Made by a program: the position numbers and the translations under genes
Notes under the pieces: model-generated
The model's input: the letters and a program-made list of their open reading frames with translations, nothing else
Told to the model about the DNA's origin: nothing
Databases searched by the model: none
Shown: positions 1 through 64,000 of the stretch, piece by piece
How positions within the stretch are numbered: position 1 is the stretch's first letter
Layout of the letters: every line of letters begins with the position of its first letter
DNA from: Alphaproteobacteria bacterium
Lineage (GTDB): Bacteria > Pseudomonadota > Alphaproteobacteria > RF32 > CAG-239
Assembly: GCA_048463395.1 (NCBI GenBank)
Contig: DBFWPL010000002.1
Span: forward strand, 24,098-88,097
DNA: 64,000 bases
Reading direction: 5' to 3'

Positions 1-852
1 GAACAGAGCTTCTGACATTCCTTTGTTTGGATCATCAATAATTTTTGGGGTTTTATCGGGATCTGCTTTGGCAACGTTATTGTCTAAACGGCGAAGCATG
101 TCGGCCATGAGTTTTTCGTCGTTGTATTTTTGTGATAAGGCAACGGCTTTATCTTTTTGTCCGGTACGGAGATAGAAATTGGTAATAATCTGCAAGGCTC
201 GGAAAGACATTTCCAGAGTTTCTTCATTGACAATTATTTCATAATGTTTTTGAGCTTCGTCTTTGCGGTCGAAATAATCATTGAGCATTCCGGCGTGGAA
301 ATGATACAGGGCTTTAAAGCTTTTTTCCTTACTGATACCGGAGAGGGCTTTGAGGGCTTTGTCTTGTTCGTTAAGTCCGGCATAAGCCCAAGCAGACATT
401 AAAGGAATGATGAATTGTTTGTATACCGGTCCGTCGAGATTGTTGATTGTGGTGTTTACGTTTTGATATTGTCCTTTTTTCATCTCCTCAACGGCGATAA
501 TGATGTAGGTAAAATTATTATTGTCTCCGTTTTTCAAAGATTGACGGGCATATTTGGCGGCTTCTTCAATGCGTCCCTGAGAGGCCAGAATGACATACAG
601 GCGACTGATGAGATCCTGATTTTTAGGGTCATCATTCAGGGCTTTGATATAGTAGTCGGCGGCTTTGTTGAAATTGCGGCGTAAGTGAGCAACTCTGCCG
701 GCGAGATAAGCTCCGTAGGATTTTTTTAGGGAAGGGTCTTTGTAGATGACGTTTGCGGAAGCATTACTTTTATTTTCGTCCCAGCGGTTGGAACAGGAAT
801 TAAAAATAATAATTCCCAAAACCAAAAAAAATATGTACCCGAGTTTTGCCAT
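1..852 (-). CDS. TPR-repeat lipoprotein, 5'-partial (runs off left edge)
   Basis: Own translation of the minus strand from ATG 852..850 gives MAKLGYIFFLVLGIIIFNSCS... with a lipobox and TPR-like AYLAGRVAHLRRNFNKAADYYIKALNDDPKN repeats. There is no stop down to position 1. AGGA lies ~10 nt upstream. It is absent from the ORF track because it is truncated by the window edge. Confidence 0.5.
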   Translation of the reverse strand, partial: MAKLGYIFFLVLGIIIFNSCSNRWDENKSNASANVIYKDPSLKKSYGAYLAGRVAHLRRNFNKAADYYIKALNDDPKNQDLISRLYVILASQGRIEEAAKYARQSLKNGDNNNFTYIIIAVEEMKKGQYQNVNTTINNLDGPVYKQFIIPLMSAWAYAGLNEQDKALKALSGISKEKSFKALYHFHAGMLNDYFDRKDEAQKHYEIIVNEETLEMSFRALQIITNFYLRTGQKDKAVALSQKYNDEKLMADMLRRLDNNVAKADPDKTPKIIDDPNKGMSEALF

Positions 853-1015
853 TTTAAGAAAATATCCTGAAAATATGTATCATTAAGAATCTCAAAATTT
901 ATCTTATAGAAATTTTTCAATCATACAATAATAAATTGTTATTTAATACACTAAATATGTGTAAACAACTTATTTATTATTGCAAAAAAAATCAATTGAT
1001 TTACTTTGTTTTATT

Positions 1016-1807
1016 ATGAATGAAAATATGACCTTAAAACAAATTTTGGAGTGGTATATTGATGCCGGAGTGGATGAAACTTTCGGTGAGGTTCCGTTTG
1101 GAAAAAATGTATCCGCCCCCGTCTCGGTCAAAACTTCCGTCTCGGTACCTAAATCGGTTGAAAACACGACCAGACAGGCAACTACGGAATTGGCACAGGC
1201 CAATATTACAGCCCGGCAAAATGCCCGTGAGTTGTGTACCAAGGCCGAAACTCTGGAAGATTTACGGGCTTTGGTGGAGGCTTTTGACGGTTGTGCTTTG
1301 AAACTGACGGCTTCAAAGACAGTTTTCGGCGGGGGCAATCCCGCTTCAAAAATCATGTTGGTCGGCGAAGCTCCGGGGGCGGACGAGGATCGTATCGGGC
1401 AGCCTTTTGTCGGCAGAAGCGGACAGCTTTTGGATAAAATGCTGAAGGCGATTAATGTTGATCGGACTTCCTGCTACATTACAAATGTTTTGCCTTGGCG
1501 TCCGCCCGGAAACAGAACGCCTACCGACGGGGAGATTGCCGTTTGTCTGCCGTTTTTGAAAAGGCAGATTGATTTAATTTCTCCGGATGCGATTGTCGTT
1601 TTGGGCGGTAGTGCCGCGAATGCCTTATTGGAAACAGAGGAACCGATTTCTCGTTTGCGGGGAAAATGGCTTGATTATAAGAAAAGCGACGGAAGTATTG
1701 TGCCGGTTTTGGCGACTTTCCATCCGGCGTATTTGCTGCGAAATTCCGGACAGAAAGCAAAAGCTTGGACGGATTTGCTGCGTTTGTCAAAAAAAATTAT
1801 ACAATGA
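1016..1807 (+). CDS. uracil-DNA glycosylase, family 4, with ~100-aa N-terminal extension
   Basis: Motifs GEAPGADEDRIGQPFVGRSGQLLD and HPAYLLRN are typical of UDG family 4. The track ORF at 980 uses a TTG; the first ATG (MNENMTLKQ) is at 1016. The exact start is uncertain. Confidence 0.75.
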   Translation: MNENMTLKQILEWYIDAGVDETFGEVPFGKNVSAPVSVKTSVSVPKSVENTTRQATTELAQANITARQNARELCTKAETLEDLRALVEAFDGCALKLTASKTVFGGGNPASKIMLVGEAPGADEDRIGQPFVGRSGQLLDKMLKAINVDRTSCYITNVLPWRPPGNRTPTDGEIAVCLPFLKRQIDLISPDAIVVLGGSAANALLETEEPISRLRGKWLDYKKSDGSIVPVLATFHPAYLLRNSGQKAKAWTDLLRLSKKIIQ

Positions 1808-1903
1808 TGTTATCTTTTTTTTCATAATTTATTGGTAAATTAAAAGAAACTGAATTATTATTTAGAAAATTTCACAGGTTTAACTTTTTAAGGAATGTGT
1901 TTT

Positions 1904-2683
1904 ATGAGCAATAAAAAAATATTTACGGGTGTTGCGGCAGCTTTGCTGGCCGGGGTCTGCCTTTCAGGGGCTCAGGCTCAAAACATCAACGATATTGCCG
2001 CTCCGGTTAAAAATAAGGTGGTTCCCGCCCATGCAAAGGGAAAAGCCGATGCCGTTTTGTTTAAAATTCACGATATTTCGTCAGTCAAAAATACGGACGG
2101 AGATGTTGTTGCCTGTGAGTTTAAAGTTACTTTTTATAACCGTTCGCCGAAAGATATCAGCGGTGCTACCGTTCTGCTCAACTGGAAAGACAAGGTTATT
2201 AACGGCGTGATTGACGAAGAGCTGAAACGCAGCGATGAAAAGAATAAAATGAACAATGACGGTCGTTATGTTCGTGCGACTTCCGCGACAGAAAAAGTTA
2301 CTCCGATTGAAGTGAATGCTTCCGTCGATATGCCGGCAATAAAAGCTTATAAACAGCTTACTTTGAGTTCAAGATTACAGTCTGACAGATGTTTCCTGCT
2401 TTTGGACAACACTGATTTTAAGGTCAGTTCTTGTTCGGCTGTTGACAATCAGTCTTCCATGTCTATGGCTGGTTACGGAAACAGTGACTGCGGAGGTTTG
2501 TTTAAGTTTGTATCTTCCAAGGAACCGGAGTATTATAAAGAATTTAAGAAAATTTCTTATGATGAGGAAAAAGCGGCCAAAAGAAGTGCTCAGGAAAGAG
2601 ATACCCAGGAAGTGAATAAAGCTTATGGCGAAGCAGTTGATTCTCTTAACTCGGCGTCAAGCATTTTGTCCCGTATCAAATAA
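1904..2683 (+). CDS. secreted hypothetical protein (signal peptide)
   Basis: MSNKKIFTGVAAALLAGVCLSGAQA signal peptide. AAGGA lies ~12 nt upstream of the ATG at 1904. Confidence 0.5.
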   Translation: MSNKKIFTGVAAALLAGVCLSGAQAQNINDIAAPVKNKVVPAHAKGKADAVLFKIHDISSVKNTDGDVVACEFKVTFYNRSPKDISGATVLLNWKDKVINGVIDEELKRSDEKNKMNNDGRYVRATSATEKVTPIEVNASVDMPAIKAYKQLTLSSRLQSDRCFLLLDNTDFKVSSCSAVDNQSSMSMAGYGNSDCGGLFKFVSSKEPEYYKEFKKISYDEEKAAKRSAQERDTQEVNKAYGEAVDSLNSASSILSRIK

Positions 2684-2700
2684 TATAAAAGAGGTGGAGA

Positions 2701-3447
2701 ATGAGGGCATTGATGAAAAAAGCAAACTGGATGAGTTTGGCCGCGGCTATGTTTCTTATTTGCGGTGTCAATGCTTCTGCCCAAATGTTCGGGGATGAGG
2801 CTTTTGATGAAGTTCCTGCTTCCGAGCCGGTAAAGCCGGAGAAAAAAGCTCCGGCGGTCAGTAACAGGGATATTCTTTCTAATCCGAGAGCCCGCCGTGC
2901 TCCGGCGAAAAAGTCAACGGCAAAATCTAATGTAACCACCTATGCCGGAGAAAAAGTTACCACAGATGAAATTGTCGAAACAGAAAAGAGACTCTCTGAA
3001 AAAAAAGGCAAAAAACGTTATATTCCTCAGGTTATGAGACCAACCTTGGATGGTTCCAAACGTGGCCGTACTTCTATGCGGCAGGTGGTTAAAGACGGGG
3101 AGCAAATGCCTGAAGATGATGCTCTCATCTTCCTTTATTACAGTGATTTTTCTTTGGAACAAACATTAAGCGGAACCATTATGTGCAATGTGCGATTCAA
3201 CATTATGACGACTTTGGACCGCAAGCTTAATAATTTAAGTGTTCGTTTGAAATGGCCGAAGCTTGAGACAACATTAAGTTTTGTCAGTGTTAATCCGAAT
3301 GAGCAAACCTATTTGTCTTATACGCTTCTGGGGGAAGGCTGCTATACGATGGATAAGCTGCCGAACATCATTGTCAACAGGTGTCGTGTCAGAAATATGA
3401 CACAGCAGGATTGTGCCGGCAGAATTCGGTGGTTGAAAAAACAATAG
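2701..3447 (+). CDS. secreted hypothetical protein (signal peptide, basic/Ala-Pro-rich N-terminal region)
   Basis: GGTGGAGA Shine-Dalgarno directly upstream. N-terminal signal peptide MKKANWMSLAAAMFLICGVNASAQ. Confidence 0.55.
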   Translation: MRALMKKANWMSLAAAMFLICGVNASAQMFGDEAFDEVPASEPVKPEKKAPAVSNRDILSNPRARRAPAKKSTAKSNVTTYAGEKVTTDEIVETEKRLSEKKGKKRYIPQVMRPTLDGSKRGRTSMRQVVKDGEQMPEDDALIFLYYSDFSLEQTLSGTIMCNVRFNIMTTLDRKLNNLSVRLKWPKLETTLSFVSVNPNEQTYLSYTLLGEGCYTMDKLPNIIVNRCRVRNMTQQDCAGRIRWLKKQ

Positions 3448-3457
3448 CAGAAAAAGC

Positions 3458-5206
3458 GTGGAGAAGTTGGTTAGAAAAGCTGCGGTTTGGTTATGTTGTT
3501 TGGGGTGTTGGTGCATGATACCCTTTGGGAATGTGTCCGCCCGTCCGATTATTGATAATAACTGCTATAATCAAATTCTTTCTTATTTATATGTTTCCCG
3601 AGATGATGTAACAACTTACAAGAAAATTTTCAAAGCTCTGGAGAAAGAGGATTTTCGCACGGTTGACAATTTGATTGAAGACTTGGACAGCGATATTCTC
3701 ATGGGGCATGTTTTGGCCGAAAAATATCTTTCTAAAACCTACAAAAGTAAATATGTGGAATTGCAAATATGGCTGGAGAAGTATGGAGATTTGCCTCAGG
3801 CTGACAAAATTTACCGCTTGGCCGTAAGAAAAGGTAGAGAAGAAGGGTTAAAAGTTCCGGTCAGAGAAGACAAGCCGAGGGTGTTTTCTCCATACAGCTG
3901 GTTTAATAACCGGTATGAAAATCTGGCTCCTGCAGACAGGGCTTTTATTCGTAAAAAAATTGCCGAGTTCAGAAAAAACGTCAACAAGGGGAAAACTCGG
4001 GCAGCCAGAGCAATTTTGGAGAATAAAAGATTTCGGATGACTATTCCAAACAAAGAATATGATGCGATGTCGGCAACACTGGCGACAGTTTATTTTCTGG
4101 ATAATGAAGATGCTTTGGCGTTACGATGGTCGGAGAAGGCCGCCCGCCGCAGTCATGATGCGACGGCTTATTGGTTTGGCGGTTTGGCAGCATGGCGAAT
4201 GAAAAATTATAAATTGGCATCCGATTACTTTGGCAAACTGGGGAAACTTACCGATAATGACGAGTGGTTGGTTTCCGCCGGAGCTTATTGGGGATACCGA
4301 GCTCAATTGAGACGGAAGAACAAGGTGGAAGCGGAAAAACTTTTGCGGCAAGCCTCAAGATATAAGCGGACGTTTTATGGTATTTTGGCCAATTATAAGT
4401 TAGGTAATCCTATGGATTATAACTGGTCGGGAGCCTCTTATCTGAATGATTTCAGCAACTATGAATATATTAACGAACTGGTTTCGTCTCCGGCTATCCG
4501 TCGGGCGATCATTCTGGTTCATGCCAAGCGGAAAGATTTGGCAGAAAAAGAGCTTCGGGCTGATTTGACGAATATGAGCGATAAGCAGAAAGAGGCGGCG
4601 ATGTATATTGCCGATCAATATAAAATGCACGCATTGGGAATTTTAATTTCAAATCAACTTAAAAAGGACGATCAATCAATTTTTTATGACCATTTAGCTT
4701 ATCCGGCTCCGAATTGGAAACCTAAAAGCGGTTGGAAACTCGACAGGGCATTGGTTTTGGCTTTGGTTCGGCAGGAATCGGGATTTATGCCGAATGCGGG
4801 CAGCGGTGCCGGAGCCAAGGGGTTAATGCAGCTGATGCCAAACACGGCCTTTCATATTACCAAAGACCGGAGTTTGAAAAAAGATCATACACCGCTTTTG
4901 AATGCGGAATATAATCTGGAGACCGGTCAGAAATATGTCAATTATCTTTTGGAGAAACCGTTTATCAACGGAAATCTGTTTTTTCTGACAACGGCTTACA
5001 ACGCCGGTCCGGGAAATTTGCTTAAGTGGCAGAAAAAGATGAAGTACGGTAATGACCCTCTGATGTTTATTGAGACGCTTCCGGCCAGAGAAACCCGAAT
5101 TTATATTGAACGGGTTATGGCCAATTTTTGGGTTTACAGTGCCAAATTTGACAAGGAACACAAAAGTTTGAAAGAGCTTTCTGACGGTAAGTGGCCGACA
5201 TTGTAG
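3458..5206 (+). CDS. soluble lytic murein transglycosylase (SLT domain)
   Basis: C-terminal SLT motif LVRQESGFMPNAGSGAGAKGLMQLMPNTA...TTAYNAGPGN. N-terminal superhelical region. GTG start with signal-like N-terminus. Confidence 0.8.
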   Translation: MEKLVRKAAVWLCCLGCWCMIPFGNVSARPIIDNNCYNQILSYLYVSRDDVTTYKKIFKALEKEDFRTVDNLIEDLDSDILMGHVLAEKYLSKTYKSKYVELQIWLEKYGDLPQADKIYRLAVRKGREEGLKVPVREDKPRVFSPYSWFNNRYENLAPADRAFIRKKIAEFRKNVNKGKTRAARAILENKRFRMTIPNKEYDAMSATLATVYFLDNEDALALRWSEKAARRSHDATAYWFGGLAAWRMKNYKLASDYFGKLGKLTDNDEWLVSAGAYWGYRAQLRRKNKVEAEKLLRQASRYKRTFYGILANYKLGNPMDYNWSGASYLNDFSNYEYINELVSSPAIRRAIILVHAKRKDLAEKELRADLTNMSDKQKEAAMYIADQYKMHALGILISNQLKKDDQSIFYDHLAYPAPNWKPKSGWKLDRALVLALVRQESGFMPNAGSGAGAKGLMQLMPNTAFHITKDRSLKKDHTPLLNAEYNLETGQKYVNYLLEKPFINGNLFFLTTAYNAGPGNLLKWQKKMKYGNDPLMFIETLPARETRIYIERVMANFWVYSAKFDKEHKSLKELSDGKWPTL

Positions 5207-5571
5207 TCTTAATTTTCCTACCCCTAATAAGAGTTGTTTTTCGTCTAAAAATGTGCTAATATAATATTAGATAAAATATTATTAGAGGACATTTTGCTTA
5301 TGGGGTTTTGCCTTTTTGGGTTTTCCCGTGGATATCTAATAATCTTTTTAATCGGACTTAACGGTTGTTGAGTTTTTGTTTGAGGATTTGGGACTGTTGT
5401 TTGATTGGATGAGTTTTGATGTTTAGGTCTTTTACTTTGCGGTTTAGGACTTTTACGACGAGACATTTCTGATTTTGACGGACCTGAGACTTTGGACTTT
5501 AAGAAGTTTGACGACTGTCGGACTGATGTACAAAAAAAAGAATGTTGGACTAAAAAATAATATATTAAACA

Positions 5572-5828
5572 TGGGAACTTTCGTTTTCGTATGCGTAGTC
5601 ATCTTTATCGGATGGCTCGTGTTAAAAGTATTAGGTGGATTATGTGAGGTGATCGGCGTACTCTTTGCCCTTTGCGAACTGGCTTTGGGCGGAGCTATCA
5701 TCGGTGCCGGTCTCTTCTTCCTTTTTTCAGGATTTTCAATGAGTGCTGCCACTGTAGGTGCTGTCATTGGAGCTGTCATCGGTGCAATTTGCACTTTGAT
5801 GGATCTGAAAAAAAGAATTTTCAACTGA
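5572..5828 (+). CDS. small glycine-zipper membrane protein (hypothetical)
   Basis: Two hydrophobic segments with GxxxG-like repeats (GAIIGAGLFF, AVIGAVIGAI). The start is uncertain (track ORF from 5475). Confidence 0.3.
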
Positions 5829-5947
5829 TCCTACCCAGAAAACTTTTTAGACTGCCTCTCGGGGCGGTCTTTTTCTTTGAGGAATTGAAAACTCTGAAAA
5901 CAGGCATATATCTTGAGTGATATAAGTTGTTTTTAGGAGTTTGGACA

Positions 5948-6280
5948 ATGGAATTATATTTATTCTTAGCCATGTTTTTGGTGTATGTGGTTACGGCTTT
6001 TCTGGTTAAAAAGAACGTTTTGTATAAAATTTGGACGTTGGCTTTTATTGCAACCTTTATCATTACGGCTGTTTCAATCGCTTTTTTACGGGTAAACAAT
6101 CAGGATGTGATGATGTCTGCCAATGAACTCAATTGGTATTATCTGTTGTATTTGTTCGGATCAATGTCGGTTGTTTTGGGAATTATCAATGTATGGATGT
6201 ATCGTCGTCCTATTTTCAGAGTTTTGTTTGAAAATAACGATGATGAAGACGATGAGGATGATGAGATCAAAAAAATCTAA
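5948..6280 (+). CDS. small membrane protein with acidic C-terminal tail (hypothetical)
   Basis: AGGAG lies 9 nt upstream of the ATG at 5948. Three predicted TM segments. C-terminus NDDEDDEDDEIKKI. Confidence 0.4.
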   Translation: MELYLFLAMFLVYVVTAFLVKKNVLYKIWTLAFIATFIITAVSIAFLRVNNQDVMMSANELNWYYLLYLFGSMSVVLGIINVWMYRRPIFRVLFENNDDEDDEDDEIKKI

Positions 6281-6957
6281 CGGTTTTTGATGTAAATAAT
6301 CTTGGGTTTGTTGTTAATTTGAACCTGATAAAGATTTTTTTTGAACAGCGAGAATTTTTTTGCAGCATTTAAAAAGCGGCAGGTCAGTGCGGGATTAGGG
6401 GTTATAATCTGCAAGGTATCGGCAGCTTTTTGCTGTTTGGTATCCGGGAGTTTTTTCAAAAAGGTTTGGAAATCCGTTTCGTCTTTCCAGTTCTCGGCTC
6501 CGGTTATATTTCTTTTAAGGTCGATGATTTTTCCGTCCCATGGTTTCGGGTGGTTTTGTTCAAATTCTTGGGCAGTAGCTCCGAGAAGAAACAATAAATT
6601 TTCTTCAGCTTCCTGCTGGTTATCTGCGGCGTGGATGAGGTGTCCGCCGCCGGTCCATTGGCGATATTGGTATTTGCTGGAGATGATATTGCCGTTCAAA
6701 TTGTTTTTAACGGCGGGGTGCAGGTCGTGTACAACAACAAGAAGAAAGGCATCTGTTCCGCATTCTTGTTGTTTTTTGCAGTTTTTAGGAAGTTTTTTTC
6801 CGTAAAAACGGGTCAGGTTGTCAGCAAAAAGGTCTTTGGACCAAGTGATATTGTAAACCTGACGGATTTCGTAGTTTTGGGCAATGTCGTTAAGGATTTC
6901 TTGTTCCTTGTTGCGGGCATTGTTCCAGATAATAAATAAGTTCAGTTCTTTTTTCAT
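6277..6957 (-). CDS. hypothetical protein (226 aa)
   Basis: The long minus ORF continues to 7185, but the upstream part reads like non-coding translation and overlaps the divergent gene. An internal ATG at 6957 begins MKKELNLFIIWNN. No recognisable family. Confidence 0.45.
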   Translation of the reverse strand: MKKELNLFIIWNNARNKEQEILNDIAQNYEIRQVYNITWSKDLFADNLTRFYGKKLPKNCKKQQECGTDAFLLVVVHDLHPAVKNNLNGNIISSKYQYRQWTGGGHLIHAADNQQEAEENLLFLLGATAQEFEQNHPKPWDGKIIDLKRNITGAENWKDETDFQTFLKKLPDTKQQKAADTLQIITPNPALTCRFLNAAKKFSLFKKNLYQVQINNKPKIIYIKNR

Positions 6958-7036
6958 GGGGCTATCATATAAATTTTCGTGGCTTTTATCAAGAATAATG
7001 TTAAGTTTGTAAAAAATATAACCACGGATTGAACAG

Positions 7037-8641
7037 ATGATAAGAGTAAACGGAATTAAGGCAGATTTAGATGCCGATATGGCAGCGTTAAAAGAAATTG
7101 TTTCCATGAAAACGGGATTGGCTCCGGAGTATATTCTGGATATAAAAGTTGCAAAACGTTCCATTGACGCCAGAAACAAAACCAACGTGCATTTTGTGTA
7201 TTCTCTGGATATGACGGTAGACGGGGATGAGGACTATATCTCTGCCATCTTGGCATGGAAAGATGTGGAGCTGATTAAAAATACCGGAGATTTGGTGATT
7301 TCGAAACCTCTTAAACCGGTTAAGCTTCGGCCGGTCATTGCCGGAACGGGGCCGGCGGGAATGCTTGCCGGATTGGCTTTGGCGGAAGCCGGTTTAAATC
7401 CGATTTTATTAGAGCGGGGAAAAGAGGTTTCGGAGCGGAGAAAAGACGTCGAAATGTTTTGGGTGACGGGTAACTTGAAACCGGAGTCAAACGTGCAATT
7501 CGGAGAAGGCGGAGCCGGAACTTTCTCTGACGGAAAGTTAATGACGGGCGTTAAAAAAGACCGATATATGAAGAAAGTTTTGCAAGAATTTGCGGAAGCG
7601 GGAGCTCCCGAGGAAATTCTTTATCTGGCTAAGCCTCATATCGGAACAGACAATTTGACAGCGATGGTAAAAAATATCCGGCGGAAAATTATTTCCCTGG
7701 GCGGGGAATATCGTTTTGGGCATAAACTTGACGGTTTGGTTGTGGAAAATGACAGATTAAAGGCGGTTAAAGTCAGCGTTATCGACGGAGAGAGTTATGA
7801 GTTGCCGTGCGAAAGGCTGATTTTGGCAGTGGGGCACAGTGCCAGAGACACGTTTGAGATGTTGTATTCCGCCGGTGTTAAAATCGAACAAAAGCCGTTT
7901 TCGGTCGGAGCCAGAATAGAACACCGCCAATATATGATAGACGAATCACAATACGGTCGTTTTGCCGGTCATCCCAAGCTCGGAGCGGCGGATTATAAGC
8001 TGGCGGTGCATTTGCCGAACGGGCGTTCCGCTTACACTTTTTGTATGTGTCCGGGCGGGCAGGTGATTGCCGCAGCCTCTGAAGAAGGCGGTGTGGTTAC
8101 CAACGGAATGAGCGAGTTTGCCAGAAAGAAAGTCAATGCCAATTCGGCTTTGCTGGTTGGGATAACACCGGAGGATTTTGGCTCAAAGCACCCTTTGGCG
8201 GGAATGTATTTTCAGCGTAAAATAGAAGAAACGGCTTTTCGTGTCGGCGGCGGAAATTATCATGCTCCGGCTCAGTTGGCGGGAGATTTTCTTAAAAATA
8301 AGGAATCGGAAGATTGGAAAAATGTGGAGCCGTCTTATAATCCGAGGGTTCAGTTTACCAATTTGGCTTATGTTTTACCGGAATATGTGGTTGATACCAT
8401 GCGGGTTGCTCTTGTGGAGATGGACAGGAAACTTCGGGGATTTGCCTCGTATGACGCAGTTTTAACCGGACCGGAAACCAGAAGTTCTTCTCCGGTCAGA
8501 ATTGTTCGGGATGATACCTTGCAAAGCAATATCAAGGGATTGTATCCATGCGGGGAAGGGGCCGGATATGCCGGCGGAATTTCCAGTGCGGCAATCGACG
8601 GTTTGAAGGCGGCCTTACAAGTAGTGGAAAGCTTGGTTTAA
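7037..8641 (+). CDS. FAD-dependent dehydrogenase (uncharacterised NAD(FAD)-utilising family)
   Basis: N-terminal ferredoxin-like domain plus dinucleotide-binding motif VIAGTGPAGMLAGLALAEAG. C-terminal GEGAGYAGGI. Confidence 0.7.
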   Translation: MIRVNGIKADLDADMAALKEIVSMKTGLAPEYILDIKVAKRSIDARNKTNVHFVYSLDMTVDGDEDYISAILAWKDVELIKNTGDLVISKPLKPVKLRPVIAGTGPAGMLAGLALAEAGLNPILLERGKEVSERRKDVEMFWVTGNLKPESNVQFGEGGAGTFSDGKLMTGVKKDRYMKKVLQEFAEAGAPEEILYLAKPHIGTDNLTAMVKNIRRKIISLGGEYRFGHKLDGLVVENDRLKAVKVSVIDGESYELPCERLILAVGHSARDTFEMLYSAGVKIEQKPFSVGARIEHRQYMIDESQYGRFAGHPKLGAADYKLAVHLPNGRSAYTFCMCPGGQVIAAASEEGGVVTNGMSEFARKKVNANSALLVGITPEDFGSKHPLAGMYFQRKIEETAFRVGGGNYHAPAQLAGDFLKNKESEDWKNVEPSYNPRVQFTNLAYVLPEYVVDTMRVALVEMDRKLRGFASYDAVLTGPETRSSSPVRIVRDDTLQSNIKGLYPCGEGAGYAGGISSAAIDGLKAALQVVESLV

Positions 8642-8705
8642 TTGTTTGCATAAAATTATCAGCTTGGTAATATGATTACAGAAAAATAACGGAAAATAGG
8701 GACTG

Positions 8706-10010
8706 ATGATGAAAGTTGCAATTATTGGGACGGGATATGTCGGACTTCCGACGGGTGTCGGGCTGGCAGAACTCGGAAACAAAGTTGTCTGTGTTGATAA
8801 AATCGCCGAGAAGATAGATTCCTTAAACAGCGGAAAAATCACAATTTATGAAGACGGAATGGAAGAACTTTTTCAGAAGAATCTGAAAAAAGGCAGTATT
8901 TCGTTTACAACGGATATGGAAACTGCCGTTAAAGATGCTGATTTGGTCATGATTGCGGTGGGGACGCCTCCGCATCCGGAAACCAAAGAAGCCGATTTGC
9001 GGTATATTTATGCGGCGGCTGAAGAGTTGGCTCAATATTTGACAGGATATACCGTTGTTGCGACAAAATCGACAGTTCCGGTCGGAACCGGAGACGAGGT
9101 GGAAGCCATTATCAAGAGAGTTAATCCGAATGCCAATTGTGATGTCGTGTCTTTGCCGGAGTTTTTGCGGGAAGGTTTTGCCATTCATGATTTTTTCAAT
9201 CCGGACAGAATAGTTATCGGTGCCAACACGGCGAAAGCTCAGGAACTCCTTTTGAGTTTGTACAAACCGTTTAAGGGAAAAACAGAGTTTTTGCTGGTCA
9301 ATCGTAAATCTTCGGAAACAATCAAATATGCCTCCAATGCCTTTTTGGCGATGAAGATTCATTATATTAACGAAATGGCGAATTTTTGTGAAAAAGCGGG
9401 TGCCGATATTAATGAAGTGGCGAAAGGTATGGGGTTAGATACGCGTATCGGCAAGAAGTTTTTGAATGCGGGGCCGGGGTATGGCGGTTCATGTTTCCCG
9501 AAAGATACCAACGCTATGGCTCAGATGGGCAAGAAATACGGTGCTCGTCTTAACCTGATTGAAACGACCATTGCCAAAAACGATGAACGCAAGGTTGAAA
9601 TGGGACAGCGGGTTATTGACGCTGTTAAAGACTATAAAGACGGGAAAATCGCCGTTTTGGGGCTGGCGTTCAAAGGCGGTACGGATGACTGCCGCGAATC
9701 TCCGGCAATGGAGATTTTGAACGAGATTTTGCGTCATTCTTCCAATGTCGCGGTTTATGATCCGAAAGCCATGGAAAATGCCCGTAAGCTTATCGGCGAC
9801 AAGGTTGTTTATGCCGCAGATGCTTATGAAGCCTGCAAGTCTGCGGATATTTTGGTTATTCTGACCGAGTGGGAAGAGTTCAAGCAGCTTGATTTGGTTA
9901 AGCTTAAGCAGATTATGCGGCATGCCAGAATTATGGATATGCGGAATATGCTTAGTCCGAAAGATGTGCGGAACAATGGTTTTGTATACAGCTGTATAGG
10001 GATGAAATAA
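8706..10010 (+). CDS. ugd: UDP-glucose 6-dehydrogenase
   Basis: VAIIGTGYVGLPTG Rossmann motif, catalytic GGSCFPKD motif, C-terminal UDP-binding domain. Confidence 0.85.
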   Translation: MMKVAIIGTGYVGLPTGVGLAELGNKVVCVDKIAEKIDSLNSGKITIYEDGMEELFQKNLKKGSISFTTDMETAVKDADLVMIAVGTPPHPETKEADLRYIYAAAEELAQYLTGYTVVATKSTVPVGTGDEVEAIIKRVNPNANCDVVSLPEFLREGFAIHDFFNPDRIVIGANTAKAQELLLSLYKPFKGKTEFLLVNRKSSETIKYASNAFLAMKIHYINEMANFCEKAGADINEVAKGMGLDTRIGKKFLNAGPGYGGSCFPKDTNAMAQMGKKYGARLNLIETTIAKNDERKVEMGQRVIDAVKDYKDGKIAVLGLAFKGGTDDCRESPAMEILNEILRHSSNVAVYDPKAMENARKLIGDKVVYAADAYEACKSADILVILTEWEEFKQLDLVKLKQIMRHARIMDMRNMLSPKDVRNNGFVYSCIGMK

Positions 10011-10982
10011 ATGGCGAAAATTCTTGTTGCCGGAGGAGCCGGATATATCGGAAGTCATGTGGTTAAGGCGATTTTGCAAGCGGGAGATCAGGCTTTGGTT
10101 TATGATAATCTTTCCAGCGGGCAGAAGATTAATCTTTTTTCTCAGGCGGAGTTTGTCGAGGGGGATATTCTGGATTATGAAACTCTGAAAAAGGCGATGG
10201 GGCAAGAAATTGACGCTGTGGTGCATCTGGCCGGCAAGAAAGCGGTCGGAGAGTCAATGCTTGTGCCGGAGAAGTATGCCGTTAACAATATTACGGGTGC
10301 TTTGAACATCATTAATGCGATGTCGGAATGCGGTGTAAAGCATATTGTGTTTTCGTCTTCTGCGGCGGTCTACGGAATGCCGGAATATCTGCCGGTTGAT
10401 GAAAAACATCCGCTTAATCCGATTAACTATTACGGATTTACCAAACTTGAATTTGAGAGAAATCTGGAGTGGTACAGTCGTTTGAAAGATTTCAGCTATA
10501 TGGCTTTGCGGTATTTTAACGCGGTGGGGTATGACGCTGACGGGGATATTAAGGGGAAAGAACTGAATCCGCAGAATCTGCTGCCGATTATTATTGAAGC
10601 GGCAACCGGAAAGCGTGAAAGCCTGAGCGTGTTTGGAAATGATTATGACACCAGAGACGGAACTTGTATCAGAGATTATGTGCATGTTACGGATTTGGCA
10701 AAAGCCCATGTTTTGGCTCTTGAAAAACTGATGAACGGAGCAAAGTCAGAGGTTATTAACCTGGGAACAAATACCGGAACAACGGTTAACGAAGTTATTC
10801 GGGCAGCGGAAAAGGTTACCGGTAAAAAGCTGAATGTCAAATATGTTGAGCGGCGTCCGGGGGATCCGGCAGAGTTGGTTGCCTCGTATGATAAGGCTAA
10901 ACAGGTTTTGGGCTGGGAGCCTGAATATAAAAATATTGAAGATATTGTACGAACGACATGGAATATGGAAAACCTCGGGTAA
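10011..10982 (+). CDS. galE: UDP-glucose 4-epimerase
   Basis: KILVAGGAGYIGSH, the YxxxK SDR motif and high overall GalE similarity. Start is immediately after the ugd stop. Confidence 0.8.
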   Translation: MAKILVAGGAGYIGSHVVKAILQAGDQALVYDNLSSGQKINLFSQAEFVEGDILDYETLKKAMGQEIDAVVHLAGKKAVGESMLVPEKYAVNNITGALNIINAMSECGVKHIVFSSSAAVYGMPEYLPVDEKHPLNPINYYGFTKLEFERNLEWYSRLKDFSYMALRYFNAVGYDADGDIKGKELNPQNLLPIIIEAATGKRESLSVFGNDYDTRDGTCIRDYVHVTDLAKAHVLALEKLMNGAKSEVINLGTNTGTTVNEVIRAAEKVTGKKLNVKYVERRPGDPAELVASYDKAKQVLGWEPEYKNIEDIVRTTWNMENLG

Positions 10983-11004
10983 AATACCCGAGGTTTTTTT
11001 TAAG
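10966..11004. terminator. rho-independent terminator (bidirectional) after galE
   Basis: acctcgggtaaaatacccgaggt hairpin followed by T8. Confidence 0.6.
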
Positions 11005-11362
11005 CATTATATGGGTAAGTTTGTTTGATTTCTGCGACTTTTTGGCGGCGGAGTTCCAATAGTTGAGAAATTTCGGCTTCAATATCCGGTGTGGAAATTT
11101 CATCCCGTAAACGGTTTATTTCCAAAGTCAGGCAGTCGGTTTCCATGGCGTAAGCACGTGAGCGGAGAATACGTATTTCTTCATTGCTTAATGTTGGTTT
11201 GGGCGGCAGAAATCCGGATAAATAAAATCTTCCGTCGCCGTTGGTTTCAACTTCCTGTTCCGTAAAGCCTGTGTTTAAGAAATAAATAGTATCAGGGTTT
11301 TCTCCGGCGGCGATACAGACTTCTTTAGTTTGTTGATTGATTATTTTGCTCAGTTTCTTCAT
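11000..11362 (-). CDS. phage tail-fibre assembly chaperone-like protein
   Basis: 120 aa. C-terminal ...LTLEINRLRDEISTPDIEAEISQLLELRRQKVAEIKQTYP resembles Tfa-type tail-fibre assembly proteins. It sits immediately downstream of, and overlapping, a tail-fibre-like gene. Confidence 0.4.
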   Translation of the reverse strand: MKKLSKIINQQTKEVCIAAGENPDTIYFLNTGFTEQEVETNGDGRFYLSGFLPPKPTLSNEEIRILRSRAYAMETDCLTLEINRLRDEISTPDIEAEISQLLELRRQKVAEIKQTYPYNA

Positions 11363-12329
11363 GTTTGCTTCCTTTCAAAGGGAAAAAAGTGTATAAGGGG
11401 TTATAACTGCTTAAGCCGGACCAGCTGATGACATCTCCCGTTCCGACCCAGACATCACGAGTTCTTGTAACGGAAACGCTTGGCATTTCGTCAAAAACAA
11501 TTCGGGTACCGTTGACGGTAACGTTAATTGCGGTTACGATTGCACCGCCCTGAAGGTTAATCATTCCCGGCTCTTGAGCCGTAAACGGGCTGGTTATGGA
11601 ATAACCGCGGGTATAGTCTGGAATGCCTAATTCAACGATGGTTGTTTTGGCTTCGGTTGTTAAATTGGCGGCGTTGTTATCCGCTTTGGCGGCGATTTGT
11701 TCTTCCAATTCGGGAAGAATTGTATCCATGTCTTCTTTGGTGTTGCGGATTTCTTCCAGATAAGTTTGTGTTTGCTGCAGAATTTTTGAATTGGTTTCCG
11801 AAGCTTCAAGAACGACGGAAATGTTTTTTTCCAAGTCGTTTAGTCTGAAAGAAGAGTTTTGCAGTTCTGTTTCATCATCACTCCAGACAATAGCTTTGCC
11901 GGCTTCCGGCATTGGCAGGCTGACGTCCATTTGTGTTGGGGCAGAAGGCGGAAAAGTTACCGTGCGTCCGATAAGGTCTTCAAGCTGCTCCATGCAGGCA
12001 AGCTGATAGTCAAATTCAGAGTTTACTTTGGAGCTCATAAACGGTCCGACTTCTTTGAAGTTGGTAGTTCTTTTAAATGGAATGCTGCGATACAGCGTGA
12101 TAACGGTTCCTTCTGCCGGCGGGGTATCAAAAATAACGGTACCGCCGTTGATGTCCGGAGATGAGCTCATGATAACGGAATAACCGTTTTCCAAGAGTTT
12201 GTTGTCCAGATATATTTTAACATCATCGGGGTTGAAAATCGGAAAATGGAAATAATATTCGGACCGGGTGCCGTCGGCAATAAGGCGTAAACGGGGTTTG
12301 ACGCTGCCGGAATCTTGAGGATTGGACAT
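11325..12329 (-). CDS. T7-type tail fibre-like protein
   Basis: N-terminus ...LIADGTRSEYYFHFPIFNPDDVKIYLDNKLLENGYSVI matches the pattern of the T7 gp17 N-terminal tail-attachment domain (DGSNRDFNIPFEYL...VVVTLIG...TDYRF). A central coiled-coil-like segment and a beta-rich C-terminus follow. GGAGA lies 5 nt before the second ATG (12329); the track start at 12422 is probably too long. Confidence 0.5.
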   Translation of the reverse strand: MSNPQDSGSVKPRLRLIADGTRSEYYFHFPIFNPDDVKIYLDNKLLENGYSVIMSSSPDINGGTVIFDTPPAEGTVITLYRSIPFKRTTNFKEVGPFMSSKVNSEFDYQLACMEQLEDLIGRTVTFPPSAPTQMDVSLPMPEAGKAIVWSDDETELQNSSFRLNDLEKNISVVLEASETNSKILQQTQTYLEEIRNTKEDMDTILPELEEQIAAKADNNAANLTTEAKTTIVELGIPDYTRGYSITSPFTAQEPGMINLQGGAIVTAINVTVNGTRIVFDEMPSVSVTRTRDVWVGTGDVISWSGLSSYNPLYTFFPLKGSKHEETEQNNQSTN

Positions 12330-12509
12330 TTCTTTCTCCATTGTTGTTAAGTTGAACAATCGAGAAGATAAACAAATAATAGTGGCAATTGTTCTTGTAT
12401 AATATTTTTTAGAAAAAGTCAAGGAATAAATTCCTATTTTATACGGTTGACTTTTGAATTATGATGATTACTATCTAATTTAGTTTTTAATTTATGAGGA
12501 GATTTGAAT

Positions 12510-13256
12510 ATGGCTGAGACAGAAAAAAGCTGTGGCTGCAGAGGAAAATGTTTTGGTGCGGCGGTTTTGGCTTTGGGTATTGCTCTGGGCGGGTTTTTTC
12601 CGGGGTATTACTATTATCAGGCAAAAGTAAACAACAATTCGGTTACGGTCAAAGGTTTGGCTGAAATGGATGTGAAAGCCGATCTTGCCGTTTGGGATTT
12701 GAAGTTTGTGGTAACCGGAAATGATTTGCAACTTTCCAGACAAGAGGTGTCTGCTCAGGCTTTGGCTATTCGTCAATTCTTGCTTGAAAAGGGTTTTACA
12801 AATGAGGAAATCAGCGACGGACGGATTGAAACCAATGACCTGATGGCTAATCCGTATCGCAGTAATGAGTTGAACGGAGCTCGTTTTATTTTGACGCAGA
12901 CAATCAAAGTCAGAACACATAATGTGGATTTGGTTGAAAACGCTTTGGCTCAAACCGGAGATTTAATCGGCAAAGGGGTTATTTTTGACAGTCAGTCTTA
13001 TGGGTATCCGGTATCGTATGTCTTTACAAAACTGAATGAGATTAAACCTCAGATGTTGGAGGAAGCAACAAAGAATGCCAAAGAGGCCGCTTTGGAATTT
13101 GCCAAGAGCAGCGGCAGCAAGGTCGGTAAAATCCGCAGGGCAAATCAGGGCGTATTCTCTATTCTTCCGGCTGAACAAACTTCCAATGCCATGGAAATGC
13201 AGCAGATAAATAAAAAAGTACGCGTGGTTTCCACAATAGAATATTGGTTGGATTAA
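12510..13256 (+). CDS. SIMPL-domain (YggE/DUF541-like) periplasmic protein
   Basis: GAGGAG lies 9 nt upstream of the ATG at 12510. N-terminal TM/signal, followed by a typical SIMPL-domain region (…NDLMANPYRSNE…, …QGVFSILPAEQT…). Confidence 0.65.
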   Translation: MAETEKSCGCRGKCFGAAVLALGIALGGFFPGYYYYQAKVNNNSVTVKGLAEMDVKADLAVWDLKFVVTGNDLQLSRQEVSAQALAIRQFLLEKGFTNEEISDGRIETNDLMANPYRSNELNGARFILTQTIKVRTHNVDLVENALAQTGDLIGKGVIFDSQSYGYPVSYVFTKLNEIKPQMLEEATKNAKEAALEFAKSSGSKVGKIRRANQGVFSILPAEQTSNAMEMQQINKKVRVVSTIEYWLD

Positions 13257-13257
13257 T

Positions 13258-13292
13258 TGAAGAAAACCCCTCTCATTTGAGAGGGGTTTGTT
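13258..13292. terminator. bidirectional terminator between convergent genes
   Basis: aaaacccctctcatttgagaggggtttg hairpin with flanking A/T runs. Confidence 0.55.
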
Positions 13293-13300
13293 GTTAATTG

Positions 13301-14029
13301 TTAAGGGAGTATGCCAACGCAAATGTGTGGAAATTTCATTTGAGATACTGCGGTCATTTGATAGTTATTGACCATGTTGTAGGGCGTTCCTCCCTTGAGC
13401 CAGATAGAAGCTGATTGTGTTCCTCCTCCGAATGTATATCCATCACTACTTATAGAAATTAAGTTTAAATTTTTAACAATTGGTGAGGTGCTGGTTGCAG
13501 TTTTTAAATTAGCTATCATGCTATATTTGTCTTTTAGCAGTTGGGCCTCTTCAAGGCTAGGCAGATGTCCGGTACAGAGATAGTTTGGTGCTGTGTTGAT
13601 GGCGTGGGCAATACTTGCACATTTATATTGACAGAATGTACTGTTATAACTTTCCGGGGTGCCGTTTCCTTCCAGTAGAACTAATTTGGTAGAGGCATTT
13701 ACCACTATACCGATAGCCTGTTTATCGGGTAAAGCTGTTGTCGGTCGGCTCCATGTGCCGTCTTTGTATACGATGTCTCCATCTTGCAGGGGAATGTTTT
13801 GAGCCAAAAATTCATCTCTGCTGAGTGATGTTCCGCAAGATATTTTACTTTTATCAAAAGGACATTTCAATGTTTTTAGGCCGACACATTGTGCTTCAGT
13901 CATTGTGTATCCTAATTCTTCACAAGAAGGAGGAGTGTCACAGGTTTGGGCGGAAGCTGTTGAGGCGGCGAAGGAGAAAGCGAGTATTGAAAGGCTAACT
14001 CCCCATATATTTCTAAAATTATCAGTCAT
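13301..14029 (-). CDS. cysteine-rich secreted protein (hypothetical)
   Basis: Signal peptide MTDNFRNIWGVSLSILAFSFAASTASA, then Cys-rich region with a CxxxGYT motif. Shares motifs with the upstream gene. Confidence 0.5.
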   Translation of the reverse strand: MTDNFRNIWGVSLSILAFSFAASTASAQTCDTPPSCEELGYTMTEAQCVGLKTLKCPFDKSKISCGTSLSRDEFLAQNIPLQDGDIVYKDGTWSRPTTALPDKQAIGIVVNASTKLVLLEGNGTPESYNSTFCQYKCASIAHAINTAPNYLCTGHLPSLEEAQLLKDKYSMIANLKTATSTSPIVKNLNLISISSDGYTFGGGTQSASIWLKGGTPYNMVNNYQMTAVSQMKFPHICVGILP

Positions 14030-14044
14030 AATCTTTCTCCTTGT

Positions 14045-14998
14045 TTATTTAGTTATAGGTTTCATCCAACATTTATACCAAGAGCAGGTATCAATGTCGG
14101 TGTATCCGGTTGCACATCCGGTAATGTAGTATTTGGAAGAGCATTTCTCAAAAGAGCAGGTGTACCCTGTCGGACAAGAGGTATAAGTACCGACATTCGG
14201 GCAGGATTTACATTTGTTGTATTTGGTAACGCCGTTTTCGGTACAGCTTTGTGCACCGGCTTCGTATCCCAAGTCGCATTCAATGAACTCAGCAGAGCAT
14301 GAGCAGCCGTTCTTTGAAGCGTTTACAACATAAGGGTATTCACAAGATTTACAGATATTTTTCGGGTAGAAATATGAAGTTAAATTCTGATTGCTGCGGC
14401 AGTAGTTGTATGCTTCCACGATATTAGAGCGGTAATCCTGTTCAGAGATGTATTCGTTTTCAGCGGAACAAGGGGTTAGAGAGCTATCGGTACATCGGCA
14501 AGCGTAATAAGTACCGGATTTATCGGAACATGTTTCGGTTTGGGCAAGTTTTCCGCAGGTTGAAAGTCTGTTGCTTTCGGTAACGGTATAGTAAGTTGTA
14601 TCGCACAAACAGGCTTTAAAGTATTTATTATCGTGAGGGCAGCTGGTTGTTTCGTCAGGGAAGGAGTTTTGAGGGCATTCCGTACGATTAAAGCCTTCGT
14701 CCCGGCATTGTAGGGAGGTGTCAATATTAGTATCGTTGTCAGAATAGTTAAGACCAAGACCATAGGCGTTTTTATCAGAGTTAACAATAGATCTGACAGC
14801 GGCGAGTTTGACGGTATTATCCGAGTTAAAAGAGGATATAGGCTTCAGCTCCATGGGTGTATGTGTGTGTGGTGTGTGTGTGTTTACCAGAGGGGTACCA
14901 GAGTAAGCCAAAGTCAGATGTTTAGCCTCGGAGACCTGAGGGTTGCCGGAGAGCAAGACGCAGGCAGAGGCCAGTAAAAAGAACTTAGTATCAGTCAT
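14045..14998 (-). CDS. cysteine-rich secreted protein (hypothetical), ~35 Cys
   Basis: Signal peptide MTDTKFFLLASACVLLSGNPQVSEA. HT(P) repeat encoded by an imperfect (GT)n tract. Repeated C-x-GYT motifs (CPTGYTC, GCATGYTD). Confidence 0.5.
   Translation of the reverse strand: MTDTKFFLLASACVLLSGNPQVSEAKHLTLAYSGTPLVNTHTPHTHTPMELKPISSFNSDNTVKLAAVRSIVNSDKNAYGLGLNYSDNDTNIDTSLQCRDEGFNRTECPQNSFPDETTSCPHDNKYFKACLCDTTYYTVTESNRLSTCGKLAQTETCSDKSGTYYACRCTDSSLTPCSAENEYISEQDYRSNIVEAYNYCRSNQNLTSYFYPKNICKSCEYPYVVNASKNGCSCSAEFIECDLGYEAGAQSCTENGVTKYNKCKSCPNVGTYTSCPTGYTCSFEKCSSKYYITGCATGYTDIDTCSWYKCWMKPITK
14856..14884. repeat. imperfect (GT)n/(CA)n dinucleotide tract inside the CDS (encodes THTPHTHTP)
   Basis: ggtgtatgtgtgtgtggtgtgtgtgtgtt as read in the sequence. 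Confidence 0.7.
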
Positions 14999-15053
14999 GG
15001 TATCACCTCATAGTAATTAAGAACTAAAGCCTATATACTATCCATACTAAGTC

Positions 15054-15066
15054 TTTTTTTTTTTTT
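15054..15066. repeat. homopolymeric T13 (A13 on minus) tract in the promoter spacer of the Cys-rich protein operon
   Basis: 13 consecutive T, located 56-68 nt upstream of the start codon at 14998. Flanked by TTGTTGCA (-35-like) and TAGTAT (-10-like) on the minus strand. Confidence 0.8.
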
Positions 15067-15072
15067 GCAACA

Positions 15073-15104
15073 AAAAAGTGCATCTGCCCGCACTTTTAAA
15101 AGGA
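15073..15104. terminator. hairpin terminator (bidirectional)
   Basis: gtgcatctgcccgcac hairpin flanked by A6 and T4. Confidence 0.4.
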
Positions 15105-15165
15105 GATTTCACATTTCTGTTACATTCCGGAAAACATCTCTAACTTTTGTCTGTGTTTGCCGATC

Positions 15166-15198
15166 ATAAAAAAGGCTCTCGTTTGAGAGCCTCGGAAA
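15166..15198 (-). terminator. rho-independent terminator of nagB
   Basis: ggctctcgtttgagagcc hairpin followed by T6 on the minus strand, just downstream of the nagB stop. Confidence 0.6.
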
Positions 15199-15990
15199 TC
15201 AGAAATTGTTTTTTTCAATATCTTTGAAGTATCTAACTGTGTCGGCTTTGAGTTCGTTTGTTGCATCCTCATCGCAGACGATAATACCGTGTTGGTGCAT
15301 TTGCAAAATACTGACCGGCCACATATGGTTAATGCTGCCTTCAATGGCGTGGTGAATAGCTCGGGCTTTTTTCGAGCCGGTTGCCAGAATCATAACTTCT
15401 TCCGCGTCCATGATCGTGCCGATACCCACTGTCAGGGCTGTGGTCGGGACTTTGGAAACATCATTGTCAAAAAAGCGGGAGTTTACCTGAATGGTGTCGG
15501 AAGTCAGGGTTTTGACACGAGTTCTTGAGGTTAAGGACGAGCCCGGTTCGTTAAAAGCGATATGTCCGTCTTCCCCCAGTCCGCCAAGAAAGAGATGAAT
15601 TCCTCCGAATGCTTTGATAGCGTTCTCGTAAAGTTCACATTCTTTCTCATAATTTTTGGTCATGCCGTTAAGAATGTGGATGTTGTTCTTTTTTATATCA
15701 ATGTGTCTGAAGAAATTTTCCCACATAAAGTAATGATAGCTTTGCGGATGTTTTTCATCCAAGCCGATATATTCGTCCATATTAAATGTTACGACATTTT
15801 CAAAGGAAAGTTTGCCCGCCTGATACATTTTGATGAGTTCTTTATAAACGCCGAGCGGAGTGGAACCGGTTGGTAAACCCAAAACAAACGGTTTTTTCAG
15901 AGAGGGTTTGAAACGTTTGATTTTATAGGCGATATAATTGGCGGCCCAGAGGGAAACATTGTCGTAATCCGGTCTTATCAGCACTCTCAT
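15199..15990 (-). CDS. nagB: glucosamine-6-phosphate deaminase
   Basis: [21 protein letters not shown]...GLPTGSTP...[25 protein letters not shown] are canonical NagB motifs. Confidence 0.85.
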
Positions 15991-17162
15991 TTTACTTTTC
16001 CTTTTTCAAATAGTTTTCCGTTGATGATTGTATATAAGGTATTGAATTTCTTGTCAAACACGACCAAATCGGCATCGTATCCCGGTGCTATTAATCCAAG
16101 GTGCTCTTGTCTCATGATAACAGCCGGATTAGCGGCGGCCATACGGATGGCTTGTTCCAGATTAAGACCGAAGGAGACCAGATTTTTTACGCCGTCAATC
16201 ATGGTCAAAGCCGAACCGGCGATGACGTCATCTGATTTTCTTAAAAAACATTTATCCAGATAAACTTCTTCGCCGTTGGCAATCAGAGGAAGGGTTTTCT
16301 GCTTGGTCGGTTTAAGCGAATCGGTTACCAGCACCAATTTATCAAGTGGTTTGCATTGCAACAGAAACTTGATGATGTTCGGGTTGATGTGAATGCCGTC
16401 GGCGATAATCTCACAGGAGAGTTCCGGATGAATAAATACGGCTCCGACAGCTCCGGGGTCGCGGTGGTGCATTCTGCTCATGGCATTGAACAAGTGGGTT
16501 ACGTGCAAAATGCGAGCCTGCATGCCTTCAACCATTTGTTCGTAAGTGGCATTGGTATGTCCGGCTTGCAGGACAATTCCTTTGGAGACGCAATAAAGGG
16601 CAAGTTCCCGCATATTCTTGAGTTCAGGAGCCACGGTCATGTTGATAATGTGTCCTTCGGCGGCGTCCAGCAATTCATTCATTAAATCTATGCTGACCGG
16701 GCTGAGCGACTCCGGTGTTTGTACGCCCAGACGATCCGGAGAGATGAACGGTCCTTCCAGATGAATTCCCAGAATTTTGGCTCCTTTTTCCTGTCCCATG
16801 GCTTCAACAACAGCACGTATCCCCTTGATAAGCTGCTCTTTGGGAGCGGAATATAAGGTCGGGATAAAAGAAGTAACGCCGTATTTGGGCAGAACTTCCG
16901 ACATTTTTAAGATAGATTGGGGAGAAAAATCGTCGGTTCCCCAGCCTTCAATTCCGTGAATGTGAGTATCCATAAAGCCCGGGGCGATATAAGCTCCGTC
17001 GGCGTCGATAAATTTGACGGTGTCTTTGAATTTTTTCTGAGCAAAACGGGTTTCGTTGAAAACATCAATAATCTTGTGCTGTTTAATCAATACCGCACAA
17101 TTTTTCATTTCGGAATAGCCGGTCAAAACGGTGGCATTATGCAAGCAAATTTCGGAATCCAT
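15987..17162 (-). CDS. nagA: N-acetylglucosamine-6-phosphate deacetylase
   Basis: Metal-binding DTHIHG motif, amidohydrolase fold, 4-nt overlap with nagB. Confidence 0.85.
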
Positions 17163-17281
17163 CTTTTCTCTTTCCTGTTCGAATCTAATGTTAAAATAAT
17201 AGCGATTAAAAGTAAATTATTGCCTAAATTTAAAATTAGTTTATGCTGATTTTCAGATAAATTACTGAAAGGGCTTTATTG

Positions 17282-18214
17282 ATGTTTTTTTCCGGATTTT
17301 TTGAGCCGAAACCTTTTAATGAGGGATATTTGCCCGAGGCTGACGGCCATTCTGTTTATTTTTGCGAGTATGGAAATCCGAAGGGGATACCGCTGGCAAC
17401 AACTCACGGAGGACCGGGGGGCGGCGGTTGTAAACCTCGTTATCTGCAAGGCATTAATCTCAGAAAATACCGGGTTGTTATGTTCGACCAGAGAGGCTGC
17501 GGAAAGTCAACGCCGGCCGGAGAAATGAAAAACAACACCATGGAAGACACGCTGTTTGATTTGAAACGTTTGCGGGAATATCTGAATATTAAAGAAAAGG
17601 TTATTCTTAAAGGGGCTTCTTGGGCTTCCACGGTTATGCTGATGTTTGCGGAACGGTATCCGAAACTGGTTAAAAAAATGATTTTGTCGCAGGTTTTTCT
17701 GGCAGACAAGATGAATGACGATTGGATGTTAGAGCAAAGCAGTCTGTTTTATCCGGATGTGATGGAAAAAATAAAAGCAGAGGTGCACGGTTGGAAGACT
17801 GTTCCGGAAACGTATGCGGAACTCATCAATTCCGATAATGCGGAAAAACAGCAAAAGGCGGTTTCTTTGTTTGGAAATTATGAGCAGGTTTTGGGGAATT
17901 TTGACGTTAATCCGGAAGTCGGGGAGTTGAACGAAAAGTCTTTGGCTGCCAATCGTATTTATTTGAATTATTTTGCCAAGAATTTTACGCTCAAAAGTAA
18001 TGAGATTATGCGGAACGTGAAGAAAATCGCAGATATTCCGGCGTTAATCGTGCATAATCGTTTGGATTTTGTCTGTCCTTTGAAAAACGCTTATGATTTA
18101 CATAAGGCTTTGCCAAATTCAAAGCTGGTCATTGTGCCGGAAAAAGGGCATGGCGGAAAGCTGTTGTTTAAGACCATCAAAAAAGAAACGGAAAAGTTTT
18201 TGGCAGAGGATTAG
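17282..18214 (+). CDS. pip: proline iminopeptidase (S33 family)
   Basis: VMFDQRGCGKST and GASWAST (GxSxG) motifs. GAAAGGG SD. The track start at 17279 is TTG; the ATG is at 17282. Confidence 0.8.
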   Translation: MFFSGFFEPKPFNEGYLPEADGHSVYFCEYGNPKGIPLATTHGGPGGGGCKPRYLQGINLRKYRVVMFDQRGCGKSTPAGEMKNNTMEDTLFDLKRLREYLNIKEKVILKGASWASTVMLMFAERYPKLVKKMILSQVFLADKMNDDWMLEQSSLFYPDVMEKIKAEVHGWKTVPETYAELINSDNAEKQQKAVSLFGNYEQVLGNFDVNPEVGELNEKSLAANRIYLNYFAKNFTLKSNEIMRNVKKIADIPALIVHNRLDFVCPLKNAYDLHKALPNSKLVIVPEKGHGGKLLFKTIKKETEKFLAED

Positions 18215-18216
18215 TT

Positions 18217-18555
18217 ATGTCTGATAAGAATTTGATTTTGAGAGAAAGTCCGTCATTGCAGGATTTTCAGGATTATGTAGCTGAGATGAAGCGGGTACGG
18301 GGATTTAATACAACCGATAAATTTTATGAGTGTTGTCTGTTGGCTGAAGAAACAGGGGAACTGATTTCCGCTGTTCGCAAAAACAGCAAGTCCGGTTCTA
18401 TCGGAAGCGGTTCAAGGGTTGGAAATGTTAAGGAAGAGTTGGCCGATGTTTTTATATATGTGTTGAGTTTGGCTAATATGCATGGTATTGATTTGGAAGA
18501 AGCTTTTCGTGAAAAAGAGGAAATAAACAAGCAGCGAATCTGGAAAAGGTTGTAA
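18217..18555 (+). CDS. MazG-like nucleoside triphosphate pyrophosphohydrolase
   Basis: EExGELxxA and EELADVFIYVLSLANMHGIDLEEA motifs. GAGGA SD. Confidence 0.6.
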   Translation: MSDKNLILRESPSLQDFQDYVAEMKRVRGFNTTDKFYECCLLAEETGELISAVRKNSKSGSIGSGSRVGNVKEELADVFIYVLSLANMHGIDLEEAFREKEEINKQRIWKRL

Positions 18556-18636
18556 AAGCGGAAATCATTTGTTGACAAAAGAACGGATAGTTATTACCAA
18601 TCAGAATGATGGTTTTAATTTAATTCCGGATGTTAA

Positions 18637-19962
18637 ATGAGACGTTTAATTATCAGTATTTTACTTACAATTTTGCTTTTGGTTTGGGGGCTCGACTTCT
18701 ATTGGTGCGGTGAGCCGAAGTGTTTTGACTGGAAGGTTTTCGTAATCATTTCGTCAATCGGCTTTTTGACAATGTATAAGCTGGTGCAGTATTTGGCCAA
18801 GTTTAAAATCGTGGAGCATAATTCGCGGATTGATATTGTGTTTATTGTCTGTGTGGTTGCCTTTATGTATTTTCCGGCGTCCAAAATCAACCATGACGAA
18901 ATTTCGGTGCAGGAAAACCGGGTGTTGGCAAAATATGTTCCTCTGACCGAAAACGGAAAAATCAATTATAATTACGGGCGGGATTTTGAGGCTTGGTTTA
19001 ATGACCGATTTAATCAGCGGAAGTTTTTTATCGACGTTCATTCCGCCCTCAGTCGTTTTATTGATAAAAAACTCAAGAATGAAAAAGCCATGGCCGGAAA
19101 AGACAACTGGCTGTTTACCAAACGTTGGAACTCGGTTGAAATGTTCCAAAACAAAGAACTCTTCTCTGATGAGGATTTGCAGGAAATTAAAGAAAAGCTG
19201 GAAGGGATGAAGAAGTGGGCTGCTAAGTACGGAATTAAATTTTATGTCTTTTTAATTCCGGATAAAGAGCGGATTTATCCGGAATATTATCCGAAGGAAT
19301 TCAAAAAAGTACGTGAAGAATCTAAGATTAATCAGCTTTATGATTTTATTCGGACGCAGACAAGTGTTCCTGTTGTGTATCCGTATGAGGCTTTGATGGC
19401 GGCGAAACCGAATCATATTCTTTATTATAAAACCGGAACGCATTGGAATCACCGCGGAGCTTATGTGGCTTATCAGGAAATGATGAAAATGCTCAAAAAG
19501 GATTTTCCGTCCCTTTATGTGATGAAAGAAAGCGACTTTAATATTCAGCCGAAACTGGAGGCAGATGTGGACATCGCTTCGGCATTGGGAATTGATGCTT
19601 ACAGCGTTTTTCCGAAAGAAGATTTGACTTATGAGGTGTTTGAGGTAAAAAATCCGAAAACCGTCAGCGGGCATGAGTGGGTAAACAAAAAGAAAAAAAT
19701 TGAAACCTATGATTATGTCAACAGGGAAGGCGGGCGGAAGCCTCGGGCTGTTTTTTACGGCGACAGCATGTTTCTTCGGATGAACTGGTATACGGCGGAA
19801 AGCTTTGCCAAAATGCAGCATATTTATACCGGTTACGGGCGGAATTTTGACGTTGCCTATATGGCCGAAGATATCAAAAAGCAAAAACCGGATATTTTCG
19901 TGATTGAAACCGGAGAGCGGTTTTTAGAGCGTTTGCAAAAATTGGAAGTTCCGGAGGATTAG
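18637..19962 (+). CDS. DHHW-family (AlgJ/PatB-like) polysaccharide O-acetyltransferase partner
   Basis: N-terminal TM segment. The KTGTHWNHRGA motif resembles the DHHW signature. Immediately upstream of an MBOAT gene. Confidence 0.5.
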   Translation: MRRLIISILLTILLLVWGLDFYWCGEPKCFDWKVFVIISSIGFLTMYKLVQYLAKFKIVEHNSRIDIVFIVCVVAFMYFPASKINHDEISVQENRVLAKYVPLTENGKINYNYGRDFEAWFNDRFNQRKFFIDVHSALSRFIDKKLKNEKAMAGKDNWLFTKRWNSVEMFQNKELFSDEDLQEIKEKLEGMKKWAAKYGIKFYVFLIPDKERIYPEYYPKEFKKVREESKINQLYDFIRTQTSVPVVYPYEALMAAKPNHILYYKTGTHWNHRGAYVAYQEMMKMLKKDFPSLYVMKESDFNIQPKLEADVDIASALGIDAYSVFPKEDLTYEVFEVKNPKTVSGHEWVNKKKKIETYDYVNREGGRKPRAVFYGDSMFLRMNWYTAESFAKMQHIYTGYGRNFDVAYMAEDIKKQKPDIFVIETGERFLERLQKLEVPED

Positions 19963-19966
19963 TCTT

Positions 19967-21373
19967 ATGTTATTCAGTTCCATGACATTTTTGTTTGTGT
20001 TTATGCCTCTGGTTTTGACGGCGTATATTTTATCTAAGAAAGAAATCCGCAATTATATTCTGCTGGCGGCGAGTATTATTTTTTATGCTTGGGGAGAGCC
20101 TCGGTATTTGGCGATAATGATTATTACCATTATTACCAATTATGTCGGAGCCCTGTTGCTGGACAGGTATGAAAATCCCCTGAAACGGAAGTCGGCGTTG
20201 TTTGCCACTTTGGCTGTGGATTTGGGCTTTTTGGTTTATTTCAAATATTTCAATTTTATTATTGATAATATCAACTGGTATTGGGCGACGGATTTTGAGT
20301 TTATTGACGTGATTATGCCGATTGGTATTTCATTTTATACGTTTCAGGCAATTTCTTATTTGTTGGATGTGTATCGCAAAGAGGAAAAAGCCCAGAGGGA
20401 TATTTATAAACTAGCGTTGTATATTGTGTTGTTTCCGCAGTTGGTGGCCGGGCCGATTGTCAAATATCATGATGTTTGCGAGCAGATTGACGAACGTTCG
20501 GTCGAATTTAAGTATGTGATTATCGGTTTTAAGCGTTTTATTATGGGACTGGCAAAAAAAGTGTTGATTGCCAATACGTTGGCAGCGGTTGTCGATAAGA
20601 TATTCGCTCAATCTCCCGATCAGCTCAGCTGGGGAATGTCTTGGCTGGGGGCAACGGCTTATGCCATGCAGTTGTATAATGATTTCAGCGGTTATTCCGA
20701 TATGGCCATCGGTTTGGGGTTGATGTTCGGATTTAAGTTTTTGGAGAACTTTAATTATCCCTATATCTCTAAATCGGTTACGGAATTTTGGCGGCGGTGG
20801 CATATTTCCCTGTCCACATGGTTTAAGCAGTATCTTTATATTCCTTTGGGCGGAAACCGAATCAGCCCGGTTCGGACCTATGTAAACCTGTTTTTGGTTT
20901 TTGTCATTACGGGTGTTTGGCACGGAGCCAGCTGGAGTTTTGTGGTTTGGGGCATTTGGAATGGCATATTTATTGTTTGGGAGCGTTTTTCCGGCTGGAA
21001 CAAAGACAGCAACGACAAATTTTCGTTAGCTTTTGCCCGCCATGTCTATGCATTGCTGATTATCCTTTTAGGTTTGATTATTTTCCGTTCTGATACTTTA
21101 GGGTATTCTTGGGAGTATATCAAAGTGATGCTGAAGATAAAGAATAATTCGGGTATTCCGGAATTTGACTATGGACTGAATTATAAGTTTGCGATTGCTT
21201 TTGTCAGCGGTTTGGTCTTGTCTCTGCCTTTGTTTAAGAATATTTTATATGTGAAATATGAACATAAAGTTTTGCGTACGGTGATTAATATCTGGCTCTT
21301 TATGTTGTTCTTCCTTTCGACAACGGCGTTGGCGTCATCGACGTATAATCCGTTTATTTATTTCCGTTTTTAA
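19967..21373 (+). CDS. MBOAT family membrane-bound O-acetyltransferase (AlgI/PatA/DltB-like)
   Basis: Multi-TM protein with conserved MBOAT His region (WRRWHISLSTWFKQYLYIPLGG). GGAGGA SD. Confidence 0.8.
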   Translation: MLFSSMTFLFVFMPLVLTAYILSKKEIRNYILLAASIIFYAWGEPRYLAIMIITIITNYVGALLLDRYENPLKRKSALFATLAVDLGFLVYFKYFNFIIDNINWYWATDFEFIDVIMPIGISFYTFQAISYLLDVYRKEEKAQRDIYKLALYIVLFPQLVAGPIVKYHDVCEQIDERSVEFKYVIIGFKRFIMGLAKKVLIANTLAAVVDKIFAQSPDQLSWGMSWLGATAYAMQLYNDFSGYSDMAIGLGLMFGFKFLENFNYPYISKSVTEFWRRWHISLSTWFKQYLYIPLGGNRISPVRTYVNLFLVFVITGVWHGASWSFVVWGIWNGIFIVWERFSGWNKDSNDKFSLAFARHVYALLIILLGLIIFRSDTLGYSWEYIKVMLKIKNNSGIPEFDYGLNYKFAIAFVSGLVLSLPLFKNILYVKYEHKVLRTVINIWLFMLFFLSTTALASSTYNPFIYFRF

Positions 21374-21418
21374 AAGCTTTTTATAGCATATCTAACGTTA
21401 TTTAGCGGAGAGAAAAAT

Positions 21419-22024
21419 TCATGTACTTTTTATTTCCTGCCAAGCTTCGCGGAACCAAGGGTGCAGAGAAGACGGTGTGTTTCTTTCATTGTCAAGATTA
21501 CTGAAGTGACATTTGATTGCTTCATCAAGGGATGTTTCAAGGCATTTTAAGATTTCCGGCATATAAGTCGATGTTTGAAGGGAATCCATAGACATTTTGT
21601 CAGCCAGAAAAATAATTTTATCCAGTTGGGAAGCTTTTTTTCGCAGTGTGGTATGAAAATTGATGGCGTTCAGGACTTCTTTATCGGTAATGTTAAAGCT
21701 TTCAACCGCGATAATTCGGGATAAGCGTTGATTTAACAAAAACGGAGAATGATATTCCGTTTCATAAATAGCTAAGTCGTAATCTTTGGCAAAATCTATG
21801 TAATTTTCTTCCGAAAGCAGGTCGGCGATATTGTGCAGCAAGGCAGCATCGGAAGCTTGGTGTTCATCCAGTCCGAATTTTTTGGCCAAGGCAACAGCGT
21901 GGAATCTGGTTTGAAGGGCGTGGGCAAGGCTTTTTTCTTTGTGAGCCGAGCGAAAGTTGATTTTAACATTTTCTTCCAAAGATAATGCTGGAGAATAAGC
22001 AATTTCGGCATCAGTCATCGGCAC
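21419..22024 (-). CDS. HD-domain-like hydrolase (YqeK-like, HD->HN variant)
   Basis: HAVALAKKFGLDEH...AALLHNIADL resembles the HD phosphohydrolase motif, with Asn replacing the Asp. Confidence 0.4.
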   Translation of the reverse strand: MPMTDAEIAYSPALSLEENVKINFRSAHKEKSLAHALQTRFHAVALAKKFGLDEHQASDAALLHNIADLLSEENYIDFAKDYDLAIYETEYHSPFLLNQRLSRIIAVESFNITDKEVLNAINFHTTLRKKASQLDKIIFLADKMSMDSLQTSTYMPEILKCLETSLDEAIKCHFSNLDNERNTPSSLHPWFREAWQEIKST

Positions 22025-22259
22025 CTCTTTTTCTTATTAACTGTTCTATATATAATTGATTTTTTGAAAATTGCCAGCAAAAAATAATATATAGGAAAAT
22101 TCGGCGGTTATTGTTGAGAAAATGGTTTATTCGTTGAGTTATAAGATAAAGTGTGTTACGCTGACAAAACACAGCTCTCAATCAAATAAAGTTTGGCTTA
22201 TGGAAAAGAGTAATTTTGATTTTTGTGATAATTTGAAAAAGAAACTGGCGGACAGTCTG

Positions 22260-23138
22260 ATGACTGATCAGAATAAAGTCGTGGTTAAAATCCATGGTGG
22301 TTTGGGGCGGCAGATGTTCCAATATGCTTGTGCCAGAGCTTATGCCTTGAGGCATGCAAAAAAATTGTTTTTAGATATTTCTTCCGGGGTTCCGTGGAGC
22401 AAAAGCAAGCGTCCGTATCAGCTGGATGTTTTTAATATCAATGCGGAGATACTTTCGGAAGAAGAGGTCAAACAATGGCATGCGAAATTACGTTTTCCGA
22501 GGTTTTTGAGAAAACTTCTGGGTTTTAAAATTTATGAAGAGAATCCGCAGAAGTTTCGTTATAATTCCAAAGTCGCCGGTAACGGAAATTATCGTTATCT
22601 GAGCGGACGGTTTGCCAGCGACCGTTATTTTGAAGGGTTTGAAGACGAGATTTGTCATGATTTTGATTTTCGGATAGCTCCGTCTCCGGCCAATCAAAAA
22701 CTGATTGATAAAATTACGTCAGAAAATTCGGTGGGTATTCACGTTCGCTGCAAGCCTTATGCTTATACCAAAAATTTCAGCGAAATGCGAGGCATGTGCT
22801 CTTTTGATTATTATATGTCGGCAATCAATTATATTATCCGTCGGGTTGAAAAACCGGTGTTTTATATATTTTCGGATAATCCGCAGTGGGTGAAGGAGAA
22901 TTTCAAAATTTCGTATCCGATAACGATTGTAACCTTGAATGAAGATAAAAACTGTTTTGATGATTTGCGTCTAATGAGTTTGTGCAAGCATAACATTATG
23001 GCCAACAGTTTCTTTTCGTGGTGGGCATCATGGCTTAACAAAAACAGGCATAAAATTATCATTGCTCCGGAAAAATGGTTTCATACCAAAGATTTGGATG
23101 TGACCGACCTGATACCGGAAAATTGGATAAAAATGTAA
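22260..23138 (+). CDS. glycosyltransferase family 11 (alpha-1,2-fucosyltransferase-like)
   Basis: KVVVKIHGGLGRQMFQYACARAYA matches the GT11 N-terminal motif (xGGLGNQMFQYA). The ORF is open from 22122, but the homologous start is M at 22260; the upstream extension is probably untranslated. Confidence 0.65.
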   Translation: MTDQNKVVVKIHGGLGRQMFQYACARAYALRHAKKLFLDISSGVPWSKSKRPYQLDVFNINAEILSEEEVKQWHAKLRFPRFLRKLLGFKIYEENPQKFRYNSKVAGNGNYRYLSGRFASDRYFEGFEDEICHDFDFRIAPSPANQKLIDKITSENSVGIHVRCKPYAYTKNFSEMRGMCSFDYYMSAINYIIRRVEKPVFYIFSDNPQWVKENFKISYPITIVTLNEDKNCFDDLRLMSLCKHNIMANSFFSWWASWLNKNRHKIIIAPEKWFHTKDLDVTDLIPENWIKM

Positions 23139-23256
23139 ACTTTCTTTCCCATATTAAATTTAGACAAAAAATATCCTCAACCCCAATAATGTTTTGACAT
23201 ATTTTTCCAACTAAGGCTATTATGTAGTCGGTTTAGTTATATTCTTCGGAAAAAAC

Positions 23257-24477
23257 GTGTCGGAAAAAAAGAACATAAAAATTTTATATGATGTCGAGCA
23301 GCTTATGAAAGAAGCGGTTTCCGCAAGGAGCGGCATTTTCAGAGTGGCTGATGAATTGTTTAAATATCTTGTTTCAGCCGCCAACGTGGATTTGTATTTA
23401 GCCGTTACGGAGAATAAAGGTAATCTGCCGATGTATCTCAAAAGTATCGGCAGGGAGGATTTGCTTGATAAGACGGTTGTTTTGCCGGCGGCAAAGGTTA
23501 TGACCAAAAATAAGAATATGCTTCAGACATTGAGAAGCAAGGTTTGGGCATTTTTTCTGAAATCGTCGTATCAAAAGAAATTATCCGGTTTCGATTGGTA
23601 TTTTTCGCCGTTTTCTCCTGTTTCTCCGCTGATTTATCAGCACAAAATCAAAACGGCGGTTATGGTTCATGATATTATACCGATTGTGCGTCCTGATTTG
23701 GCGGATAAAGGGTCTAAATTTGTAAAAAAGTATAAAAACTGGATGTCTTCGTTGAAAGCTGATTTGATTGTTTTTAATTCGGTTTCTTCGCAGAAGGATT
23801 TTCTGAACTTCAGAAAAGATGTTCTCCCTTATAAAACGTTGGTGGCATATTTAGGAGCCGATGAGCGTTTTGTTCCGGTTGACGGAGAGAAAAAGCCTGC
23901 CGTCGTTTTGCAGAAATATTCCGTTGCAGGAAAGCGTTATATTCTGTCCTTGGCTGATCGGAACAAAAGAAAGAACTTTCCGCATTTGATAGCTTCTTTT
24001 GTTAAGTTTCTTGAGAAAACGGGAAATGAAGATGTTTGTCTGGTGTTGGCCGGACCGCGTCGGAAAGGCGGTGTGGAGCTGGATGGCGTGATTTCCGGTT
24101 ATGAAAAATACCGCGGCAGAATAGTGAATGCAGGTTTTGTGGAAGAGGGCGATTTGGCTTCCTTATACGGCAATGCCGAGTTTTTTGTTTATCCTTCTTT
24201 GTATGAAGGTTTTGGGCTGCCGGTGCTCGAGGCGATGAAATGCGGGGTTCCGGTTATCTGCGGGAATAATTCCTCTTTGCCGGAAGTGGCCGGAGATGCG
24301 GTTTTGTATGTCAGCGGAACGGACGAAGAAGAAACGGCAGAGGTGATGGTTCGTTTATTTAATGATAAACATCTTCAAAATTCTTTGATCAAAAAAGGGT
24401 TGGAACGGGGAGCCGGATTTTCGTGGAAAAGAACGGGAGAAACGGTTTTCAGTGCTTTTCAATCTTTCGGAAACTGA
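23257..24477 (+). CDS. glycosyltransferase family 4 (GT1-group)
   Basis: FVYPSLYEGFGLPVLEAMKCGVPVICGNNSSLPEV is the classic EX7E retaining-GT motif. Confidence 0.8.
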   Translation: MSEKKNIKILYDVEQLMKEAVSARSGIFRVADELFKYLVSAANVDLYLAVTENKGNLPMYLKSIGREDLLDKTVVLPAAKVMTKNKNMLQTLRSKVWAFFLKSSYQKKLSGFDWYFSPFSPVSPLIYQHKIKTAVMVHDIIPIVRPDLADKGSKFVKKYKNWMSSLKADLIVFNSVSSQKDFLNFRKDVLPYKTLVAYLGADERFVPVDGEKKPAVVLQKYSVAGKRYILSLADRNKRKNFPHLIASFVKFLEKTGNEDVCLVLAGPRRKGGVELDGVISGYEKYRGRIVNAGFVEEGDLASLYGNAEFFVYPSLYEGFGLPVLEAMKCGVPVICGNNSSLPEVAGDAVLYVSGTDEEETAEVMVRLFNDKHLQNSLIKKGLERGAGFSWKRTGETVFSAFQSFGN

Positions 24478-24569
24478 GAATATATGTGGGTATCGTGCTA
24501 AAGAATGTTGTTTTCCGCGGGGTAACGTGTAACATGGGTGTTATTACGAAATAATTCAAAGGAATACCT

Positions 24570-25454
24570 ATGAAAGGCATAATTTTAGCGGGAGGCAGCG
24601 GTTCACGGCTGTATCCTTTAACAAAAATCACCAGTAAACAGCTTCTGCCGGTGTATGACAAGCCGATGATTTATTATCCGTTGTCAACGCTGATGTTGTT
24701 TGGTATTAAAGACATTCTCATTATTTCCACGCCGCAAGACACGCCGAATATCGAAAAGCTTTTCGGTAACGGGCATAATCTGGGGCTGGATATCTCCTAT
24801 AAAGTTCAGGAAGAACCGAAGGGGATTGCTCAGGCGTTTACCTTGGGGGCGGATTTTATCGGCTCTGAGGATGTTTGCCTGATTTTGGGGGATAATATTT
24901 TCTATATGGGAGAGCAGTTAAAGCTTTTTCGCGAGGAAATCTCAAAAAATACGGGAGGAACGGTTTTCGGATATCATGTGTCTGATCCGGAACGTTTCGG
25001 TGTGGTTGAGTTTGATAAAAACCACAAAGCGGTTTCTATTGAAGAAAAGCCTAAACAGCCGAAATCCAACTATGCGGTGGTCGGGTTGTATTTTTATACC
25101 TCCGATGTGGTGGAAAAAGCCCGTAAGCTGAAACCTTCCGCCCGCGGAGAGTTGGAAATTACCGATTTGAACAAAGAATATCTGGCTGAGGGACGGCTTA
25201 ACGTTGTTACCATGAAACGGGGCAACGCCTGGCTGGATGCCGGAACGCCGCAGTCTTTGCTGGATGCTTCCAATTTTATCGGCATTATTGAAAAAAGGCA
25301 GGATTTGAAAATCGCCTGTATTGAGGAAATCGCCTATAAACGCGGATTTATCAATGATGAACAGATGCAGGGCATTATCGCGTCTCTGAAAGACGGAACG
25401 GATTACAAAGCTTATTTGCAAAGAGTTTATGAGGACAGCCATGAAGATTATTAA
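24570..25454 (+). CDS. rmlA: glucose-1-phosphate thymidylyltransferase
   Basis: MKGIILAGGSGSRLYPLT…KQLLPVYDKPMIYYPL signature. AAGGA SD. Confidence 0.9.
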   Translation: MKGIILAGGSGSRLYPLTKITSKQLLPVYDKPMIYYPLSTLMLFGIKDILIISTPQDTPNIEKLFGNGHNLGLDISYKVQEEPKGIAQAFTLGADFIGSEDVCLILGDNIFYMGEQLKLFREEISKNTGGTVFGYHVSDPERFGVVEFDKNHKAVSIEEKPKQPKSNYAVVGLYFYTSDVVEKARKLKPSARGELEITDLNKEYLAEGRLNVVTMKRGNAWLDAGTPQSLLDASNFIGIIEKRQDLKIACIEEIAYKRGFINDEQMQGIIASLKDGTDYKAYLQRVYEDSHEDY

Positions 25455-25986
25455 TACGGATATTGAAGGTGTATATATCATTGAACCGCAGCTTTTTGAA
25501 GATTCCAGAGGTTATTTTTTTGAAAGCTATAACAAGGCAAAAATGGATGAAGCCGGATTAAAGTATGATTTTATTCAGGATAACCAGTCAAAGTCTTGTT
25601 TCGGGACTATTCGCGGTGTTCATTTTCAGAAAGGGGAATTTGCCCAAGCGAAACTGGTTCGTGTTCTGGAAGGGACGGTTTTGGATGTGGCCGTGGATTT
25701 GCGGAAAGGTTCCAAAACTTTCGGACGTCATGTAGCGGTCGAACTTTCTGCCGAAAATAATCGTCAGTTAATGATTCCGAGAGGCTTCGGGCATGGTTTT
25801 TCGGTTTTGACGCCGACGGCGGTTTTTGCCTATAAGTGTGATAATGTTTACAATAAAGCCAGCGAAGGCGGCGTGCGTTTTGATGATCCGGATTTGAATA
25901 TTGACTGGAAGGTTAAACCGGAAGAGGCTGTTTTATCTGAAAAAGACAAGCTTCTGCCATTGTTGAAGGATATTGAATGTTTTTAG
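25441..25986 (+). CDS. rmlC: dTDP-4-dehydrorhamnose 3,5-epimerase
   Basis: Cupin fold with RGVHFQ and RGFGHGF motifs. GAGGA lies 5 nt upstream of the ATG at 25441 (the track start at 25429 is also possible). Confidence 0.85.
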   Translation: MKIINTDIEGVYIIEPQLFEDSRGYFFESYNKAKMDEAGLKYDFIQDNQSKSCFGTIRGVHFQKGEFAQAKLVRVLEGTVLDVAVDLRKGSKTFGRHVAVELSAENNRQLMIPRGFGHGFSVLTPTAVFAYKCDNVYNKASEGGVRFDDPDLNIDWKVKPEEAVLSEKDKLLPLLKDIECF

Positions 25987-26813
25987 TTACGGGAGCCAAC
26001 GGGCAGCTCGGAAACGAACTCCGGTTAAGACTTGGGGAACAAGCCCGATATGTTGACAGAGATGAGCTGGATATTACGGATGCGGAAGCCGTACAGGCTT
26101 TTGTAAAAGGAAAGAATTTCGACGCTATTGTTAATTGTGCGGCTTATACGGCGGTTGACAAAGCCGAAGGCGATGTTGAAACGGCAGAAAAAATTAATGT
26201 CCAAGGTCCGGCCAATTTGGCAAAAACAGGTATTCCTTTAATACATGTTTCCACGGATTATGTTTTTGACGGGACGGCTTGCGTGCCATATACCGAAGAT
26301 GTTCAGCCAAATCCAAACTCTGTTTACGGACGGACAAAGCTGGCAGGGGAGCAGGTTGTTGCTAAATATTCCCAAGCAGCGGTCATTGTTCGGACGGCGT
26401 GGTTGTATTCCTGTTTCGGAAATAATTTTGTTAAGACCATGCGGCGTTTGGGAGCGGAAAGAGAAAGCCTTAATGTGGTTTTTGACCAAGCGGGAACACC
26501 GACATATGCCGGAGATTTGGCGGCGGCAATTGTTGAAATTCTCGGAAAAATGCCGCAACAGGGATGTGAGGTTTATCACTTTTCCAACGAGGGTGTTTGT
26601 TCTTGGTATGATTTTGCTTTGGAGATTATGAAACTTTCAGGGTTAAAATGCAAAGTTTTTCCGATTGAAAGCAAAGATTATCCGACGCCGGCCAAGCGTC
26701 CGTCTTATTCGGTTTTGAACAAGGGTAAAATCAAAAAAGATTTTGGCGTTGCCATCAGGCATTGGTCTGAGGCTTTGGCGGAATGTATTGAAAAGATGAA
26801 AGCGGAGAATTAA
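25977..26813 (+). CDS. rmlD: dTDP-4-dehydrorhamnose reductase
   Basis: MFLVTGANGQLG Rossmann motif, YGRTK catalytic motif. AAGGA SD. Confidence 0.85.
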   Translation: MFLVTGANGQLGNELRLRLGEQARYVDRDELDITDAEAVQAFVKGKNFDAIVNCAAYTAVDKAEGDVETAEKINVQGPANLAKTGIPLIHVSTDYVFDGTACVPYTEDVQPNPNSVYGRTKLAGEQVVAKYSQAAVIVRTAWLYSCFGNNFVKTMRRLGAERESLNVVFDQAGTPTYAGDLAAAIVEILGKMPQQGCEVYHFSNEGVCSWYDFALEIMKLSGLKCKVFPIESKDYPTPAKRPSYSVLNKGKIKKDFGVAIRHWSEALAECIEKMKAEN

Positions 26814-26814
26814 A

Positions 26815-27831
26815 ATGAAGTCAATTTTGGTTACCGGGGGAGCCGGTTTTATCGGGGCAAATTTTGTGCCTTATTTTGCAAAAAAGTATCCTGAATATAA
26901 AGTTATCAATTTGGATAAACTGACGTATGCCGGAAATCTTGATAATCTGAAAGATTGCGACGGGCAGGATAATTATTGTTTTGTTCAAGGCGATATTTGT
27001 GATGCCGCTTTAATCGAAAAACTTTTTAATGAGCATGATATTCGCGGAGTGGTTCATTTTGCGGCGGAAAGTCATGTTGATAATTCGATTACGGGGCCGA
27101 GAGCGTTTGTTGAAACGAATCTACTCGGAACGTTTACGCTTTTGGATGCGGCTCGTAAATATTGGATGAAGGCTCCGTATGAATATAAAGAAGGTTATGA
27201 GAATTGCCGTTTTCATCATATTTCCACCGATGAGGTTTACGGGGCTTTGGGTGAAACGGGTTTCTTTACGGAAACAACCCCTTATGACCCGAGTTCTCCT
27301 TATTCGGCTTCCAAGGCCGGTTCGGATATGTTGGTGAGAGCATATCACCGGACATACGGGATGAATGTTACGGTTTCCAACTGTTCTAACAATTACGGGC
27401 CGAAGCAACATCCGGAAAAGTTGATTCCGAAAATTATTTCCAATGCTTTGAGCGGTAAGAACATTCCGATTTACGGCGATGGTAAAAATGTTCGCGATTG
27501 GCTGTATGTTCTTGACCACTGCAAGGCTATCGACTTGATTTTTCATAAAGGAAAAAGCGGGGAGACATATAACATCGGCGGACATAACGAAAAGAACAAT
27601 CTGGAGATTGTCGATGCGATTTGCTCCATTCTGGATGAGAAAATGCCGGCTGCGGACGGGAAATCTTACAAAGATTTGATTGTTTTTGTGAAAGACCGTC
27701 CGGGGCATGATCGGCGTTATGCGATTGATGCAGAAAAGCTGACGACACGGTTGGGGTGGAAAGCGGATGAGAATTTTGCTTCCGGTATTGTTAAGACTGT
27801 GGATTGGTATTTGCAAAATATGAAGAAATAA
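26815..27831 (+). CDS. rmlB: dTDP-glucose 4,6-dehydratase
   Basis: ILVTGGAGFIGANF, YSASKA and HISTDEVYG motifs. GGAGA SD. Confidence 0.9.
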   Translation: MKSILVTGGAGFIGANFVPYFAKKYPEYKVINLDKLTYAGNLDNLKDCDGQDNYCFVQGDICDAALIEKLFNEHDIRGVVHFAAESHVDNSITGPRAFVETNLLGTFTLLDAARKYWMKAPYEYKEGYENCRFHHISTDEVYGALGETGFFTETTPYDPSSPYSASKAGSDMLVRAYHRTYGMNVTVSNCSNNYGPKQHPEKLIPKIISNALSGKNIPIYGDGKNVRDWLYVLDHCKAIDLIFHKGKSGETYNIGGHNEKNNLEIVDAICSILDEKMPAADGKSYKDLIVFVKDRPGHDRRYAIDAEKLTTRLGWKADENFASGIVKTVDWYLQNMKK

Positions 27832-27839
27832 CCAAAAAG

Positions 27840-27862
27840 CCTCTCTTCCGAGAGGCTTTTTG
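27840..27862. terminator. terminator hairpin after rmlB
   Basis: aaaaagcctctcttccgagaggctttttgg. Confidence 0.55.
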
Positions 27863-27863
27863 G

Positions 27864-28121
27864 TTAATCAATCAGTTCAATTTGAATTTTCTTTTTGAAG
27901 AATTTGGTAAAACGGGTCAGATAGGCAAGGGCGAAAGTCGTACCGTTTTCAACCTCAATCCAGCGGTCGGACTGAAAGTCAAGAATGTCGCACAGTTCGG
28001 CAACGGAATAATTGTTATCGGTTCGGATTTGTTCAATTTGCCGACCAAGCAAAATGGTTGTTTCCGGATTGCGTTCGGCAAAGTTTGTGTTAAACGGACG
28101 GTTTTTTCTTTTACTCATTTT
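27864..28121 (-). CDS. small HTH (XRE/Cro-type) transcriptional regulator
   Basis: AAGGAG lies 6 nt upstream of the ATG at 28121. LGRQIEQIRTDNNYSVAELCDIL... helix-turn-helix. The track ORF from 28223 includes an untranslated leader. Confidence 0.55.
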   Translation of the reverse strand, partial: KMSKRKNRPFNTNFAERNPETTILLGRQIEQIRTDNNYSVAELCDILDFQSDRWIEVENGTTFALAYLTRFTKFFKKKIQIELID

Positions 28122-28134
28122 CAAACTCCTTAAT

Positions 28135-28340
28135 TTGTTTATATAAAACAAAACCGCCTCAGAAATCCTAAGGCGGTGGAGCTCAAAAACTGTCATAGCA
28201 CAGTCAGCCTTATTCGTCTGCAAAGCAGCTTATATCGACTTACTCCACCTGCTGGTGGATTGCTACGAAGATGTTTTTGAGACACCGCAGTTCACCTCTG
28301 AACTGCAGAAGAATGATAGCGGAAACAGGTTAATTTGCAA
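28135..28340 (-). ncRNA. candidate small RNA or structured leader (unknown family) with intrinsic terminator
   Basis: Non-coding ~200 nt between the typA terminator and the HTH gene. Several perfect local hairpins (gcagttca/tgaactgc, ccacc/ggtgg). Ends in a ccgcc...ggcgg hairpin plus U-tract on the minus strand (28166..28128). Confidence 0.25.
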
Positions 28341-28342
28341 TT

Positions 28343-28376
28343 AAAAAAAAGCTCCTAAAAAAGGAGCTTTTCGAAA
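28343..28376 (-). terminator. rho-independent terminator of typA
   Basis: agctcctaaaaaaggagct hairpin followed by T8 on the minus strand, immediately after the typA stop. Confidence 0.75.
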
Positions 28377-28378
28377 AG

Positions 28379-30199
28379 TTAGATATTATCGCCCGGTTTG
28401 GCACGTTTTCTCAAAATCGGGTCGAGAATACGTTTTCTCAAACGAAGTGACTTTGGCGTAACTTCCAGAAGTTCGTCTTCCTGAATGTAAGATAAACCTT
28501 GTTCCAAAGTCAGCTTGCGAGGCGGAATCAGGTCAATAGCTTCATCTTTTCCGGCAGCACGGATGTTGGTGAGCTGTTTGGATTTTGTCGGGTTAACCTC
28601 TAAGTCGTTAGACTTGGTGTGTTCGCCGATAATCATGCCGACATAAACCGGAGAGTTGGCGTCAATAAACATCGGACCGCGGTCTTGCAGTTTCCACAAA
28701 GAATAAGCAATGGCCGTTCCGGCTTCGGATGAAATCAGTACACCGTTGCGACGGCTGTCGATTTCGCCTTTGTATGGTTCATAGGCTTTGAACAAACGGT
28801 TCATAACGCCGGTACCTCTGGTGTCGGTCAAGAATTCGGAGTGGTAACCGATTAAGCCGCGGGAAGGAGCGTTGAAAATCAAACGGACTTTGTTGCCGAT
28901 TTGAGAAGGAATCATCTCAATCAATTCAGCACGTTTCTGTCCCAATTTTTCAACAACGGTACCGGAAAATTCTTCGTCAACATCTATGACGACTTCTTCG
29001 ATAGGTTCCAAAAGCTGTCCGTTTTCATCTTTTTTCATCAAAACTTTTGGACGGGAAATGGAAAGCTCAAAGCCTTCGCGACGCATGGTCTCAATCAATA
29101 CGCCCAATTGCAGTTCGCCTCGTCCGGCAACTTCAAAGGAATCAGTGGTATCTGTGCGGGAGATTTTGAGGGCGATGTTGCCTTCGGCTTCTTTGCACAG
29201 TCTGTCCCAGATCATACGGGAGGTTACTTTGTCTCCTTCTCTTCCGGCCAGCGGAGAATCGTTGATGGAGAAGGTCATGGCCAATGTCGGAGGATCAATC
29301 GGTTGAGCATGGATGGAATCGTTTACTTCCAAGGCACAAATTGTGTCGGCAACCGTTCCTTTAACAACACCGGCCACAGCGATAATGTCGCCGGCATGAG
29401 CTTCTTCCAAAGCAACACGGTTTAAGCCCTGATAGGCTAAAATTTTGCTGATTCTGACTCTTTCAAGTTCTTTGTTTTCGCCATTCAAAACCTTAACCGT
29501 ATCATTAACATGTAAGGTACCGGACTGTACTTTTCCGGTTAGCAGTCGGCCGATAAATTTATCGGCTTCCAATGTGGTGGCTAACATAGAGAAAGGTTCG
29601 TTCGGTTGGCAGTTTGGTTCCGGAACATAAGAGAGAATCAGCTCAAACAAAGGAGTTAAATCTTTTTTCTCATCACCCATTTCCTTAACAGCCCAGCCGT
29701 TGCGTCCGGAAGCATACAGTACAGGGAAGTCTAACTGTTCGTCAGTGGCGTTCAGGCTGACGAACAAGTCAAAAATTTCGTTTAACACTTCATCAACGCG
29801 GGCGTCGGCTTTGTCAGCCTTATTAATAACAACAATAGGTTTTAAGCCTACTTTAAGAGCTTTCCCCAACACAAATTTGGTTTGCGGCATAGGTCCTTCT
29901 GAGGAGTCAACCAACAAAACAACGCCGTCAACCATGGACAAGATACGTTCTACTTCACCGCCAAAGTCAGCGTGTCCCGGTGTGTCTACAATATTAATAT
30001 GTGTTCCGTTCCAATCTACGGAAGTGCATTTGGAAAGAATCGTAATTCCTCTTTCTCTTTCCAGATCATTACTGTCCATAACGCAGGTTTCTACTTTTTG
30101 ATTTTCTCTGAAAGTGCCGCTTTGTTTTAACAATCCATCCACCAATGTTGTTTTACCGTGGTCAACGTGGGCTATGATGGCAATATTTCTCATACTCAT
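28379..30199 (-). CDS. typA: translational GTPase TypA/BipA
   Basis: AIIAHVDHGKTTLVD G1 motif, DTPGHADF G3 motif, EF-G-like domain organisation, 606 aa. Confidence 0.9.
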   Translation of the reverse strand: MSMRNIAIIAHVDHGKTTLVDGLLKQSGTFRENQKVETCVMDSNDLERERGITILSKCTSVDWNGTHINIVDTPGHADFGGEVERILSMVDGVVLLVDSSEGPMPQTKFVLGKALKVGLKPIVVINKADKADARVDEVLNEIFDLFVSLNATDEQLDFPVLYASGRNGWAVKEMGDEKKDLTPLFELILSYVPEPNCQPNEPFSMLATTLEADKFIGRLLTGKVQSGTLHVNDTVKVLNGENKELERVRISKILAYQGLNRVALEEAHAGDIIAVAGVVKGTVADTICALEVNDSIHAQPIDPPTLAMTFSINDSPLAGREGDKVTSRMIWDRLCKEAEGNIALKISRTDTTDSFEVAGRGELQLGVLIETMRREGFELSISRPKVLMKKDENGQLLEPIEEVVIDVDEEFSGTVVEKLGQKRAELIEMIPSQIGNKVRLIFNAPSRGLIGYHSEFLTDTRGTGVMNRLFKAYEPYKGEIDSRRNGVLISSEAGTAIAYSLWKLQDRGPMFIDANSPVYVGMIIGEHTKSNDLEVNPTKSKQLTNIRAAGKDEAIDLIPPRKLTLEQGLSYIQEDELLEVTPKSLRLRKRILDPILRKRAKPGDNI

Positions 30200-30213
30200 T
30201 TGTTTATTCCCTA

Positions 30214-30376
30214 AATACTTGTCATGTCATGAGTTTGGTTCCTCGCGTACGCTTATCTGTACGCGTCGTCGCCGAACTCATTTCCAGCACAAGCATTTAT
30301 GGAATAAATACCGTGCCGGACTAGAACTTGTCGTGTCATGAGTTTGGGTCCATTTTGTACGTGAGGAACCAAACTT
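30214..30376 (-). promoter_or_regulatory. structured typA 5' leader with direct and inverted repeats (alternative pairings)
   Basis: Direct repeat cttgtcatgtcatgagtttgg (30218-30238) and cttgtcgtgtcatgagtttgg (30327-30347). agtttggttcctcgcgtac (30232-30250) is the perfect reverse complement of gtacgtgaggaaccaaact (30357-30375). The second unit also folds locally. Confidence 0.4.
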
Positions 30377-30560
30377 ATGCTTAACAGCCGTTTTATTGCA
30401 GGGTTTTTATTGTTTTCTTATCAGTTATTATCTGCAATTTAAAAATTCACCTTAACATACCAATTTGATTTTAAATTACAAGAAATAACTATATTTTTTT
30501 AATTTTTAGTTGATTTTGTCTAAAAAATGATTTAGATTAAGGAAAATAAATTATAAAACT

Positions 30561-30941
30561 ATGTTGAAAATTCTGGAAATTATAGTGTTTGCCGCTCTTT
30601 GTCTGGGATGGGGAGTTTGTGCTTTTGGGTGTCTGGTTTGTATTATGCAGTTTTACATTCAGATAGTGGTTCAATGCCAATCTGTTCGTCGGAAAACTGA
30701 CTGGGCTGTTGAGCTTATCCAGACGTTGTTTATGATCGGAATTCTGATTTGCTCATTTTTTTTGGCAGTTTGGGATTGGAGTTTTATTTCATGGTCTCTG
30801 AGCCCTTGGGTAAAATGGCTGCTTGTTCTATTTGCACCACACTTATGGTGTATTTTTTGCGATGCCGTTATTTTAGCTTATCTTATTGACTGGAAAAAAC
30901 TTTTCAAAGTAATCTTCACATTAAAACTAAAAGCTTTATGA
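30561..30941 (+). CDS. small polytopic membrane protein (hypothetical)
   Basis: 126 aa, 3-4 TM segments, W/C-rich. Preceded by a very AT-rich 190-bp region. Confidence 0.45.
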   Translation: MLKILEIIVFAALCLGWGVCAFGCLVCIMQFYIQIVVQCQSVRRKTDWAVELIQTLFMIGILICSFFLAVWDWSFISWSLSPWVKWLLVLFAPHLWCIFCDAVILAYLIDWKKLFKVIFTLKLKAL

Positions 30942-31354
30942 GTACACTTGTACAGGGGCAGGCAGCTCTTCTCATCGCCATGGCGGTGGTTTCGGCAGGT
31001 TATTTCTGCTGGACGTTGATCAGGTATCTTGTTCTTCGGAAGTCTTTTTTGACGCATGAAGAAATTATTCCTTCTAAGGAAGCCTCTTTCTGGATTCGAA
31101 TGGTGTTTGCGGTTTTGGCAATAGCCTTTATCGCAGTCAATTGGTCCGATGAAGATTGGGGCGGGCGGATAATCTACTGCTTCTTTGCCATCGGTTTTTA
31201 TGCCGAAGGAATTCATGTTATCCATGGATTGGTTATTATCCTGTTAGGAATACTGAGAGGTGTGGTAAATATGTTTGTCAGTCTTTGTAAAGACTTTTTC
31301 CGTATTTACCGATTGATATGTAAGTTATTCGTTCATAAGTGCGATAAAGAGTGA
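30938..31354 (+). CDS. small polytopic membrane protein (hypothetical, paralog-like to upstream gene)
   Basis: ATGA overlap with the upstream gene. Shared motif F(L/I)AV(W/N)DWS after a TM helix. Confidence 0.45.
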   Translation: MSTLVQGQAALLIAMAVVSAGYFCWTLIRYLVLRKSFLTHEEIIPSKEASFWIRMVFAVLAIAFIAVNWSDEDWGGRIIYCFFAIGFYAEGIHVIHGLVIILLGILRGVVNMFVSLCKDFFRIYRLICKLFVHKCDKE

Positions 31355-31377
31355 GTTCGCGGAGGAGTTTTGGTGAG

Positions 31378-31440
31378 GAATTCTTATCAAAACTCTTCTT
31401 TTTTGACTTAAGAAGGCGGTCGGTTGACCGCCTTTAACAT
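31378..31440. terminator. tandem terminator hairpins between convergent genes
   Basis: gaggagttttg...caaaactcttc plus T6, and ggcggtcggttgaccgcc. Confidence 0.5.
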
Positions 31441-31442
31441 TA

Positions 31443-32468
31443 TTAAATGGTTTTTCCGTATTTTCTCAATTGGTTACGGACAAATCCTCTTAAAGAGACT
31501 TCCGGCCGGGCTCCGTAATGACTGATGATTTCAGCTGCGGCGATACTGCCGATCATCGCACAGGTTCCCAAGCTTCGGTCTGTCGTATAACCGAATAAGA
31601 AACCTGCCGCATATAAATCTCCGGCTCCTGTGGTGTCGACAACATCTTCAACTTTTTCTGCTTCAACAAAGATTTTAACCCTTCCGTTAACAACGACCGA
31701 ACCCTGAATATTTCTGGTAATGGCGGCTATTTCTACATCATGTTTAATTAAATCAAGTGTTTTATACAGGTCTTCTTCCTGAAACAAAGCTTTAATTTCG
31801 TCTTCATTGCAAAACAGAATATCTACATATTTTTTGATTAGTTTGATAAATTCCATCCGATGCCTTTCAACACAGAGTTTATCTGAAAGGGAAAAGGCGA
31901 TTTTGCGATGGTGTTTTTGTGCCAGTTTGCAGGCTTTAAGCATGGCTCTTTGGGCACTGAAGTCATCCCACAGATAACCTTCAATGTAGATGATTTTCCC
32001 TGAACGAATGGTGTCTTCGTCAATATCTTTGGCTGAGAGTTTTTTTGCGGCTCCGAGGTAAGTAAACATGGAACGTTCGGCATCCGGTGTTACCAAAACA
32101 ATGCTTCGTCCGGTCGATGGGCCCTGATTGAGCGGTTGGGTAAAGAAATCTACTCCGGAAGCTCCGATACTGCGTTTGAATTCTTGTCCGAGTTCGTCAT
32201 CATGGACTTTTCCGATGAAGGCACAGGAGACTCCGAAAGAAGATAATCCGGCTACGGTATTTGCGGAAGAACCGCCGGAGACTTCTCTTTCCGGAATAAT
32301 ATCACTGTAGATTTTTCCGGCATCAGCGGCTTCAACAAGGGTCATGGCTCCTTTCGCCAGTTTACGTTCCGAGATAAAGCCTTCCCCTACTTTTGCCAGT
32401 ACGTCAACGATGGCGTTTCCTATTCCTACAACGTCATATACGGTTGAATCTTTATTTATCATTTTCAT
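31443..32468 (-). CDS. PfkB-family carbohydrate/nucleoside kinase (adenosine kinase-like)
   Basis: N-terminal VGIGNAIVDV motif. C-terminal DTTGAGDLYAAGFLFG anion-hole motif typical of the ribokinase/pfkB family. Confidence 0.7.
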   Translation of the reverse strand: MKMINKDSTVYDVVGIGNAIVDVLAKVGEGFISERKLAKGAMTLVEAADAGKIYSDIIPEREVSGGSSANTVAGLSSFGVSCAFIGKVHDDELGQEFKRSIGASGVDFFTQPLNQGPSTGRSIVLVTPDAERSMFTYLGAAKKLSAKDIDEDTIRSGKIIYIEGYLWDDFSAQRAMLKACKLAQKHHRKIAFSLSDKLCVERHRMEFIKLIKKYVDILFCNEDEIKALFQEEDLYKTLDLIKHDVEIAAITRNIQGSVVVNGRVKIFVEAEKVEDVVDTTGAGDLYAAGFLFGYTTDRSLGTCAMIGSIAAAEIISHYGARPEVSLRGFVRNQLRKYGKTI

Positions 32469-32529
32469 TACCTTAAAATTTAAATTTCAAACTTGTTTCA
32501 GAAATAGTTTAATTTGTGCGATTTTGCAA

Positions 32530-32566
32530 CATAAAAAAGCCTCTCCGAAGAGAGGCTTAACGGAAA
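32530..32566 (-). terminator. terminator of pyrF
   Basis: gcctctcttcggagaggc hairpin plus T6 on the minus strand. Confidence 0.55.
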
Positions 32567-32582
32567 ACGGGTTTCCGAATTA

Positions 32583-33419
32583 TCAGAGTTTGCTGTATTC
32601 TTCAAGCAGTTGAGCCATCTGTTGTTGAAGTTCAGCGGCTTTTTGAGCGGCGATTTGGGCAAAATCTTCTTTGTGAGAGGCATAGATAATGCCTCGGGAA
32701 GAGTTGACCAGAAGACCGCAGTTTTCAGTCATGCCGTACAGGGCAACATCAGCCAGGCTGCCGCCCTGAGCTCCGACGCCGGGAACGAGAAGGAAGTGTT
32801 TGGGGATAATTTGTCTTATCTCTTGAAGCATGCAAGCTTGCGTTGCTCCGACGACGAACATGGTGTTCTCTTGAGTTCCCCAGGCGGCAGCCGTTCGCAA
32901 AACATGGTGGAAAATCGGTTCATTCTGCTCATCTGTCAGGAATTGGAAGTCATGACTGCCCGGATTGGAGGTCAGGGCAAGGATGATGGTCCATTTTCCT
33001 TCGTGGTTGAGGAACGGTGAAACGCTGTCTTGTCCCATGTAGGGGGCGACGGTTACCGCGTCGGCATTGAGATTATCGAAGAAAGTGTGAGCATATCTTT
33101 CCGATGTGTTCCCTATGTCGCCGCGTTTGGCGTCAGCGATGATGAAGATGTCGGGATGTTTCTCCTTGATATATTCGATTGTCTGTCGCAGAACGTTCCA
33201 ACCTTCCATGCCTTCACTTTCATAGAACGCGACATTGGGTTTGTAAGCGACAGTGTAGGGAGCCGCAGCGTCGATGATGGCCTTGTTGAAGGTCAGCATT
33301 GCGTCTGCTCGATTCAGTTTCTGAAGATGAGCCGGGATTTTGTTGAAGTCCGTATCCAGTCCGACACACAAGAAAGATCGCTTCTTTGCAATCTGATTCA
33401 CTAATTCTGAATAATTCAT
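32583..33419 (-). CDS. pyrF: orotidine-5'-phosphate decarboxylase (type 2, long form)
   Basis: FLCVGLDTD...KPNVAFYE...[13 protein letters not shown] motifs of the long-form OMP decarboxylase. Confidence 0.7.
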
Positions 33420-33576
33420 ACGCAGAAAAATTTTAAGTTTGACATAATGTTTATAAAACGGGTGCAGTATATCGACAAAAAAATATTTTTCAAGCTTTTA
33501 TTGACAAAAAAAAGAGCCTGATGTATTTTATGGCAAGTTTTTTAGTTTTTGTGTATAATTTAATTTTCTAAGTATT

Positions 33577-34233
33577 ATGAAACAGATTGCAGATCAGCTG
33601 TTGGCTATCAATGCCGTGAAGCTTCAGCCAAACGAGCCTTTTACTTGGGCCTCAGGCTGGAAAAGTCCCATCTATTGCGATAATCGCAAAGCTCTTTCCG
33701 ATCCTGACGTTCGTTTCCTTATCTCGGAGACTTTGACCCGTCTGGTAATCAGTAAGTTCAACGGGGCTGATTGTATCGTCGGAGTTGCCACCGGTGCAAT
33801 TGCCTGGGGTGCCATCGTCGCTGATAATCTCGACAAAGCATATGTTCGCTCCTCGGCAAAAGACCATGGCCTTCAAAACAAGATTGAAGGTGTGGTGAAA
33901 CCCGGTGATAAGGTTGTCGTTGTCGAGGATCTCATCTCTACCGGAGGTTCTTCTCTTGCGGCTGTTCAGGCTCTTAGAGATGCCGGTGCCGAAGTTCTCG
34001 GGATGGTGGCTATTTTCAGCTATCAGTTTCCAAAGGCACAAGAGGCTTTTATTGCTGCCGGATGTGATCTTTATGCTGCCAGTGGCTATACGGAATTGGT
34101 TGATGTGGCTGCCGCTCAGGGGTTGTTCGGCGAAACAGAAAAAGAATTGCTTGCGGAATGGCGTAAATCACCGGATACCTGGGTAAATGATTTATCGCTT
34201 CTTAGTAAAAGAAAAGGGGACGCTTTCAAGTGA
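33577..34233 (+). CDS. pyrE: orotate phosphoribosyltransferase
   Basis: PRPP-binding motif KVVVVEDLISTGGS. OPRTase N-terminal FTWASGWKSPIYCDNR. Confidence 0.8.
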   Translation: MKQIADQLLAINAVKLQPNEPFTWASGWKSPIYCDNRKALSDPDVRFLISETLTRLVISKFNGADCIVGVATGAIAWGAIVADNLDKAYVRSSAKDHGLQNKIEGVVKPGDKVVVVEDLISTGGSSLAAVQALRDAGAEVLGMVAIFSYQFPKAQEAFIAAGCDLYAASGYTELVDVAAAQGLFGETEKELLAEWRKSPDTWVNDLSLLSKRKGDAFK

Positions 34234-34266
34234 AAGCCTCCCCTTTTTTGTAATCTGAAAAAAGGA

Positions 34267-34509
34267 TTAATCGTTGGCGTTTGGCCATTCTTTTGCTTTT
34301 TCAGCATTGATTTCAATCCATTTTTCTTCGGCATCGCTGTCAGAAGAAATAGCTTCCTGAGGGCATTCGGAAATGCAAACACCGCAGTCAATGCAAGTAT
34401 CCGGATCAACAACCAGATAAGCATCGCCTTCATGGAAAGCGTCTACAGGGCAAACGTCTGCACAAGATTTACATTTAACGCAAAGGTCGCCATTAACAAC
34501 AGAAACCAT
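34267..34509 (-). CDS. ferredoxin (4Fe-4S/3Fe-4S, FdxA-like)
   Basis: [12 protein letters not shown] and [12 protein letters not shown] cluster motifs. Confidence 0.75.
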
Positions 34510-34589
34510 ATTTTATCTCCCAATTGGTTAGTTAAATTTCAATCCCCAATCTAACGAGATTATTTATAAAATCAAGTATTTTGTTTTTA

Positions 34590-34625
34590 AATGTTGCGAT
34601 TTGTGATTTTGCTTCCCATATAAGT
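34590..34625 (+). promoter_or_regulatory. candidate sigma-32-type heat-shock promoter of htpG
   Basis: gTTGcgAt -N15- CCCATATAag resembles a CTTGAAA-N13-15-CCCCATNT heat-shock promoter. Confidence 0.3.
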
Positions 34626-34653
34626 AGTAATAAAAATTTATCAGGAGCGAAAA

Positions 34654-36492
34654 ATGACAGATAAAATGAATTTTCAGGCCGATGTGAGCAAAATGTTGGA
34701 TATTGTGGTTAACTCCCTTTATTCCGAAAAGCAGATTTTTTTGCGGGAGCTGATTTCCAATGCCTCCGATGCTTGTGATAAGCTCAAATATATGGCTCTG
34801 ACTCATCCAGATATTACCAAGCAGTCCGGGGAGTTGAAAATTACGGTTACTCCGAATGCCGAAGCTAATACGCTGACGATTGCCGACAATGGTATCGGAA
34901 TGAATCGGGAAGATTTAATCAACCATTTGGGAACAATTGCCAAGTCGGGAACGGCAGAATTTGTTAAAAATGTTAAAGAGAACGGGTCGGCGGTTGATTT
35001 AATCGGTCAGTTCGGGGTTGGTTTTTATTCCGCCTTTATGGTAGCGGACAAAGTGGAAATTCTGACCAGAAGAGCCGGAGAAGATAAGGCTTACAGCTGG
35101 ACTTCAAACGGAATAGACGGTTTTGAAATTACCGAAGCTGAAAAAGCTGTTAACGGTACCAGTATTACGCTGTTTTTGAAAGAAGATCAAAAGAATTTTA
35201 CGGATACGATTTATTTGCGGCAGATTATTCGGACTTATTCCGACCATATTGATTATCCGATTGTATTGGACTTGGGAAAAGCCGGGGAAGAAACCGTTAA
35301 TACGGCTTCGGCTTTATGGGCAAAACATAAATCGGAAATTACTCAAGAGCAATATAAAGAATTTTATCATCATATTTCCAAGAATTTTGACGAACCGTGG
35401 ATGACGTTGCATTTTAAAGCAGAGGGTAATATTGAATATACCGGTTTGCTTTATATTCCGACGGTTACGCCGTATGATTTGTTTCAGCCTGACCGGAAAC
35501 AGGGATTGAAGTTGTATGTAAACAGAGTGTTTATTTCCGATAAGGTTGAGGAGCTGCTGCCGGCGTATCTGCGTTTTGTTAAAGGAGTTGTCGACAGTTC
35601 GGATCTGCCTTTGAATATTTCCCGCGAAATGCTGCAACAAAGTTCGCTGATTGCAAAAATCCGGCAGGGAACGGTTTCAAGAATTTTGAAAGAACTCAAA
35701 AAACGCTCCAAAGATTATGATGATTATATCAAGTTTTGGAATGCGTTCGGCATCGCTTTTAAAGAAGGGCTTTATGAAGATTTTTCGAATCGGGAGGAAA
35801 TAGCCGAGTTGTCCCGTTTTGCCTCGACGGCGTCGGCTGACAAACTGACATCTTTAGACGAGTATATTTCCAGAATGCAGTCGGAGCAGAAAGCGATTTA
35901 TTACATTACCGGCGATGATGTGAAAACTTTGGTTAACAATCCGCAGTTGGAAGCATTTAAAGCCAAGAATATTGAAGTGTTGTTGCTGACGGATCCGATT
36001 GACGAGTTCTGGACTCAGACTTTGACGAGCTATAAGACTTTTGCCATTAAGCATATTTCTCAGGCAGGCATAGATCTGTCGTTGAAACGGGATGAAACCA
36101 AAGCCGATGAGGGAAGTTTGAAAAAGCTGACAGATATGATGACAGAGCTTTTCAAAGATGAGGTAGCAAAAGTAACAACGACGGATAAGCTGACCAAATC
36201 ACCTGCAAGTTTGACGGTTGAAAACGGGCAAATGAGTATCCATTTGGAACGTTTGATGAGAAATCATCAGCAACAGACAGCTTTTGCAAGTTCTCGTATT
36301 TTAGAAATCAACCCGTATCATCCGCTTATTATTAAAATGGCGGACAGTATGGATGATAAAGAGAAGAAACAGGAAATTAAGGATATTTCCCGTATTCTTT
36401 TGGATCAGGCAAAAATTGCGGAAGGAGAAGCGATTACCGACTCTTCCTTCTTTTCAGAGAAACTCAGCGAATATATTCTCAAAGCCATGTAA
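34654..36492 (+). CDS. htpG: chaperone HtpG (Hsp90)
   Basis: LRELISNASDA, IGQFGVGFYS and the IYYITGD motif. 612 aa. Confidence 0.9.
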   Translation: MTDKMNFQADVSKMLDIVVNSLYSEKQIFLRELISNASDACDKLKYMALTHPDITKQSGELKITVTPNAEANTLTIADNGIGMNREDLINHLGTIAKSGTAEFVKNVKENGSAVDLIGQFGVGFYSAFMVADKVEILTRRAGEDKAYSWTSNGIDGFEITEAEKAVNGTSITLFLKEDQKNFTDTIYLRQIIRTYSDHIDYPIVLDLGKAGEETVNTASALWAKHKSEITQEQYKEFYHHISKNFDEPWMTLHFKAEGNIEYTGLLYIPTVTPYDLFQPDRKQGLKLYVNRVFISDKVEELLPAYLRFVKGVVDSSDLPLNISREMLQQSSLIAKIRQGTVSRILKELKKRSKDYDDYIKFWNAFGIAFKEGLYEDFSNREEIAELSRFASTASADKLTSLDEYISRMQSEQKAIYYITGDDVKTLVNNPQLEAFKAKNIEVLLLTDPIDEFWTQTLTSYKTFAIKHISQAGIDLSLKRDETKADEGSLKKLTDMMTELFKDEVAKVTTTDKLTKSPASLTVENGQMSIHLERLMRNHQQQTAFASSRILEINPYHPLIIKMADSMDDKEKKQEIKDISRILLDQAKIAEGEAITDSSFFSEKLSEYILKAM

Positions 36493-36494
36493 TC

Positions 36495-36528
36495 AAAAGC
36501 CCCTCGGACAGAGGGGTTTTTTATGACG
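36495..36528 (+). terminator. rho-independent terminator of htpG
   Basis: gcccctcggacagaggggtttttta. Confidence 0.7.
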
Positions 36529-36582
36529 TTTATTAAATATTAACAAGAATCAGTTAAATTCGCAAAAAAAGGAGAACTGGCC

Positions 36583-37257
36583 ATGATTTATGCTCTATAC
36601 GGTTTGATTTTCGGTTTGTTGATTCCGTATATCAGCCGGCGTTTTGAAAAGTTTATGCCGGCAACGCCTGCTTACGGTTTGTACAGAATTGTTCGTTCGG
36701 GGAAAAAAGTGTCGGCGGATAAAAGAAAAAAGAATCCGAAATATGTGCGGCTGATGAAGGCTTATCGTTTACGCAGCCTTATGTACGGGTTGTTTGTCGG
36801 AGTATTGTCGTATTTGGCATTCATGCGTTTCGGCAGCAGTCATGCCGGTTGGTATTTGGCCTTTATGTGGATTATGGTTTTGTTGGCCGAGATTGATTAC
36901 CGGATGTTTCTTTTGCCGGATATTTTGACTTATCCGTTGTTGTTGAGCGGATTGTGTTTTGCTTTGTATTTAGGCAGCGGGGCAGCTGTTACCGACAGTA
37001 TTGTCGGAGCAACGGGCGGTTATGTTTTGCCGATTTTTGCCAGCTTGTTTCTTGTTTGGAGAAACAAGGACGTGTTTGGCGGCGGAGATATTAAGTTGTT
37101 ATCGGCCGTCGGTGCATGGATGGGGCTTGAGAATCTGTTATATGTCATTATTTTATCTTGTCTTTTTTTCGGAATATATGCTTTAATCGGCAAGAAAAGA
37201 GCGGGAGCGTTTGGTCCGGCAGTAACAGCCGCCGTATTAGTTGTTGCTTTTTTGTAG
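36583..37257 (+). CDS. A24-family prepilin peptidase (TadV/CpaA-like, no N-terminal methyltransferase domain)
   Basis: Polytopic. LLPD and GGGDIKLL aspartyl-protease motifs. Confidence 0.65.
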   Translation: MIYALYGLIFGLLIPYISRRFEKFMPATPAYGLYRIVRSGKKVSADKRKKNPKYVRLMKAYRLRSLMYGLFVGVLSYLAFMRFGSSHAGWYLAFMWIMVLLAEIDYRMFLLPDILTYPLLLSGLCFALYLGSGAAVTDSIVGATGGYVLPIFASLFLVWRNKDVFGGGDIKLLSAVGAWMGLENLLYVIILSCLFFGIYALIGKKRAGAFGPAVTAAVLVVAFL

Positions 37258-37304
37258 CATGGGGATAAAATAAAGAAAATTTAAAAACTTAAAGGATTGG
37301 TACA

Positions 37305-38021
37305 ATGGTAAGCAAAGCTTGGGAAAAAGATAAGCGTAAAGTTAAAAAACTGGTTGAAGGGAAAAGTTTTGACTGGTTGATTATGTCGTTGATTTTGATG
37401 GATGCCGTTATTCTCGGCTTGATGACAGCAGCGTTTATGACCGAAACTCTGAAAGCCGATTTGTTTGTTTTAGACCGGCTGTTTATGGCAATTTTTATTG
37501 CCGAGATGATGATGAAAATTTATGCTTACGGCAAAAAATTCTTTAAATCCGGTTGGAATGTTTTTGACTTTACGATAATCGCGATTTCCTCTGTACCGTT
37601 TACAAGCTATTTTATTATTCTGAGAACATTCCGTTTGTTTCGTTTACTTCGTTATATTAACAAGTTTTCTCGTTTGAAGCAGGTTATCAATACCTTTATT
37701 TCCTTGTTGCCGAATTTTATGGCCATGCTTTTGGTTTTTATAGTGTTTATCTATGTTTTTGCAATTATGGCGGTTGCTTTATTCGGGGATATTTTTGTTG
37801 AGTTTTCAAATTTGGGCAGTGCTTTGTTTGCTTTGTTGCAGATTTTTACTCTGGACGGTTGGGCTTCGGATATTGCTCGTCCGGTTATGGCGGTTTATCC
37901 GCATGCGTGGTTGTTTTTTGTTTCGTATGTTTTTATTTCGTTCCTTATCGTTATAAGTTTTTTGATGAGTGCGGTATCGGAAATCGTCAGAAGGCAGTTT
38001 ATGTTTAAGTCCAGAATCTAA
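37305..38021 (+). CDS. single-domain voltage-gated ion channel (BacNaV-like)
   Basis: S4 helix RTFRLFRLLRYINKFSRLK with Arg every third residue. Pore loop FTLDGWASD. Confidence 0.6.
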   Translation: MVSKAWEKDKRKVKKLVEGKSFDWLIMSLILMDAVILGLMTAAFMTETLKADLFVLDRLFMAIFIAEMMMKIYAYGKKFFKSGWNVFDFTIIAISSVPFTSYFIILRTFRLFRLLRYINKFSRLKQVINTFISLLPNFMAMLLVFIVFIYVFAIMAVALFGDIFVEFSNLGSALFALLQIFTLDGWASDIARPVMAVYPHAWLFFVSYVFISFLIVISFLMSAVSEIVRRQFMFKSRI

Positions 38022-38096
38022 ATTGGAAACGTATAAAAACAAATCCCCGTAAAGAATTTAACTTTACAGGGATTTGTTTTATCCAGAGATTGTTTC

Positions 38097-38609
38097 TTAA
38101 AGTTTTATGTCGGACAGGTCAATGGCATCCAGCAATTCGTTCAGTTCTTTTTGATGGTAAATATGCTCGCTGAAAAGGAGCATAACCGAGATGCAGGCTC
38201 GCAATGTGTTACGATTGATTTCCTCCGGATGCATTTCTCCAACTTTTTGGATCAGTTGATATTCAACGGAAGAAAGTCGATAAGAAGTTCCCATGGGAAC
38301 TTGTTTGAGAACAGTTTCCATTGTCTCCAAGTATTCGGAAACAACGTTGCATTTTTGTTCACTGATGTAAACATTGAGTTGATAACGGGCAAGTCTTCGG
38401 ATGTCGCTTGCGTATTTATGTCTTGTGTCCGAGAGAATTTCTTTTTGGCAGTTGTCCTTATTTAGGATGAAGTCCCACATTGTTTTCCGAAAATCGGAAT
38501 TCTTGTCGTGGGTAATGTCTGATATCTCAAAGAATTTCTCCAAGATGGATTCTGAAAAGACAATCTTATTGCCTATCAGACTAAACAGTTTTTCTTGTAA
38601 TTCGCTCAT
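38097..38609 (-). CDS. hypothetical protein (170 aa)
   Basis: Clean ORF with AT-rich flanks. No recognisable motif. Confidence 0.4.
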   Translation of the reverse strand: MSELQEKLFSLIGNKIVFSESILEKFFEISDITHDKNSDFRKTMWDFILNKDNCQKEILSDTRHKYASDIRRLARYQLNVYISEQKCNVVSEYLETMETVLKQVPMGTSYRLSSVEYQLIQKVGEMHPEEINRNTLRACISVMLLFSEHIYHQKELNELLDAIDLSDIKL

Positions 38610-38742
38610 GTCTCTGGGTATTTTACAGTTAATAATTAATAAAAATGTATAAAAGTATCAAAATAGTAAAATTTAGTTTTTTAAAACTAGTTCTTTTCGG
38701 ATATTTTGTCAAAACTTTTTTGGGATATTTTTTATAAAAATA

Positions 38743-38785
38743 ATTTGAAAGCTTGACAATGATGTTTTTAATTCCTACCTAATCA
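38743..38785 (+). promoter_or_regulatory. candidate groESL promoter (TTGACA -35 / heat-shock-like)
   Basis: tTTGAAAgcTTGACAatgatgtttttaattccTACCTAAT. No CIRCE inverted repeat was seen. Confidence 0.3.
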
Positions 38786-38815
38786 TCAGAAAAACTAAAT
38801 TAAGGAGTTGAATAA

Positions 38816-39106
38816 ATGAAAATCAGACCGTTACAAGATCGTGTCGTCGTCAGAAGACTGGATGAACTGACAAAAACTTCCGGAGGAATTATTATTCCGG
38901 ATACAGCAAAAGAAAAACCAAGTGAAGGTATTGTGGAAGCTGTCGGACCGGGAATGATTTCTCCGGAAGGTAAAGTTATTCCAATGGCTGTCAAGGCAGG
39001 TGATAAGGTGCTGTTTGGCAAATGGTCGGGTACAGAAGTCAAACTTGAAGGAGAGACATATTTGCTGATTAAAGAAGCTGAGATTTTAGGTGTTATTGAA
39101 GAATAA
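38816..39106 (+). CDS. groES: co-chaperonin GroES
   Basis: [14 protein letters not shown]...[13 protein letters not shown]. 96 aa. Confidence 0.9.
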
Positions 39107-39120
39107 AAATTTTTGGATAA

Positions 39121-40776
<1,656 letters not shown>

Positions 40777-40797
40777 AATCTATTCAATAAATCATAA

Positions 40798-40832
40798 AGA
40801 AAGGGGGCTCTTTTTTAGAGTCCCCTTTTTGG
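40798..40832. terminator. bidirectional terminator after groEL
   Basis: aaagggggctcttttttagagtcccctttttgg. Confidence 0.7.
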
Positions 40833-40843
40833 TTGGTGATTGT

Positions 40844-42847
40844 TTATCTTCCTCTTGATCTTGCCGCTAACAAAAGTTGAGGTGTCGGAACTTGAGATGT
40901 TTGGGGTTGTTGAGTTTGTCCGGTGTTAGTGGGAACTGTCTGTTCTTTCATATTTTTTTGTTTGTTCTCGGAGGTCCGTTGTTGTATTTTTTCTTTTTGT
41001 TTTTTGAGTCGTTCTTTGGTTTCCGGTTCAATACCTTTCAGTTCGGAGATGTCGGGAAGATTGCTCATCTCAATATTGTTTTCCAGGCAGGCAAGCATTA
41101 ATCTTGCTTTAAATTCCGGAGACTTGATGTCGCCGAAGATGATTTTTTGACCGGTTTTCTTAGCCAGCAGAGCCAAGTCGTTGAAGTCTTTATAATCAGG
41201 AATTTTCGGTTTTTTATCTTTGTCTTTGCTCCCTAAACTTATTCTGTTTTCAGAAGTGGCAACAATGTTAAGCTCCTCGCCGTTTTTGCGGGTTAATTTT
41301 GCTTTGTAATAAGGAGAGGTTTCATCTTCCGAGTATTGTGATTTTTCCTGTTTGGCAATATTTTGGTAGAATTGACGATAAGGTTTTGCAAATTCTTTAT
41401 CCGGGGTGGCTTGTGGTTTATTTTTCGGTTCAGAAATGTTTTCTTCGACTGAAATTTTAGAGTTTGGTTGTTTTTCTGTTTGACGGTCATTCAAATTCAA
41501 AGAAGAATCTGCTTCGCGAATTTTTTCCCGAAGCATCTCTTCGGCGTGCTTGATGGCGTCAAGGAGTGGTTCTCTCCATCCGGGTTTGTTTATGGTTTCA
41601 CTGGCGATTTTTCTTCTTTCTTGGCTTTTTTCAATAATCTCTCGGCTTTCTTCGTTAATGTCTACATCAACGGTTATCAATTTTGATAAATCTTTGGTTT
41701 CGGTTTGGGGATTATAAACCTCAAAACTATAGAACAGCGAACGTTGGCGGTTGTATTCTTCATGATTAACATCATCAGGTCGAGATGTGTAGCTTTGTGC
41801 ATGCTGAAGGCATAAATTTTCAAATTGCATATTATATTGTGCTGTATAGTTTTTGTTCCAGTTTTTTATACTGCTGTTTATCAGTAAGGTATGGTCAGAC
41901 AAGATTGATTTGATTTCTTCAGTTGTTTTTCCTTTTAAAAGGTTATCCAACCAAGGGTTGTCGTGTCTGACGGTGTTTAGCAAATCATCATTGTTATTTT
42001 TGAAATAGTTGTTCACAGCCTCTATTAATACGGCGACTTCTGCAGATCGTTCGTCTTCTACATTGATTCTGTAAATGTCTTCACAAGAGAGTTTTGGTGT
42101 TCCTTCTTTTATTTGGCGTCTGTCCCTGAGAAAATGATTTTTAAAATGTTTGCATTCATGAATAAAAGCACTATGCTTATGTTTTTGTTTTGCATGAGCC
42201 TGAGAAATTATTAAATAAAGATTCTGTTCCCGATAAGGAAGAGTTTTCAAGTAGTCGGGGTTGTTTTTGATTTTATTTTTTATATCCAGATATTTTTTGA
42301 AATCTTCCTTTTTAAAAAGATATCGGGGCATTTTGAAATTCATCAGGAGAGACTCGGAGTCTGCATAAGCAGAACCACCAAGATAATCATCATTTTTATT
42401 GATAATTTTTCTGTCTTTATCGAAGTAGTCCAAATTTCCGTCTTGATCAAGTTCCAAATACATATCTCGTATATCGGCCTCAATGGTGTAATTGAGTTTT
42501 TTCATCATTGGAGGAATTTCATTGTCCGGAACCGGTTTATAATCAAACAGAGCAACATAATCTCCGATTTTTTCGACCTGAGGAAAATCAGGCAGATGGC
42601 TTAAGTCGTTTCTAAAAGGTTTTGTGTCAGGAAAAGTTTGTGGAGGCAGTTCGTGATTAAGAAAATAGGTTAGATAGTTATTTAAATCCGTAAATTCATT
42701 TTTTGACATTTTATCAAGGAAATCCGAGCGAGATAACTTAGAGTATTTCTCTTTTTTTTCTTGAGCTTCAGCGGGATCATTAACAACAAGAAAAAATCCG
42801 GTTTCCGTGAGGACGGTGCGTTCAATGAGAGGGTTGGTTTCAGACAT
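40844..42847 (-). CDS. large low-complexity K/E/N-rich hypothetical protein (effector-like), 667 aa
   Basis: No signal peptide and no TM segments. Charged, disordered C-terminal third ending in ...TQQPQTSQVPTPQLLLAARSRGR. Followed by a very AT-rich 300-bp upstream region. Confidence 0.5.
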   Translation of the reverse strand: MSETNPLIERTVLTETGFFLVVNDPAEAQEKKEKYSKLSRSDFLDKMSKNEFTDLNNYLTYFLNHELPPQTFPDTKPFRNDLSHLPDFPQVEKIGDYVALFDYKPVPDNEIPPMMKKLNYTIEADIRDMYLELDQDGNLDYFDKDRKIINKNDDYLGGSAYADSESLLMNFKMPRYLFKKEDFKKYLDIKNKIKNNPDYLKTLPYREQNLYLIISQAHAKQKHKHSAFIHECKHFKNHFLRDRRQIKEGTPKLSCEDIYRINVEDERSAEVAVLIEAVNNYFKNNNDDLLNTVRHDNPWLDNLLKGKTTEEIKSILSDHTLLINSSIKNWNKNYTAQYNMQFENLCLQHAQSYTSRPDDVNHEEYNRQRSLFYSFEVYNPQTETKDLSKLITVDVDINEESREIIEKSQERRKIASETINKPGWREPLLDAIKHAEEMLREKIREADSSLNLNDRQTEKQPNSKISVEENISEPKNKPQATPDKEFAKPYRQFYQNIAKQEKSQYSEDETSPYYKAKLTRKNGEELNIVATSENRISLGSKDKDKKPKIPDYKDFNDLALLAKKTGQKIIFGDIKSPEFKARLMLACLENNIEMSNLPDISELKGIEPETKERLKKQKEKIQQRTSENKQKNMKEQTVPTNTGQTQQPQTSQVPTPQLLLAARSRGR

Positions 42848-43161
42848 CTAGCTTTTCCTTTGAAAAAAAATATTAATTTTATCTTATCATATCAAGACAT
42901 ATTATACAAATGTTTTATAGACAAAATGTGATTGCAATTTAATGGGAAATGGTATTGCTCAGCACTTAATTCTATCCATTTTTGGGTTTTGGAAAAATAA
43001 ATGGACAAAATTTCAGGAGACGATTGTTGACAAAAATTGTAAACTGTGATAGCTTTTTGTCATTCGAAAATAATTATTCTGGAAAATACAATTTTGTATA
43101 AAGTTAAGGTATTTAACTTTTCCGTTTTGATTGTTTTCATAATCTTTAAACAAAAAATTAT

Positions 43162-43407
43162 ATGAAACAGAAGAACAAGAAACAAAAATCTTGGTTTAAA
43201 ACCCAAGTTATCAAGGTACAGATATTGCCTTGGTATTGGAAACTTGTCGCTACACTGCTTATCTTCTTTTTGGGAGGAACGTTCGGTACACAACTTTTTA
43301 CTGCTGCCGATGATCTTTTGATGATCTGTGGTTTTGCTGTTCTGGCTGTGGCACTATGGTTTCTTATCCAAGTGTGGATGCCTGCACCCGGTGGCGGTAA
43401 AAAGTAA
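43162..43407 (+). CDS. small membrane protein (Lys-rich N-terminus, two TM segments)
   Basis: 81 aa, directly upstream of an SPFH gene. Confidence 0.4.
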   Translation: MKQKNKKQKSWFKTQVIKVQILPWYWKLVATLLIFFLGGTFGTQLFTAADDLLMICGFAVLAVALWFLIQVWMPAPGGGKK

Positions 43408-43464
43408 CCAAAATTCGAGAATTCTTACAACTTTATTTCACTTAAAATTTTAAAATCAACGTTT

Positions 43465-44373
43465 ATGAAAGCGAACAAAAATTTTCTGGTGATTGTGATG
43501 ATTGCCGTTCTGAGTCTGGGATTTGTATCTTGTACACAGGTTGAGCCCGGTGAAGTTGCCTTGAAAGTTTACCAACTCGGGGATAAAAAAGGGCAAATTG
43601 AAGTTCTGGGGCCCGGCCGTTATGCCAATCATTGGTTCGGGTACTTTACTTATAAGATTTATCCGTCCAATCTGCAGCAGCATAGCTGGACAGAGAAAGA
43701 AACGAAAGATTCTCCCGCTAATGAACAAGTTTCTTTTCAGGCCGAAGGTCAAAATCTCAGTGCCGACATCGGTATTGAGTTTGAGTTTATGGCTGAAGAT
43801 GAAGCCAAGATGATAGCGATGTATCGTTACTTTAAGCGAGAACCGCAGGATATTGTTCAGGATTTTATGCGAAAAGATGTTCGAAGCTTTTTCAATAAGG
43901 TGGTTGAGAAAATGCCGGTCGAAATGGTTTACAGTACGGCAAAAGACAGTATCCGCAACGAAGTTCAACGGCTTATGGCTCAAAAATATGTCGAGCACGG
44001 TATTCGCATTAAGGAGGTAACTTATTTATCTTCCATTAATCTGCCTGATAAGGTGAAGGATGCCATTTCCGCTAAAATCGAAGCCAAGCAAAGAGCAGAG
44101 CAGCGAGAGAATGAAGTTGCCGAGAAAGAAGCAGAAGCCCGCAAAAAAGCCGCTGAAGCTCAGGGTGAGGCTGATCGACTGAGAAGCGAAGCAGAAGGCC
44201 GAGCCAAGGCAATAGAGGTTGAAGGCCGAGCTTTGGCAAATAATCCTCAGATATTGAGGCTGAAAGAGATTGAGATGCAGAAAGAACTGGCCGCCTCAGC
44301 GAAAAACTGGGACTATGTTAACTTCTCTGCTTCTCAAGCCGGACAATTACTCAACATCGGAACAGGAAAGTAG
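43465..44373 (+). CDS. SPFH/band-7 domain lipoprotein
   Basis: Lipobox LSLGFVSC. SPFH domain followed by a charged coiled-coil (AEAQGEADRLRSEAEGRAKAIEVEGRA). Confidence 0.7.
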   Translation: MKANKNFLVIVMIAVLSLGFVSCTQVEPGEVALKVYQLGDKKGQIEVLGPGRYANHWFGYFTYKIYPSNLQQHSWTEKETKDSPANEQVSFQAEGQNLSADIGIEFEFMAEDEAKMIAMYRYFKREPQDIVQDFMRKDVRSFFNKVVEKMPVEMVYSTAKDSIRNEVQRLMAQKYVEHGIRIKEVTYLSSINLPDKVKDAISAKIEAKQRAEQRENEVAEKEAEARKKAAEAQGEADRLRSEAEGRAKAIEVEGRALANNPQILRLKEIEMQKELAASAKNWDYVNFSASQAGQLLNIGTGK

Positions 44374-44401
44374 TGCCTACTAAAATAAAACATTTTGTTT
44401 T

Positions 44402-44430
44402 GACCCGCCGTTTGGCGGGTTTTTTCGTTT
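44402..44430 (+). terminator. rho-independent terminator
   Basis: gacccgccgtttggcgggttttttcg. Confidence 0.7.
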
Positions 44431-44487
44431 TGGGGTTAGCAAATATTAACTTATTTACGGTAGAATTCCCCAAAATAGGAAAATTTG

Positions 44488-45108
44488 ATGAAAAAACATT
44501 TTTACATATTTCGTCACGGACAAACAATTTGGAACGCTGAAGGACGTCCCCAAGGACAACACGAATATCCGGTTCCTTTGACAATGAACGGACGGGAACA
44601 AGCTCAGAAACTTGCAGAAAAATTATCAGGCCGGAAGATAAAGCTGATTATCAGTTCGGATCTGCTTCGGGCACAGCAGACCGGAGAGATTGTGGCTCAG
44701 ATACTGAAGGTGCCGATAATGTTTGATAAGCGTCTGCGGGAAGTGGATTATGGTATTCTAAACGGTCTTTATACCCTTGAGAGGGAAGAAGTTTATCCGG
44801 ATTTTAAGAGATCTTATCAGGATTCAAAAATTCCGTTTCCGGAGGGCGAAAGTCTTCATCAAGTTGCCTTGCGTTTTATTGATGTAATCAAAGACATTTG
44901 CGGAAAGTATAGTTATCGGGCGATTGGACTTTCTTCGCACGGGCATGCAATTACCTCTTTGATTGAAGAAGTGTTCGGATATCAGGCTCAGAGAATTGAA
45001 AATTGTGATTATGTGCATATTACCTATGATTTGGAAAAAGATAAATTTGAGGGCGTGGAACTTCCGGAAAAGCGTGAAATCTATGTGCCTCAGCTGCCAA
45101 ATTATTAG
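44488..45108 (+). CDS. histidine phosphatase (phosphoglycerate mutase family)
   Basis: FRHGQTIWN RHG catalytic motif and a later SSH motif (GLSSHGHAI). The ATG is at 44488 (the track start is TTG at 44485). Confidence 0.7.
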   Translation: MKKHFYIFRHGQTIWNAEGRPQGQHEYPVPLTMNGREQAQKLAEKLSGRKIKLIISSDLLRAQQTGEIVAQILKVPIMFDKRLREVDYGILNGLYTLEREEVYPDFKRSYQDSKIPFPEGESLHQVALRFIDVIKDICGKYSYRAIGLSSHGHAITSLIEEVFGYQAQRIENCDYVHITYDLEKDKFEGVELPEKREIYVPQLPNY

Positions 45109-45223
45109 GTGTAATATTTAAATTTTGTTTGCAGGATTGGAGATTAAGATTTTTTTGAAATTTTTTGAAATTAATGCTTGCAATTTTTTTTGGTTATGGT
45201 AATTAATAATTCGTTCTACAGAT

Positions 45224-45298
45224 GCGGGCGTAGCTCAGGGGTAGAGCGCAACCTTGCCAAGGTTGATGTCGAGGGTTCGAATCCCTTCACCCGCTCCA
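45224..45298 (+). tRNA. tRNA-Gly (anticodon GCC)
   Basis: Manual fold: acceptor gcgggcg/cacccgc (one C:A mismatch at 6:67), D-arm gctc-aggggta-gagc, anticodon arm caacc-ttGCCaa-ggttg, T-arm gaggg-ttcgaat-ccctt, encoded CCA. Confidence 0.85.
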
Positions 45299-45300
45299 TA

Positions 45301-45328
45301 AAAAAACCTCCTTTAGGGAGGTTTTTTT
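45301..45328 (+). terminator. terminator hairpin after tRNA-Gly
   Basis: aaaaaacctcctttagggaggttttttt. Confidence 0.7.
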
Positions 45329-45330
45329 AT

Positions 45331-45476
45331 GGAATTGAGGGGGAACGATGAGAACCCGAACAGAGGGTTCGGAGCGGATAGTTGGCGAGCACGATTTTAA
45401 GAAGTGCGAGGTTTACGTCGCGAAAGGGACCCATTGGCAGTGCCGATGGGAATTTACAATCCCTTCACCCGCTCCA
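45331..45476 (+). repeat. tRNA-linked structured element, copy 1
   Basis: Leader hairpin gaaccc-gaacaga-gggttc, then gagggttcg (tRNA-Gly T-stem 5' half plus first 4 nt of T-loop). A ~92-nt core follows: gagcggatagttggcgagcacgattttaagaagtgcgaggtttacgtcgcgaaagggacccattggcagtgccgatgggaatttac. It ends in aatcccttcacccgctcca, identical to tRNA-Gly from T-loop nt 58 through CCA. A near-identical copy of the tRNA terminator (45477-45510) follows. Confidence 0.7.
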
Positions 45477-45630
45477 TTAAAAAAGACCTCCTTTAGGGAG
45501 GTTTTTTTGTAAGGTTAATTCATGCTCTCTTTTGGGGAGTTTTGTTGTATTAGGGGAAGGATGTTCCCTTGATAAATTTGTTTGAGGGATTATTTTTATG
45601 CCATAACCTCTCTAAGCGAAAGTTTTAAGA

Positions 45631-46101
45631 ATGTTTACGGCAGAAAAAGAAAAGTTTTCCCGATGGCTTCAAATTGATGAGCGAATTCGTTTTGTCAGTG
45701 TCGGTTTTTGTAACATGGGGTTGAGATATGTCCTTTTTGTTTTACTGAGGTTGTTTTGGGCGATTCATTATCAGATTATTTTGATGTTTTCGTGGCTTTT
45801 ATCATCTGTGGTTGCTTTTTTTGCATATAAAACGTTGGTCTTTAGGACTGAGGGAAACCATTTTAAAGAATATTTGAAATGTATTGCCACCTGGTCGGTC
45901 AGTTATGGGATAAATGTGGTTATTTTACAGGGGCTTGTCAGCGGTTTTTCTTGGAATGTTTATATTTCTCAGGCAATTGCAATTGTTGTCATTACGGTTA
46001 TTAATTATCTGTTATTTAAGCATTTTGCCTTTCGTCCGGAACCCAAACCGTTAACTGTTTGGGAAAAATTAACGTCATTTTTGAATGTTTTCGGTCGGTA
46101 G
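45631..46101 (+). CDS. GtrA-family membrane protein
   Basis: ~150 aa, four TM helices, N-terminal RFVSVGFCNMGLRYVLFVLL typical of the GtrA-like family. Confidence 0.5.
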   Translation: MFTAEKEKFSRWLQIDERIRFVSVGFCNMGLRYVLFVLLRLFWAIHYQIILMFSWLLSSVVAFFAYKTLVFRTEGNHFKEYLKCIATWSVSYGINVVILQGLVSGFSWNVYISQAIAIVVITVINYLLFKHFAFRPEPKPLTVWEKLTSFLNVFGR

Positions 46102-46168
46102 TTTTTATTGAATTTTTAGATTTTAACTTTTATAATTTCCAAGTCAGAAGATTATGAAAGGTTTATCC

Positions 46169-46603
46169 ATGCAATATAAAATGCCGATATACAGTATTCC
46201 TTTTAAATTAATTAAGGAAGGAAAACGCAAGGTGGATATGCGTCTTCTGGATGAAAAACGTCAAAAACTCAAGCTGAATGATATTATCGAATTTATTGAT
46301 TCCCGTACGAATGAAAGCCTGTTTTGTAAAGTTAAGGGGCTTTTGGTTTTTAATTCTTTTGATGAGTTGATAGACGCTATTCCTTTGGAAATGTTTGGAA
46401 CCTATAAAGATAAAGATGAAATAAAATTGAGAATAAGACGGTTGTATGCGAATCAGAATATAGAAGATTATCAAGTTGTCGGAATTTTTATTGAACTATT
46501 GGATATTGATGTCCTTGAAAAAGACAGAGGCTCTAAATATTTATCTTTAGGAGATGAATTGGTTCGTTTTAATTTTTTGACGGGGTATCATGATGAAAGA
46601 TAG
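46169..46603 (+). CDS. hypothetical protein (possible ASCH/PUA-like domain)
   Basis: GAAAGG lies 7 nt upstream of the ATG at 46169. Weak resemblance to the ASCH fold; low confidence. Confidence 0.3.
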   Translation: MQYKMPIYSIPFKLIKEGKRKVDMRLLDEKRQKLKLNDIIEFIDSRTNESLFCKVKGLLVFNSFDELIDAIPLEMFGTYKDKDEIKLRIRRLYANQNIEDYQVVGIFIELLDIDVLEKDRGSKYLSLGDELVRFNFLTGYHDER

Positions 46604-47192
46604 TTTTTTAGATTTTGTAGAAAAACGCAGATCTGTTTATGGTTTGGGAAAAAGGGATGTCCTGAGTGAAACGGAAATCACGGAGCTTGTGGAAACGGCG
46701 GTTAAATATTGTCCGTCCGCTTTTAATTCTCAGTCGGCCAGAGTGGTTATTTTATTTGGAAAAAACTATCAGAGATTTTGGGAAATTGTTGCGGAGAGTT
46801 TGAAAGCGATTGTTCCGGAAAAAGCTTTTGAAGCAACAGCTAAAAAACTTGAAACTTTTCGCAATGGTTTGGGAACGGTTTTGTTTTTTGAGGATATGGA
46901 TGTGGTGAAAGGATTGCAGGAAAAATTTCCGTTGTATGCTGATAATTTTCCGAAGTGGTCTATGCAATCTAACGGAATGTTGGAATATATCGTTTGGACA
47001 GCTTTTAGCGAGAGAAATATCGGAGCCAGTTTGCAACACTATAATCCGCTGATTGACAAGGCCGTCATGCGGGAATGGAAATTGCCGGAGAGTTGGCAGC
47101 TTTTGGCTCAGATGCCGTTTGGAAGTATTGAAGCTTCTGCAGAGGCAAAAACGTTTGAACCGATGGATAAAAGAGTTAAAGTTTTTAAATAA
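46590..47192 (+). CDS. nitroreductase-family protein
   Basis: RRSVYGLGK...PSAFNSQSARVVIL N-terminal motif of the nitroreductase fold. Confidence 0.65.
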   Translation: MMKDSFLDFVEKRRSVYGLGKRDVLSETEITELVETAVKYCPSAFNSQSARVVILFGKNYQRFWEIVAESLKAIVPEKAFEATAKKLETFRNGLGTVLFFEDMDVVKGLQEKFPLYADNFPKWSMQSNGMLEYIVWTAFSERNIGASLQHYNPLIDKAVMREWKLPESWQLLAQMPFGSIEASAEAKTFEPMDKRVKVFK

Positions 47193-47233
47193 TCCTTGAT
47201 AAATGTGTCAATTGTTATTAAAACTATCTGTCA

Positions 47234-47325
47234 TGGAGAGATGGCAGAGTGGTCGAATGCGGTTGACTCGAAATCAATTGTACTCTTTACGGGTACCGGG
47301 AGTTCGAATCTCCCTCTCTCCGCCA
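47234..47325 (+). tRNA. tRNA-Ser (anticodon CGA)
   Basis: Manual fold: acceptor ggagaga/tctctcc, D-arm gca-gagtggtcgaa-tgc, anticodon arm gttga-ctCGAaa-tcaat, long variable arm, T-arm gggag-ttcgaat-ctccc, discriminator G, encoded CCA. Confidence 0.85.
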
Positions 47326-47327
47326 TT

Positions 47328-47368
47328 TATAACAAAGCCCTCCCTTGTGGGGGGCTTTGTTATAAATG
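47328..47368 (+). terminator. terminator hairpin after tRNA-Ser
   Basis: aacaaagccctcccttgtggggggctttgttataaa. Confidence 0.6.
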
Positions 47369-47369
47369 A

Positions 47370-47513
47370 TGAGGAAGAGTGGAATTTGAACTCCCGGTGA
47401 GGAGTTCGGAGCAGATAGTTGGCGAGCACGATTTTAAGAAGTGCGAGGCTTACGATGCGAAAGGGCCCCATTGGTTTTGCCAATGGGAATTTACAATCTC
47501 CCTCTCTCCGCCA
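47370..47513 (+). repeat. tRNA-linked structured element, copy 2
   Basis: Leader hairpin gaactcc-cggtga-ggagttc, then ggagttcg (tRNA-Ser T-stem 5' half plus ttcg). Core is ~90% identical to copy 1 (gagcagatagttggcgagcacgattttaagaagtgcgaggcttacgatgcgaaagggccccattggttttgccaatgggaatttac). It ends in aatctccctctctccgcca, identical to tRNA-Ser from T-loop nt 58 through CCA. A terminator-like hairpin (47514-47550) follows. Confidence 0.7.
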
Positions 47514-47698
47514 TAACAAAAGCCACCTGAAAAGGTGGCTTTTGTTATGGCGGAGGACTGCTCAGCTTCGGATATATCCTTGCTTTGCAGAGGGAGACAA
47601 GTTTTTCTAAACTCACTTAACAGCTCTTGCTGTTTCGTTTGTTAATAAAAACTTTGTGATACGATAAAAAAAGATGACGTTAAGTCATCTTTTTTATC

Positions 47699-47716
47699 TA
47701 TCCCCTCTCTCCGATT
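47699..47716 (+). repeat. third fragment resembling the tRNA-Ser 3' end (cccctctctccg), preceded by a terminator hairpin
   Basis: atctatcccctctctccgattt versus tRNA-Ser aatctccctctctccgcca. Upstream hairpin agatgacgttaagtcatct plus T6 (47670-47697). Confidence 0.4.
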
Positions 47717-47748
47717 TATAATGAAAAAGAATGAGTGGTAAGCTTATG

Positions 47749-48573
47749 CTATTTTAATTTGCCGTATTCTTCATCAGAGACGGCTTCCAGCCATTCGTTA
47801 GAAGTTTCTTCACCGTCTAATTCAAATGCTAAATGTGAAAACCAAGAATCAGGAGCTGCTCCGTGCCAGTGTTTTGTATTTGCCGGAATATGAATGACAG
47901 TTCCCTCTTTAATTTCAACAGGTTCTTTTCCCCACTCCTGATAGTAACCACGTCCGCCGATGCCAATCAGCATTTGTCCTCCGCCTGATTTTGCGTGGTG
48001 TATGTGCCAGTTATTGCGGCATTTCGGTTCAAATGTTACGTTAAAAAACTTAATCTGTTCGGTTGAAATCGGAGCCAGATAACTTTGCCCGATAAAATAT
48101 TTGGCATAAGCATTGTTTGGTTCTCCGATAGGGAACATAATTGTTTGAGCGTATTTATCTTTTTCGCTCATTGCCGGAGTATCTTCATTCCAAATATCTT
48201 TGGCAAGGCGGAATACGGCCCATGCTTTTGGCCAGCCGGCGTAAAAAGCGGTATGGGTGATAATCGCAGCTATTTCAGCTTTGCTGACGCCGTTGTTTTT
48301 GGCATTTTGCAGATGATGTGTCAGTGATGAATCGGTAATTCCCATCGACATCAGAGAAACAACCGTGATAATTGAGCGGGTCTTGACATCAATGTCTTGA
48401 TTATTCCAGTTTTCGCCAAATAAAATATCATCATTATAATGGGCAAAATCAGGAGCAAAATCCCCGAGTTGGGTTCTGCCTGCCGTCTGCGTAATTTTTT
48501 CTGCCATAACATTACCTCCATAAGTTAACAAACACGTTGTCAGCAACAAAACTTTAGATAAATTTTTCATCAA
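47749..48573 (-). CDS. secreted carboxymuconolactone decarboxylase-family (AhpD-like) domain fused to a cupin domain
   Basis: Signal peptide. An AhpD/CMD-like helical region (…HTAFYAGWPKAW…), then a cupin beta-barrel (…WHIHHAKSGGGQMLIG…, …GTVIHIPANTKHWHGAAP…). Confidence 0.55.
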   Translation of the reverse strand: MMKNLSKVLLLTTCLLTYGGNVMAEKITQTAGRTQLGDFAPDFAHYNDDILFGENWNNQDIDVKTRSIITVVSLMSMGITDSSLTHHLQNAKNNGVSKAEIAAIITHTAFYAGWPKAWAVFRLAKDIWNEDTPAMSEKDKYAQTIMFPIGEPNNAYAKYFIGQSYLAPISTEQIKFFNVTFEPKCRNNWHIHHAKSGGGQMLIGIGGRGYYQEWGKEPVEIKEGTVIHIPANTKHWHGAAPDSWFSHLAFELDGEETSNEWLEAVSDEEYGKLK

Positions 48574-48794
48574 TTTTTCCTTTCAATATTGACGATAGCA
48601 AACTCAGATTTTGTTCTGGTCTTAAATTTTGCAACTTGTTCATCAATTCCGTTACACTGAAACTGCGATAAGCTGATACATATCGACCAAATCCAGATTT
48701 TTTTACCATATGACGTGTTTCTTGCTTGTATTTTCAAAAGCAACAGTCATATTGCTTATTTCTAAGAAAACCAAAACAAAAAACAGTAACTTTT

Positions 48795-49289
48795 TCATAA
48801 ATTCAAGCTGTTTACAAAATCTTGCAGCTTTTCAACGGATGGATTGCCGTTTAAAACTTTACCGTTGATTATCTCAGGATTGCCTTTGGCGTCTTTTTGC
48901 AAATCTGTTGCCGTATTACCCAAGCCGCTGCTGCCCGAGGTGGCAAACAGAACAATCTTTTTGCCGCTGAAATCGTAACTTTTAACAAACTGATTAACGA
49001 TTTTCGGTGATGTTCCCCACCAAATCGGAAAGCCTAGGAAAATGACATCATAATCTTTTATCGGTGCATTTAAGTCAGCTAATTCCGGATAAGGTATTTT
49101 ATTTTCCATCTCCAAAGAGCTGCGGCTTTGCGAATTACGCCAATTTAAATCTGCTGATGTGTATTTTTCTTTAGCTTGGATTTCATAAGTTGGGGCGTCT
49201 AAAGTTGTTGCCAAATTCTGTGCAACTTGTGCCGTTGTGCCGGTGGCTGAGAAATATACAATCAAAACAGAAGCTAAAATATTGTTCAT
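48795..49289 (-). CDS. flavodoxin-like protein
   Basis: LIVYFSATGTTAQVA FMN-phosphate-binding motif. Confidence 0.65.
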   Translation of the reverse strand: MNNILASVLIVYFSATGTTAQVAQNLATTLDAPTYEIQAKEKYTSADLNWRNSQSRSSLEMENKIPYPELADLNAPIKDYDVIFLGFPIWWGTSPKIVNQFVKSYDFSGKKIVLFATSGSSGLGNTATDLQKDAKGNPEIINGKVLNGNPSVEKLQDFVNSLNL

Positions 49290-49301
49290 TTTTAATCTCC
49301 T

Positions 49302-51056
49302 TTATTTTAGTAACTTTTTTAAATCATCACAAACAAGTTCAGGGGTTAAATGGTAACGCTGATAAAGTTCGGTTATGGAAACTCTGTCGGTAAATTCTTT
49401 GGCGGCACCATAGTTTAAGACTTTTATTTTGTCTGCCCCGTAAAAAGAGGCGATCTTTTCGCCGAAACCGCCCGCGATACAACCATCTTCAAAAGTCAGC
49501 ACAATGTCATGATCTTGTTTTAAGCTTTCTAAAAGTTCGGTATCAAGTCCGGAAAGGTAAACAGGATTGATGAGTGTTGCCTCAATGCCAAATTTATTTT
49601 TAATTTCGGCATGAACGTTTTTAGCCAGATGATAAAAGTTTCCGGCTCCGATTAACGCAATCTTTTGTCCTTTATGTGTTACTTTGGATTTGTTAAGTTT
49701 GCCGTAATCTGTTGTATCTGTTTTCCCGGACGACATAACCGTTCCGTAAGGTGCACGGATAACCACCGGATGTTCTGTCTGTTCAACCGACCAATCAAGC
49801 ATAGCCAAGTATTCTTCTTTGTCTGTAGGTGCCAAATACACGATATTCGGGATGTTGGCAATCAACGGAATGTCAAAAATCGTTAAGTGCGTTACATCAT
49901 TGGCTCCGATTGCACCCCAACAAATAATGATGGTAGCAGGAGCTTTGTTGATTGCCAAATCTTGTGAAAGTTGGTCATAAGCACGTTGAATAAAAGAACT
50001 GTGGACGGCCAACACCGGTTTGGCTCCGTTTGCCGCCAGGCCGGAAATATATCCGACAGCGTGCTGTTCGGCAATATCCACATCGGTATAGTTAGCTCCC
50101 ATTTTTGCTCTAAATTCCGGTGTGAAACCGCAAATTCCCGGAGTGGCCGGTGAAACGGCAATGATAGTATTGTCTTTTTTCTTTTTCTCTAAGAGGTAAT
50201 TAACCATTAATGTATTATAAGTCTCACCAAAGTCATAGACCTTGCCGTCAGCTACCCCCGGCATAATCCAGTGATAAGGTTCTTTATTTTCTTCTGCCGG
50301 TTTAAAACCTTTGCCTTTCAGAGTGTGGATATGCAAAACAGTCGGTTTGTTTGTATCTTTGATTTTGTTAAGTGCCGTAATCATTTTTTCAATACTGTTT
50401 CCTTCTTCAACATAGGCGTATTCATATCCCATGGCTTTGAAGATATTTTTATCCGATTGGCCGTTGGTTGCCCGAAGTTCTGCCAATCCTTTGTATAAAC
50501 CGCCGTTGGTAGGGGCAATGCACATATCGTTATCGTTTACCAAAACAATAAAGTTGCTGTTTAAGACAGCCCCGTTGTTTAATCCCTCCAGAGCCTCTCC
50601 CCCGGAAAGGGAACCGTCGCCGATGATGGCAACAACGTTATATTTTTCGCCTTTCAAATCTCTGGCCTTAGCCATTCCGCAGGCCAAGCTGACGGAGGTT
50701 GAGGTGTGTCCGATGGTGAAAAAGTCGTGTTTACTTTCGTTAGGATTGGTATAACCGGTAATTTCCATATGATTGAGCGGATCTAAAAACGCATCTTTTC
50801 GATTGGTCAGCATTTTATGCGGATAGCATTGGTGCGATACGTCAAAAATAAATTTATCTTTAGGAGAATCAAAAACATAATGCAAAGCAATCGTGGCTTC
50901 GACAATTCCCAAATCACCGCCAAAATGTCCTCCGACCAGATTAGAGTGATTTATAACGCCGTAGCGGATTTCTTCGGCCAATGCGGTTAAGTCAGGTATA
51001 GACATATTTTTAATATCAGCAGGGCCGGTTACTTTATCTAAAAACGGGGTCTTCAT
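49302..51056 (-). CDS. transketolase-like / 1-deoxy-D-xylulose-5-phosphate synthase family protein
   Basis: GGHFGGDLGIVEATIALHYVF and GDGSLSGGEALEGLNNA ThDP-binding motifs. 584 aa. Confidence 0.55.
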   Translation of the reverse strand: MKTPFLDKVTGPADIKNMSIPDLTALAEEIRYGVINHSNLVGGHFGGDLGIVEATIALHYVFDSPKDKFIFDVSHQCYPHKMLTNRKDAFLDPLNHMEITGYTNPNESKHDFFTIGHTSTSVSLACGMAKARDLKGEKYNVVAIIGDGSLSGGEALEGLNNGAVLNSNFIVLVNDNDMCIAPTNGGLYKGLAELRATNGQSDKNIFKAMGYEYAYVEEGNSIEKMITALNKIKDTNKPTVLHIHTLKGKGFKPAEENKEPYHWIMPGVADGKVYDFGETYNTLMVNYLLEKKKKDNTIIAVSPATPGICGFTPEFRAKMGANYTDVDIAEQHAVGYISGLAANGAKPVLAVHSSFIQRAYDQLSQDLAINKAPATIIICWGAIGANDVTHLTIFDIPLIANIPNIVYLAPTDKEEYLAMLDWSVEQTEHPVVIRAPYGTVMSSGKTDTTDYGKLNKSKVTHKGQKIALIGAGNFYHLAKNVHAEIKNKFGIEATLINPVYLSGLDTELLESLKQDHDIVLTFEDGCIAGGFGEKIASFYGADKIKVLNYGAAKEFTDRVSITELYQRYHLTPELVCDDLKKLLK

Positions 51057-51065
51057 TGTATTCTC

Positions 51066-51680
51066 CTATAATTTATTATTTAGCAGTGTCAAAATTGCCT
51101 GATAGGCAAAATCATAAATCTTAAGTTCGGGATATTTTATTTCGGCTTTATTCATCGCCTTTTTTTGTTTTTCTGTTACATTTGTGTAAGGGTATAGGCC
51201 AAACATAAACGGAAAGAACGTATAGATAAAATGCTCAATACCTTCCCGGGGCATTTGCGGGAAATAAGTGTTTAAGAGCAGAGCCATGGTTTCGAGAGCT
51301 TTTTTATATATTTTTTTGAAATTGGTTAAATCCTCCAAAGAACAATTTTCTTCCAAATCGTAAAGATTCATTGAAAGAAGTTTCAAAAGCATTGGACGAT
51401 TTTCTAAAGTTTGAGCCAGGTTATCAGCAAATTCTTCAACGGAGAGAGTTTTGTATCGGCTCAAAATATTATCCATGTCTTCGCACCATAAAACATATTC
51501 TTCTCTAAAAATTTCGAGAAATATGCTTTCTTTGGTTGTGAAGTAGTTATAAATGGATGGGCGGGAAAAGCTGGTATAGCGGCTTATTTCTTTAAGGCTT
51601 ATTTCCTTAAAGTTCATTTTTTGATAGAGTTCGCGACAAGCCTTTAATATTTCGGCTCTTCTTTTATCAATAGTTGCCAT
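51066..51680 (-). CDS. TetR-family transcriptional regulator
   Basis: N-terminal HTH region (…KEISLKEISRYTSFSRPSIYNYFTTKESIF…). AAGGA SD. Confidence 0.8.
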   Translation of the reverse strand: MATIDKRRAEILKACRELYQKMNFKEISLKEISRYTSFSRPSIYNYFTTKESIFLEIFREEYVLWCEDMDNILSRYKTLSVEEFADNLAQTLENRPMLLKLLSMNLYDLEENCSLEDLTNFKKIYKKALETMALLLNTYFPQMPREGIEHFIYTFFPFMFGLYPYTNVTEKQKKAMNKAEIKYPELKIYDFAYQAILTLLNNKL

Positions 51681-51700
51681 ATAAATATCCTTTTATGCTT

Positions 51701-51751
51701 CTGACACAGTGTCAGTTTGTTGTTTTATACATTTTATCTGACACGGTGTCA
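51701..51751. promoter_or_regulatory. two palindromic candidate TetR operators
   Basis: ctgacac-a-gtgtcag (51701-51715) and tgacac-g-gtgtca (51739-51751), 21-70 bp upstream of the TetR start. Confidence 0.5.
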
Positions 51752-51804
51752 AGTGCTTTTATGGTGGTAAAACAAAACCCCGTTCTTGCGACGGGGTTGA
51801 GGGG

Positions 51805-53709
51805 CTATTGGGGGTTTTCGTTGTCTTCCGAGGTTTCGGAGTGGCCGTTGAGGTTGCTTAAAAACTGAGTCTCTATTTTCATGTATTGGGTCAGCAGCCA
51901 ACGAGACTGAGAAAGCAGAACGATTGAAGAGATTACCAAAAGCATGGTTACTTTCGGGTTTTCCGTCAAAAACCGGTGGACGACCGTTACGATGAAAAAT
52001 GAAATGACCAACAGCCGGAAGCTGGTTAAGACCATTAACGGTAAGCGATTTACTTTCTTGGCTTTCCAAAGTTTATAATAAATGGCGGCAATTTTATTAT
52101 TGGAAATAAAATAGTCTTTTATATTATCCGTACGTTCTTCCGTAACGGATGCAAAACTGATATTTTTCTCCAAGACATTACTGATATTTTCTTTTTTGTA
52201 AGACGGGATAATTTTGCAGATTAAGGAAACGGTTTTTCGTTTGATAAAAGACGGTAAAATCGTTTCCCATCCAATGAGAGCTTTTAAGAAAGGAGACATC
52301 AGGGCAAAAGTTATGACCGTTACGACTATTCTGGCCAGCAGATTAGGCATTAGCGAATGAATGAACGGTTTAATGAAGTATGCCGACAATCCGATAATCG
52401 TATATAATATCATCGTGAACAGAATTAAGCGGGAAAAGTAGTTCTTAAACAATAAATTCCAACGCATTTCTTCACTTTTGGTTTCTTTGGCGGTGGAGGC
52501 GTTTTGTTCAATATATTTGCTCCATGAAGAGGGCAGAAGTTTGGTTATTATCTTATAAGCCGGTTCTGCGGATTTTATCATCATCGGGGTTAAAAACGTC
52601 GTAATTACAGATACGGCAACGATGATAGGGTATACGCGGGCATTGAGAACGCCGATACTCATGCCGAGACTGGCAATAATGAAAGCGAACTCGCCGACTT
52701 GAGCAAGGGAAAATCCGCCTAACAAAGCTGTTTTTAAGTTTTGTCCGGAGATAATAAACCCAAAGCTTGAGAAAGAGATGATACCGCAAATGACAATTAT
52801 GGTTATGATGCCGATTGGTTTTGCATATTCAATAAACATAGCCGGATCAACCATCATGCCCACGGAAACGAAGAAGATGGCACCGAAGAAGTCTTTAAGC
52901 GGTTTGATAACGTTTTCAATACGGTGAATAATTTCCGTTTCGGCCAGAATCGACCCCATGATGAAGGCTCCCAGAGCAGAAGAGAAACCGGAGGACGTAG
53001 CCAGTAAAACCATCCCGAAACACAAGCTGATTACAATCAGCAGCAGCATTTCGTCGGTTAAGAATTTGGTTATTTTCTTAAGAAATGTCGGAACGACATA
53101 AATACCGATAACAAAGCATAAAACCAGGAAAAAGATTAACTTTAAAGTACTGATAACCAGATTGGTTCCGTCAATATTGTTACCGAGAGCAATTGTCGGC
53201 AGTAAGACCAAAAGTAAAATGCCAACCATGTCTTCAACGACTAAGACGCCAAAAACTAAGTCGGTGAATTTTTGTTTTTTTATGTTTAAGTCCTCAAATG
53301 TTTTGATGATGATTGTTGTAGATGACATGGATATCATACTTCCGAGGAAGAAACTGTCTATCATGGACCAACCGAGAAGCAAACCGGTATTATACCCTAA
53401 AAACAACATGAATAAAATGTTGAGCATGGCGGTAATCATGGCTGATTTTCCGACGTTGACCATCTTTTTGAAACTGAATTCGAGACCGAGACCGAACAAT
53501 AGGAAGATTACACCGATGTCTGCCCAGATAGAGAGGTTTTGCGTATCGCTCACCGTCGGGACAAAGTTGAAAAACGGTCCGGCGAAAATACCGGCCAGCA
53601 GATAGCCGAGTACGGTCGGTTGTTTGAGTTTTTTGAATATGAGCGTTGTTATTCCTGCATAGATTGTGATTAATGTCAGATCAATAATCAGCGTGTGAAT
53701 AGAGTGCAT
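51805..53709 (-). CDS. CPA2-family cation:proton antiporter (Kef-like) with C-terminal extension
   Basis: 12-13 TM helices. N-terminal MHSIHTLIIDLTLITIYAGITTLIFKKLKQPTVLGYLLAGIFAGP typical of KefB/NapA-type exchangers. Confidence 0.7.
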   Translation of the reverse strand: MHSIHTLIIDLTLITIYAGITTLIFKKLKQPTVLGYLLAGIFAGPFFNFVPTVSDTQNLSIWADIGVIFLLFGLGLEFSFKKMVNVGKSAMITAMLNILFMLFLGYNTGLLLGWSMIDSFFLGSMISMSSTTIIIKTFEDLNIKKQKFTDLVFGVLVVEDMVGILLLVLLPTIALGNNIDGTNLVISTLKLIFFLVLCFVIGIYVVPTFLKKITKFLTDEMLLLIVISLCFGMVLLATSSGFSSALGAFIMGSILAETEIIHRIENVIKPLKDFFGAIFFVSVGMMVDPAMFIEYAKPIGIITIIVICGIISFSSFGFIISGQNLKTALLGGFSLAQVGEFAFIIASLGMSIGVLNARVYPIIVAVSVITTFLTPMMIKSAEPAYKIITKLLPSSWSKYIEQNASTAKETKSEEMRWNLLFKNYFSRLILFTMILYTIIGLSAYFIKPFIHSLMPNLLARIVVTVITFALMSPFLKALIGWETILPSFIKRKTVSLICKIIPSYKKENISNVLEKNISFASVTEERTDNIKDYFISNNKIAAIYYKLWKAKKVNRLPLMVLTSFRLLVISFFIVTVVHRFLTENPKVTMLLVISSIVLLSQSRWLLTQYMKIETQFLSNLNGHSETSEDNENPQ

Positions 53710-53799
53710 TACCTTGTGTCCATCTTATCGGTTAGAATCTTAAAACGCTTAAATTTAACAGAGAAAATGTTAATTTTTTTAAAATAAAAAAAGAAAAAA

Positions 53800-55164
53800 T
53801 CAGACTATGTTCAGTGTTTGGCTGGCTCGGGCAATATTTACCGTTAATTGTTTGACTTCATCACTCATGCCGACATTTTCAAAAATATATAAAGCGTCAT
53901 GAAAATATTCCAAAGATTCTTCTAAAAGGGCTTTGTTGTAGTTGCCTTTGCCCAAACGGTAATAAATTTCGCCGATATGGCTTTGAATCTTTGCCCACGC
54001 CAACGGATCCCTTTTTTCGGTAATGATTTTTTGCTGATTTTTATAGCAGGTTACGGCAAGTTCGGAGATGTCTTCACTTTTGCTGAAATTACCAAGCAAA
54101 GAAAGAAGGTGTCCTAAATCTCCCTGAATAGAAGCCCAAAATTCCGGAAACAGAGCATAGGTATAAATTTTTTCGGCTTCTCTGAGCTGGAAAACGGCAT
54201 CTCGAAGAGCCTGAATATCTTCTTTTTGCCGCCAGTAGTTGAAGTATAACCGAGCCAGTTTGTAAGATATTTGTCCGTAGTCGTAAGGATAGTTGTATTT
54301 ACTTAAGTATTTTTGAGCATAACGGTAATATTCAATAGCTCCGCGGAAGTAATTGGACGGCTTTTTTTCCATGTGTTCGGCGGCAGAATCGTATAGTTGT
54401 CCGAGATGGTTGTAAATGCAGCCAAGGTGGATTTGACTGGTTATCAGGTCTTGGTGTTTTATGGCCGTGTCAAAGAGGTTTTTGACGATTTTGAAATCTT
54501 TATTGTCGCTGTTTTCGTATGCATAACTCAGGTATATAATTCCCAAAAAGTTCATGACATAAGGCATGTATTCTATGGATAGGGTTTTGGCGGAATTATC
54601 TTTTGACAGTTTATCGATAATTTTTTTCAGAAGATATTTTTTATAAATTTTTGTTTCTTTGCTGTCGGTGTTTATGGCACTGATGACGGCTCCGTAAATC
54701 AGTTCGCTTACCGCGTCGGGAAAATTACCCTGATCTTGGGTCATGTGTGCCGGAATGTAGAGGCTGTCCATCAGAGAAACAAACGCTGCATCTTCATTTT
54801 CGTATTGTTTTGCGGTTTGGAAGTTAAGGCGGATTTTGTTTCCGTCACGATACCCCCAAATCAGGACATCCGCTCCGCTTTTATCCAGAAGGTCCTGTCC
54901 TTTGTCGATCAGGTCAAAAAGGGTGCGGCTTTCCAGATTTAAGAAGGTTTTGGGAAAAGGTTCATCAAAATAGGAAACGGCCAATCCGTTTTTTTTGCTC
55001 AGCATTTTGGCTACGGTTTCTCCCGAATTGCTTTCGACATTGTCGCTGAATTCAATAACGACAATTTTGAATTTTGGACGGTGCAGTTCCTCTTGAACGG
55101 AAAATTTTTCAGTCGATGATCCGTTTTTGATAAAGTTTGTTTTTATCCAGTCCAAAAGTTCCAT
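53800..55164 (-). CDS. hypothetical protein with TPR-like C-terminal repeats (454 aa)
   Basis: Repeated Y/W-rich helical hairpin segments (YYRYAQKYL, LARLYFNYW, IGEIYYRLGKGNY). Confidence 0.4.
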   Translation of the reverse strand: MELLDWIKTNFIKNGSSTEKFSVQEELHRPKFKIVVIEFSDNVESNSGETVAKMLSKKNGLAVSYFDEPFPKTFLNLESRTLFDLIDKGQDLLDKSGADVLIWGYRDGNKIRLNFQTAKQYENEDAAFVSLMDSLYIPAHMTQDQGNFPDAVSELIYGAVISAINTDSKETKIYKKYLLKKIIDKLSKDNSAKTLSIEYMPYVMNFLGIIYLSYAYENSDNKDFKIVKNLFDTAIKHQDLITSQIHLGCIYNHLGQLYDSAAEHMEKKPSNYFRGAIEYYRYAQKYLSKYNYPYDYGQISYKLARLYFNYWRQKEDIQALRDAVFQLREAEKIYTYALFPEFWASIQGDLGHLLSLLGNFSKSEDISELAVTCYKNQQKIITEKRDPLAWAKIQSHIGEIYYRLGKGNYNKALLEESLEYFHDALYIFENVGMSDEVKQLTVNIARASQTLNIV

Positions 55165-55170
55165 ATTCGC

Positions 55171-56250
55171 TTATTTGTCCTGTTTCAGGTGTTGTTTTAT
55201 TTCATCGACGTTTTCCCTGATATCTCTGATGAAATTTGTGTTTATTTCCTTTAGGCTGACAGTTTCTTCCTGCCAATTTTTTATCTTGTTGCAGAACCAT
55301 AGTGCCAAGATAAAAGATACTGCCGGTAAAGAATAAGCATTTGGAGCGTAAACCTGGAATGTTCCCAAAATTAGCAATAAGGCTTCCAGTTTTGCAGCGG
55401 CATTGCATATAAAGTTCGGAGCCAGTCCAGAAACATTGGCCTGATAATAGTTCATATCGGACATGATATCTTTATACTGCGGACGCATGGTCAGCTTGAG
55501 AGCTGTGGCCCAGATTACCTCGGTAATGAAAAAAAGGCTGAAAATAAGATTGCAGGAAGCTGCTTTTTCAACAGAGGATTGAATAATCAGCCAGGCGACA
55601 ATGAATCCCAGAGCAGAGGCCGCACTTTGTTTTAAAACGATACGGGCCGGATACCAGCTGAAAGCCATAAAAGCAGCGGTAACACCAACTAATGCAAGAG
55701 CATAGTTGCCGAGCAGGAAAGGAGCTCCGCCCAGCAGAGAAATGAAGAAAATTCCTGCTCCGGAGGTCATGGTTTGTAAGCTTAGTATGCCGTCAATCCC
55801 GTTCATGTATTTATAGGCAAAGCTGAATAAAAACCATAACAGGATAACGATACTGCGATCCAAAACAAGCGGTAAATTTCCTTCAAACAAAAGAAAGTCT
55901 TTTGGAAGCAGAAAAGAACATCCGATTGCTGCAGCCAAAATGATTAACGGTGCGTATTTTTCACTCTTTTTGAAAAAAGAACTCAGATAAATTAATCCGG
56001 CAGATAAAAAGGCAAGCAGTAAGGACCAGTATTCAGGCCGATAAATGAAGTCAAAAAATTGCCGATTGGTAAAAAATAAAGTTGTGAAAGTAATGAAGAG
56101 TATAGCATACAACGGAAGGAAACTGTCTTTTGCCACGGCGGAAGAGGGTTCAAAGTCGGAAAGACGTTTGGAATAAGCATTTAACCAGAAAAATCCGACA
56201 GAGAAGGGTAGGATAAAAGAGGCGAGGGTTATCAGATATTTTATTTCCAT
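55171..56250 (-). CDS. WecA/MraY-family (GT4 polyprenyl-phosphate sugar-phosphotransferase) homolog with degenerate catalytic motifs
   Basis: 10-11 TM helices. MNGIDGILS resembles N-x-x-DG-x-DGL. YPARIVLKQSAASALGF aligns to PARIFMGDxGS with GD replaced by KQ. Confidence 0.45.
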   Translation of the reverse strand: MEIKYLITLASFILPFSVGFFWLNAYSKRLSDFEPSSAVAKDSFLPLYAILFITFTTLFFTNRQFFDFIYRPEYWSLLLAFLSAGLIYLSSFFKKSEKYAPLIILAAAIGCSFLLPKDFLLFEGNLPLVLDRSIVILLWFLFSFAYKYMNGIDGILSLQTMTSGAGIFFISLLGGAPFLLGNYALALVGVTAAFMAFSWYPARIVLKQSAASALGFIVAWLIIQSSVEKAASCNLIFSLFFITEVIWATALKLTMRPQYKDIMSDMNYYQANVSGLAPNFICNAAAKLEALLLILGTFQVYAPNAYSLPAVSFILALWFCNKIKNWQEETVSLKEINTNFIRDIRENVDEIKQHLKQDK

Positions 56251-56326
56251 GGTGCTTTCCTTTAATTTTTACTGTCTGACATTTTTATAATATGTTTTGA
56301 TGTTTTCTTCAATAAACATTCATCGG

Positions 56327-57295
56327 TTATGCTAAGATAATGTTATATAATTTATTCAAAATTTTGCGAATTTCAGTATTCGGGAGTTTTTTCTTTTGGG
56401 AAATGTCCAGAAAACAAGATGAGAGCAAATCCAATTCGCCGATTTTTCCGAGGCTGAATTCTGCTTGCAGCGGATAAATATAGCTGTTTGGCGTGTTATA
56501 GAGTTTTTTTAATATTTCTTCTTCATTGATGGTTTCGTTTTCTGACTTTGCGATGGTACATAGCTCTTTTACCAGAGGTTTTATGTTGTCCCGCAGAGAT
56601 TTGTCCTTGGTAATCTGGGCAAAGTTTTTGTTGAAATAAGCGGATAGGAGAGAACCGGCAGCATAAGTCGTAAAATAATTCCAAAAAGCGGATGTTTCGT
56701 CGGTTTCCGTGCGGGTTGTTATGTCTGACAAAACGAAAAGTTCGTTAATGAGCTGAAAATAAGGGTTCTTTTCATCCATGCACAGGGTTATGGAAGGTTG
56801 TCTGCCCAGTTGGGACAATTGCTGGTTTTCAAGGCTTAAATAGCCGTCGAAAAAAGCTCTGAAGATATTTTCGTTAAAAAGTCCGGTAAACAAATTGAAG
56901 TTTTTCAGAGGAGTGAAGCATAAAACAGGGGCATCACCGATATTTTTAGAAGCGGTAGCCGCTATTGCCGCTTTTATTTTGTGCGGGGAGGCGGCAATAA
57001 TAAGAACTTCCGGTTTTTCCCGAATCATAAAAGAGGTTTGGAATATGCAGCGTTGTTTTTGTAAGGCACGTTCTTCTTTGAGGGTGATGCCGTTGGTACT
57101 CAGGCTGGTGTTTTCGGAAGTTCCCGAGATGATTACTACTTTTCTGAACGGTGAGAGTTTGGCCGCCAGATAGCATGTCAGGGCATTGTCGCCGACGATG
57201 TAAACGGGAGCGTGTTTTTCCGCTTTTTGTTCCGGAATATCGGCGGGTGAGTTTTCTGAGGTTTTATTTTTCGGGGTACTTTTTTTGAAGAACAT
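56327..57295 (-). CDS. ketopantoate reductase (PanE/ApbA)-like protein with degenerate Rossmann motif
   Basis: VYIVGDNALTCYLAAKLS in place of IxIxGxGAxGxxxGxxL. C-terminal PanE-like helical domain. Confidence 0.35.
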   Translation of the reverse strand: MFFKKSTPKNKTSENSPADIPEQKAEKHAPVYIVGDNALTCYLAAKLSPFRKVVIISGTSENTSLSTNGITLKEERALQKQRCIFQTSFMIREKPEVLIIAASPHKIKAAIAATASKNIGDAPVLCFTPLKNFNLFTGLFNENIFRAFFDGYLSLENQQLSQLGRQPSITLCMDEKNPYFQLINELFVLSDITTRTETDETSAFWNYFTTYAAGSLLSAYFNKNFAQITKDKSLRDNIKPLVKELCTIAKSENETINEEEILKKLYNTPNSYIYPLQAEFSLGKIGELDLLSSCFLDISQKKKLPNTEIRKILNKLYNIILA

Positions 57296-58567
57296 TTAAG
57301 CCTCTTTTTGTAATTTTGCGATAAAAAATGCGTCCATGCCGCCTTGTTCTGCCAAGTGGAACGGAAGGGTGCGAAGGTATCCTTCCGGTGTCAGGGCTTC
57401 TTTAAAGCAAGCGTCTTTAATCGGTAATAGTTTGAAGTCAGGATTGCTTTTCAGAAATTCGGAAATTTGCTCTTCTCCCTCGGCTTTTGAAATGGAACAA
57501 GTGCAGTATAGTAAAATTCCTTTGGTTTTCAGTGCCTTTCCAGCCAAGTTTAAAAACTGTTTTTGCAGAGCGGCTTGTTTTTGAATGTCTGCCGTGGTTT
57601 TGATATGGACGATTTCCGGATGTCGGCGGAGTGTTCCGGTTGCCGAGCACGGGGCATCCAGCAAAATGATGTCGTATGGTTCGTCATTAAATTCACGAAG
57701 ATATTCCAAGGCATCTGTGCAGATTGTTTTCTCGGTTTGAAGGTTCAATCGTTTTAGGTTTTCGTTCAGGGTTTTCAGCCGATCGGCGGAGATGTCCAGG
57801 GCTGTTGTTTTTGCTCCGGCGGCGATTAGTTGGGCTGTTTTTCCTCCCGGTGCAGCACAAAGATCCAATATTCTTTTTCCTGAAATTTCGCCAAGGGTTT
57901 TAACGGCCAGTGAGGCAGCAGCGTCTTGTACCCACCATTCGCCGTCGTTGTATCCGGAAAGTTTCGGAATTTTAACATTGCCGTTTAAGCGGATACTGCC
58001 GTTGGGAAGAACGGTTCCCTGAAGCTTTTGGGCCCAGATTTCGGGAGACTTTTTAACCGTAATGTCCAATGGCGGTTCCTGTTGAGCGGCTTGCTGAATT
58101 TTAGCGATTGTTTTTTTGCCGTAACTGTTTTTAAGGATTTTAAAAAACTCGGATGTGAAAAATTCTCCCGAGCTACCGGAAAGAATTTCGTCTTTATCCG
58201 CAGCGACTTTTCTTAGAACGGCGTTTACAAACCCGGCAACGAACTTATCGGTTTTTTGCTTGGCTAAATTAACATAGCTGTTGATAACAGCATAGTCCGG
58301 CGTGTTTAGAAACAAGAGTTCCGAAATGCCGAGGAAAAGGGCGTAATCAGCGTAAGCCGCTTTTGCGGGAAGTTTTTTCTTGGCGTATTTATGCAGTGTT
58401 TTTTTGATAAAGACAAGCTGCCGGAGGGTGGTAAGAATCAGCATATTGAGAAAAGCGGTTTCCTGATTTTCCGAGGAAAGTGCGTCGTTTTTGGCTTCTT
58501 TGAAGAATTGCTTTTTTTCAAGAATGTTTTGTAAGATTTCTATGGCTGTTTTTCTGGTGTCCGGCAT
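57296..58567 (-). CDS. rsmB: 16S rRNA (cytosine-C5)-methyltransferase RsmB/Sun family
   Basis: N-terminal NusB-like domain. LDLCAAPGGKT SAM-binding motif. Catalytic DAPCSATG and the second Cys (TCS). Confidence 0.8.
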   Translation of the reverse strand: MPDTRKTAIEILQNILEKKQFFKEAKNDALSSENQETAFLNMLILTTLRQLVFIKKTLHKYAKKKLPAKAAYADYALFLGISELLFLNTPDYAVINSYVNLAKQKTDKFVAGFVNAVLRKVAADKDEILSGSSGEFFTSEFFKILKNSYGKKTIAKIQQAAQQEPPLDITVKKSPEIWAQKLQGTVLPNGSIRLNGNVKIPKLSGYNDGEWWVQDAAASLAVKTLGEISGKRILDLCAAPGGKTAQLIAAGAKTTALDISADRLKTLNENLKRLNLQTEKTICTDALEYLREFNDEPYDIILLDAPCSATGTLRRHPEIVHIKTTADIQKQAALQKQFLNLAGKALKTKGILLYCTCSISKAEGEEQISEFLKSNPDFKLLPIKDACFKEALTPEGYLRTLPFHLAEQGGMDAFFIAKLQKEA

Positions 58568-58712
58568 TTGTATTTTCTCTTGTTTAGTTTGGCATATTGT
58601 AAGCGGATGTTTGTTTAATTACAAGTGAGAAAATACAGCATTTCTATTGCCATTTAGTTTAAATTATTATAATTTGTGCGTAGTTGATAATTTTTAGAAA
58701 GAGTTTTGATAT

Positions 58713-59186
58713 ATGAAAAAACAGCTGAGTATGGTTTTGGCCGTTTTGTTTTTGACATCGGCTTGTTCTTGGATGCCTGACTGGTCATGGTCATCGCTTA
58801 ATCCGTTTTCTTCTTCCGAACAGGAAGTTCAACAGGTTGAAGAACCTGAAGTTAAAATCGGCGTTAATCCGTTTTTGTGGCGGGCAAGTTTGAAAAAATT
58901 GTCTTTTATGCCGTTGGCAAGTGTTGATTCACAAACCGGTGTTCTTGTTACCGATTGGGCAGCTGTTAACGGTGTCAGCAATGAACAATTTAAAATCACG
59001 GTGAATGTTCTTTCTAAAAATTTGCGGGCAGATTGTTTGAAAGTTTCTGTGTTTAAGCGAGTTTGGATGAACGGAAAATGGAATGACACGGCGGCAGACC
59101 GCCGTTTGGCCGATGAAATTGAAAAAGCAATTTTAACCGAAGCCAAAGATATGTTTATAAAAGATGCGGAAGCAGAAAAGGAATAA
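58713..59186 (+). CDS. lipoprotein (hypothetical)
   Basis: Lipobox LFLTSACSW. 157 aa. Confidence 0.5.
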   Translation: MKKQLSMVLAVLFLTSACSWMPDWSWSSLNPFSSSEQEVQQVEEPEVKIGVNPFLWRASLKKLSFMPLASVDSQTGVLVTDWAAVNGVSNEQFKITVNVLSKNLRADCLKVSVFKRVWMNGKWNDTAADRRLADEIEKAILTEAKDMFIKDAEAEKE

Positions 59187-59192
59187 TAAAAA

Positions 59193-61679
59193 ATGACTAC
59201 AAATAATGCGAGATACAACGGCAAAGCTTCTTTTGACGAATGGAAGAAAGAGTGGGATTTGGAAGAACGTTATAATTTCCATAAAATTGAGGAAAAATGG
59301 CAGAGAATTTGGGAGGCTGAAAAAGCTTACAAAGTCGAGATAGATAAAAATAAAGAGAAGTTTTATGCTTTGGTTGAGTTTCCGTATCCGTCAGGTGCCG
59401 GTTTGCATGTGGGACACCCTCGCTCTTACACGGCTTTGGATGTGATTTCCCGCAAAAAACGCATGCAGGGTTTTAATGTGTTGTATCCGATGGGGTTTGA
59501 TGCTTTCGGACTTCCGGCAGAAAACTATGCGATTAAAACAGGGGTTCATCCGGCTGTTTCCACCAAGGCCAATATTGAAAACTTTACCCGTCAGTTGAAG
59601 TCAATCGGCTTCAGCTTTGACTGGGACAGATGTATCAATACGTCTTCTCCGGAATATTATAAATGGACACAATGGATGTTCATTAAATTCTTTGAAAAAG
59701 GATTGGCTTATAAAGATAAAATCGCGATTAACTGGTGTCCGTCCTGTAAAGTCGGTTTGGCGAACGAAGAGGTTGTCAACGGCTGTTGTGAGAGATGTGG
59801 GGCACAGGTTGTTCGCAAAAATAAAGAGCAGTGGATGATTGCGATTACCAAATATGCCGATCGTTTGATTAATGATTTGGATGATTTGGATTTTATTGAC
59901 AGAGTAAAATCTCAGCAAATTAACTGGATTGGACGTTCTGAAGGAGCTGAACTGGATTTCGGTTTGGTTGATAAAGACGGAAATGAGTTAGAAGATAAGA
60001 CAATCACCGTTTTTACAACCCGTCCGGATACGACTTTCGGCGTTACTTATATGGTTTTGGCTCCGGAGCATGAGTTTGTGCAGAAATATATGGATAAGTT
60101 TGAAAACCCTGCTGAAATTAAGGCCTATGTTGAAGAAACGGCGAAAAAATCCGATTTGCAAAGGAATATGAGCGATGATAAAACCGGTGTAGAGCTAAAA
60201 GGTATTAGGGCTAGAAATCCATATACCGGAAATTTGATACCTGTTTATATTTCCGATTATGTTTTGACCGGTTACGGTACGGGGGCTGTTATGGGTATGC
60301 CTGGTCATGATCAGCGAGATTGGGATTTTGCTACGAAATTCGGGTTGCCGATTATATCTATTTTAGATGGTGTTGATGTTAGTGAGAAAGCCGGAGAAGG
60401 TGATGCACCACACATTAATTCAGGTTTTTTGAACGGCATGAAAAATGATGAGGCTGTTAAGGCAGCGACAAATTATGCCGTTGAACACGGTTTCGGAAAA
60501 GCGAAGGTGAATTATAAACTGCGTGATTGGGTATTTTCCCGTCAACGTTACTGGGGCGAACCTATTCCGATGGTTTATTGTGAGAAATGCGGTTGGCAGC
60601 CGATACCGGAATCCGAACTTCCGCTGACTTTGCCTGAAGTTCCGGATTATCATCCGAATGATGAGGGCGAATCGCCTTTATCAAAAGCAGGAGATTGGTT
60701 GAATGCGACTTGTCCGAAATGCGGCGGATATGCCCGCAGAGAAACCGATACCATGCCGAACTGGGCAGGGTCTTCTTGGTATTTTCTGCGTTATTGCGAT
60801 CCTCACAATGATAAGGAGTTCGCTTCTAAAGAAGCTTTGGATTACTGGATGAATGTTGACTGGTACAACGGTGGTATGGAACATACAACCCTGCACTTGC
60901 TGTATTCCCGTTTTTGGCACAAATTCCTAAATGATTGTGGTTTGGTGCCGACCAAAGAACCTTACAACAAACGGACTTCTCATGGTATGATTTTGGCCGA
61001 GAACGGCGAGAAAATGTCTAAATCCCGCGGCAATGTGATTAATCCGGATGATATTATTGACGCTTACGGAGCCGATACATTCCGTTTGTATGAAATGTTT
61101 ATCGGTCCGTTTGATCAGGTTGCCATGTGGTCCGATGAAAGTTTGATGGGTGTTTATCGTTTTGTAAACAAAGTTTACGGTTTGTTTGCAAAAGTTGATA
61201 AAAACTTACAACCGAGTGCCGATGATTTGCGTCAAATGCACAAGACGATTTTGGATGTTACCGACCGTATTGATCAAATGAAGTTTAACACCGCGGTTTC
61301 TTCTCTGATGACCTATGTCAACTATTTGTCCGGAAAAGAAAAAATCGCTGCAGAATTGTATACAGCATTGCTGAAACTGATGTCTCCGTTCACACCGCAC
61401 TTGGCGGAAGAGATGTGGGCAAGAATGGGTAATGATACTTTAATTGTTACCGAAAGCTGGCCTAAAGGAGACAAGTCTTTGGCTCAGGATAATGTGATTA
61501 CGATGGCGGTTCAGGTTTGCGGCAAAATGCGTGGAACAATTGATGTTCCGGCTGAGACTTCCCGTGAGGAAATTGAAAAAATCGTGTTGTCTTTGGATAA
61601 TGTCAAACGTCAGATTGAAGGACGTGAAATTAAAAAGATTATTGTCGTTCCGAAGAAAATCGTTAACATTGTGGCTTAA
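59193..61679 (+). CDS. leuS: leucyl-tRNA synthetase
   Basis: YPSGAGLHVGHPRSY HIGH motif, KMSKS, 828 aa. Confidence 0.9.
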   Translation: MTTNNARYNGKASFDEWKKEWDLEERYNFHKIEEKWQRIWEAEKAYKVEIDKNKEKFYALVEFPYPSGAGLHVGHPRSYTALDVISRKKRMQGFNVLYPMGFDAFGLPAENYAIKTGVHPAVSTKANIENFTRQLKSIGFSFDWDRCINTSSPEYYKWTQWMFIKFFEKGLAYKDKIAINWCPSCKVGLANEEVVNGCCERCGAQVVRKNKEQWMIAITKYADRLINDLDDLDFIDRVKSQQINWIGRSEGAELDFGLVDKDGNELEDKTITVFTTRPDTTFGVTYMVLAPEHEFVQKYMDKFENPAEIKAYVEETAKKSDLQRNMSDDKTGVELKGIRARNPYTGNLIPVYISDYVLTGYGTGAVMGMPGHDQRDWDFATKFGLPIISILDGVDVSEKAGEGDAPHINSGFLNGMKNDEAVKAATNYAVEHGFGKAKVNYKLRDWVFSRQRYWGEPIPMVYCEKCGWQPIPESELPLTLPEVPDYHPNDEGESPLSKAGDWLNATCPKCGGYARRETDTMPNWAGSSWYFLRYCDPHNDKEFASKEALDYWMNVDWYNGGMEHTTLHLLYSRFWHKFLNDCGLVPTKEPYNKRTSHGMILAENGEKMSKSRGNVINPDDIIDAYGADTFRLYEMFIGPFDQVAMWSDESLMGVYRFVNKVYGLFAKVDKNLQPSADDLRQMHKTILDVTDRIDQMKFNTAVSSLMTYVNYLSGKEKIAAELYTALLKLMSPFTPHLAEEMWARMGNDTLIVTESWPKGDKSLAQDNVITMAVQVCGKMRGTIDVPAETSREEIEKIVLSLDNVKRQIEGREIKKIIVVPKKIVNIVA

Positions 61680-61688
61680 GGAAAGTAG

Positions 61689-62258
61689 ATGAAAAAATAT
61701 CCGGCATTGGTTCTTTGTTTTCTGTTTGTTTCTTCCTGTGGTTTTGAACCGCTGTATGTGCAGAAAAAGCATGATAATATGTGGTATTTCAGCGGTAATT
61801 TTGATACATCCATTTCTTCTGAAATGGCAAAGGTTAAAGTTGAAGCCTCGGGAGAACGTTTCGGACAGATGATAAGGAATCAGTTACTGGATATGTTGAC
61901 ACCAAGAGGTGTTCCTTCCAAGCCTAAGTATCGTCTGTATATTGAACCGATGGACAAAGAAGTTATTCAGCAGGCTTTGCGAAGTGATATTACGGCGACG
62001 CGTGAACGGGTTCAATATATGGTGAGTTATATGATGTATAACGGAGATGAGCTTGTTGTCAACGGAAACAGCGTAGCTTATGTCAGCTATGATATTCTCT
62101 CAAATCCGTATTCTACTACCATGGCACAGAAAAAGACCGAGAAAGACGCGGCCAAGATTATTGCTGATGACATTGCTTTGCGTATCGGGGCTTATTTCCA
62201 TACGATTATAACCAAAAAGGGCAGTTTAAGTGATTTTCAAACAAGTTCAGATAGATAA
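61689..62258 (+). CDS. lptE: LPS-assembly lipoprotein LptE-like
   Basis: Lipobox LFVSSCGF. Position directly after leuS and before holA is the conserved leuS-lptE-holA synteny. Sequence similarity alone is weak. Confidence 0.5.
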   Translation: MKKYPALVLCFLFVSSCGFEPLYVQKKHDNMWYFSGNFDTSISSEMAKVKVEASGERFGQMIRNQLLDMLTPRGVPSKPKYRLYIEPMDKEVIQQALRSDITATRERVQYMVSYMMYNGDELVVNGNSVAYVSYDILSNPYSTTMAQKKTEKDAAKIIADDIALRIGAYFHTIITKKGSLSDFQTSSDR

Positions 62259-63267
62259 GTTTCTGAAAAAGCCGGACAACTCGCTTAAATGTGTTGTGGT
62301 TTACGGAAGCAATGAAGGATTGCAGGCCGAATATGTTAAAAAGTTTACGGCGGCGATTTCTCCTGACTTGTATGATCCTTTTCGGGTTGTTTATTTGAAC
62401 GGGAGCGATGTTAATTCTGATGCGGGAATTTTGTTCGGGGAGTATAACGGACAATCGCTGATGGGCGGCCGCCGAGTGGTTGTTATTCGGGATGCGGACA
62501 ATAATCTGACCAAACATCTTAGGGCTTTGTTTGACGGTTCCGTGTCGGATACTTTGGTGATTATCTCCTCTTCAACCCTGAATAAAAGTTCTTCGTTGGT
62601 TAAGTTGGCAACCGAAAGCGATGATTTTGCCCTGATTGCCTGTTATGAAGATCGGGATGAAGATATTTTCTCAACCGCAAAAACGATGTTTGTCGAGAAT
62701 GGTTTTACAATCAACAACGAGGCTTTGCAGCTTTTGTGTTCCCGTCTTTCCAATGATCGAAAATCCAATCTCGGGGAGATTGAAAAACTGATAACTTATA
62801 TGGGAGATCGTAAAAACATTACGGTTGAGAATGTGGTCAGCATTATCAGTGATAATTCCGCATCCAATACGGATGATGTTTGTTATTTTGCGGCCGGCGG
62901 ATATGCCGAGAAAGCTTTGGCCGCCTATGTCAAACTTTTGAATGAGGGAAGTGAACCGATTTCTATTATCCGAAGTTTGACGTATCATTTTAATAAAATT
63001 CTTTCCTGTATGGCGGTTATGGAACAAGGGGAAACTTTGGACAAAGCGATGTATAAGCTGACGCCGAGAGTGATTTTTTTCAGGGAAAGCAGTTTCAAAC
63101 GTCAGGTAAGCATTTGGCCGAAGGATAAGGTTTTCGGGGTTTTGGATTTGTTGTATAAGTGTGAGAAAGATTGCAAAACAACCAATATGCCGGTTGACGA
63201 GATTGTCAGCTATGCACTTATGCAGATTGCTTCGGCCGCGGCTAAGCTTGGGCGTTCCCCTTATTAA
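62230..63267 (+). CDS. holA: DNA polymerase III delta subunit
   Basis: N-terminal YGSNEGL...NGSD pattern. Conserved position after lptE. GTG start overlapping lptE. Confidence 0.65.
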   Translation: MIFKQVQIDKFLKKPDNSLKCVVVYGSNEGLQAEYVKKFTAAISPDLYDPFRVVYLNGSDVNSDAGILFGEYNGQSLMGGRRVVVIRDADNNLTKHLRALFDGSVSDTLVIISSSTLNKSSSLVKLATESDDFALIACYEDRDEDIFSTAKTMFVENGFTINNEALQLLCSRLSNDRKSNLGEIEKLITYMGDRKNITVENVVSIISDNSASNTDDVCYFAAGGYAEKALAAYVKLLNEGSEPISIIRSLTYHFNKILSCMAVMEQGETLDKAMYKLTPRVIFFRESSFKRQVSIWPKDKVFGVLDLLYKCEKDCKTTNMPVDEIVSYALMQIASAAAKLGRSPY

Positions 63268-63556
63268 GAATCCTGTCCATTTCTTCTTGAGAAACAGTTC
63301 CCTTAACGGTAAACAGGATATATCCTTTTTTGAATAGAAAACGGGCGTATAAGCGGTTGTATGTGAATGCCATCGGGATGGATGATAAGCCGAAGGTAAT
63401 TAAATATGCCATCAGCCAAAGCAATCCGTTTATCCAATCTCTTCTTGAAAAAGGAACGCAGAAGCCAAACAGCAGGCAGCTCCATGAAAAGCCGAGAGGA
63501 GCAGTTTTAATAAGCTGTGTCCGCGGGTTTTTTAAAATTAAAATGTTGTTTGTCAT
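63242..63556 (-). CDS. small membrane protein (hypothetical)
   Basis: 104 aa, two TM helices. Overlaps the 3' end of holA on the opposite strand; may be spurious. Confidence 0.25.
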   Translation of the reverse strand: MTNNILILKNPRTQLIKTAPLGFSWSCLLFGFCVPFSRRDWINGLLWLMAYLITFGLSSIPMAFTYNRLYARFLFKKGYILFTVKGTVSQEEMDRILNKGNAQA

Positions 63557-63650
63557 GATTTATAAAATTCCTGTATTTTTTCTCTTTTATATATAAACTG
63601 GCAAAAAATACAAGATGGTAATTTTTGAGAGTAAAAAGGTAGAGAAACTT

Positions 63651-64000
63651 ATGCAAAAAATGCTTACATATTGGAATAAAAAGTTGATACAACCGATGAA
63701 AAGACAGTATCGGGATCCACGCTATTTGGCTCGGGCAACTTCCATCGGCATGGGGTTGGCTTTTGCTCCTTTTCCGGGGCAGATTCCGGTAGTGGCGGCG
63801 ATTTGGGTTTTGGCCAGAAAATTGAAATGGCGTTTCAGTTTGGTCGTCAGTTTGGCGTGGACGTTTATTTCCAATGTTTTTACCAATCTGCCGTTGTTTT
63901 ACCTGTATTATCTGGTCGGTAATTTTTTAAGAGGAAAAAAGGATGTTTTAAGTTATGGGAGTATTCAGGCCAGATTTGACAGCGGTTTATTTTACGGAAT
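63651..64000 (+). CDS. membrane protein, 3'-partial (DUF2062-like)
   Basis: The ATG at 63651 is preceded by AAGGTAGAG. The hydrophobic ORF continues past the window end. Confidence 0.35.
   Translation, partial: MQKMLTYWNKKLIQPMKRQYRDPRYLARATSIGMGLAFAPFPGQIPVVAAIWVLARKLKWRFSLVVSLAWTFISNVFTNLPLFYLYYLVGNFLRGKKDVLSYGSIQARFDSGLFYG

Follow-up and report, generated by a model that had tools for sequence, protein, structure and literature searches.

The closest described systems are found among the substrates of type IV secretion. The C-terminal transport signal of the VirF/VirE2 type, from Agrobacterium, is disordered, hydrophilic and Arg-rich, and has the consensus R-x7-R-x-R-x-R. The X-Tfe effectors of the Xanthomonadales VirB/VirD4 T4SS, which kills bacteria, display a variable enzymatic N-terminus and share a C-terminal domain, the XVIPCD, which is a folded alpha/beta domain of about 100-130 aa, which defines the whole effector set, and which is accompanied by an unstructured tail that is Gln-rich, then hydrophobic with Arg, without acidic residues (PMC8740702, PDB 7MU9). 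In the Bep effectors of Bartonella and in the alphaproteobacterial relaxases, a folded domain and a disordered basic tail are carried by diverse cargo (PMC8740702); here the folded domain, BID, is a four-helix bundle. The transfer of VirF requires C-terminal arginines and the final residues Arg-Gly-Leu, and the XVIPCD and VirF termini contain arginines, no acidic residues, and small or hydrophobic residues (PMC8740702). Concerning the catalytic part of the protein described below, the closest enzymes are the gluzincin metallopeptidases (thermolysin-like, M3, M34 and M78 ImmA/IrrE), where a helix bearing the motif HExxH is followed by a Glu residue on the next helix and where Tyr residues are also conserved. 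Effector proteases such as NleC/NleD, RavK and GtgA belong to the same group.

A complete CDS of 667 aa plus the stop codon (40844-40846) is present in the ORF list at positions 40844..42847, on the minus strand of the window (the whole stretch of 64 kb that was analysed). This ORF, which begins with ATG and whose C-terminal end is ...LLLAARSRGR, is genuine, and public contigs carry an identical protein (called P0001). According to the AF2 model, the protein is composed of two folded and conserved domains, with a disordered linker between them and a disordered tail after the second one. An earlier note on this DNA had described a low-complexity, K/E/N-rich protein with eukaryote-like charged repeats. 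This description was wrong in kind, the protein being folded, with two domains and a putative zinc-protease site, and not a low-complexity repeat protein. The entropy over 40 residues is comprised between 3.3 and 4.0 bits, the lowest values being those of the linker, the C-terminal region and the tail; about 430 of the 667 residues are modelled with a pLDDT of at least 70, and the comparison of the protein with itself revealed no internal repeat. The enrichment in K, E and N does exist and is only moderate (11.1 vs 8.2%, 9.1 vs 6.5% and 8.1 vs 5.4%, respectively, by comparison with the long ORFs of the window), and the protein is hydrophilic overall (GRAVY of -1.0). Other elements of the description were correct: there is no transmembrane segment (maximum Kyte-Doolittle 19-mer of 0.75), the N-terminus MSETNPLIERTV... 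is not signal-peptide-like, and the tail is basic and disordered, with a net charge of +9 over the last 55 residues and a pLDDT below 50 for residues 630-667.

The N-terminal domain (aa 1-445; 41513..42847, minus strand) is a putative gluzincin-type zinc metalloprotease from a family not yet described, on the basis of its conservation and of the AF2 model. All seven close relatives retain it (7/7), the profile search recovers it in 83 clusters or more (50% identity), and its identity among orthologues is of 40-82%. Most of residues 120-450 are modelled with a pLDDT of 65-93, which dips to about 55 at residues 151-170; the model contains a beta-sheet at residues 121-179, followed by helices. 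The alignment of the 73 relatives covering the site reveals that the motif HExxH (H230-E231-C-K-H234; 42146..42160, minus strand) is present in 72 of them, the residues H230, E231 and H234 being conserved in 72, 73 and 72 sequences, respectively. This motif is included in helix 205-244 of the model. The sequence E266-R-S-A269 (42041..42052, minus strand), located in the block INVEDERSA, provides an ExxA context in which E266 is conserved in 73/73 and A269 in 70/73 relatives; E266 is located 32 residues beyond H234, with 31 residues in between, on helix 255-284 of the model. Besides these five residues (H230, E231, H234, E266 and A269), only Y281, Y338 and N379-P380 are near-invariant in the N-terminal domain of the 73 relatives.

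The arrangement HExxH...ExxA on two consecutive predicted helices is the signature of the gluzincin zinc proteases, from which we infer that the N-terminal domain is probably a zinc endopeptidase of this type. The domain resembles the gluzincins by its HExxH helix, by the downstream Glu on the next helix and by its conserved Tyr residues. In the proposed mechanism, H230 and H234 would bind zinc, E231 would act as the catalytic base and E266 would be the third zinc ligand, a role suggested by the gluzincin pattern; a conserved Tyr may help to stabilise the transition state. The HExxH motif, seen in the alignment of the relatives, was missed by the earlier note, which had recognised no homology. 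Its statement holds true for the curated libraries: the 667-aa protein has no match in Pfam, NCBIfam, PHROGs or PADLOC, the scan of 68 relatives at E<=0.1 gave only stray matches below threshold, three profiles (A1, A3 and A4) searched against the PDB sequences produced no meaningful match, and the best E value of Foldseek with the full model against the PDB was 0.19. It does not hold for the sequence databases, where seven close relatives were found among 5.8 billion proteins searched and 228 relatives were found by profile search. The N-terminal domain would add an uncurated, putatively peptidase-like HExxH...ExxA family that matches no curated model.

The linker (aa 446-481; 41405..41512, minus strand) is rich in P/Q/E/K/S, has a pLDDT below 50 for residues 451-481 and differs widely in length between orthologues (alignment columns ~475-590). 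It is followed by the C-terminal module (aa 482-615; 41003..41404, minus strand), a hitherto undescribed alpha/beta domain common to a polymorphic family. With its 134 aa modelled as an alpha/beta sandwich at a pLDDT of 95, the module is a further domain whose fold is predicted with confidence and for which no specific relative was found by sequence or by fold. It was detected in at least 87 protein clusters; word-index searches for proteins, run with the module by itself and with its profile, had very poor recall and gave 5 and 3 matches. The sequences of the clustered proteins show the module to be a separate mobile domain fused to differing cargo. This cargo comprises peptidases that are overall M12/M54/M90-like (Reprolysin_5 in eight proteins, as well as M54 and M90), ankyrin repeats (Ank, E 7e-50), a J-domain in one family member (DnaJ, 2e-17), a thioester domain (TED_2, 2e-12) and Ppx-GppA (6e-16). 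In 10/10 pairs, identity is higher in the module than in the catalytic domain (79 vs 53%), which fits a constraint exerted by a conserved partner. The conserved face of the module bears F90, E97, A100, R101, L102 and C106 (numbered within the module). In P0060 and P0065, the module is internal rather than C-terminal, so that it may be a targeting or binding domain instead of a part of a signal.

Several candidate identities were considered. The KA1 domains (MARK/Kcc4/SAD/Chk1 kinases; KA1-like in METTL16 and TUT1) were compared with the module by fold, and a KA1-like lipid binding was not retained because generic sandwiches match the module at least as well by fold and the module is neutral in charge. 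The idea of an LPD7 or polyvalent-protein domain was dropped in the absence of any match of the module in Pfam, plasmids, phages or viral contigs. As a separate observation, the cargo domain 'WKFHLDV...GKGMTVYVG' of paralogues gives weak RamC_N matches (E 6e-4 and 5e-3) that stay below the curated cut-off. An OspF/SpvC phosphothreonine-lyase assignment of this domain is a lead only, with the RamC_N matches below the cut-off and an empty PDB sequence search.

The tail (aa 616-667; 40847..41002, minus strand) is a candidate export signal, composed of a K/Q-rich helix, a disordered Gln-rich stretch and the hydrophobic/Arg-rich end LLLAARSRGR. In the family, the tails are rich in Gln/Asn, then hydrophobic and basic, with Gly-Gly-Arg at the carboxyl end (consensus hydrophobic-basic-G-G-R-COOH), and acidic residues are depleted. 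Arg occupies position -1 in 41% of the family against 4% of the background; counted separately, 45% of the module-bearing proteins and 33% of the proteins with the N-terminal domain only end in Arg, against 4.5% of the background. The last 20 residues have a net charge of +2.9 (-0.2 in internal 20-mers), and Gln represents 10.9% of the tails against 4.9%. The end of the window protein is disordered, positively charged, Arg-containing and acid-free, as described for the substrates of VirB/VirD4-type systems, and its final six residues ARSRGR match the published description of the XVIPCD and VirF termini (PMC8740702). Its Arg-rich ending R-S-R-G-R also recalls the VirF/VirE2-type signal of Agrobacterium. 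In contrast to the Arg runs of the VirF type, however, a run [RK]-x-[RK]-x-[RK] is rare in the family (in the last 12 residues of only 14/147 members), whose consensus is hydrophobic-basic-G-G-R. Alternatively, this hydrophobic and basic C-terminus could be a membrane-targeting helix.

The family displays the same layout as the X-Tfe effectors: the enzymatic N-terminus varies, the folded C-terminal domain, alpha/beta and of similar length, defines the whole set, and the tail has the same composition. It also resembles the Bep effectors and the relaxases by its folded domain and disordered basic tail on diverse cargo, but has neither relaxase relatives nor plasmid matches. The sequence motifs and the a-a-b-b-b fold of the XVIPCD were not found in the module, and the four-helix bundle of BID is absent from this alpha/beta sandwich. 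As the module has no detectable sequence or fold relation to XVIPCD or BID, the analogy is one of design only.

The gene is preceded by an AT-rich region (42848..43161, minus strand), already mentioned in the earlier note, which corresponds to a gap of 314 bp with 24.5% GC, within the lowest 0.1% of equal-sized segments. This region contains, on the minus strand, a putative promoter (TTGTAT at 42904-42909, N17, TAAGAT at 42881-42886), the RBS AAGGA (42856-42860) and three motifs TTTGTC[T/C/A]A (42917-42925, 43001-43009 and ~43027-43034). The promoter is assigned from the sequence and is therefore putative; the block TGATATGATAAGAT and a TTTTGTC motif are kept upstream of orthologues placed in other genomic contexts. 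The core heptamer TTGTC[TC]A, tested against shuffles and AT-rich background, was detected in 8/12 upstream regions of the family and in 10% of the AT-rich background. The matches of 'TTGACAAA' on the reverse strand were discarded as an upstream motif, since they are merely strong -35 boxes. The upstream neighbour is a divergent membrane ORF of 81 aa. On the other side, groES-groEL are directly adjacent, as had been stated, and groEL ends at position 40776, tail-to-tail with the gene. A bidirectional intrinsic terminator (40798..40835, acting on both strands) is located between them; it consists of a 14-bp GC-rich hairpin between an A-tract and a U-tract, with a deltaG of -31 kcal/mol (z = -3.84; 0/200 shuffles fold equally well). 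The gene thus forms an independent transcription unit. Its own promoter region is conserved, the bidirectional terminator also serves groEL, and the link with groESL is only positional. No CIRCE element was detected within three mismatches anywhere in the 64-kb window. A heat-shock (HrcA/CIRCE) co-regulation or a groESL operon was rejected on these grounds: no CIRCE, convergent genes and a terminator between them.

Wherever the source of a relative could be identified, it was either a gut Alphaproteobacteria MAG (water-deer cecum, human-gut SGB) or a gut metagenome (human-gut contigs). Among the MAGs with members of the family are the assembly holding ERZ14651210 NODE_23, CAZFRT01, JAGAJR01 and GCA_045615365.1. 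The genes of the family are dispersed through the chromosome among housekeeping genes, in contexts that are not conserved, and no neighbour is conserved across the orthologues. In three lineages, the gene has chaperone genes as neighbours: once groESL, in the window, where htpG is also nearby, and twice grpE, which is then the same-strand gene directly upstream. In a fourth lineage, no chaperone is found near the orthologue. The slot between gyrB and polA is variable and harbours different module genes. Among 15 metagenome loci examined by a screen for Walker-A motifs and large ORFs, we observed gyrB, polA, hslU, aspS and a phage terminase, and no secretion ATPase. No T4SS, T1SS, T3SS or T6SS genes were detected in the 64-kb window or in the ~0.4 Mb of family loci, where the closest secretion-related items are only a prepilin peptidase and an SLT transglycosylase. 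The searchable literature on these uncultured gut Alphaproteobacteria holds only 16S surveys.

We consider that the protein is most likely exported, at about even chances, and that it is a member of an effector-like, polymorphic family found in uncultured Alphaproteobacteria of the gut. The effector reading of the earlier note thus receives circumstantial support from features that this note could not see, namely the module cargo, the basic tails, the gut sources and the scattered genes. Export is proposed by analogy, and translocation is inferred, as the check for secretion systems covered the 64-kb window and the ~0.4 Mb of family loci. The module and the tail would form a two-part recognition and export signal, like XVIPCD or BID with their tails: the folded module would serve for docking on a conserved partner, for instance a coupling protein or an adaptor, the unstructured basic end would start the threading, and the protease would work outside the producer, on a host, a protist or a neighbouring cell. 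More tentatively, the 134-aa module and the hydrophobic-basic-G-G-R end might constitute an unrecognised export signal that marks a whole effector repertoire, perhaps with a shared regulator acting at the TTGTCTA sites.

The proximity of chaperone genes has to be weighed against export. The protein could be a cytoplasmic, stress-related metalloprotease, not exported and tied to protein quality control, in which the module, also employed by several enzymes such as the J-domain protein to reach one and the same bacterial structure, is an intracellular targeting or partner-binding domain and the tail is membrane-targeting; we regard this as rather unlikely. The absence of a signal peptide, the position beside groESL and htpG and, in two other lineages, directly 3' of a same-strand grpE, the DnaJ domain fused to the module in one member and the absence of a visible secretion system in any family locus are consistent with such a role. 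However, the neighbourhood is not conserved and the fourth lineage lacks chaperones, the gene is convergent with groEL across a terminator, and the CIRCE element is absent. Furthermore, contrary to a housekeeping protease, the family is limited to a narrow set of gut MAGs (seven close relatives among 5.8 billion proteins), and the ankyrin and thioester adhesion cargo as well as the variable gyrB-polA slot suggest diversifying interaction genes. Export towards rival bacteria is a further reading, which we hold to be unlikely: the family would consist of contact-delivered antibacterial effectors (X-T4SS-like or other), the protease degrading an essential target of the rival. The architecture is exactly like that of the Xanthomonas X-Tfe toxins (PMC8740702), many cargo domains are hydrolases, and a habitat as dense as the gut is favourable to warfare between bacteria. 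Yet no candidate immunity gene adjoins the gene, whose neighbours are the convergent groEL and the divergent 81-aa membrane ORF; the orthologues have different neighbours, the ankyrin, J-domain and thioester cargo is atypical of antibacterial toxins, and homology to XVIPCD is lacking.

Polyvalent proteins are multi-domain proteins with shuffled domains, including zincin-like ones. The architecture of the family, shuffled and with zincin-like domains, resembles them, and one locus (L020) has a phage terminase at about 4 kb, so that the module could be a domain attached by conjugative elements or phages to proteins co-injected with DNA. This reading is largely refuted and its probability is negligible: tblastn found no match in 72,556 plasmids and 50,697 phages, none was found on IMG/VR viral contigs, there are zero PHROG matches, and every annotated context is chromosomal housekeeping DNA. 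The idea of a non-enzymatic, largely disordered charged protein, with HExxH as a non-catalytic relic, is in line with the hydrophilic composition (GRAVY -1.0), the K/E/N enrichment and the failure to match a curated family. It is disfavoured and very improbable, since the models contain two confidently folded domains and the sequence contains no repeats; moreover, no positions in the family are better conserved than HExxH and E266, which is not expected for a relic.

Under the more tentative reading of an unrecognised export signal, the module and tail would represent, by analogy, the third independently evolved recognition domain for coupling proteins after BID and XVIPCD, or the tag of an undescribed export route. 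If the module is a secretion-recognition domain, the solution of a folded domain plus a basic tail would have arisen repeatedly, and the module would offer a portable tag for the engineering of protein delivery. A module and tail tag common to the family would allow the effector repertoire to be read straight from metagenomes and would also reveal the interactions of these bacteria with host, protists and neighbours. Zinc proteases and the ankyrin, J-domain and thioester proteins would make up this repertoire in uncultured Alphaproteobacteria common in the human and animal gut, and the cells receiving enzymes from these "commensals" would be those of the host, of protists or of neighbours.

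The gene under study is an ATG-started ORF located at 40844..42847 on the minus strand, exactly where the earlier note had placed it, and encodes a protein of 667 aa ending in ...PQLLLAARSRGR. The absence of transmembrane segments reported from the sequence alone was recovered (the highest 19-residue Kyte-Doolittle mean is 0.75, with no hydrophobic segment), as was the absence of a signal peptide, the N-terminus being acidic and polar. The C-terminus is indeed basic and disordered (net charge of +9 over the last 55 residues; pLDDT <50 at residues 630-667 of the AF2 model). The described richness in Lys, Glu and Asn is real, at a moderate level only (K 11.1 vs 8.2%, E 9.1 vs 6.5%, N 8.1 vs 5.4%). 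By contrast, low complexity and charged repeats were not borne out: local entropy is near normal and dips lowest in the linker, the C-terminal region and the tail. Roughly two thirds of the residues have a pLDDT of at least 70, and self-comparison of the protein reveals no repeats.

No homology had been recognised either, whereas a search of 5.8 billion proteins detected seven close relatives, either unnamed or annotated as "hypothetical protein [Alphaproteobacteria bacterium]", and a profile run against 1.84 billion cluster representatives recovered 228 relatives. From the alignment of the seven close relatives and the AF2 model, the protein was divided into an N-domain (aa 1-445) conserved in 7/7 close relatives, a disordered P/Q/E/K-rich linker (aa 446-481), a C-module (aa 482-615) present in 5/7 with very high conservation, and a variable tail (aa 616-667). 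The length of the linker varies widely among orthologues and, as judged from the alignment, this region is a hotspot for length change. The linker of the orthologue P0004 contains an internal duplication, in which RLDGPQEEKDTSEKTPLQSETNSQPQTNPQ occurs twice (alignment columns ~480-560). When the best 150 of the 228 relatives and the close relatives were re-scored with separate HMMs, 67 proteins displayed the N-domain only, 71 the C-module only and 16 both. Since proteins with only one of the two parts exist, these parts are independent evolutionary modules.

The residues H230-E231-x-x-H234 are invariant in the seven close relatives, as is the block INVEDERSA, 30 residues on. An alignment of 73 diverse N-domains (about 20% identical to the query) reveals that the only positions conserved at 85% or above are H230 (72/73), E231 (73/73), H234 (72/73), E266 (73/73), A269 (70/73), Y281, Y338, N379, P380 and the column of the query residue N119, occupied by Gly in 63/73 sequences. 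The complete HExxH motif is found in 72 of the 73 relatives covering the site. In the AF2 model, it is included in the helix 205-244 and E266 in the next helix (255-284), both preceded by a beta-sheet (121-179). In the gluzincins, HExxH and ExxA are about 30 residues apart and lie on successive helices that come after a beta-sheet subdomain; in zincins, the transition state is often stabilised by a conserved Tyr. As the motif spacing and the helix order match this arrangement, we infer that the N-domain is a putative zinc endopeptidase of the gluzincin type. The motif argues strongly for catalysis, the fold weakly. The window protein has no match in Pfam or NCBIfam, and scanning 68 relatives at E<=0.1 gave only stray sub-threshold matches to other HExxH families. 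Sequence profile searches of the PDB were empty and Foldseek found no match for the model; the N-domain family is therefore undescribed.

The C-module, modelled from an alignment of 44 module sequences (pLDDT 95, pTM 0.87), is predicted to have the topology helix, four strands, helix, strand, helix, strand, helix. It is associated with a diverse cargo: reprolysin-like M12 domains (8 proteins), M54 and M90 peptidase-like domains, other HExxH N-domains resembling that of the window protein, ankyrin repeats (E 7e-50), a J-domain (E 2e-17) and Ppx/GppA (E 6e-16). The module-bearing protein P0155 contains a partial thioester domain TED_2 (residues 37-84, E 2e-12, above the curated cut-off), a type otherwise known from covalent host-adhesion proteins. 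Another recurrent cargo domain, WKFHLDVVPNRNHP...HKIAxGGENGKGMTVYVG, is found in the N-terminal ~350 aa of P0012, P0017 and P0018 and in the C-terminal part of P0060, P0065 and the 1165-aa protein of the locus L016. It displays weak matches to RamC_N (E 6e-4 and 5e-3, below the curated cut-off) and no PDB sequence match, and may resemble the OspF/SpvC-type phospho-Ser/Thr lyases. Among orthologues, the mean pairwise identity is 79% for the module vs 53% for the catalytic domain, the module being the more conserved in 10/10 pairs. Moreover, P0005, P0008, P0010 and P0012 share nearly identical module-plus-tail cassettes (ending in ...FSPLMGQVLKQKGGR in the first three and in SKGFGR in P0012) behind unrelated N-terminal regions, which suggests shuffling among paralogues. 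The higher conservation of the module and these shared cassettes point to constraint by a conserved partner and/or cassette exchange among paralogues.

Behind the module, the tails measure 46 residues in the median, with Gln over-represented (10.9 vs 4.9%). Throughout the family, the last 20 residues have a mean net charge of +2.9, with at least +2 in 82% of cases, against -0.2 and 22% for internal 20-mers. The chain ends in Arg in 45% of module-bearing and 33% of N-domain-only proteins (background 4.5%). Hydrophobic residues or Q/N occupy positions -12 to -8, basic residues -7 to -5, Gly or small residues -4 to -2 and Arg -1, with acidic residues depleted throughout, giving the rough consensus hydrophobic-hydrophobic-x-x-[KR]-[KR]-x-G-G-R-COOH. 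The tail of the window protein (…TGQTQQPQTSQVPTPQ-LLLAARSRGR) matches this consensus, and no other protein of the 64-kb window has a tail of this kind.

The antibacterial T4SS effectors with an XVIPCD consist of a variable N-terminal enzyme, a folded domain of ~100 aa that binds the all-alpha domain of VirD4, and an unstructured tail, Gln-rich in its N-terminal part (PMC8740702). Their last six residues include at least one arginine and no negative charge, are enriched in hydrophobic and/or small residues, and their deletion abolishes translocation; parallels have been drawn with the BID domains plus basic tail of Bartonella and the Arg-rich terminus of Agrobacterium VirF (PMC8740702). The window protein resembles this design point for point, except that its folded domain is unrelated. 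The likeness is thus an analogy of design and places the protein in neither the XVIPCD nor the BID family. Because of this likeness, our preferred mechanism is one in which the C-module would dock on a conserved component and the basic C-terminal end would initiate export.

The genomes matched by the family are MAGs assigned to Alphaproteobacteria. They comprise MAG material from a water-deer cecum, a human-gut SGB and a gut MAG labelled "uncultured Azospirillum". Some metagenome loci are recorded as "human gut metagenome", and the others come from ENA/JGI assemblies whose names indicate no habitat. The window is ordinary chromosome, with envelope-sugar genes, htpG, groESL, dxs, leuS, a CpaA-like prepilin peptidase, an SLT transglycosylase and tRNA genes at 45224-45295 and 47235-47322. 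Within the cell-envelope polysaccharide region, three consecutive ORFs (365, 242 and 317 aa; 11325-14998, minus strand) have no Pfam family. Nearly every 1-kb bin of 1-64000 has a positive GC skew, the cumulative skew rising to ~10; the plus strand therefore looks leading and the gene under study would lie on the lagging strand. As the earlier note had indicated, groES-groEL adjoins this gene, groEL ending tail-to-tail with it at 40776. Two ORFs without Pfam match lie nearby: one of 170 aa (38097-38609, minus strand) between an ion-transport gene and groES, in synteny kept in the loci L001 and L002, and one of 81 aa (43162-43407, plus strand), divergent from the gene under study and called as a gene in L002, with a Lys-rich N-terminal stretch and two hydrophobic segments.

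The neighbours of the family genes vary by lineage. In two other lineages the orthologue is located downstream of grpE, before ftsK, and in a fourth it is flanked by genes for a HAD phosphatase and a P-type ATPase. An ankyrin-module paralogue lies amid ribosomal-protein genes. In several species (L016-L019, L021-L025), a conserved slot by gyrB (813 aa) contains module-bearing genes that differ greatly in size, namely 636+439, 1165 or 1348 aa (for example L016 5380-14362 and L021 4669-10543), with polA (~920 aa) directly across the slot in L016 and L018 and beyond gyrB in L021-L023. Here a conserved backbone surrounds a site of variable content. Chromosomal positions so dispersed and so quick to change are more readily reconciled with a repertoire of interaction genes than with a housekeeping role. 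In L030 (4613-10444), a 569-aa module-bearing gene is immediately preceded, at a distance of 4 bp, by the gene for a 1372-aa protein whose long central region is hydrophobic and rich in Gly/Ala, and the two may form a two-gene unit. A phage terminase large-subunit-like ORF in L020 (4500-5816), ~3-4 kb from a module-bearing gene, is the only mobile-element hint near any family member.

The gene under study and groEL converge, and the 67 bp that separate them contain a strong bidirectional intrinsic terminator (40798-40835), a GC-rich hairpin with a 14-bp stem between an A-tract and a U-tract (deltaG -31 kcal/mol, z -3.8). Upstream, the 314-bp gap is as AT-rich as had been claimed (24.5% GC, which ranks in the lowest 0.1% among windows of equal size). 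A sigma-70-like promoter block (…TGATATGATAAGAT) is common to the upstream regions of orthologues from differing contexts, as are TTTTGTC[T/C/A]A copies; motifs of this type are located at 42917-42925, 43001-43009 and ~43027-43034 on the minus strand. Two of the three TTTGTCYAT sites of the 64-kb window fall in the 314-bp region. The core heptamer TTGTC[TC]A lies near family-gene promoters in either orientation, also in L003, L004, L009, L016, L018, L020 and L027. After discounting mere -35 boxes, it has 11 occurrences, distributed over 8 of 12 non-redundant, partly orthologous upstream regions of family genes, against a mean of 0.72 and a maximum of 5 in 300 shuffles and a presence in 10% of 124 AT-rich background upstream regions. 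Effector regulons often have a common regulator site, and TTGTC[TC]A may be one, in this small and partly orthologous sample.

Taken together, we favour, at about an even chance, the reading that the protein is a modular zinc-protease effector which is exported and belongs to a polymorphic family, with a T4SS-like route, by analogy, as the leading and still unproven option. The suggestion of an effector, possibly a type IV substrate, thus stands in part, on other and better grounds than those first offered for it, whereas the physical description as a low-complexity protein with repeats and no homology is wrong. The main weaknesses of the favoured reading are that no secretion apparatus is present in the 64-kb window and no export machine was seen in the family loci examined, that in some members the module occupies an internal position, and that the fold lends the zincin assignment weak support. 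The chaperone neighbours and the J-domain paralogue would suit a cytoplasmic protease with an intracellular targeting module, which we consider unlikely; no CIRCE element was found, and the chaperone neighbourhood is therefore without regulatory support.

An antibacterial toxin would have the same architecture, but the gene lacks an immunity gene and the cargo is atypical, so that this identity is rather improbable. The conservation pattern disfavours a non-enzymatic disordered protein, a very unlikely reading. No member of the family occurs in the plasmid, phage or viral-contig collections searched, and a polyvalent protein of mobile elements is largely refuted. In these poorly known gut bacteria, an undescribed putative gluzincin family is thus joined to a shared module, likewise undescribed, and to a C-terminal motif, a combination that would gain in interest should the module turn out to serve as an export tag.

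Follow-up and report, generated by a model that had tools for sequence, protein, structure and literature searches.

The element directly behind the tRNA-Gly(GCC) gene of this uncultured gut alphaproteobacterium is, in the explanation that we favour and regard as fairly probable, one unit of a tRNA-operon distal repeat of the RtT type, i.e. a structured RNA module, non-coding and about 150 nt long, that lies behind a tRNA gene and on the same strand. It is built, from 5' to 3', of a purine-rich leader with a degenerate inverted T-arm, a copy of the T-stem 5' strand and TTCG, a core of 86 nt and a tail of 19 nt that ends in CCA. The module recurs behind a second tRNA, is conserved between species, pairs in a strand-specific manner, carries no coding constraint, varies in copy number and presence, and matches RtT in its architecture. 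The window is the whole stretch of 64,000 nt that was analysed, and all features located in it below lie on its forward (+) strand.

Two modules behind two tRNA genes

The tRNA-Gly(GCC) gene whose 3' end is copied in the module lies at 45224-45298 (ARAGORN; Rfam tRNA model, 65.6 bits). The gap between the two is taken up by an intrinsic terminator hairpin (45300-45328; repeat and inverted-repeat analysis) with an A-run on its 5' side and a T-run on its 3' side, two runs with which it can function in both directions. The module starts with the leader (..GGAATTGAGGGGGAACGATGA.., 45329-45351), which holds the ATG, at 45348, of an ORF that is not conserved, and goes on with hairpin P0 (45352-45370), in which GAACCC pairs with GGGTTC. 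GAACCC is complementary to the T-stem 5' strand together with TTC, and in the variants GGACCC and GAATCC the pairing is kept solely by way of G.U. An exact direct copy of nt 49-57 of tRNA-Gly, i.e. the T-stem 5' strand plus TTCG, is found in GAGGGTTCG (45363-45371), and the non-tRNA core (45372-45457) separates it from the tail AATCCCTTCACCCGCTCCA (45458-45476), which repeats nt 58-76 exactly, CCA included. The core is thus placed between T-loop nt 57 and 58 of a copy of the 3' part of the tRNA, just as an earlier note on this DNA had it, but it measures 86 nt and not the 92-95 nt or so given there. The hairpins which that note named (GAACCC/GGGTTC, GCAC..GTGC and CCCATTGG..CCGATGGG) are all present.

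A second terminator follows at 45480-45508 and is native to the locus, judging from the empty site in a close relative (L073). It is indeed longer than the first by 2 nt, through two separate changes of 1 nt (T to TT, and an extra G in the A-run) and not through one insertion of 2 nt, as had been believed. The genes that neighbour the module encode a histidine phosphatase, GtrA, an ASCH protein and a nitroreductase.

ARAGORN calls neither a tRNA nor a tmRNA gene on the element, and none of the Rfam families matches it at E <= 10, those of the self-cleaving ribozymes, tRNA, tmRNA and YrlA included; the statement that it is no tRNA pseudogene is upheld by the silence of ARAGORN and of the tRNA and tmRNA models. 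A hammerhead (GATGAG ... CGAAA) was considered and dropped because of the lack of any Rfam ribozyme match at that threshold. There are other RNAs outside the tRNAs that carry a 3' end derived from a T-arm and acceptor, with CCA, such as the tRNA-like domain of tmRNA, YrlA and viral tRNA-like ends. The module differs from these in having neither a 5' acceptor strand nor a D arm, and in that its tail is copied exactly from the adjacent tRNA and is no independent mimic.

The only other tRNA gene within the 64 kb, tRNA-Ser(CGA) at 47235-47325 (ARAGORN; Rfam), is host to a second module. A terminator hairpin (47326-47366) comes first, then a leader, GGAATTTGAACTCC and GGAGTTCG (together 47367-47408); GGAATTTGAACTCC, which ends at 47394, is a degenerate reverse complement of the tRNA-Ser T-arm, and GGAGTTCG, at 47401-47408, is a copy of nt 50-57 of the same tRNA. 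The second core is again 86 nt long (47409-47494; 145 bits with our covariance model R1) and about 90% identical to the Gly core (90.5% over 95 nt), at a locus 2 kb away. Its tail AATCTCCCTCTCTCCGCCA (47495-47513) reproduces nt 58-76 of tRNA-Ser exactly, and the hairpin behind the tail (ataacaaaagcc..ggcttttgttat, 47514-47550) is related to the terminator that follows tRNA-Ser. A core probe of 41 nt has one further match in the window, with 1 mismatch, at 47408-47448, and 0 matches in shuffled sequences. The hairpin upstream of the Ser core is altered so that it fits its own tRNA (GAACTCC/GGAGTTC). Since the same core recurs behind tRNA-Ser together with sequence of that very tRNA, the arrangement behind tRNA-Gly is not a matter of chance.

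Conservation, pairing and the open reading frame

The 180-nt stretch behind tRNA-Gly folds better than all of its shuffled versions (200/200, z = -4.75). Alignment of only seven sequences and RNAalifold gave the helices P0, Pa (45374-76 with 45419-21), P2 (45389-92 with 45404-07), P4 (45425-29 with 45460-64) and P5 (45430-38 with 45442-50), where Pa, P2 and P5 belong to the core of the Gly module and P4 reaches from the core into the tail. In this alignment 95.9% of the cells in the proposed helices are paired. Three pairs are altered on both sides, including a G-C pair of Pa that is A-U in both Ser copies, and one position of P2 shows four pair types across the seven sequences. The covariation score was exceeded by none of 500 shuffles, and controls with slid positions scored far lower. 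The + strand pairs 209 of 218 cells and the - strand 182 of 218, a gap that is due to 28 G.U cells. A primer-binding site on the minus strand was also among the candidates, and it was dropped because the helices require the G.U pairs of the + strand.

Between species the body of the element is 84-91% identical, and its surroundings are 62-71% identical over the 100 nt upstream of the tRNA and 46-55% over the 60 nt past the tail; the stretches GATAG, GCGAAAGGG and GGGAATTTACAAT of the core are invariant. Conservation, covariation and strand-specific G.U pairing, with no coding constraint on the same sequence, are what lead us to read the tRNA strand as a structured RNA. Judged from the sequences, the pattern fits a constrained structured RNA of this strand, or possibly a single-stranded DNA.

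It is quite improbable that the module is nothing but debris, i.e. a neutral and decaying by-product of tandem duplication or rearrangement at the ends of tRNA genes. Several copies are damaged, both sites are empty in close relatives, and E. coli genomes hold anything from 0 to 10 units, which is what such decay could look like. Debris would however not be expected to keep a body 84-91% conserved between flanks at 46-71%, nor to preserve its helices by compensatory and G.U-only changes, and the same design is found in two proteobacterial classes.

Every copy keeps an open frame across the core, and a small protein has to be weighed as well, in which case the ORF at 45348-45512 (54 aa, MRTRTEGSERIV...) would be the counterpart of the tpr 'protamine-like protein' ORF inside the RtT unit of E. 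coli. The two ORFs (tpr, MRSFDQGSTR...; window, MRTRTEGSER...) start from the same ATG within GATGAG, where tpr is annotated. A Shine-Dalgarno-like GAGGGGG stands upstream of the window ORF. The ATG and the purine-rich stretch are retained in the window Gly copy (W_Gly) and in three relatives (L021, L022 and L024), while a fourth (L025) has its ATG one codon upstream and in frame, and gene callers have predicted the frame in five public assemblies. All the same, we give this reading hardly any credence. The three codon positions share the variable columns as 19/19/15, and almost every codon that differs does so nonsynonymously, with 0 synonymous and 17 nonsynonymous differences between the Gly and the Ser copy; on this spread and this excess, which show no purifying selection on the frame, protein coding was rejected. 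Moreover, inspection of the window Ser copy (W_Ser) puts its upstream ATGs out of frame with the core ORF, the aligned frame of both Ser copies begins at F and not at M, the C-termini are unlike in each species, and the called products have no precomputed Pfam domain.

Filled and empty sites among relatives

The relatives were recovered by a protein-database search with the translated spurious ORF across the core, followed by retrieval of the contigs. At least four other species of uncultured Alphaproteobacteria have the element behind tRNA-Gly(GCC) (loci L021, L022/L023, L024 and L025/L026), and the copies in L021, L022, L024 and L025 are 87-93% identical to that of the window. One species (L027) has a 3'-truncated copy behind tRNA-Ser, from which the tail is absent; damage is also seen in L025, with a deletion in the tail, and in L021, with an interrupted tail. 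The tail of L024 shows the same base variant as the tRNA-Gly of that species. The earlier note had proposed a search with the core for an association with tRNA 3' halves, and all core copies that turned up have the 3' part of their own adjacent tRNA as flanks.

Presence and number vary between close relatives. Two tandem units of 180 nt (2.3 copies of 180 nt by repeat analysis) are present in L001, a strain whose neighbouring protein is identical. The comparison with insert-free relatives, also proposed in that note, is provided by three close relatives with more than 90% protein identity (L071-L073), in which the Gly and the Ser site are both empty and the native trailer comes directly after the tRNA. 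In the more distant relatives L003, L005, L007 and L008 the Gly element is absent.

The loci L005 and L008 have a distant type of the element behind tRNA-Ser(CGA). Its first segment, GGGATTTGAACCC, is the T-arm of its tRNA-Ser in exact reverse complement, its end consists of the last 19-20 nt of that tRNA, and the elements of the two loci differ by six double compensatory changes. This type has the 13-nt inverted T-arm copy without any direct copy of the T-stem 5' strand and TTCG, so the interrupted T-loop described at the outset is not universal. The site is filled in L008 and empty in L006 and L007, and all three have an identical neighbouring protein; L008 has no terminator in the gap between tRNA and element. 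The 5' part of the window Ser element resembles this distant type, including the loop ATTTGAA, which matches the T-loop TTCAAAT of the L005 tRNA-Ser and not the TTCGAAT of the window, and its core is of the Gly type despite this 5' part. From this mosaic we infer that it may be an old Ser-site element whose core has undergone conversion by the Gly element at a distance of 2 kb.

Filled and empty sites could also be the mark of a miniature site-specific mobile element, either the scar of an att site or a gene-less, cis-mobilizable element, that targets the T-loop and 3' end of tRNA genes and is served by an integrase in trans. The direct repeat would then be the identity block of attL and attR, and the hairpins would be single-stranded-DNA structures of the recombination site. 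We consider this a doubtful explanation. Duplications of the attL/attR type likewise consist of a repeat of the tRNA 3' part from the T-loop, with filled and empty sites and an intact tRNA. Close relatives have clean filled and empty sites, bounded by a repeat of 19-21 nt from the T-loop, the distribution among species is patchy, and the high conservation could mean a recent spread. The native terminator comes after the tail in L025, which means that the inserted unit gives the tRNA a new terminator (L025 compared with L021), as a mobile element carrying its own terminator for the tRNA would. tRNA-Gly also serves as the site of an unrelated insertion, about 930 bp long, with a resolvase fragment in it.

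On the other hand, there is no recombinase inside or beside any copy, and at about 130-165 nt, with a variable repeat and strand-specific covariation of the RNA type, the module is unlike the att duplications made by integrases. The direct repeat differs in length by locus (19, 21, about 27 and 50 nt) and extends 0-31 nt beyond CCA into a locus-specific trailer, unlike a fixed att core. The phage, plasmid and viral collections hold no similar sequence: exact-pattern scans of genome, metagenome and viral collections with TTGGCGAGNNNNGATTTTAAGAA, a loop that is not conserved in L025, gave chance matches only, and further viral scans and BLAST against phages and plasmids gave no genuine match. 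Species with different tRNA-Ser sequences have the 5' part of the Ser element in common, which suggests long residence at that site, the empty sites are accounted for by loss via the direct repeat without any step of insertion, and the E. coli counterpart belongs stably to the tyrT operon. Two meanings had been offered for the element in the earlier note; the small RNA with a tRNA-like end fits better with the covariation, the G.U pairs of the + strand and the architecture of RtT, and the scar of an integrative element is less supported.

Two more specific kinds of mobile element were also tried. A miniature element of the IS200/IS605 type was prompted by the insertion after TTCG without duplication and by the subterminal hairpins, and was abandoned as the two hairpins are mutually unlike and a repeat of 19-50 nt is unsuitable. 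A guide like the bridge RNA of IS110 was given up since a recombinase is absent and a long repeat is present.

The tyrT repeats of E. coli and a possible way of working

In the tyrT operon of E. coli a unit of 178 bp is repeated about three times, each time with the last 19 bp of tRNA-Tyr, and gives rise to RtT RNA. The rtT repeats have been known since 1978 and RtT RNA since 1991, and the repeats have been treated as an oddity of the enterobacterial tRNA-Tyr. In the literature as quoted, RtT RNA is described as a product of the tyrT transcript, a discrete RNA released from the primary transcript of the tRNA (PMC3318445, citing Bosl and Kersten 1991), and a role in modulating the stringent response is proposed only. 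When we analysed the tyrT region of E. coli K-12, TRF returned 178 nt in 3.1 copies and the Rfam model RtT (RF00391) returned four units in the K-12 genome at 133-137 bits. The tail of the unit (AATCCTTCCCCCACCACCA) consists of 19 nt from tRNA nt 58, the T-stem 5' strand and the start of the loop are copied in AAGGTTCGA (9 nt) 67 nt upstream of it, and the leader has inverted T-arm copies (GGGGAAGGAT and GAACCTTCGA). Complete genomes of E. coli have 1-10 RtT units each, and 688 of 5426 are without a match.

The likeness between the two systems is extensive. Both lie directly behind a tRNA gene and on its strand, the unit is about 180 nt here, as seen in tandem in L001, and 178 nt in E. coli, and the copy number differs between strains in both. 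A tail made of the last 19 nt is shared by W_Gly, W_Ser, L022, L024, L005 and both E. coli units that were compared, and a direct copy of 9 nt with the T-stem 5' strand and TTCG(A) stands 67-86 nt upstream of the tail. The inverted T-arm copy has a length of 10 nt in E. coli, 11 nt in W_Ser and 6 nt in W_Gly, where GAACCC of P0 represents it. The leader motif GGGGAA.GATGAGAAC and, within the core, the motif CGAA(A)GGG are likewise shared. The window leader with its ..GGAATTGAGGGGGAACGATGA.. resembles the RtT leader GGGGAAGGATGAGAA of E. coli; the similarity of GGGGAACGATGAGAACC..CGAACAGAGGGTTCG to GGGGAAGGATGAGAAGCTTCGACCAAGGTTCG has a score that was reached by 2 of 1000 shuffles, and a part of it is T-loop sequence common to all tRNAs.

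There are differences as well. The hosts are tRNA-Gly(GCC) and tRNA-Ser(CGA) here and tRNA-Tyr in E. coli, the organism is an uncultured gut alphaproteobacterium and not an enterobacterium, the core has 86 nt as compared to 67 nt and its hairpins are unlike, and an intrinsic terminator splits the tRNA from the module. The Rfam RtT model finds nothing on the element, either at its gathering threshold of 45 bits or at E <= 10, and our nhmmer HMM and covariance model R1 of the alphaproteobacterial type match neither the E. coli units nor the L005 type. As the models fail in both directions, homology to RtT is an argument from architecture and one short similarity. The most reasonable view is that the module is probably a distant relative of RtT and built alike, which is a weaker statement than membership in RF00391.

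Taking the module as an RtT-type unit, a way of working can be proposed from analogy. There is no promoter-like site ahead of the Gly or the Ser copy, which means that transcription would start from the tRNA promoter, and it would reach the module by reading through the terminator, or without this step where none stands in between, as in L008. A strong terminator between tRNA and module is at the same time an observation that counts against the module being transcribed. In the transcript the T-stem-like 5' strands would pair with the tail. A complementarity between leader and tail specific for each tRNA was tried as an idea, and the pairing energies between the two showed no tRNA specificity. 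With a tail identical to the end of a tRNA, the RNA could be trimmed by the machinery for tRNA 3'-end maturation to a discrete RNA ending in CCA, as is reported for E. coli RtT RNA. By analogy with RtT, such an RNA may modulate the physiology of stress or of the stringent response, or it may be a decoy that draws off factors recognising the 3' ends of tRNAs.

The same tail, sometimes together with the trailer, would on the DNA level make up a direct repeat of the end of the tRNA gene. Unequal homologous recombination at this repeat could produce either tandem amplification or clean deletion of the unit, and gene conversion could keep the tail identical to the tRNA and homogenise the Gly and Ser cores.

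The module belongs to no new category of system, and it extends the RtT-type design to another proteobacterial class and to tRNA-Gly and tRNA-Ser. The comparison exposes the conserved features of the design, i.e. a tail that starts at nt 58, the T-arm copies and a structured core, and natural covariation as well as natural knock-outs, in the form of empty sites, are now on offer. It also hints at a wider class of tRNA-linked RNAs that escapes the present RNA family models. On the practical side, the repeats cause metagenome assemblies to break off at tRNA genes and give rise to spurious small 'proteins' in the public databases. We can further speculate, as an idea that is on balance unlikely, that RtT-type modules are an old and widespread class of tRNA-gene appendages, found in several proteobacterial classes behind various tRNAs, with an active role, either as decoys or regulators of the factors that read tRNA 3' ends or as self-propagating elements for which the tRNA sequence is the address by which they home to the ends of tRNA genes. 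If this were true, each module would be tailored to its host tRNA by three segments (the inverted T-arm, the T-stem 5' copy and the 19-nt tail), and the candidate readers of the tRNA 3' end would be RNase P, the 3' trimming and CCA enzymes, and tRNA-targeting toxins.

Sequence variants and other small elements at tRNA-Gly

We compared the gene of the window (45224-45298) with those of two relatives that do not have the RtT-like element behind tRNA-Gly, L003 (4704-4778) and L005 (4735-4809). In the window gene, as in that of several relatives, the acceptor stem (CACCCGC) contains a C6.A67 mismatch, whereas L003 and L005, as well as L024, which does carry the element, have the paired variant CGCCCGC, combined with TCCG and not TTCG in the T-loop.

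A third kind of small element is found behind tRNA-Gly in four contigs (L074 3990-4363, L003 4810-4900, L005 4840-4920 and L021 3134-3225). In L074 it lies past the tRNA and its terminator and reads atgccttttttcagggg, then gacgggatttatccctgtct, then ..cgcctccag and CCCGCTCCA, the last of which equals the 3'-terminal 9 nt of tRNA-Gly, followed by a copy of the terminator, after which a second round of the same sequence starts and continues up to the contig end. The stretches in L003 and L005 are related pieces 3' of the tRNA-Gly terminator, and the piece in L021 splits the tail of the RtT-like element (..ctccag|tccgctcca).

A larger insertion, unrelated to the RtT-like element, was seen in the tRNA-Gly of one strain (L006 4782-5737). 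It is about 930 bp long, with a repeat of 45 nt starting from the anticodon loop, and the displaced 3' part of the tRNA is found at 5692-5737, while the insert itself provides the tRNA with a new T-stem (GTGGG/CCCAT). Within the insert lies part of a gene for a resolvase-like serine recombinase, and a classical integrative element therefore also uses tRNA-Gly. In a close relative (L027 1-100) a copy of the 3' end of tRNA-Gly lies upstream of gtrA; its match to the tRNA begins at the 3' strand of the T-stem, and the sequence before it is a different one (..ggcgatttggtgcgag|ccccttcacccgctcca); the contig starts here and the element is only partly readable.

Traces in assemblies and protein databases

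Five of the ten short-read Logan contigs of the lineage shown end inside tRNA-Gly (L075-L079) and a sixth, L080, ends just short of it, probably because the assembler was unable to resolve the repeat units behind the tRNA. In a public protein database, RtT-like elements from five public assemblies have been called hypothetical proteins of 56-127 aa (P0089-P0093), one of which (P0093) extends from tRNA-Ser across the element. All of these entries are almost certainly erroneous predictions and not real genes.

Number of RtT loci and RtT-like units

RtT RNAs of Klebsiella pneumoniae are annotated at two separate loci, one with genes 1634, 1637, 1640 and 1642 and the other, adjoining tRNA-Tyr, with genes 3273 and 3275 (PMC4147364), and even enterobacterial RtT units may thus not be limited to a single locus.

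About 200 nt past the tRNA-Ser tail of the window, and 3' of another hairpin and T-run (47672-47698), stands atcccctctctccg (47700-47713), which looks like a decayed additional copy of that tail. If so, a second unit was once present and is now lost.

Follow-up and report, generated by a model that had tools for sequence, protein, structure and literature searches.

Gene-less units with a conserved structured core as probable site-specific insertions at tRNA-Gly and tRNA-Ser of an uncultured alphaproteobacterium

Introduction

Insertion at a tRNA gene with restoration of the tRNA is the textbook mechanism of elements that carry genes and an integrase. For islands and prophages in tRNA genes, Islander makes use of the 'tDNA plus displaced tDNA fragment' signature (PMC4383910). 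CIMEs, in turn, are att-flanked elements that have lost their genes for integration and transfer (PMC5704250). In the locus described here the tRNA-insertion signature comes from a 180-bp unit without genes, which has a folded conserved core and an inverted copy of its target and which occurs in several sequence families and at several tRNA species. The analysis covered a stretch of 64,000 nucleotides (the window) and orthologous or related loci, which are given by number (L004 and so on).

Results

Two core copies at two tRNAs

ARAGORN and Rfam found only two tRNAs in the window, tRNA-Gly(GCC) and tRNA-Ser(CGA) (Table 1). A sequence-only reading of the window had pointed to two copies of a core as direct repeats, and this was borne out: the ~98-nt copies at 45364-45461 and 47401-47498 are 88.8% identical over their full length, lie 2037 bp apart as direct repeats and share an identical 35-mer (45377-45411 and 47414-47448), which has no other copy in the window (0 expected by chance). 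The cores are assigned to two different tRNAs, one lying just 3' of tRNA-Gly and the other just 3' of tRNA-Ser, and each is followed by an exact 19-nt copy of the 3' end of its own tRNA. At both tRNAs the interval from the tRNA to the displaced copy is 159-169 bp and gene-free, and the 19-nt direct repeats flank this gene-less unit in the manner of the att sites of a CIME. The architecture, which is observed directly, is identical at the two tRNAs. The annotated parts of the 64-kb window yielded no member of a recombinase or transposase family, in agreement with the earlier reading that it holds no integrase; two ORFs (242 and 317 aa, at 13.3-15.0 kb) are without a Pfam match.

Table 1. Features of the tRNA-Gly and tRNA-Ser units and of older tRNA-Ser ends (positions in the window)
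Feature	Position	Strand	Remarks
tRNA-Gly(GCC)	45224..45298	+	Intact; ARAGORN; Rfam tRNA 65.6 bits
tRNA-Gly, last 19 nt	45280-45298	+	Supplied by the unit, on the insertion model
Terminator hairpin borne by Gly unit	45299..45331	+	Perfect palindrome, arms 45295-45311 / 45317-45333
Gly unit, 5' part	45329..45371	+	Weak inverted copy of tRNA 3' third, then hairpin
Family-A core, Gly copy, 86 nt	45372..45457	+	T-loop position, between TTCG and AAT
Displaced tRNA-Gly 3' end	45458..45476	+	19/19 identical to 45280-45298
Second Gly terminator	45477..45508	+	97% identical to the first
tRNA-Ser(CGA)	47235..47325	+	Intact; ARAGORN, Rfam
Long palindromic terminator borne by Ser unit	47326..47365	+	Arms 47324-47343 / 47349-47368
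Inverted imperfect copy of tRNA-Ser 3' third	47366..47408	+	Ends in hairpin, then G
Family-A core, Ser copy, 86 nt	47409..47494	+	Sequence match, model search
Displaced tRNA-Ser 3' end	47495..47513	+	19/19 identical to 47307-47325
Terminator in perfect palindrome with 23-nt arms	47514..47555	+	Counterpart also in L004
176-bp stretch missing from close relative L004	47569..47744	.	Holds bidirectional terminator 47667-47695 and tRNA-Ser relic
Third tRNA-Ser fragment, decayed	47700..47737	+	tRNA-Ser 3' end and start of unit-type flank

In the Gly unit the arms of the terminator palindrome extend into the TCCA of tRNA-Gly. Downstream of it there is a clear hairpin, GAACCC-GAACAGA-GGGTTC (45352-45370), the 3' arm of which is the T-stem 5' strand in a sense copy, plus TTCG; an inverted tRNA copy across the whole segment was not significant (~160/1000 shuffles). 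The fold of the Gly core consists of a long bulged hairpin and one further hairpin, its 3' terminus is AATTTAC, and the displaced end that follows is made up of AAT, the T-stem 3' strand, the acceptor 3' strand and CCA. On the insertion model, the second Gly terminator would be the original terminator of tRNA-Gly, by analogy with L015 and L019: the terminator that adjoins tRNA-Gly in L015 is the one located after the unit in L019.

The inverted copy is plainer in the Ser unit, where 47376-47398 is 83% complementary to 47295-47317 (0/1000 shuffles) and the copy is closed by a segment that folds as the hairpin GAACTCC-CGGTGA-GGAGTTC. Beyond the displaced tRNA-Ser end, the next terminator palindrome includes CTCCGCCAT and its complement ATGGCGGAG (47547-47555), and the latter is read as the start of a further inverted copy, at the left end of an older insert. 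A third tRNA-Ser 3'-end fragment had been claimed about 190 bp further on, behind a terminator hairpin, and it was found as described: cccctctctccg at 47702-47713 lies 189 nt past the second tRNA-Ser end copy and behind the hairpin at 47667-47695. The gapped match extends over 22/25 nt (ATC-CCCTCTCTCCG--ATTTATAA, 47700-47721), including the 3' flank of tRNA-Ser itself, and its alignment score of 32 was equalled by none of 2000 shuffles and by none of 633 real-sequence windows. Past 47721 the sequence reads TGAAAAAGAATGAGTGG, which on comparison by eye only is similar to the inverted copy ATGATGAGGAAGAGTGG, and we read the fragment as a relic, the left end of a still older unit.

The core and its structure

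The core family is found at three tRNA-type ends, namely those of Gly, Ser and AATCCCGTTGGGATCACCA in L036. Cores of Gly-type and Ser-type units are 86-89% identical, and the copy at the L036-type end is more diverged (87 bits vs ~119 in a model search). In all three contexts the junction is fixed, with TTCG before and AAT after the core, and the orientation is the same; the 3' end of the core reads ...GGGAATTTAC. The core is without terminal inverted repeats or target site duplications and has strand-specific hairpins near both ends. In a nine-copy alignment that had been fitted to the structure model, and whose pair counts lean toward that structure, 97% of cells in the 21 pairs were paired compared with 25-44% when the register was slid, and nine pairs had changed on both sides; the observed values were reached in 0/500 shuffles. 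The additional copies were found via open reading frames, and the sample is biased accordingly. The hairpins contain many G.U pairs and are workable on the + strand only, and selection on the + strand hairpins of the core is the best explanation. Between species the units are 87-90% identical, as against 78-81% for groEL DNA.

The same flanking layout is present in core families A, A', C and E. An inverted tRNA copy is significant in the Ser unit, in family C and in one family-B unit, and not in the Gly units or the phage discussed below; its status as a universal feature of the units was dropped for that reason. In the 513 kb examined, every inverted T-stem hairpin has a core after it, and a search for unoccupied partial tRNA copies that keep an intact T-arm found none.

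With Rfam 15, only the tRNAs scored at or above the gathering threshold; the core had no match at E <= 1 and the other unit families none at E <= 0.01. A retron, group II intron, ribozyme, riboswitch or leader was set aside by reasoning, there being no RT gene and no Rfam match, and the downstream genes vary between species. A small protein-coding ORF was rejected: although every copy keeps the frame open, third codon positions have no excess of variable columns (7/11/5 over the three positions) and all Gly/Ser core differences in the open frame are non-synonymous. Pairing of the core 5' end (GGAGCGG) with the acceptor 3' strand was discarded too, as the Ser-specific G->A change covaries with an internal core position and the pairing is missing in L036. 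The idea that the T-stem copy and an anti-acceptor segment make up a tRNA-like pseudoknot was set aside on steric grounds, by reasoning. The open frames in the core do provide a handle for finding more copies in a protein database. The units give rise to spurious small ORFs in such databases (P0001-P0004, P0125 and P0126) and also break short-read assemblies (L002).

Scans for the core by exact pattern gave no match in GTDB species representatives, none in IMG/VR with four different blocks, and in JGI metagenomes a single match that proved to be due to chance. A covariance model of the core run over ~485 kb of DNA recovered known copies only, and the genome, viral and metagenome scans yielded no recombinase for the units, no parent element with the core and no circular junction.

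Orthologous sites in relatives

Comparison of the locus across relatives, all uncultured gut Alphaproteobacteria, for synteny without indels at the repeats did reveal indels at the repeats. The tRNA-Gly site is empty in L006, L007 and L011. A single unit was seen in the window, L015, L017, L019 and L021; L001 has a tandem of two identical units, which may be an assembly artefact, and the units of L004 and L005 are truncated. The order of elements is polymorphic as well. In L015 a unit lies between tRNA-Ser and the TTTTAATTAAAAAGACGC terminator usual in the clade, and in L035 a complete Ser unit lies between two phage-type elements, an order that successive insertions at the tRNA would produce; both L005 and L035 show tandem accretion of a unit and other elements at one tRNA. 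Empty, single, tandem and truncated sites, together with the displacement of native terminators, uphold the proposal that nested tRNA 3'-end copies are the footprint of repeated site-specific insertion, and such insertion at the tRNAs is supported. Unit-borne terminators are unlike the native ones, displaced 3'-end copies have decayed in L015, L019 and L009/L010, and in L006 and L036 the direct repeat reaches past the terminator. The inverted copy of L011 fits a different tRNA-Ser allele from the local one, which indicates that it arrived with the unit. All Gly copies are at one orthologous locus; vertical inheritance with selection would fit this as well as repeated acquisition does.

The segment between the cores and the downstream block

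The two cores had been taken to bracket a 1.9-kb segment as a unit, holding a GtrA-like gene, an ASCH-like gene, a nitroreductase and tRNA-Ser. The contents were confirmed, with GtrA at a Pfam value of 2e-17 and ASCH weakly, at 9e-4 and under the Pfam cut-off. The bracketing was not, as the segment is syntenic in relatives with or without cores: it is present in L005, which is without the Gly core, and its genes are syntenic also in the more distant L015, L019/L020 and L017. The cores represent two independent inserts at two tRNAs, and the genes between them are ordinary chromosome.

The suggestion that the downstream block (CMD, flavodoxin, DXS, TetR and Kef genes) is cargo of a decayed island is conceivable but found no support. 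Its GC content is 0.39-0.40 compared with ~0.41 for the window, so that foreign composition was dropped, and the block contains no mobility genes and no further tRNA-Ser end copy as a far boundary. L005 is without 47463-51814, with the junction inside a truncated unit, which points to a deletion in L005, and its want of the CMD-to-TetR block looks like such a deletion. L004 is likewise without gtrA beside a truncated core, and the differences in both loci are deletions with one end inside a unit. Even so, the region 3' of tRNA-Ser varies among relatives.

Phage and defence elements at the same tRNA-Ser end

In many metagenomes the tRNA-Ser 3' end is occupied by a serine-recombinase prophage. 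A virome scaffold (MT838275) contains its attP, and the prophage arms also flank defence mini-elements that are without a recombinase; prophage and mini-elements were found at L017 and L025-L035. The pattern method did not recover the recombinase from IMG/VR, and INPHARED gave short recombinase fragments only. Homology between the 3' half of the core and the attP arm of the phage was considered and dropped as marginal: depending on the pair, 3-333 of 500 shuffles were at least as good, and blastn of the attP against the window gave no match. The locus is a busy landing site for mobile DNA, and the units mark the flanks of tRNA-Gly and tRNA-Ser as hot spots with a turnover of defence genes (PDC-S32, AbiL, Cas9) and of a serine-recombinase prophage that is very abundant.

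Discussion

We propose, with a probability of roughly 0.6, that each core is part of a gene-less, non-autonomous unit of ~180 bp that is inserted site-specifically at the T-loop and 3' end of a tRNA. From left to right, such a unit would supply a replacement for the last 19 nt of the tRNA, a strong terminator of its own, an imperfect inverted copy of the tRNA T-arm (and acceptor), the T-stem 5' strand in a sense copy and finally the conserved structured core of ~86 nt. Insertion would keep the tRNA intact and move the former 19-nt end, along with its terminator, farther downstream. Every new insert would enter at the tRNA, so that older ones pile up 3' of it and decay; this would explain why the window has tRNA-Ser ends of three generations. 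A recombinase encoded outside the window would act in trans, with the core as a cis-acting part of the unit, and a circular or single-stranded intermediate may be involved.

Ordinary double-strand recombination at att sites has no need of one-strand hairpins such as those conserved in the core, and the core may serve another purpose. A further reading of the units as a whole, which is possible though unlikely and draws on analogy with integron attC sites and the CTX-phi attP, is that the units are distinct, self-contained and structure-dependent mobile modules and not decayed islands. A single strand of ~180 nt, either DNA or an RNA-templated copy, would fold so that the inverted tRNA copy pairs with the two sense pieces; the fold would mimic the duplex T-arm and acceptor of the target, with the core looped out at the crossover point. 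A host or phage recombinase could then insert the strand at the T-loop and rebuild the tRNA in the process. On this view the core would act as a cis-acting recombination module, and exchange of the tRNA pieces might retarget the element to another tRNA.

Another possibility, to which we attach a similarly low weight, is that the unit is a functional tRNA-linked structured RNA gene, an sRNA that is made together with the tRNA transcript or after it and whose tRNA-like ends serve RNase P and 3' processing as well as stability, spread by duplication and kept because it is useful to the host. A structure specific to the + strand with compensatory and G.U changes across species would be expected of such a gene, as would conservation above that of groEL DNA, and the unit has the same orientation as the tRNA, with a copy that ends in CCA and is followed by a terminator; the inverted copy can in addition pair with the 3'-end copy to give a helix like that of acceptor and T-stem. 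However, the unit is dispensable, since close relatives are without it or have truncated copies, and a strong terminator separates it from the tRNA while it has no consensus promoter of its own. The decay of the displaced 3'-end copies, the foreign inverted copy of L011 and the lack of an Rfam family match also argue against an RNA gene, and the nesting with phage-type elements is the behaviour of an insertion.

It is distinctly unlikely that the ~86-nt core alone is mobile, as a miniature hairpin-ended insertion in the manner of IS200/IS605-derived elements or of another HUH or hairpin-specific system, with the T-loop GTTCG^AAT as its target, that survives only in harmless displaced tRNA fragments left by other elements. 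The constant insertion point and orientation in three tRNA-type contexts and the strand-specific hairpins near both ends without target duplication would fit this, and the + strand is G-rich (GC skew +0.1 to +0.25), as expected of the lagging-strand template that such elements use. Against it, unoccupied T-arm copies are wanting in the 513 kb, in which each inverted T-stem hairpin precedes a core; no TnpA-like gene is present in the window or at any locus examined; and the flanking layout shared by families A, A', C and E is that of a whole unit. The three tRNA-type ends and the foreign inverted copy of L011, together with this absence of unoccupied copies, speak for a unit that travels as a whole.

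We consider it very improbable that template switching or fold-back at palindromic terminators made local copies of the tRNA 3' third, direct as well as inverted, in the way of a tandem inversion duplication with later divergence of the copies. The layout of X, inverted X and X, centred on perfect palindromes that include the tRNA end, and the direct repeats that run past the terminator in L006 and L036 are features of such a process, but it does not provide for a foreign 86-nt core that is common to Gly-type and Ser-type units, for unit-borne terminators that differ from native ones, or for an inverted copy in L011 that matches a non-local tRNA allele. Least credible is that a composite or cassette-like element with gtrA, ASCH, nitroreductase and tRNA-Ser has the two cores as its ends and that the CMD-to-Kef block is decayed-island cargo, as the direct repetition of the cores and the gene losses beside truncated cores in L004 and L005 might suggest, given that L005 has the segment but no Gly core, that distant relatives keep it in synteny, that each core holds the end of its own tRNA, that the block has normal GC, no far-boundary repeat and no mobility genes, and that the L004 and L005 differences are deletions.

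Site-specific insertion of whole units, the reading that we favour, can be set beside several known systems. Integron attC sites, the CTX-phi attP and IS200/IS605-derived elements resemble the units in their one-strand hairpins, which are conserved more in structure than in sequence and tolerate G.T or G.U pairs, in their size of 100-200 nt and in that the inverted copy could fold back to mimic a duplex target. No integron integrase, Xer-type site or TnpA is nearby, however, and the units have no R or L box motifs and no demonstrated relation of target tetranucleotide and guide, so that this is a resemblance only. The large-serine-recombinase prophage of the clade and its defence mini-elements use the same tRNA-Ser 3' end, where the tRNA-end copy is followed by their own terminator; in the attP the tRNA-end copy adjoins a short arm that ends in ATTTAC, and cargo-only forms without the recombinase exist. 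Unlike the units, the prophage crosses over in the last ~6 nt (CCGCCA) and not in the T-loop, is marginally similar to the core at most, has no significant inverted tRNA copy and carries genes.

With CIMEs the units share flanks like attL and attR, the lack of a recombinase and tandem accretion at the same tRNA (L005 and L035). CIMEs are, however, kilobase-sized decay products of ICEs and IMEs, whereas the scans yielded no parent element for the units, and the units have the same boundaries in several species and are more conserved than the DNA of a housekeeping gene; uniform boundaries and high conservation speak against random decay. In layout the units are like the elements recognized by Islander, in which an intact tRNA is followed by direct 3'-end copies, the tRNA is restored with the old end displaced, arrays are tandem or nested, and crossover takes place in the T-loop as well as at the extreme 3' end. 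An intact tDNA with a direct displaced fragment and insertion polymorphism were both found at the units, and an on-board integrase was not. The differences are that the units are ~180 bp long with no gene and no integrase, and that they carry a structured core with covariation support and an inverted T-arm copy, one core family serving several tRNAs. Should the units prove mobile in their own right, few site-specific integrative elements would be smaller, and the units would make a compact system in which to study how target choice is encoded.

A probable family of small insertion units at tRNA genes

Two short stretches of the window are best explained as belonging to a family of structured miniature insertion units, free of genes, whose targets are the T-loops and 3' ends of tRNAs. 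Each lies 3' of a tRNA gene (the Gly and Ser units) and both have the same order, with a strong terminator hairpin followed by a stretch that closes with a T-stem hairpin (an arm complementary to the T-stem 5' strand, a loop of 6-7 nt, and an arm repeating that strand in sense, plus TTCG), the structured core, a copy of the tRNA end and a second terminator. The tRNA 3' third is thus partly repeated, with the core at the exact position of the T-loop in that second, partial copy. The core copies and tRNA-Ser end fragments described in the sequence-only reading are real: the cores are 88.8% identical over 98 nt, a 35-mer is the same in both and has no other occurrence in the window (0 expected by chance), and the end copies are exact. 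In the Ser unit the T-stem hairpin is preceded by an inverted copy of the tRNA 3' third (83% complementary over 23 nt; equalled by 0/1000 shuffles); the likeness of the same stretch in the Gly unit is weak (about 160/1000 shuffles).

The third tRNA-Ser fragment, cccctctctccg, grows with two small gaps to a 22/25-nt match that takes in ATTTATAA, the sequence 3' of tRNA-Ser itself, a score reached by 0/2000 shuffles and 0/633 real windows. The 17 nt after it, compared by eye, look like the start of the Ser inverted copy, and the whole lies in a 176-bp stretch missing in a close relative, L004. The terminator palindrome after the second tRNA-Ser end copy extends into ATGGCGGAG, which matches CTCCGCCAT perfectly in inverted orientation. 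At least three successive left ends have thus left traces in the tRNA-Ser flank. In L004 the tRNA-Ser acceptor 3' strand is CCTTTCC vs TCTCTCC in the window, the proximal terminator also differs, and the family-A Ser unit is without terminator and inverted copy, which suggests that this tRNA underwent one more replacement, a very small one.

Coordinates and arrangement of tRNA genes, units and neighbouring features
Feature	Locus	Position	Remark
tRNA-Gly(GCC)	window	45224-45298	one of two tRNA genes
Gly T-stem hairpin	window		GAACCC-GAACAGA-GGGTTC
Gly core	window	45372-45457	86 nt
tRNA-Gly end copy	window	45458-45476	AAT + T-stem 3' strand + acceptor 3' strand + CCA; 19/19 nt identical to own tRNA
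tRNA-Ser(CGA)	window	47235-47325	one of two tRNA genes
Ser T-stem hairpin	window		GAACTCC-CGGTGA-GGAGTTC
Ser core	window	47409-47494	86 nt
tRNA-Ser end copy	window	47495-47513	same parts as Gly; 19/19 nt identical to own tRNA
Inverted copy ATGGCGGAG	window	47547-47555
Stretch missing in L004	window	47569-47744
Third tRNA-Ser fragment	window	47702-47713	extended match 47700-47721
667-aa ORF	window	40844-42847	- strand
Two similar palindromes	window	51700-51755
tRNA-end-duplicating units	L008	6694-7429
	L009	8895-9300
	L027	14270-14671
	L006	19258-19460
	L015	10374-10560
	L011	20111-20330
Family A' units	L009/L010		at tRNA-Gly
Family B units	L008/L027; L009/L010		at tRNA-Gly; at tRNA-Ser; sometimes tandem
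Family C units	L006; L015		at tRNA-Ser(GGA); at tRNA-Ser(CGA)
Family E unit	L011
Serine-recombinase prophage	L017	1-2018
	L025-L033	about 9500-12900
	L034 (MT838275.1)	4040-4270
Recombinase-less mini-elements	L005	13704-15176
	L035	about 320-1900
	L011	15227-20110
	L010	9081-9249
Cas9 gene	L015	10560-12270
tRNA-Ser with differing 3' strand	L004	4959-5100

A conserved, folded core

Scans of large DNA collections with the core gave no true match, the single match proving to be chance. Further copies were obtained through a protein database, using pseudo-peptide queries (one open frame per core strand) and fetching the contigs, which added four copies at tRNA-Gly, one at tRNA-Ser (L035) and one flanked by a third tRNA-type end (L036). 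This third end is AATCCCGTTGGGATCACCA and keeps the AAT+5+7+1+CCA format of the others; L036 also has a T-stem hairpin. Spurious small 'proteins' in public collections (56-103 aa; P0001-P0004, P0125, P0126) are translations of units on either strand. The Ser lineage is 86-89% identical to every Gly copy, about the same distance as among Gly copies, and so represents a sister lineage rather than a copy made recently within the genome.

A nine-copy model of 21 pairs had 97.3% of cells paired vs 25-44% with the register slid, and nine pairs were changed on both sides, values reached by 0/500 shuffles in an alignment that had been fitted to the structure model. In an independent MAFFT alignment of seven copies the two main hairpins were 98.9% paired, equalled by 4/500 shuffles. 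The second hairpin is wholly re-paired in L036 (CCCAATTT/AAATTGGG), and a Ser-specific G-to-A change covaries with an internal core position (GC in six copies, AU in three); pairing of the core with the acceptor strand was dropped on account of this internal covariation. Intact copies contain several G.U pairs and no A.C pairs, and the fold therefore belongs to the plus strand, as RNA or single-stranded DNA. Substitutions by codon position (7/11/5) show no third-position excess; the core is structured and non-coding. Neither the core nor the other unit families matched Rfam, and no consensus promoter of the unit's own was found. Between species the unit is 87-90% identical vs 78-81% for groEL DNA, and is therefore under selection or spreading.

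The other unit families in relatives keep the same layout, some in tandem arrays with periods of about 215-230 nt (one beside an N run, an assembly gap), and a TTTAGGCG(A/G)GC motif is common to families A' and C and the window core. A partial tRNA copy whose T-arm is both intact and unoccupied was not found in the 513 kb of DNA searched, which makes the core look like a component of the unit rather than a later insertion into old scars.

Evidence for insertion at the two tRNAs

The locus was retrieved from ENA and Logan assemblies via exact-protein look-ups. A nearby Band_7 protein has relatives (62-98% identity) only in uncultured gut Alphaproteobacteria MAGs, some labelled 'uncultured Azospirillum sp.'. 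The range of site states supports the idea, first suggested from the sequence, of repeated site-specific insertion at a tRNA. The tRNA-Gly site is empty in L006, L007 and L011, with a terminator and then the next gene directly 3' of the tRNA; it holds a single unit in the window, L015, L017, L019 and L021, and two identical tandem units (period 180; possibly an assembly artefact) in L001, of the window's species. L004 is cut exactly at the core's left edge, with gtrA gone, and in L005 the Ser unit breaks off in the middle of its core and is fused to the Kef-type antiporter gene. The short-read contig L002 is broken at both cores, as assemblies are at repeats.

The terminator adjoining tRNA-Gly in L015 (ATTCAAAGCCTTG...) is found 3' of the unit in L019, and in L015 a different-core unit sits between tRNA-Ser and the clade's usual tRNA-Ser terminator. 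The 19 nt and the terminator nearest the tRNA therefore arrived with the unit, whereas the distal pair is original, which is the logic of tRNA-targeting islands (PMC4383910). Distal end copies are decayed in several species (L015, L019, L009/L010), matching the expectation for displaced ends. In L035 tRNA-Ser is followed by a phage-type left arm, a PDC-S32 gene, a phage-type right arm with CCGCCA, the unit terminator, a complete Ser unit with its 19-nt end and another phage-type left arm, a nesting that is the prediction of serial insertion at the tRNA. Purely local duplication is countered by the unit of L011, from yet another family, whose inverted T-arm fits another allele of tRNA-Ser instead of the tRNA at that site, so that the inverted copy came with the element.

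In most relatives, as in the window, positions 6 and 67 of the tRNA-Gly(GCC) acceptor stem form a C.A mismatch (5' GCGGGCG, 3' CACCCGC). The stem is fully paired in L006 and L007 (CGCCCGC with GCGGGCG), and L021 has the same CGCCCGC variant, although its contig stops short of the 5' strand. Since inserts supply the 3' strand, one of them may have introduced the mismatch.

The proposal that the cores bracket a gene segment as one unit was not supported. L005 (96% Band_7 identity) has no core 3' of tRNA-Gly, yet gtrA-ASCH-nitroreductase-tRNA-Ser is syntenic at 85% identity, and the GtrA and nitroreductase genes also lie between the two tRNAs in the more distant L015, L019/L020 and L017. The cores are two separate inserts at two separate tRNAs and the bracketing is incidental. 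Nor was support found for the downstream block as island cargo: its GC is ordinary, no mobility genes were found in it and there is no further tRNA-Ser end copy in the window. The window, L001/L024 and L004 all have the CMD-cupin, flavodoxin, DXS-like and TetR genes. L005 lacks them, and its junction lies inside the truncated unit, which indicates a deletion there. Two similar palindromes between the TetR and Kef-type antiporter genes (CTGACACAGTGTCAG, CTGACACGGTGTCAAG) look like TetR operator sites.

Prophages and defence genes at tRNA-Ser

A large serine recombinase adjoins tRNA-Ser in L017. Its family is very abundant: there are 7923 homologues at E<1e-30, of which the top 120 are at least 85% identical, one being named integrase of a Caudoviricetes MAG. 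Prophages bearing it, a very abundant gut family (terminase, ParB-methylase and DUF2924, the last preceding the recombinase gene), are integrated at this locus in many metagenomes, right at the 3' terminus (CCGCCA) of tRNA-Ser(CGA), and the identical protein also adjoins tRNA-Ser(GGA) elsewhere. The 2014 Islander paper (PMC4383910) states that no integrase of the serine family was known to use a tRNA gene as its target. A tRNA-free virome scaffold gives attP as CTTTCGTATGCC-CAATACCGTTGGG-ATTTAC / TACACCGCCA / TTTTGATTAAAAAGACGC..., the last part being a terminator and then a promoter-like leader. Between leader and recombinase, full prophages hold a different gene each time (106, 204 or 340 aa); none matched PADLOC, and the 204- and 340-aa products were also without a Pfam match.

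Recombinase-less mini-elements between the same two arms carry defence genes (PADLOC), namely PDC-S32 in L005 and L035, and AbiLi and AbiLii (AbiL) with a TPR protein in L011. Small recombinase-less att-flanked elements thus live at tRNA-Ser. No remnant of phage-type arms was found in the window, and relatedness of the window core to these arms was not demonstrable by sequence comparison. What lies beside tRNA-Ser varies within the clade, with Cas9 in L015, AbiL genes in L011 and prophages in other relatives. The type II Cas9 gene of L015, directly downstream of the tRNA-Ser unit and a phage-type left arm, is consistent with a hot spot for defence genes in this flank. A second variable spot in the window is a 667-aa ORF just downstream of groEL, without Pfam or PADLOC match and missing in L005 and L006 despite syntenic flanks.

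Among known elements the units come closest to tRNA-integrating islands and to the derivatives of these that lack a recombinase (CIMEs, PMC5704250), from which the units differ in size, in their conserved folded core and in the inverted target copy. By analogy, it is an attractive idea that the unit might fold as a single strand, much as the integron attC and CTX-phi attP sites do.
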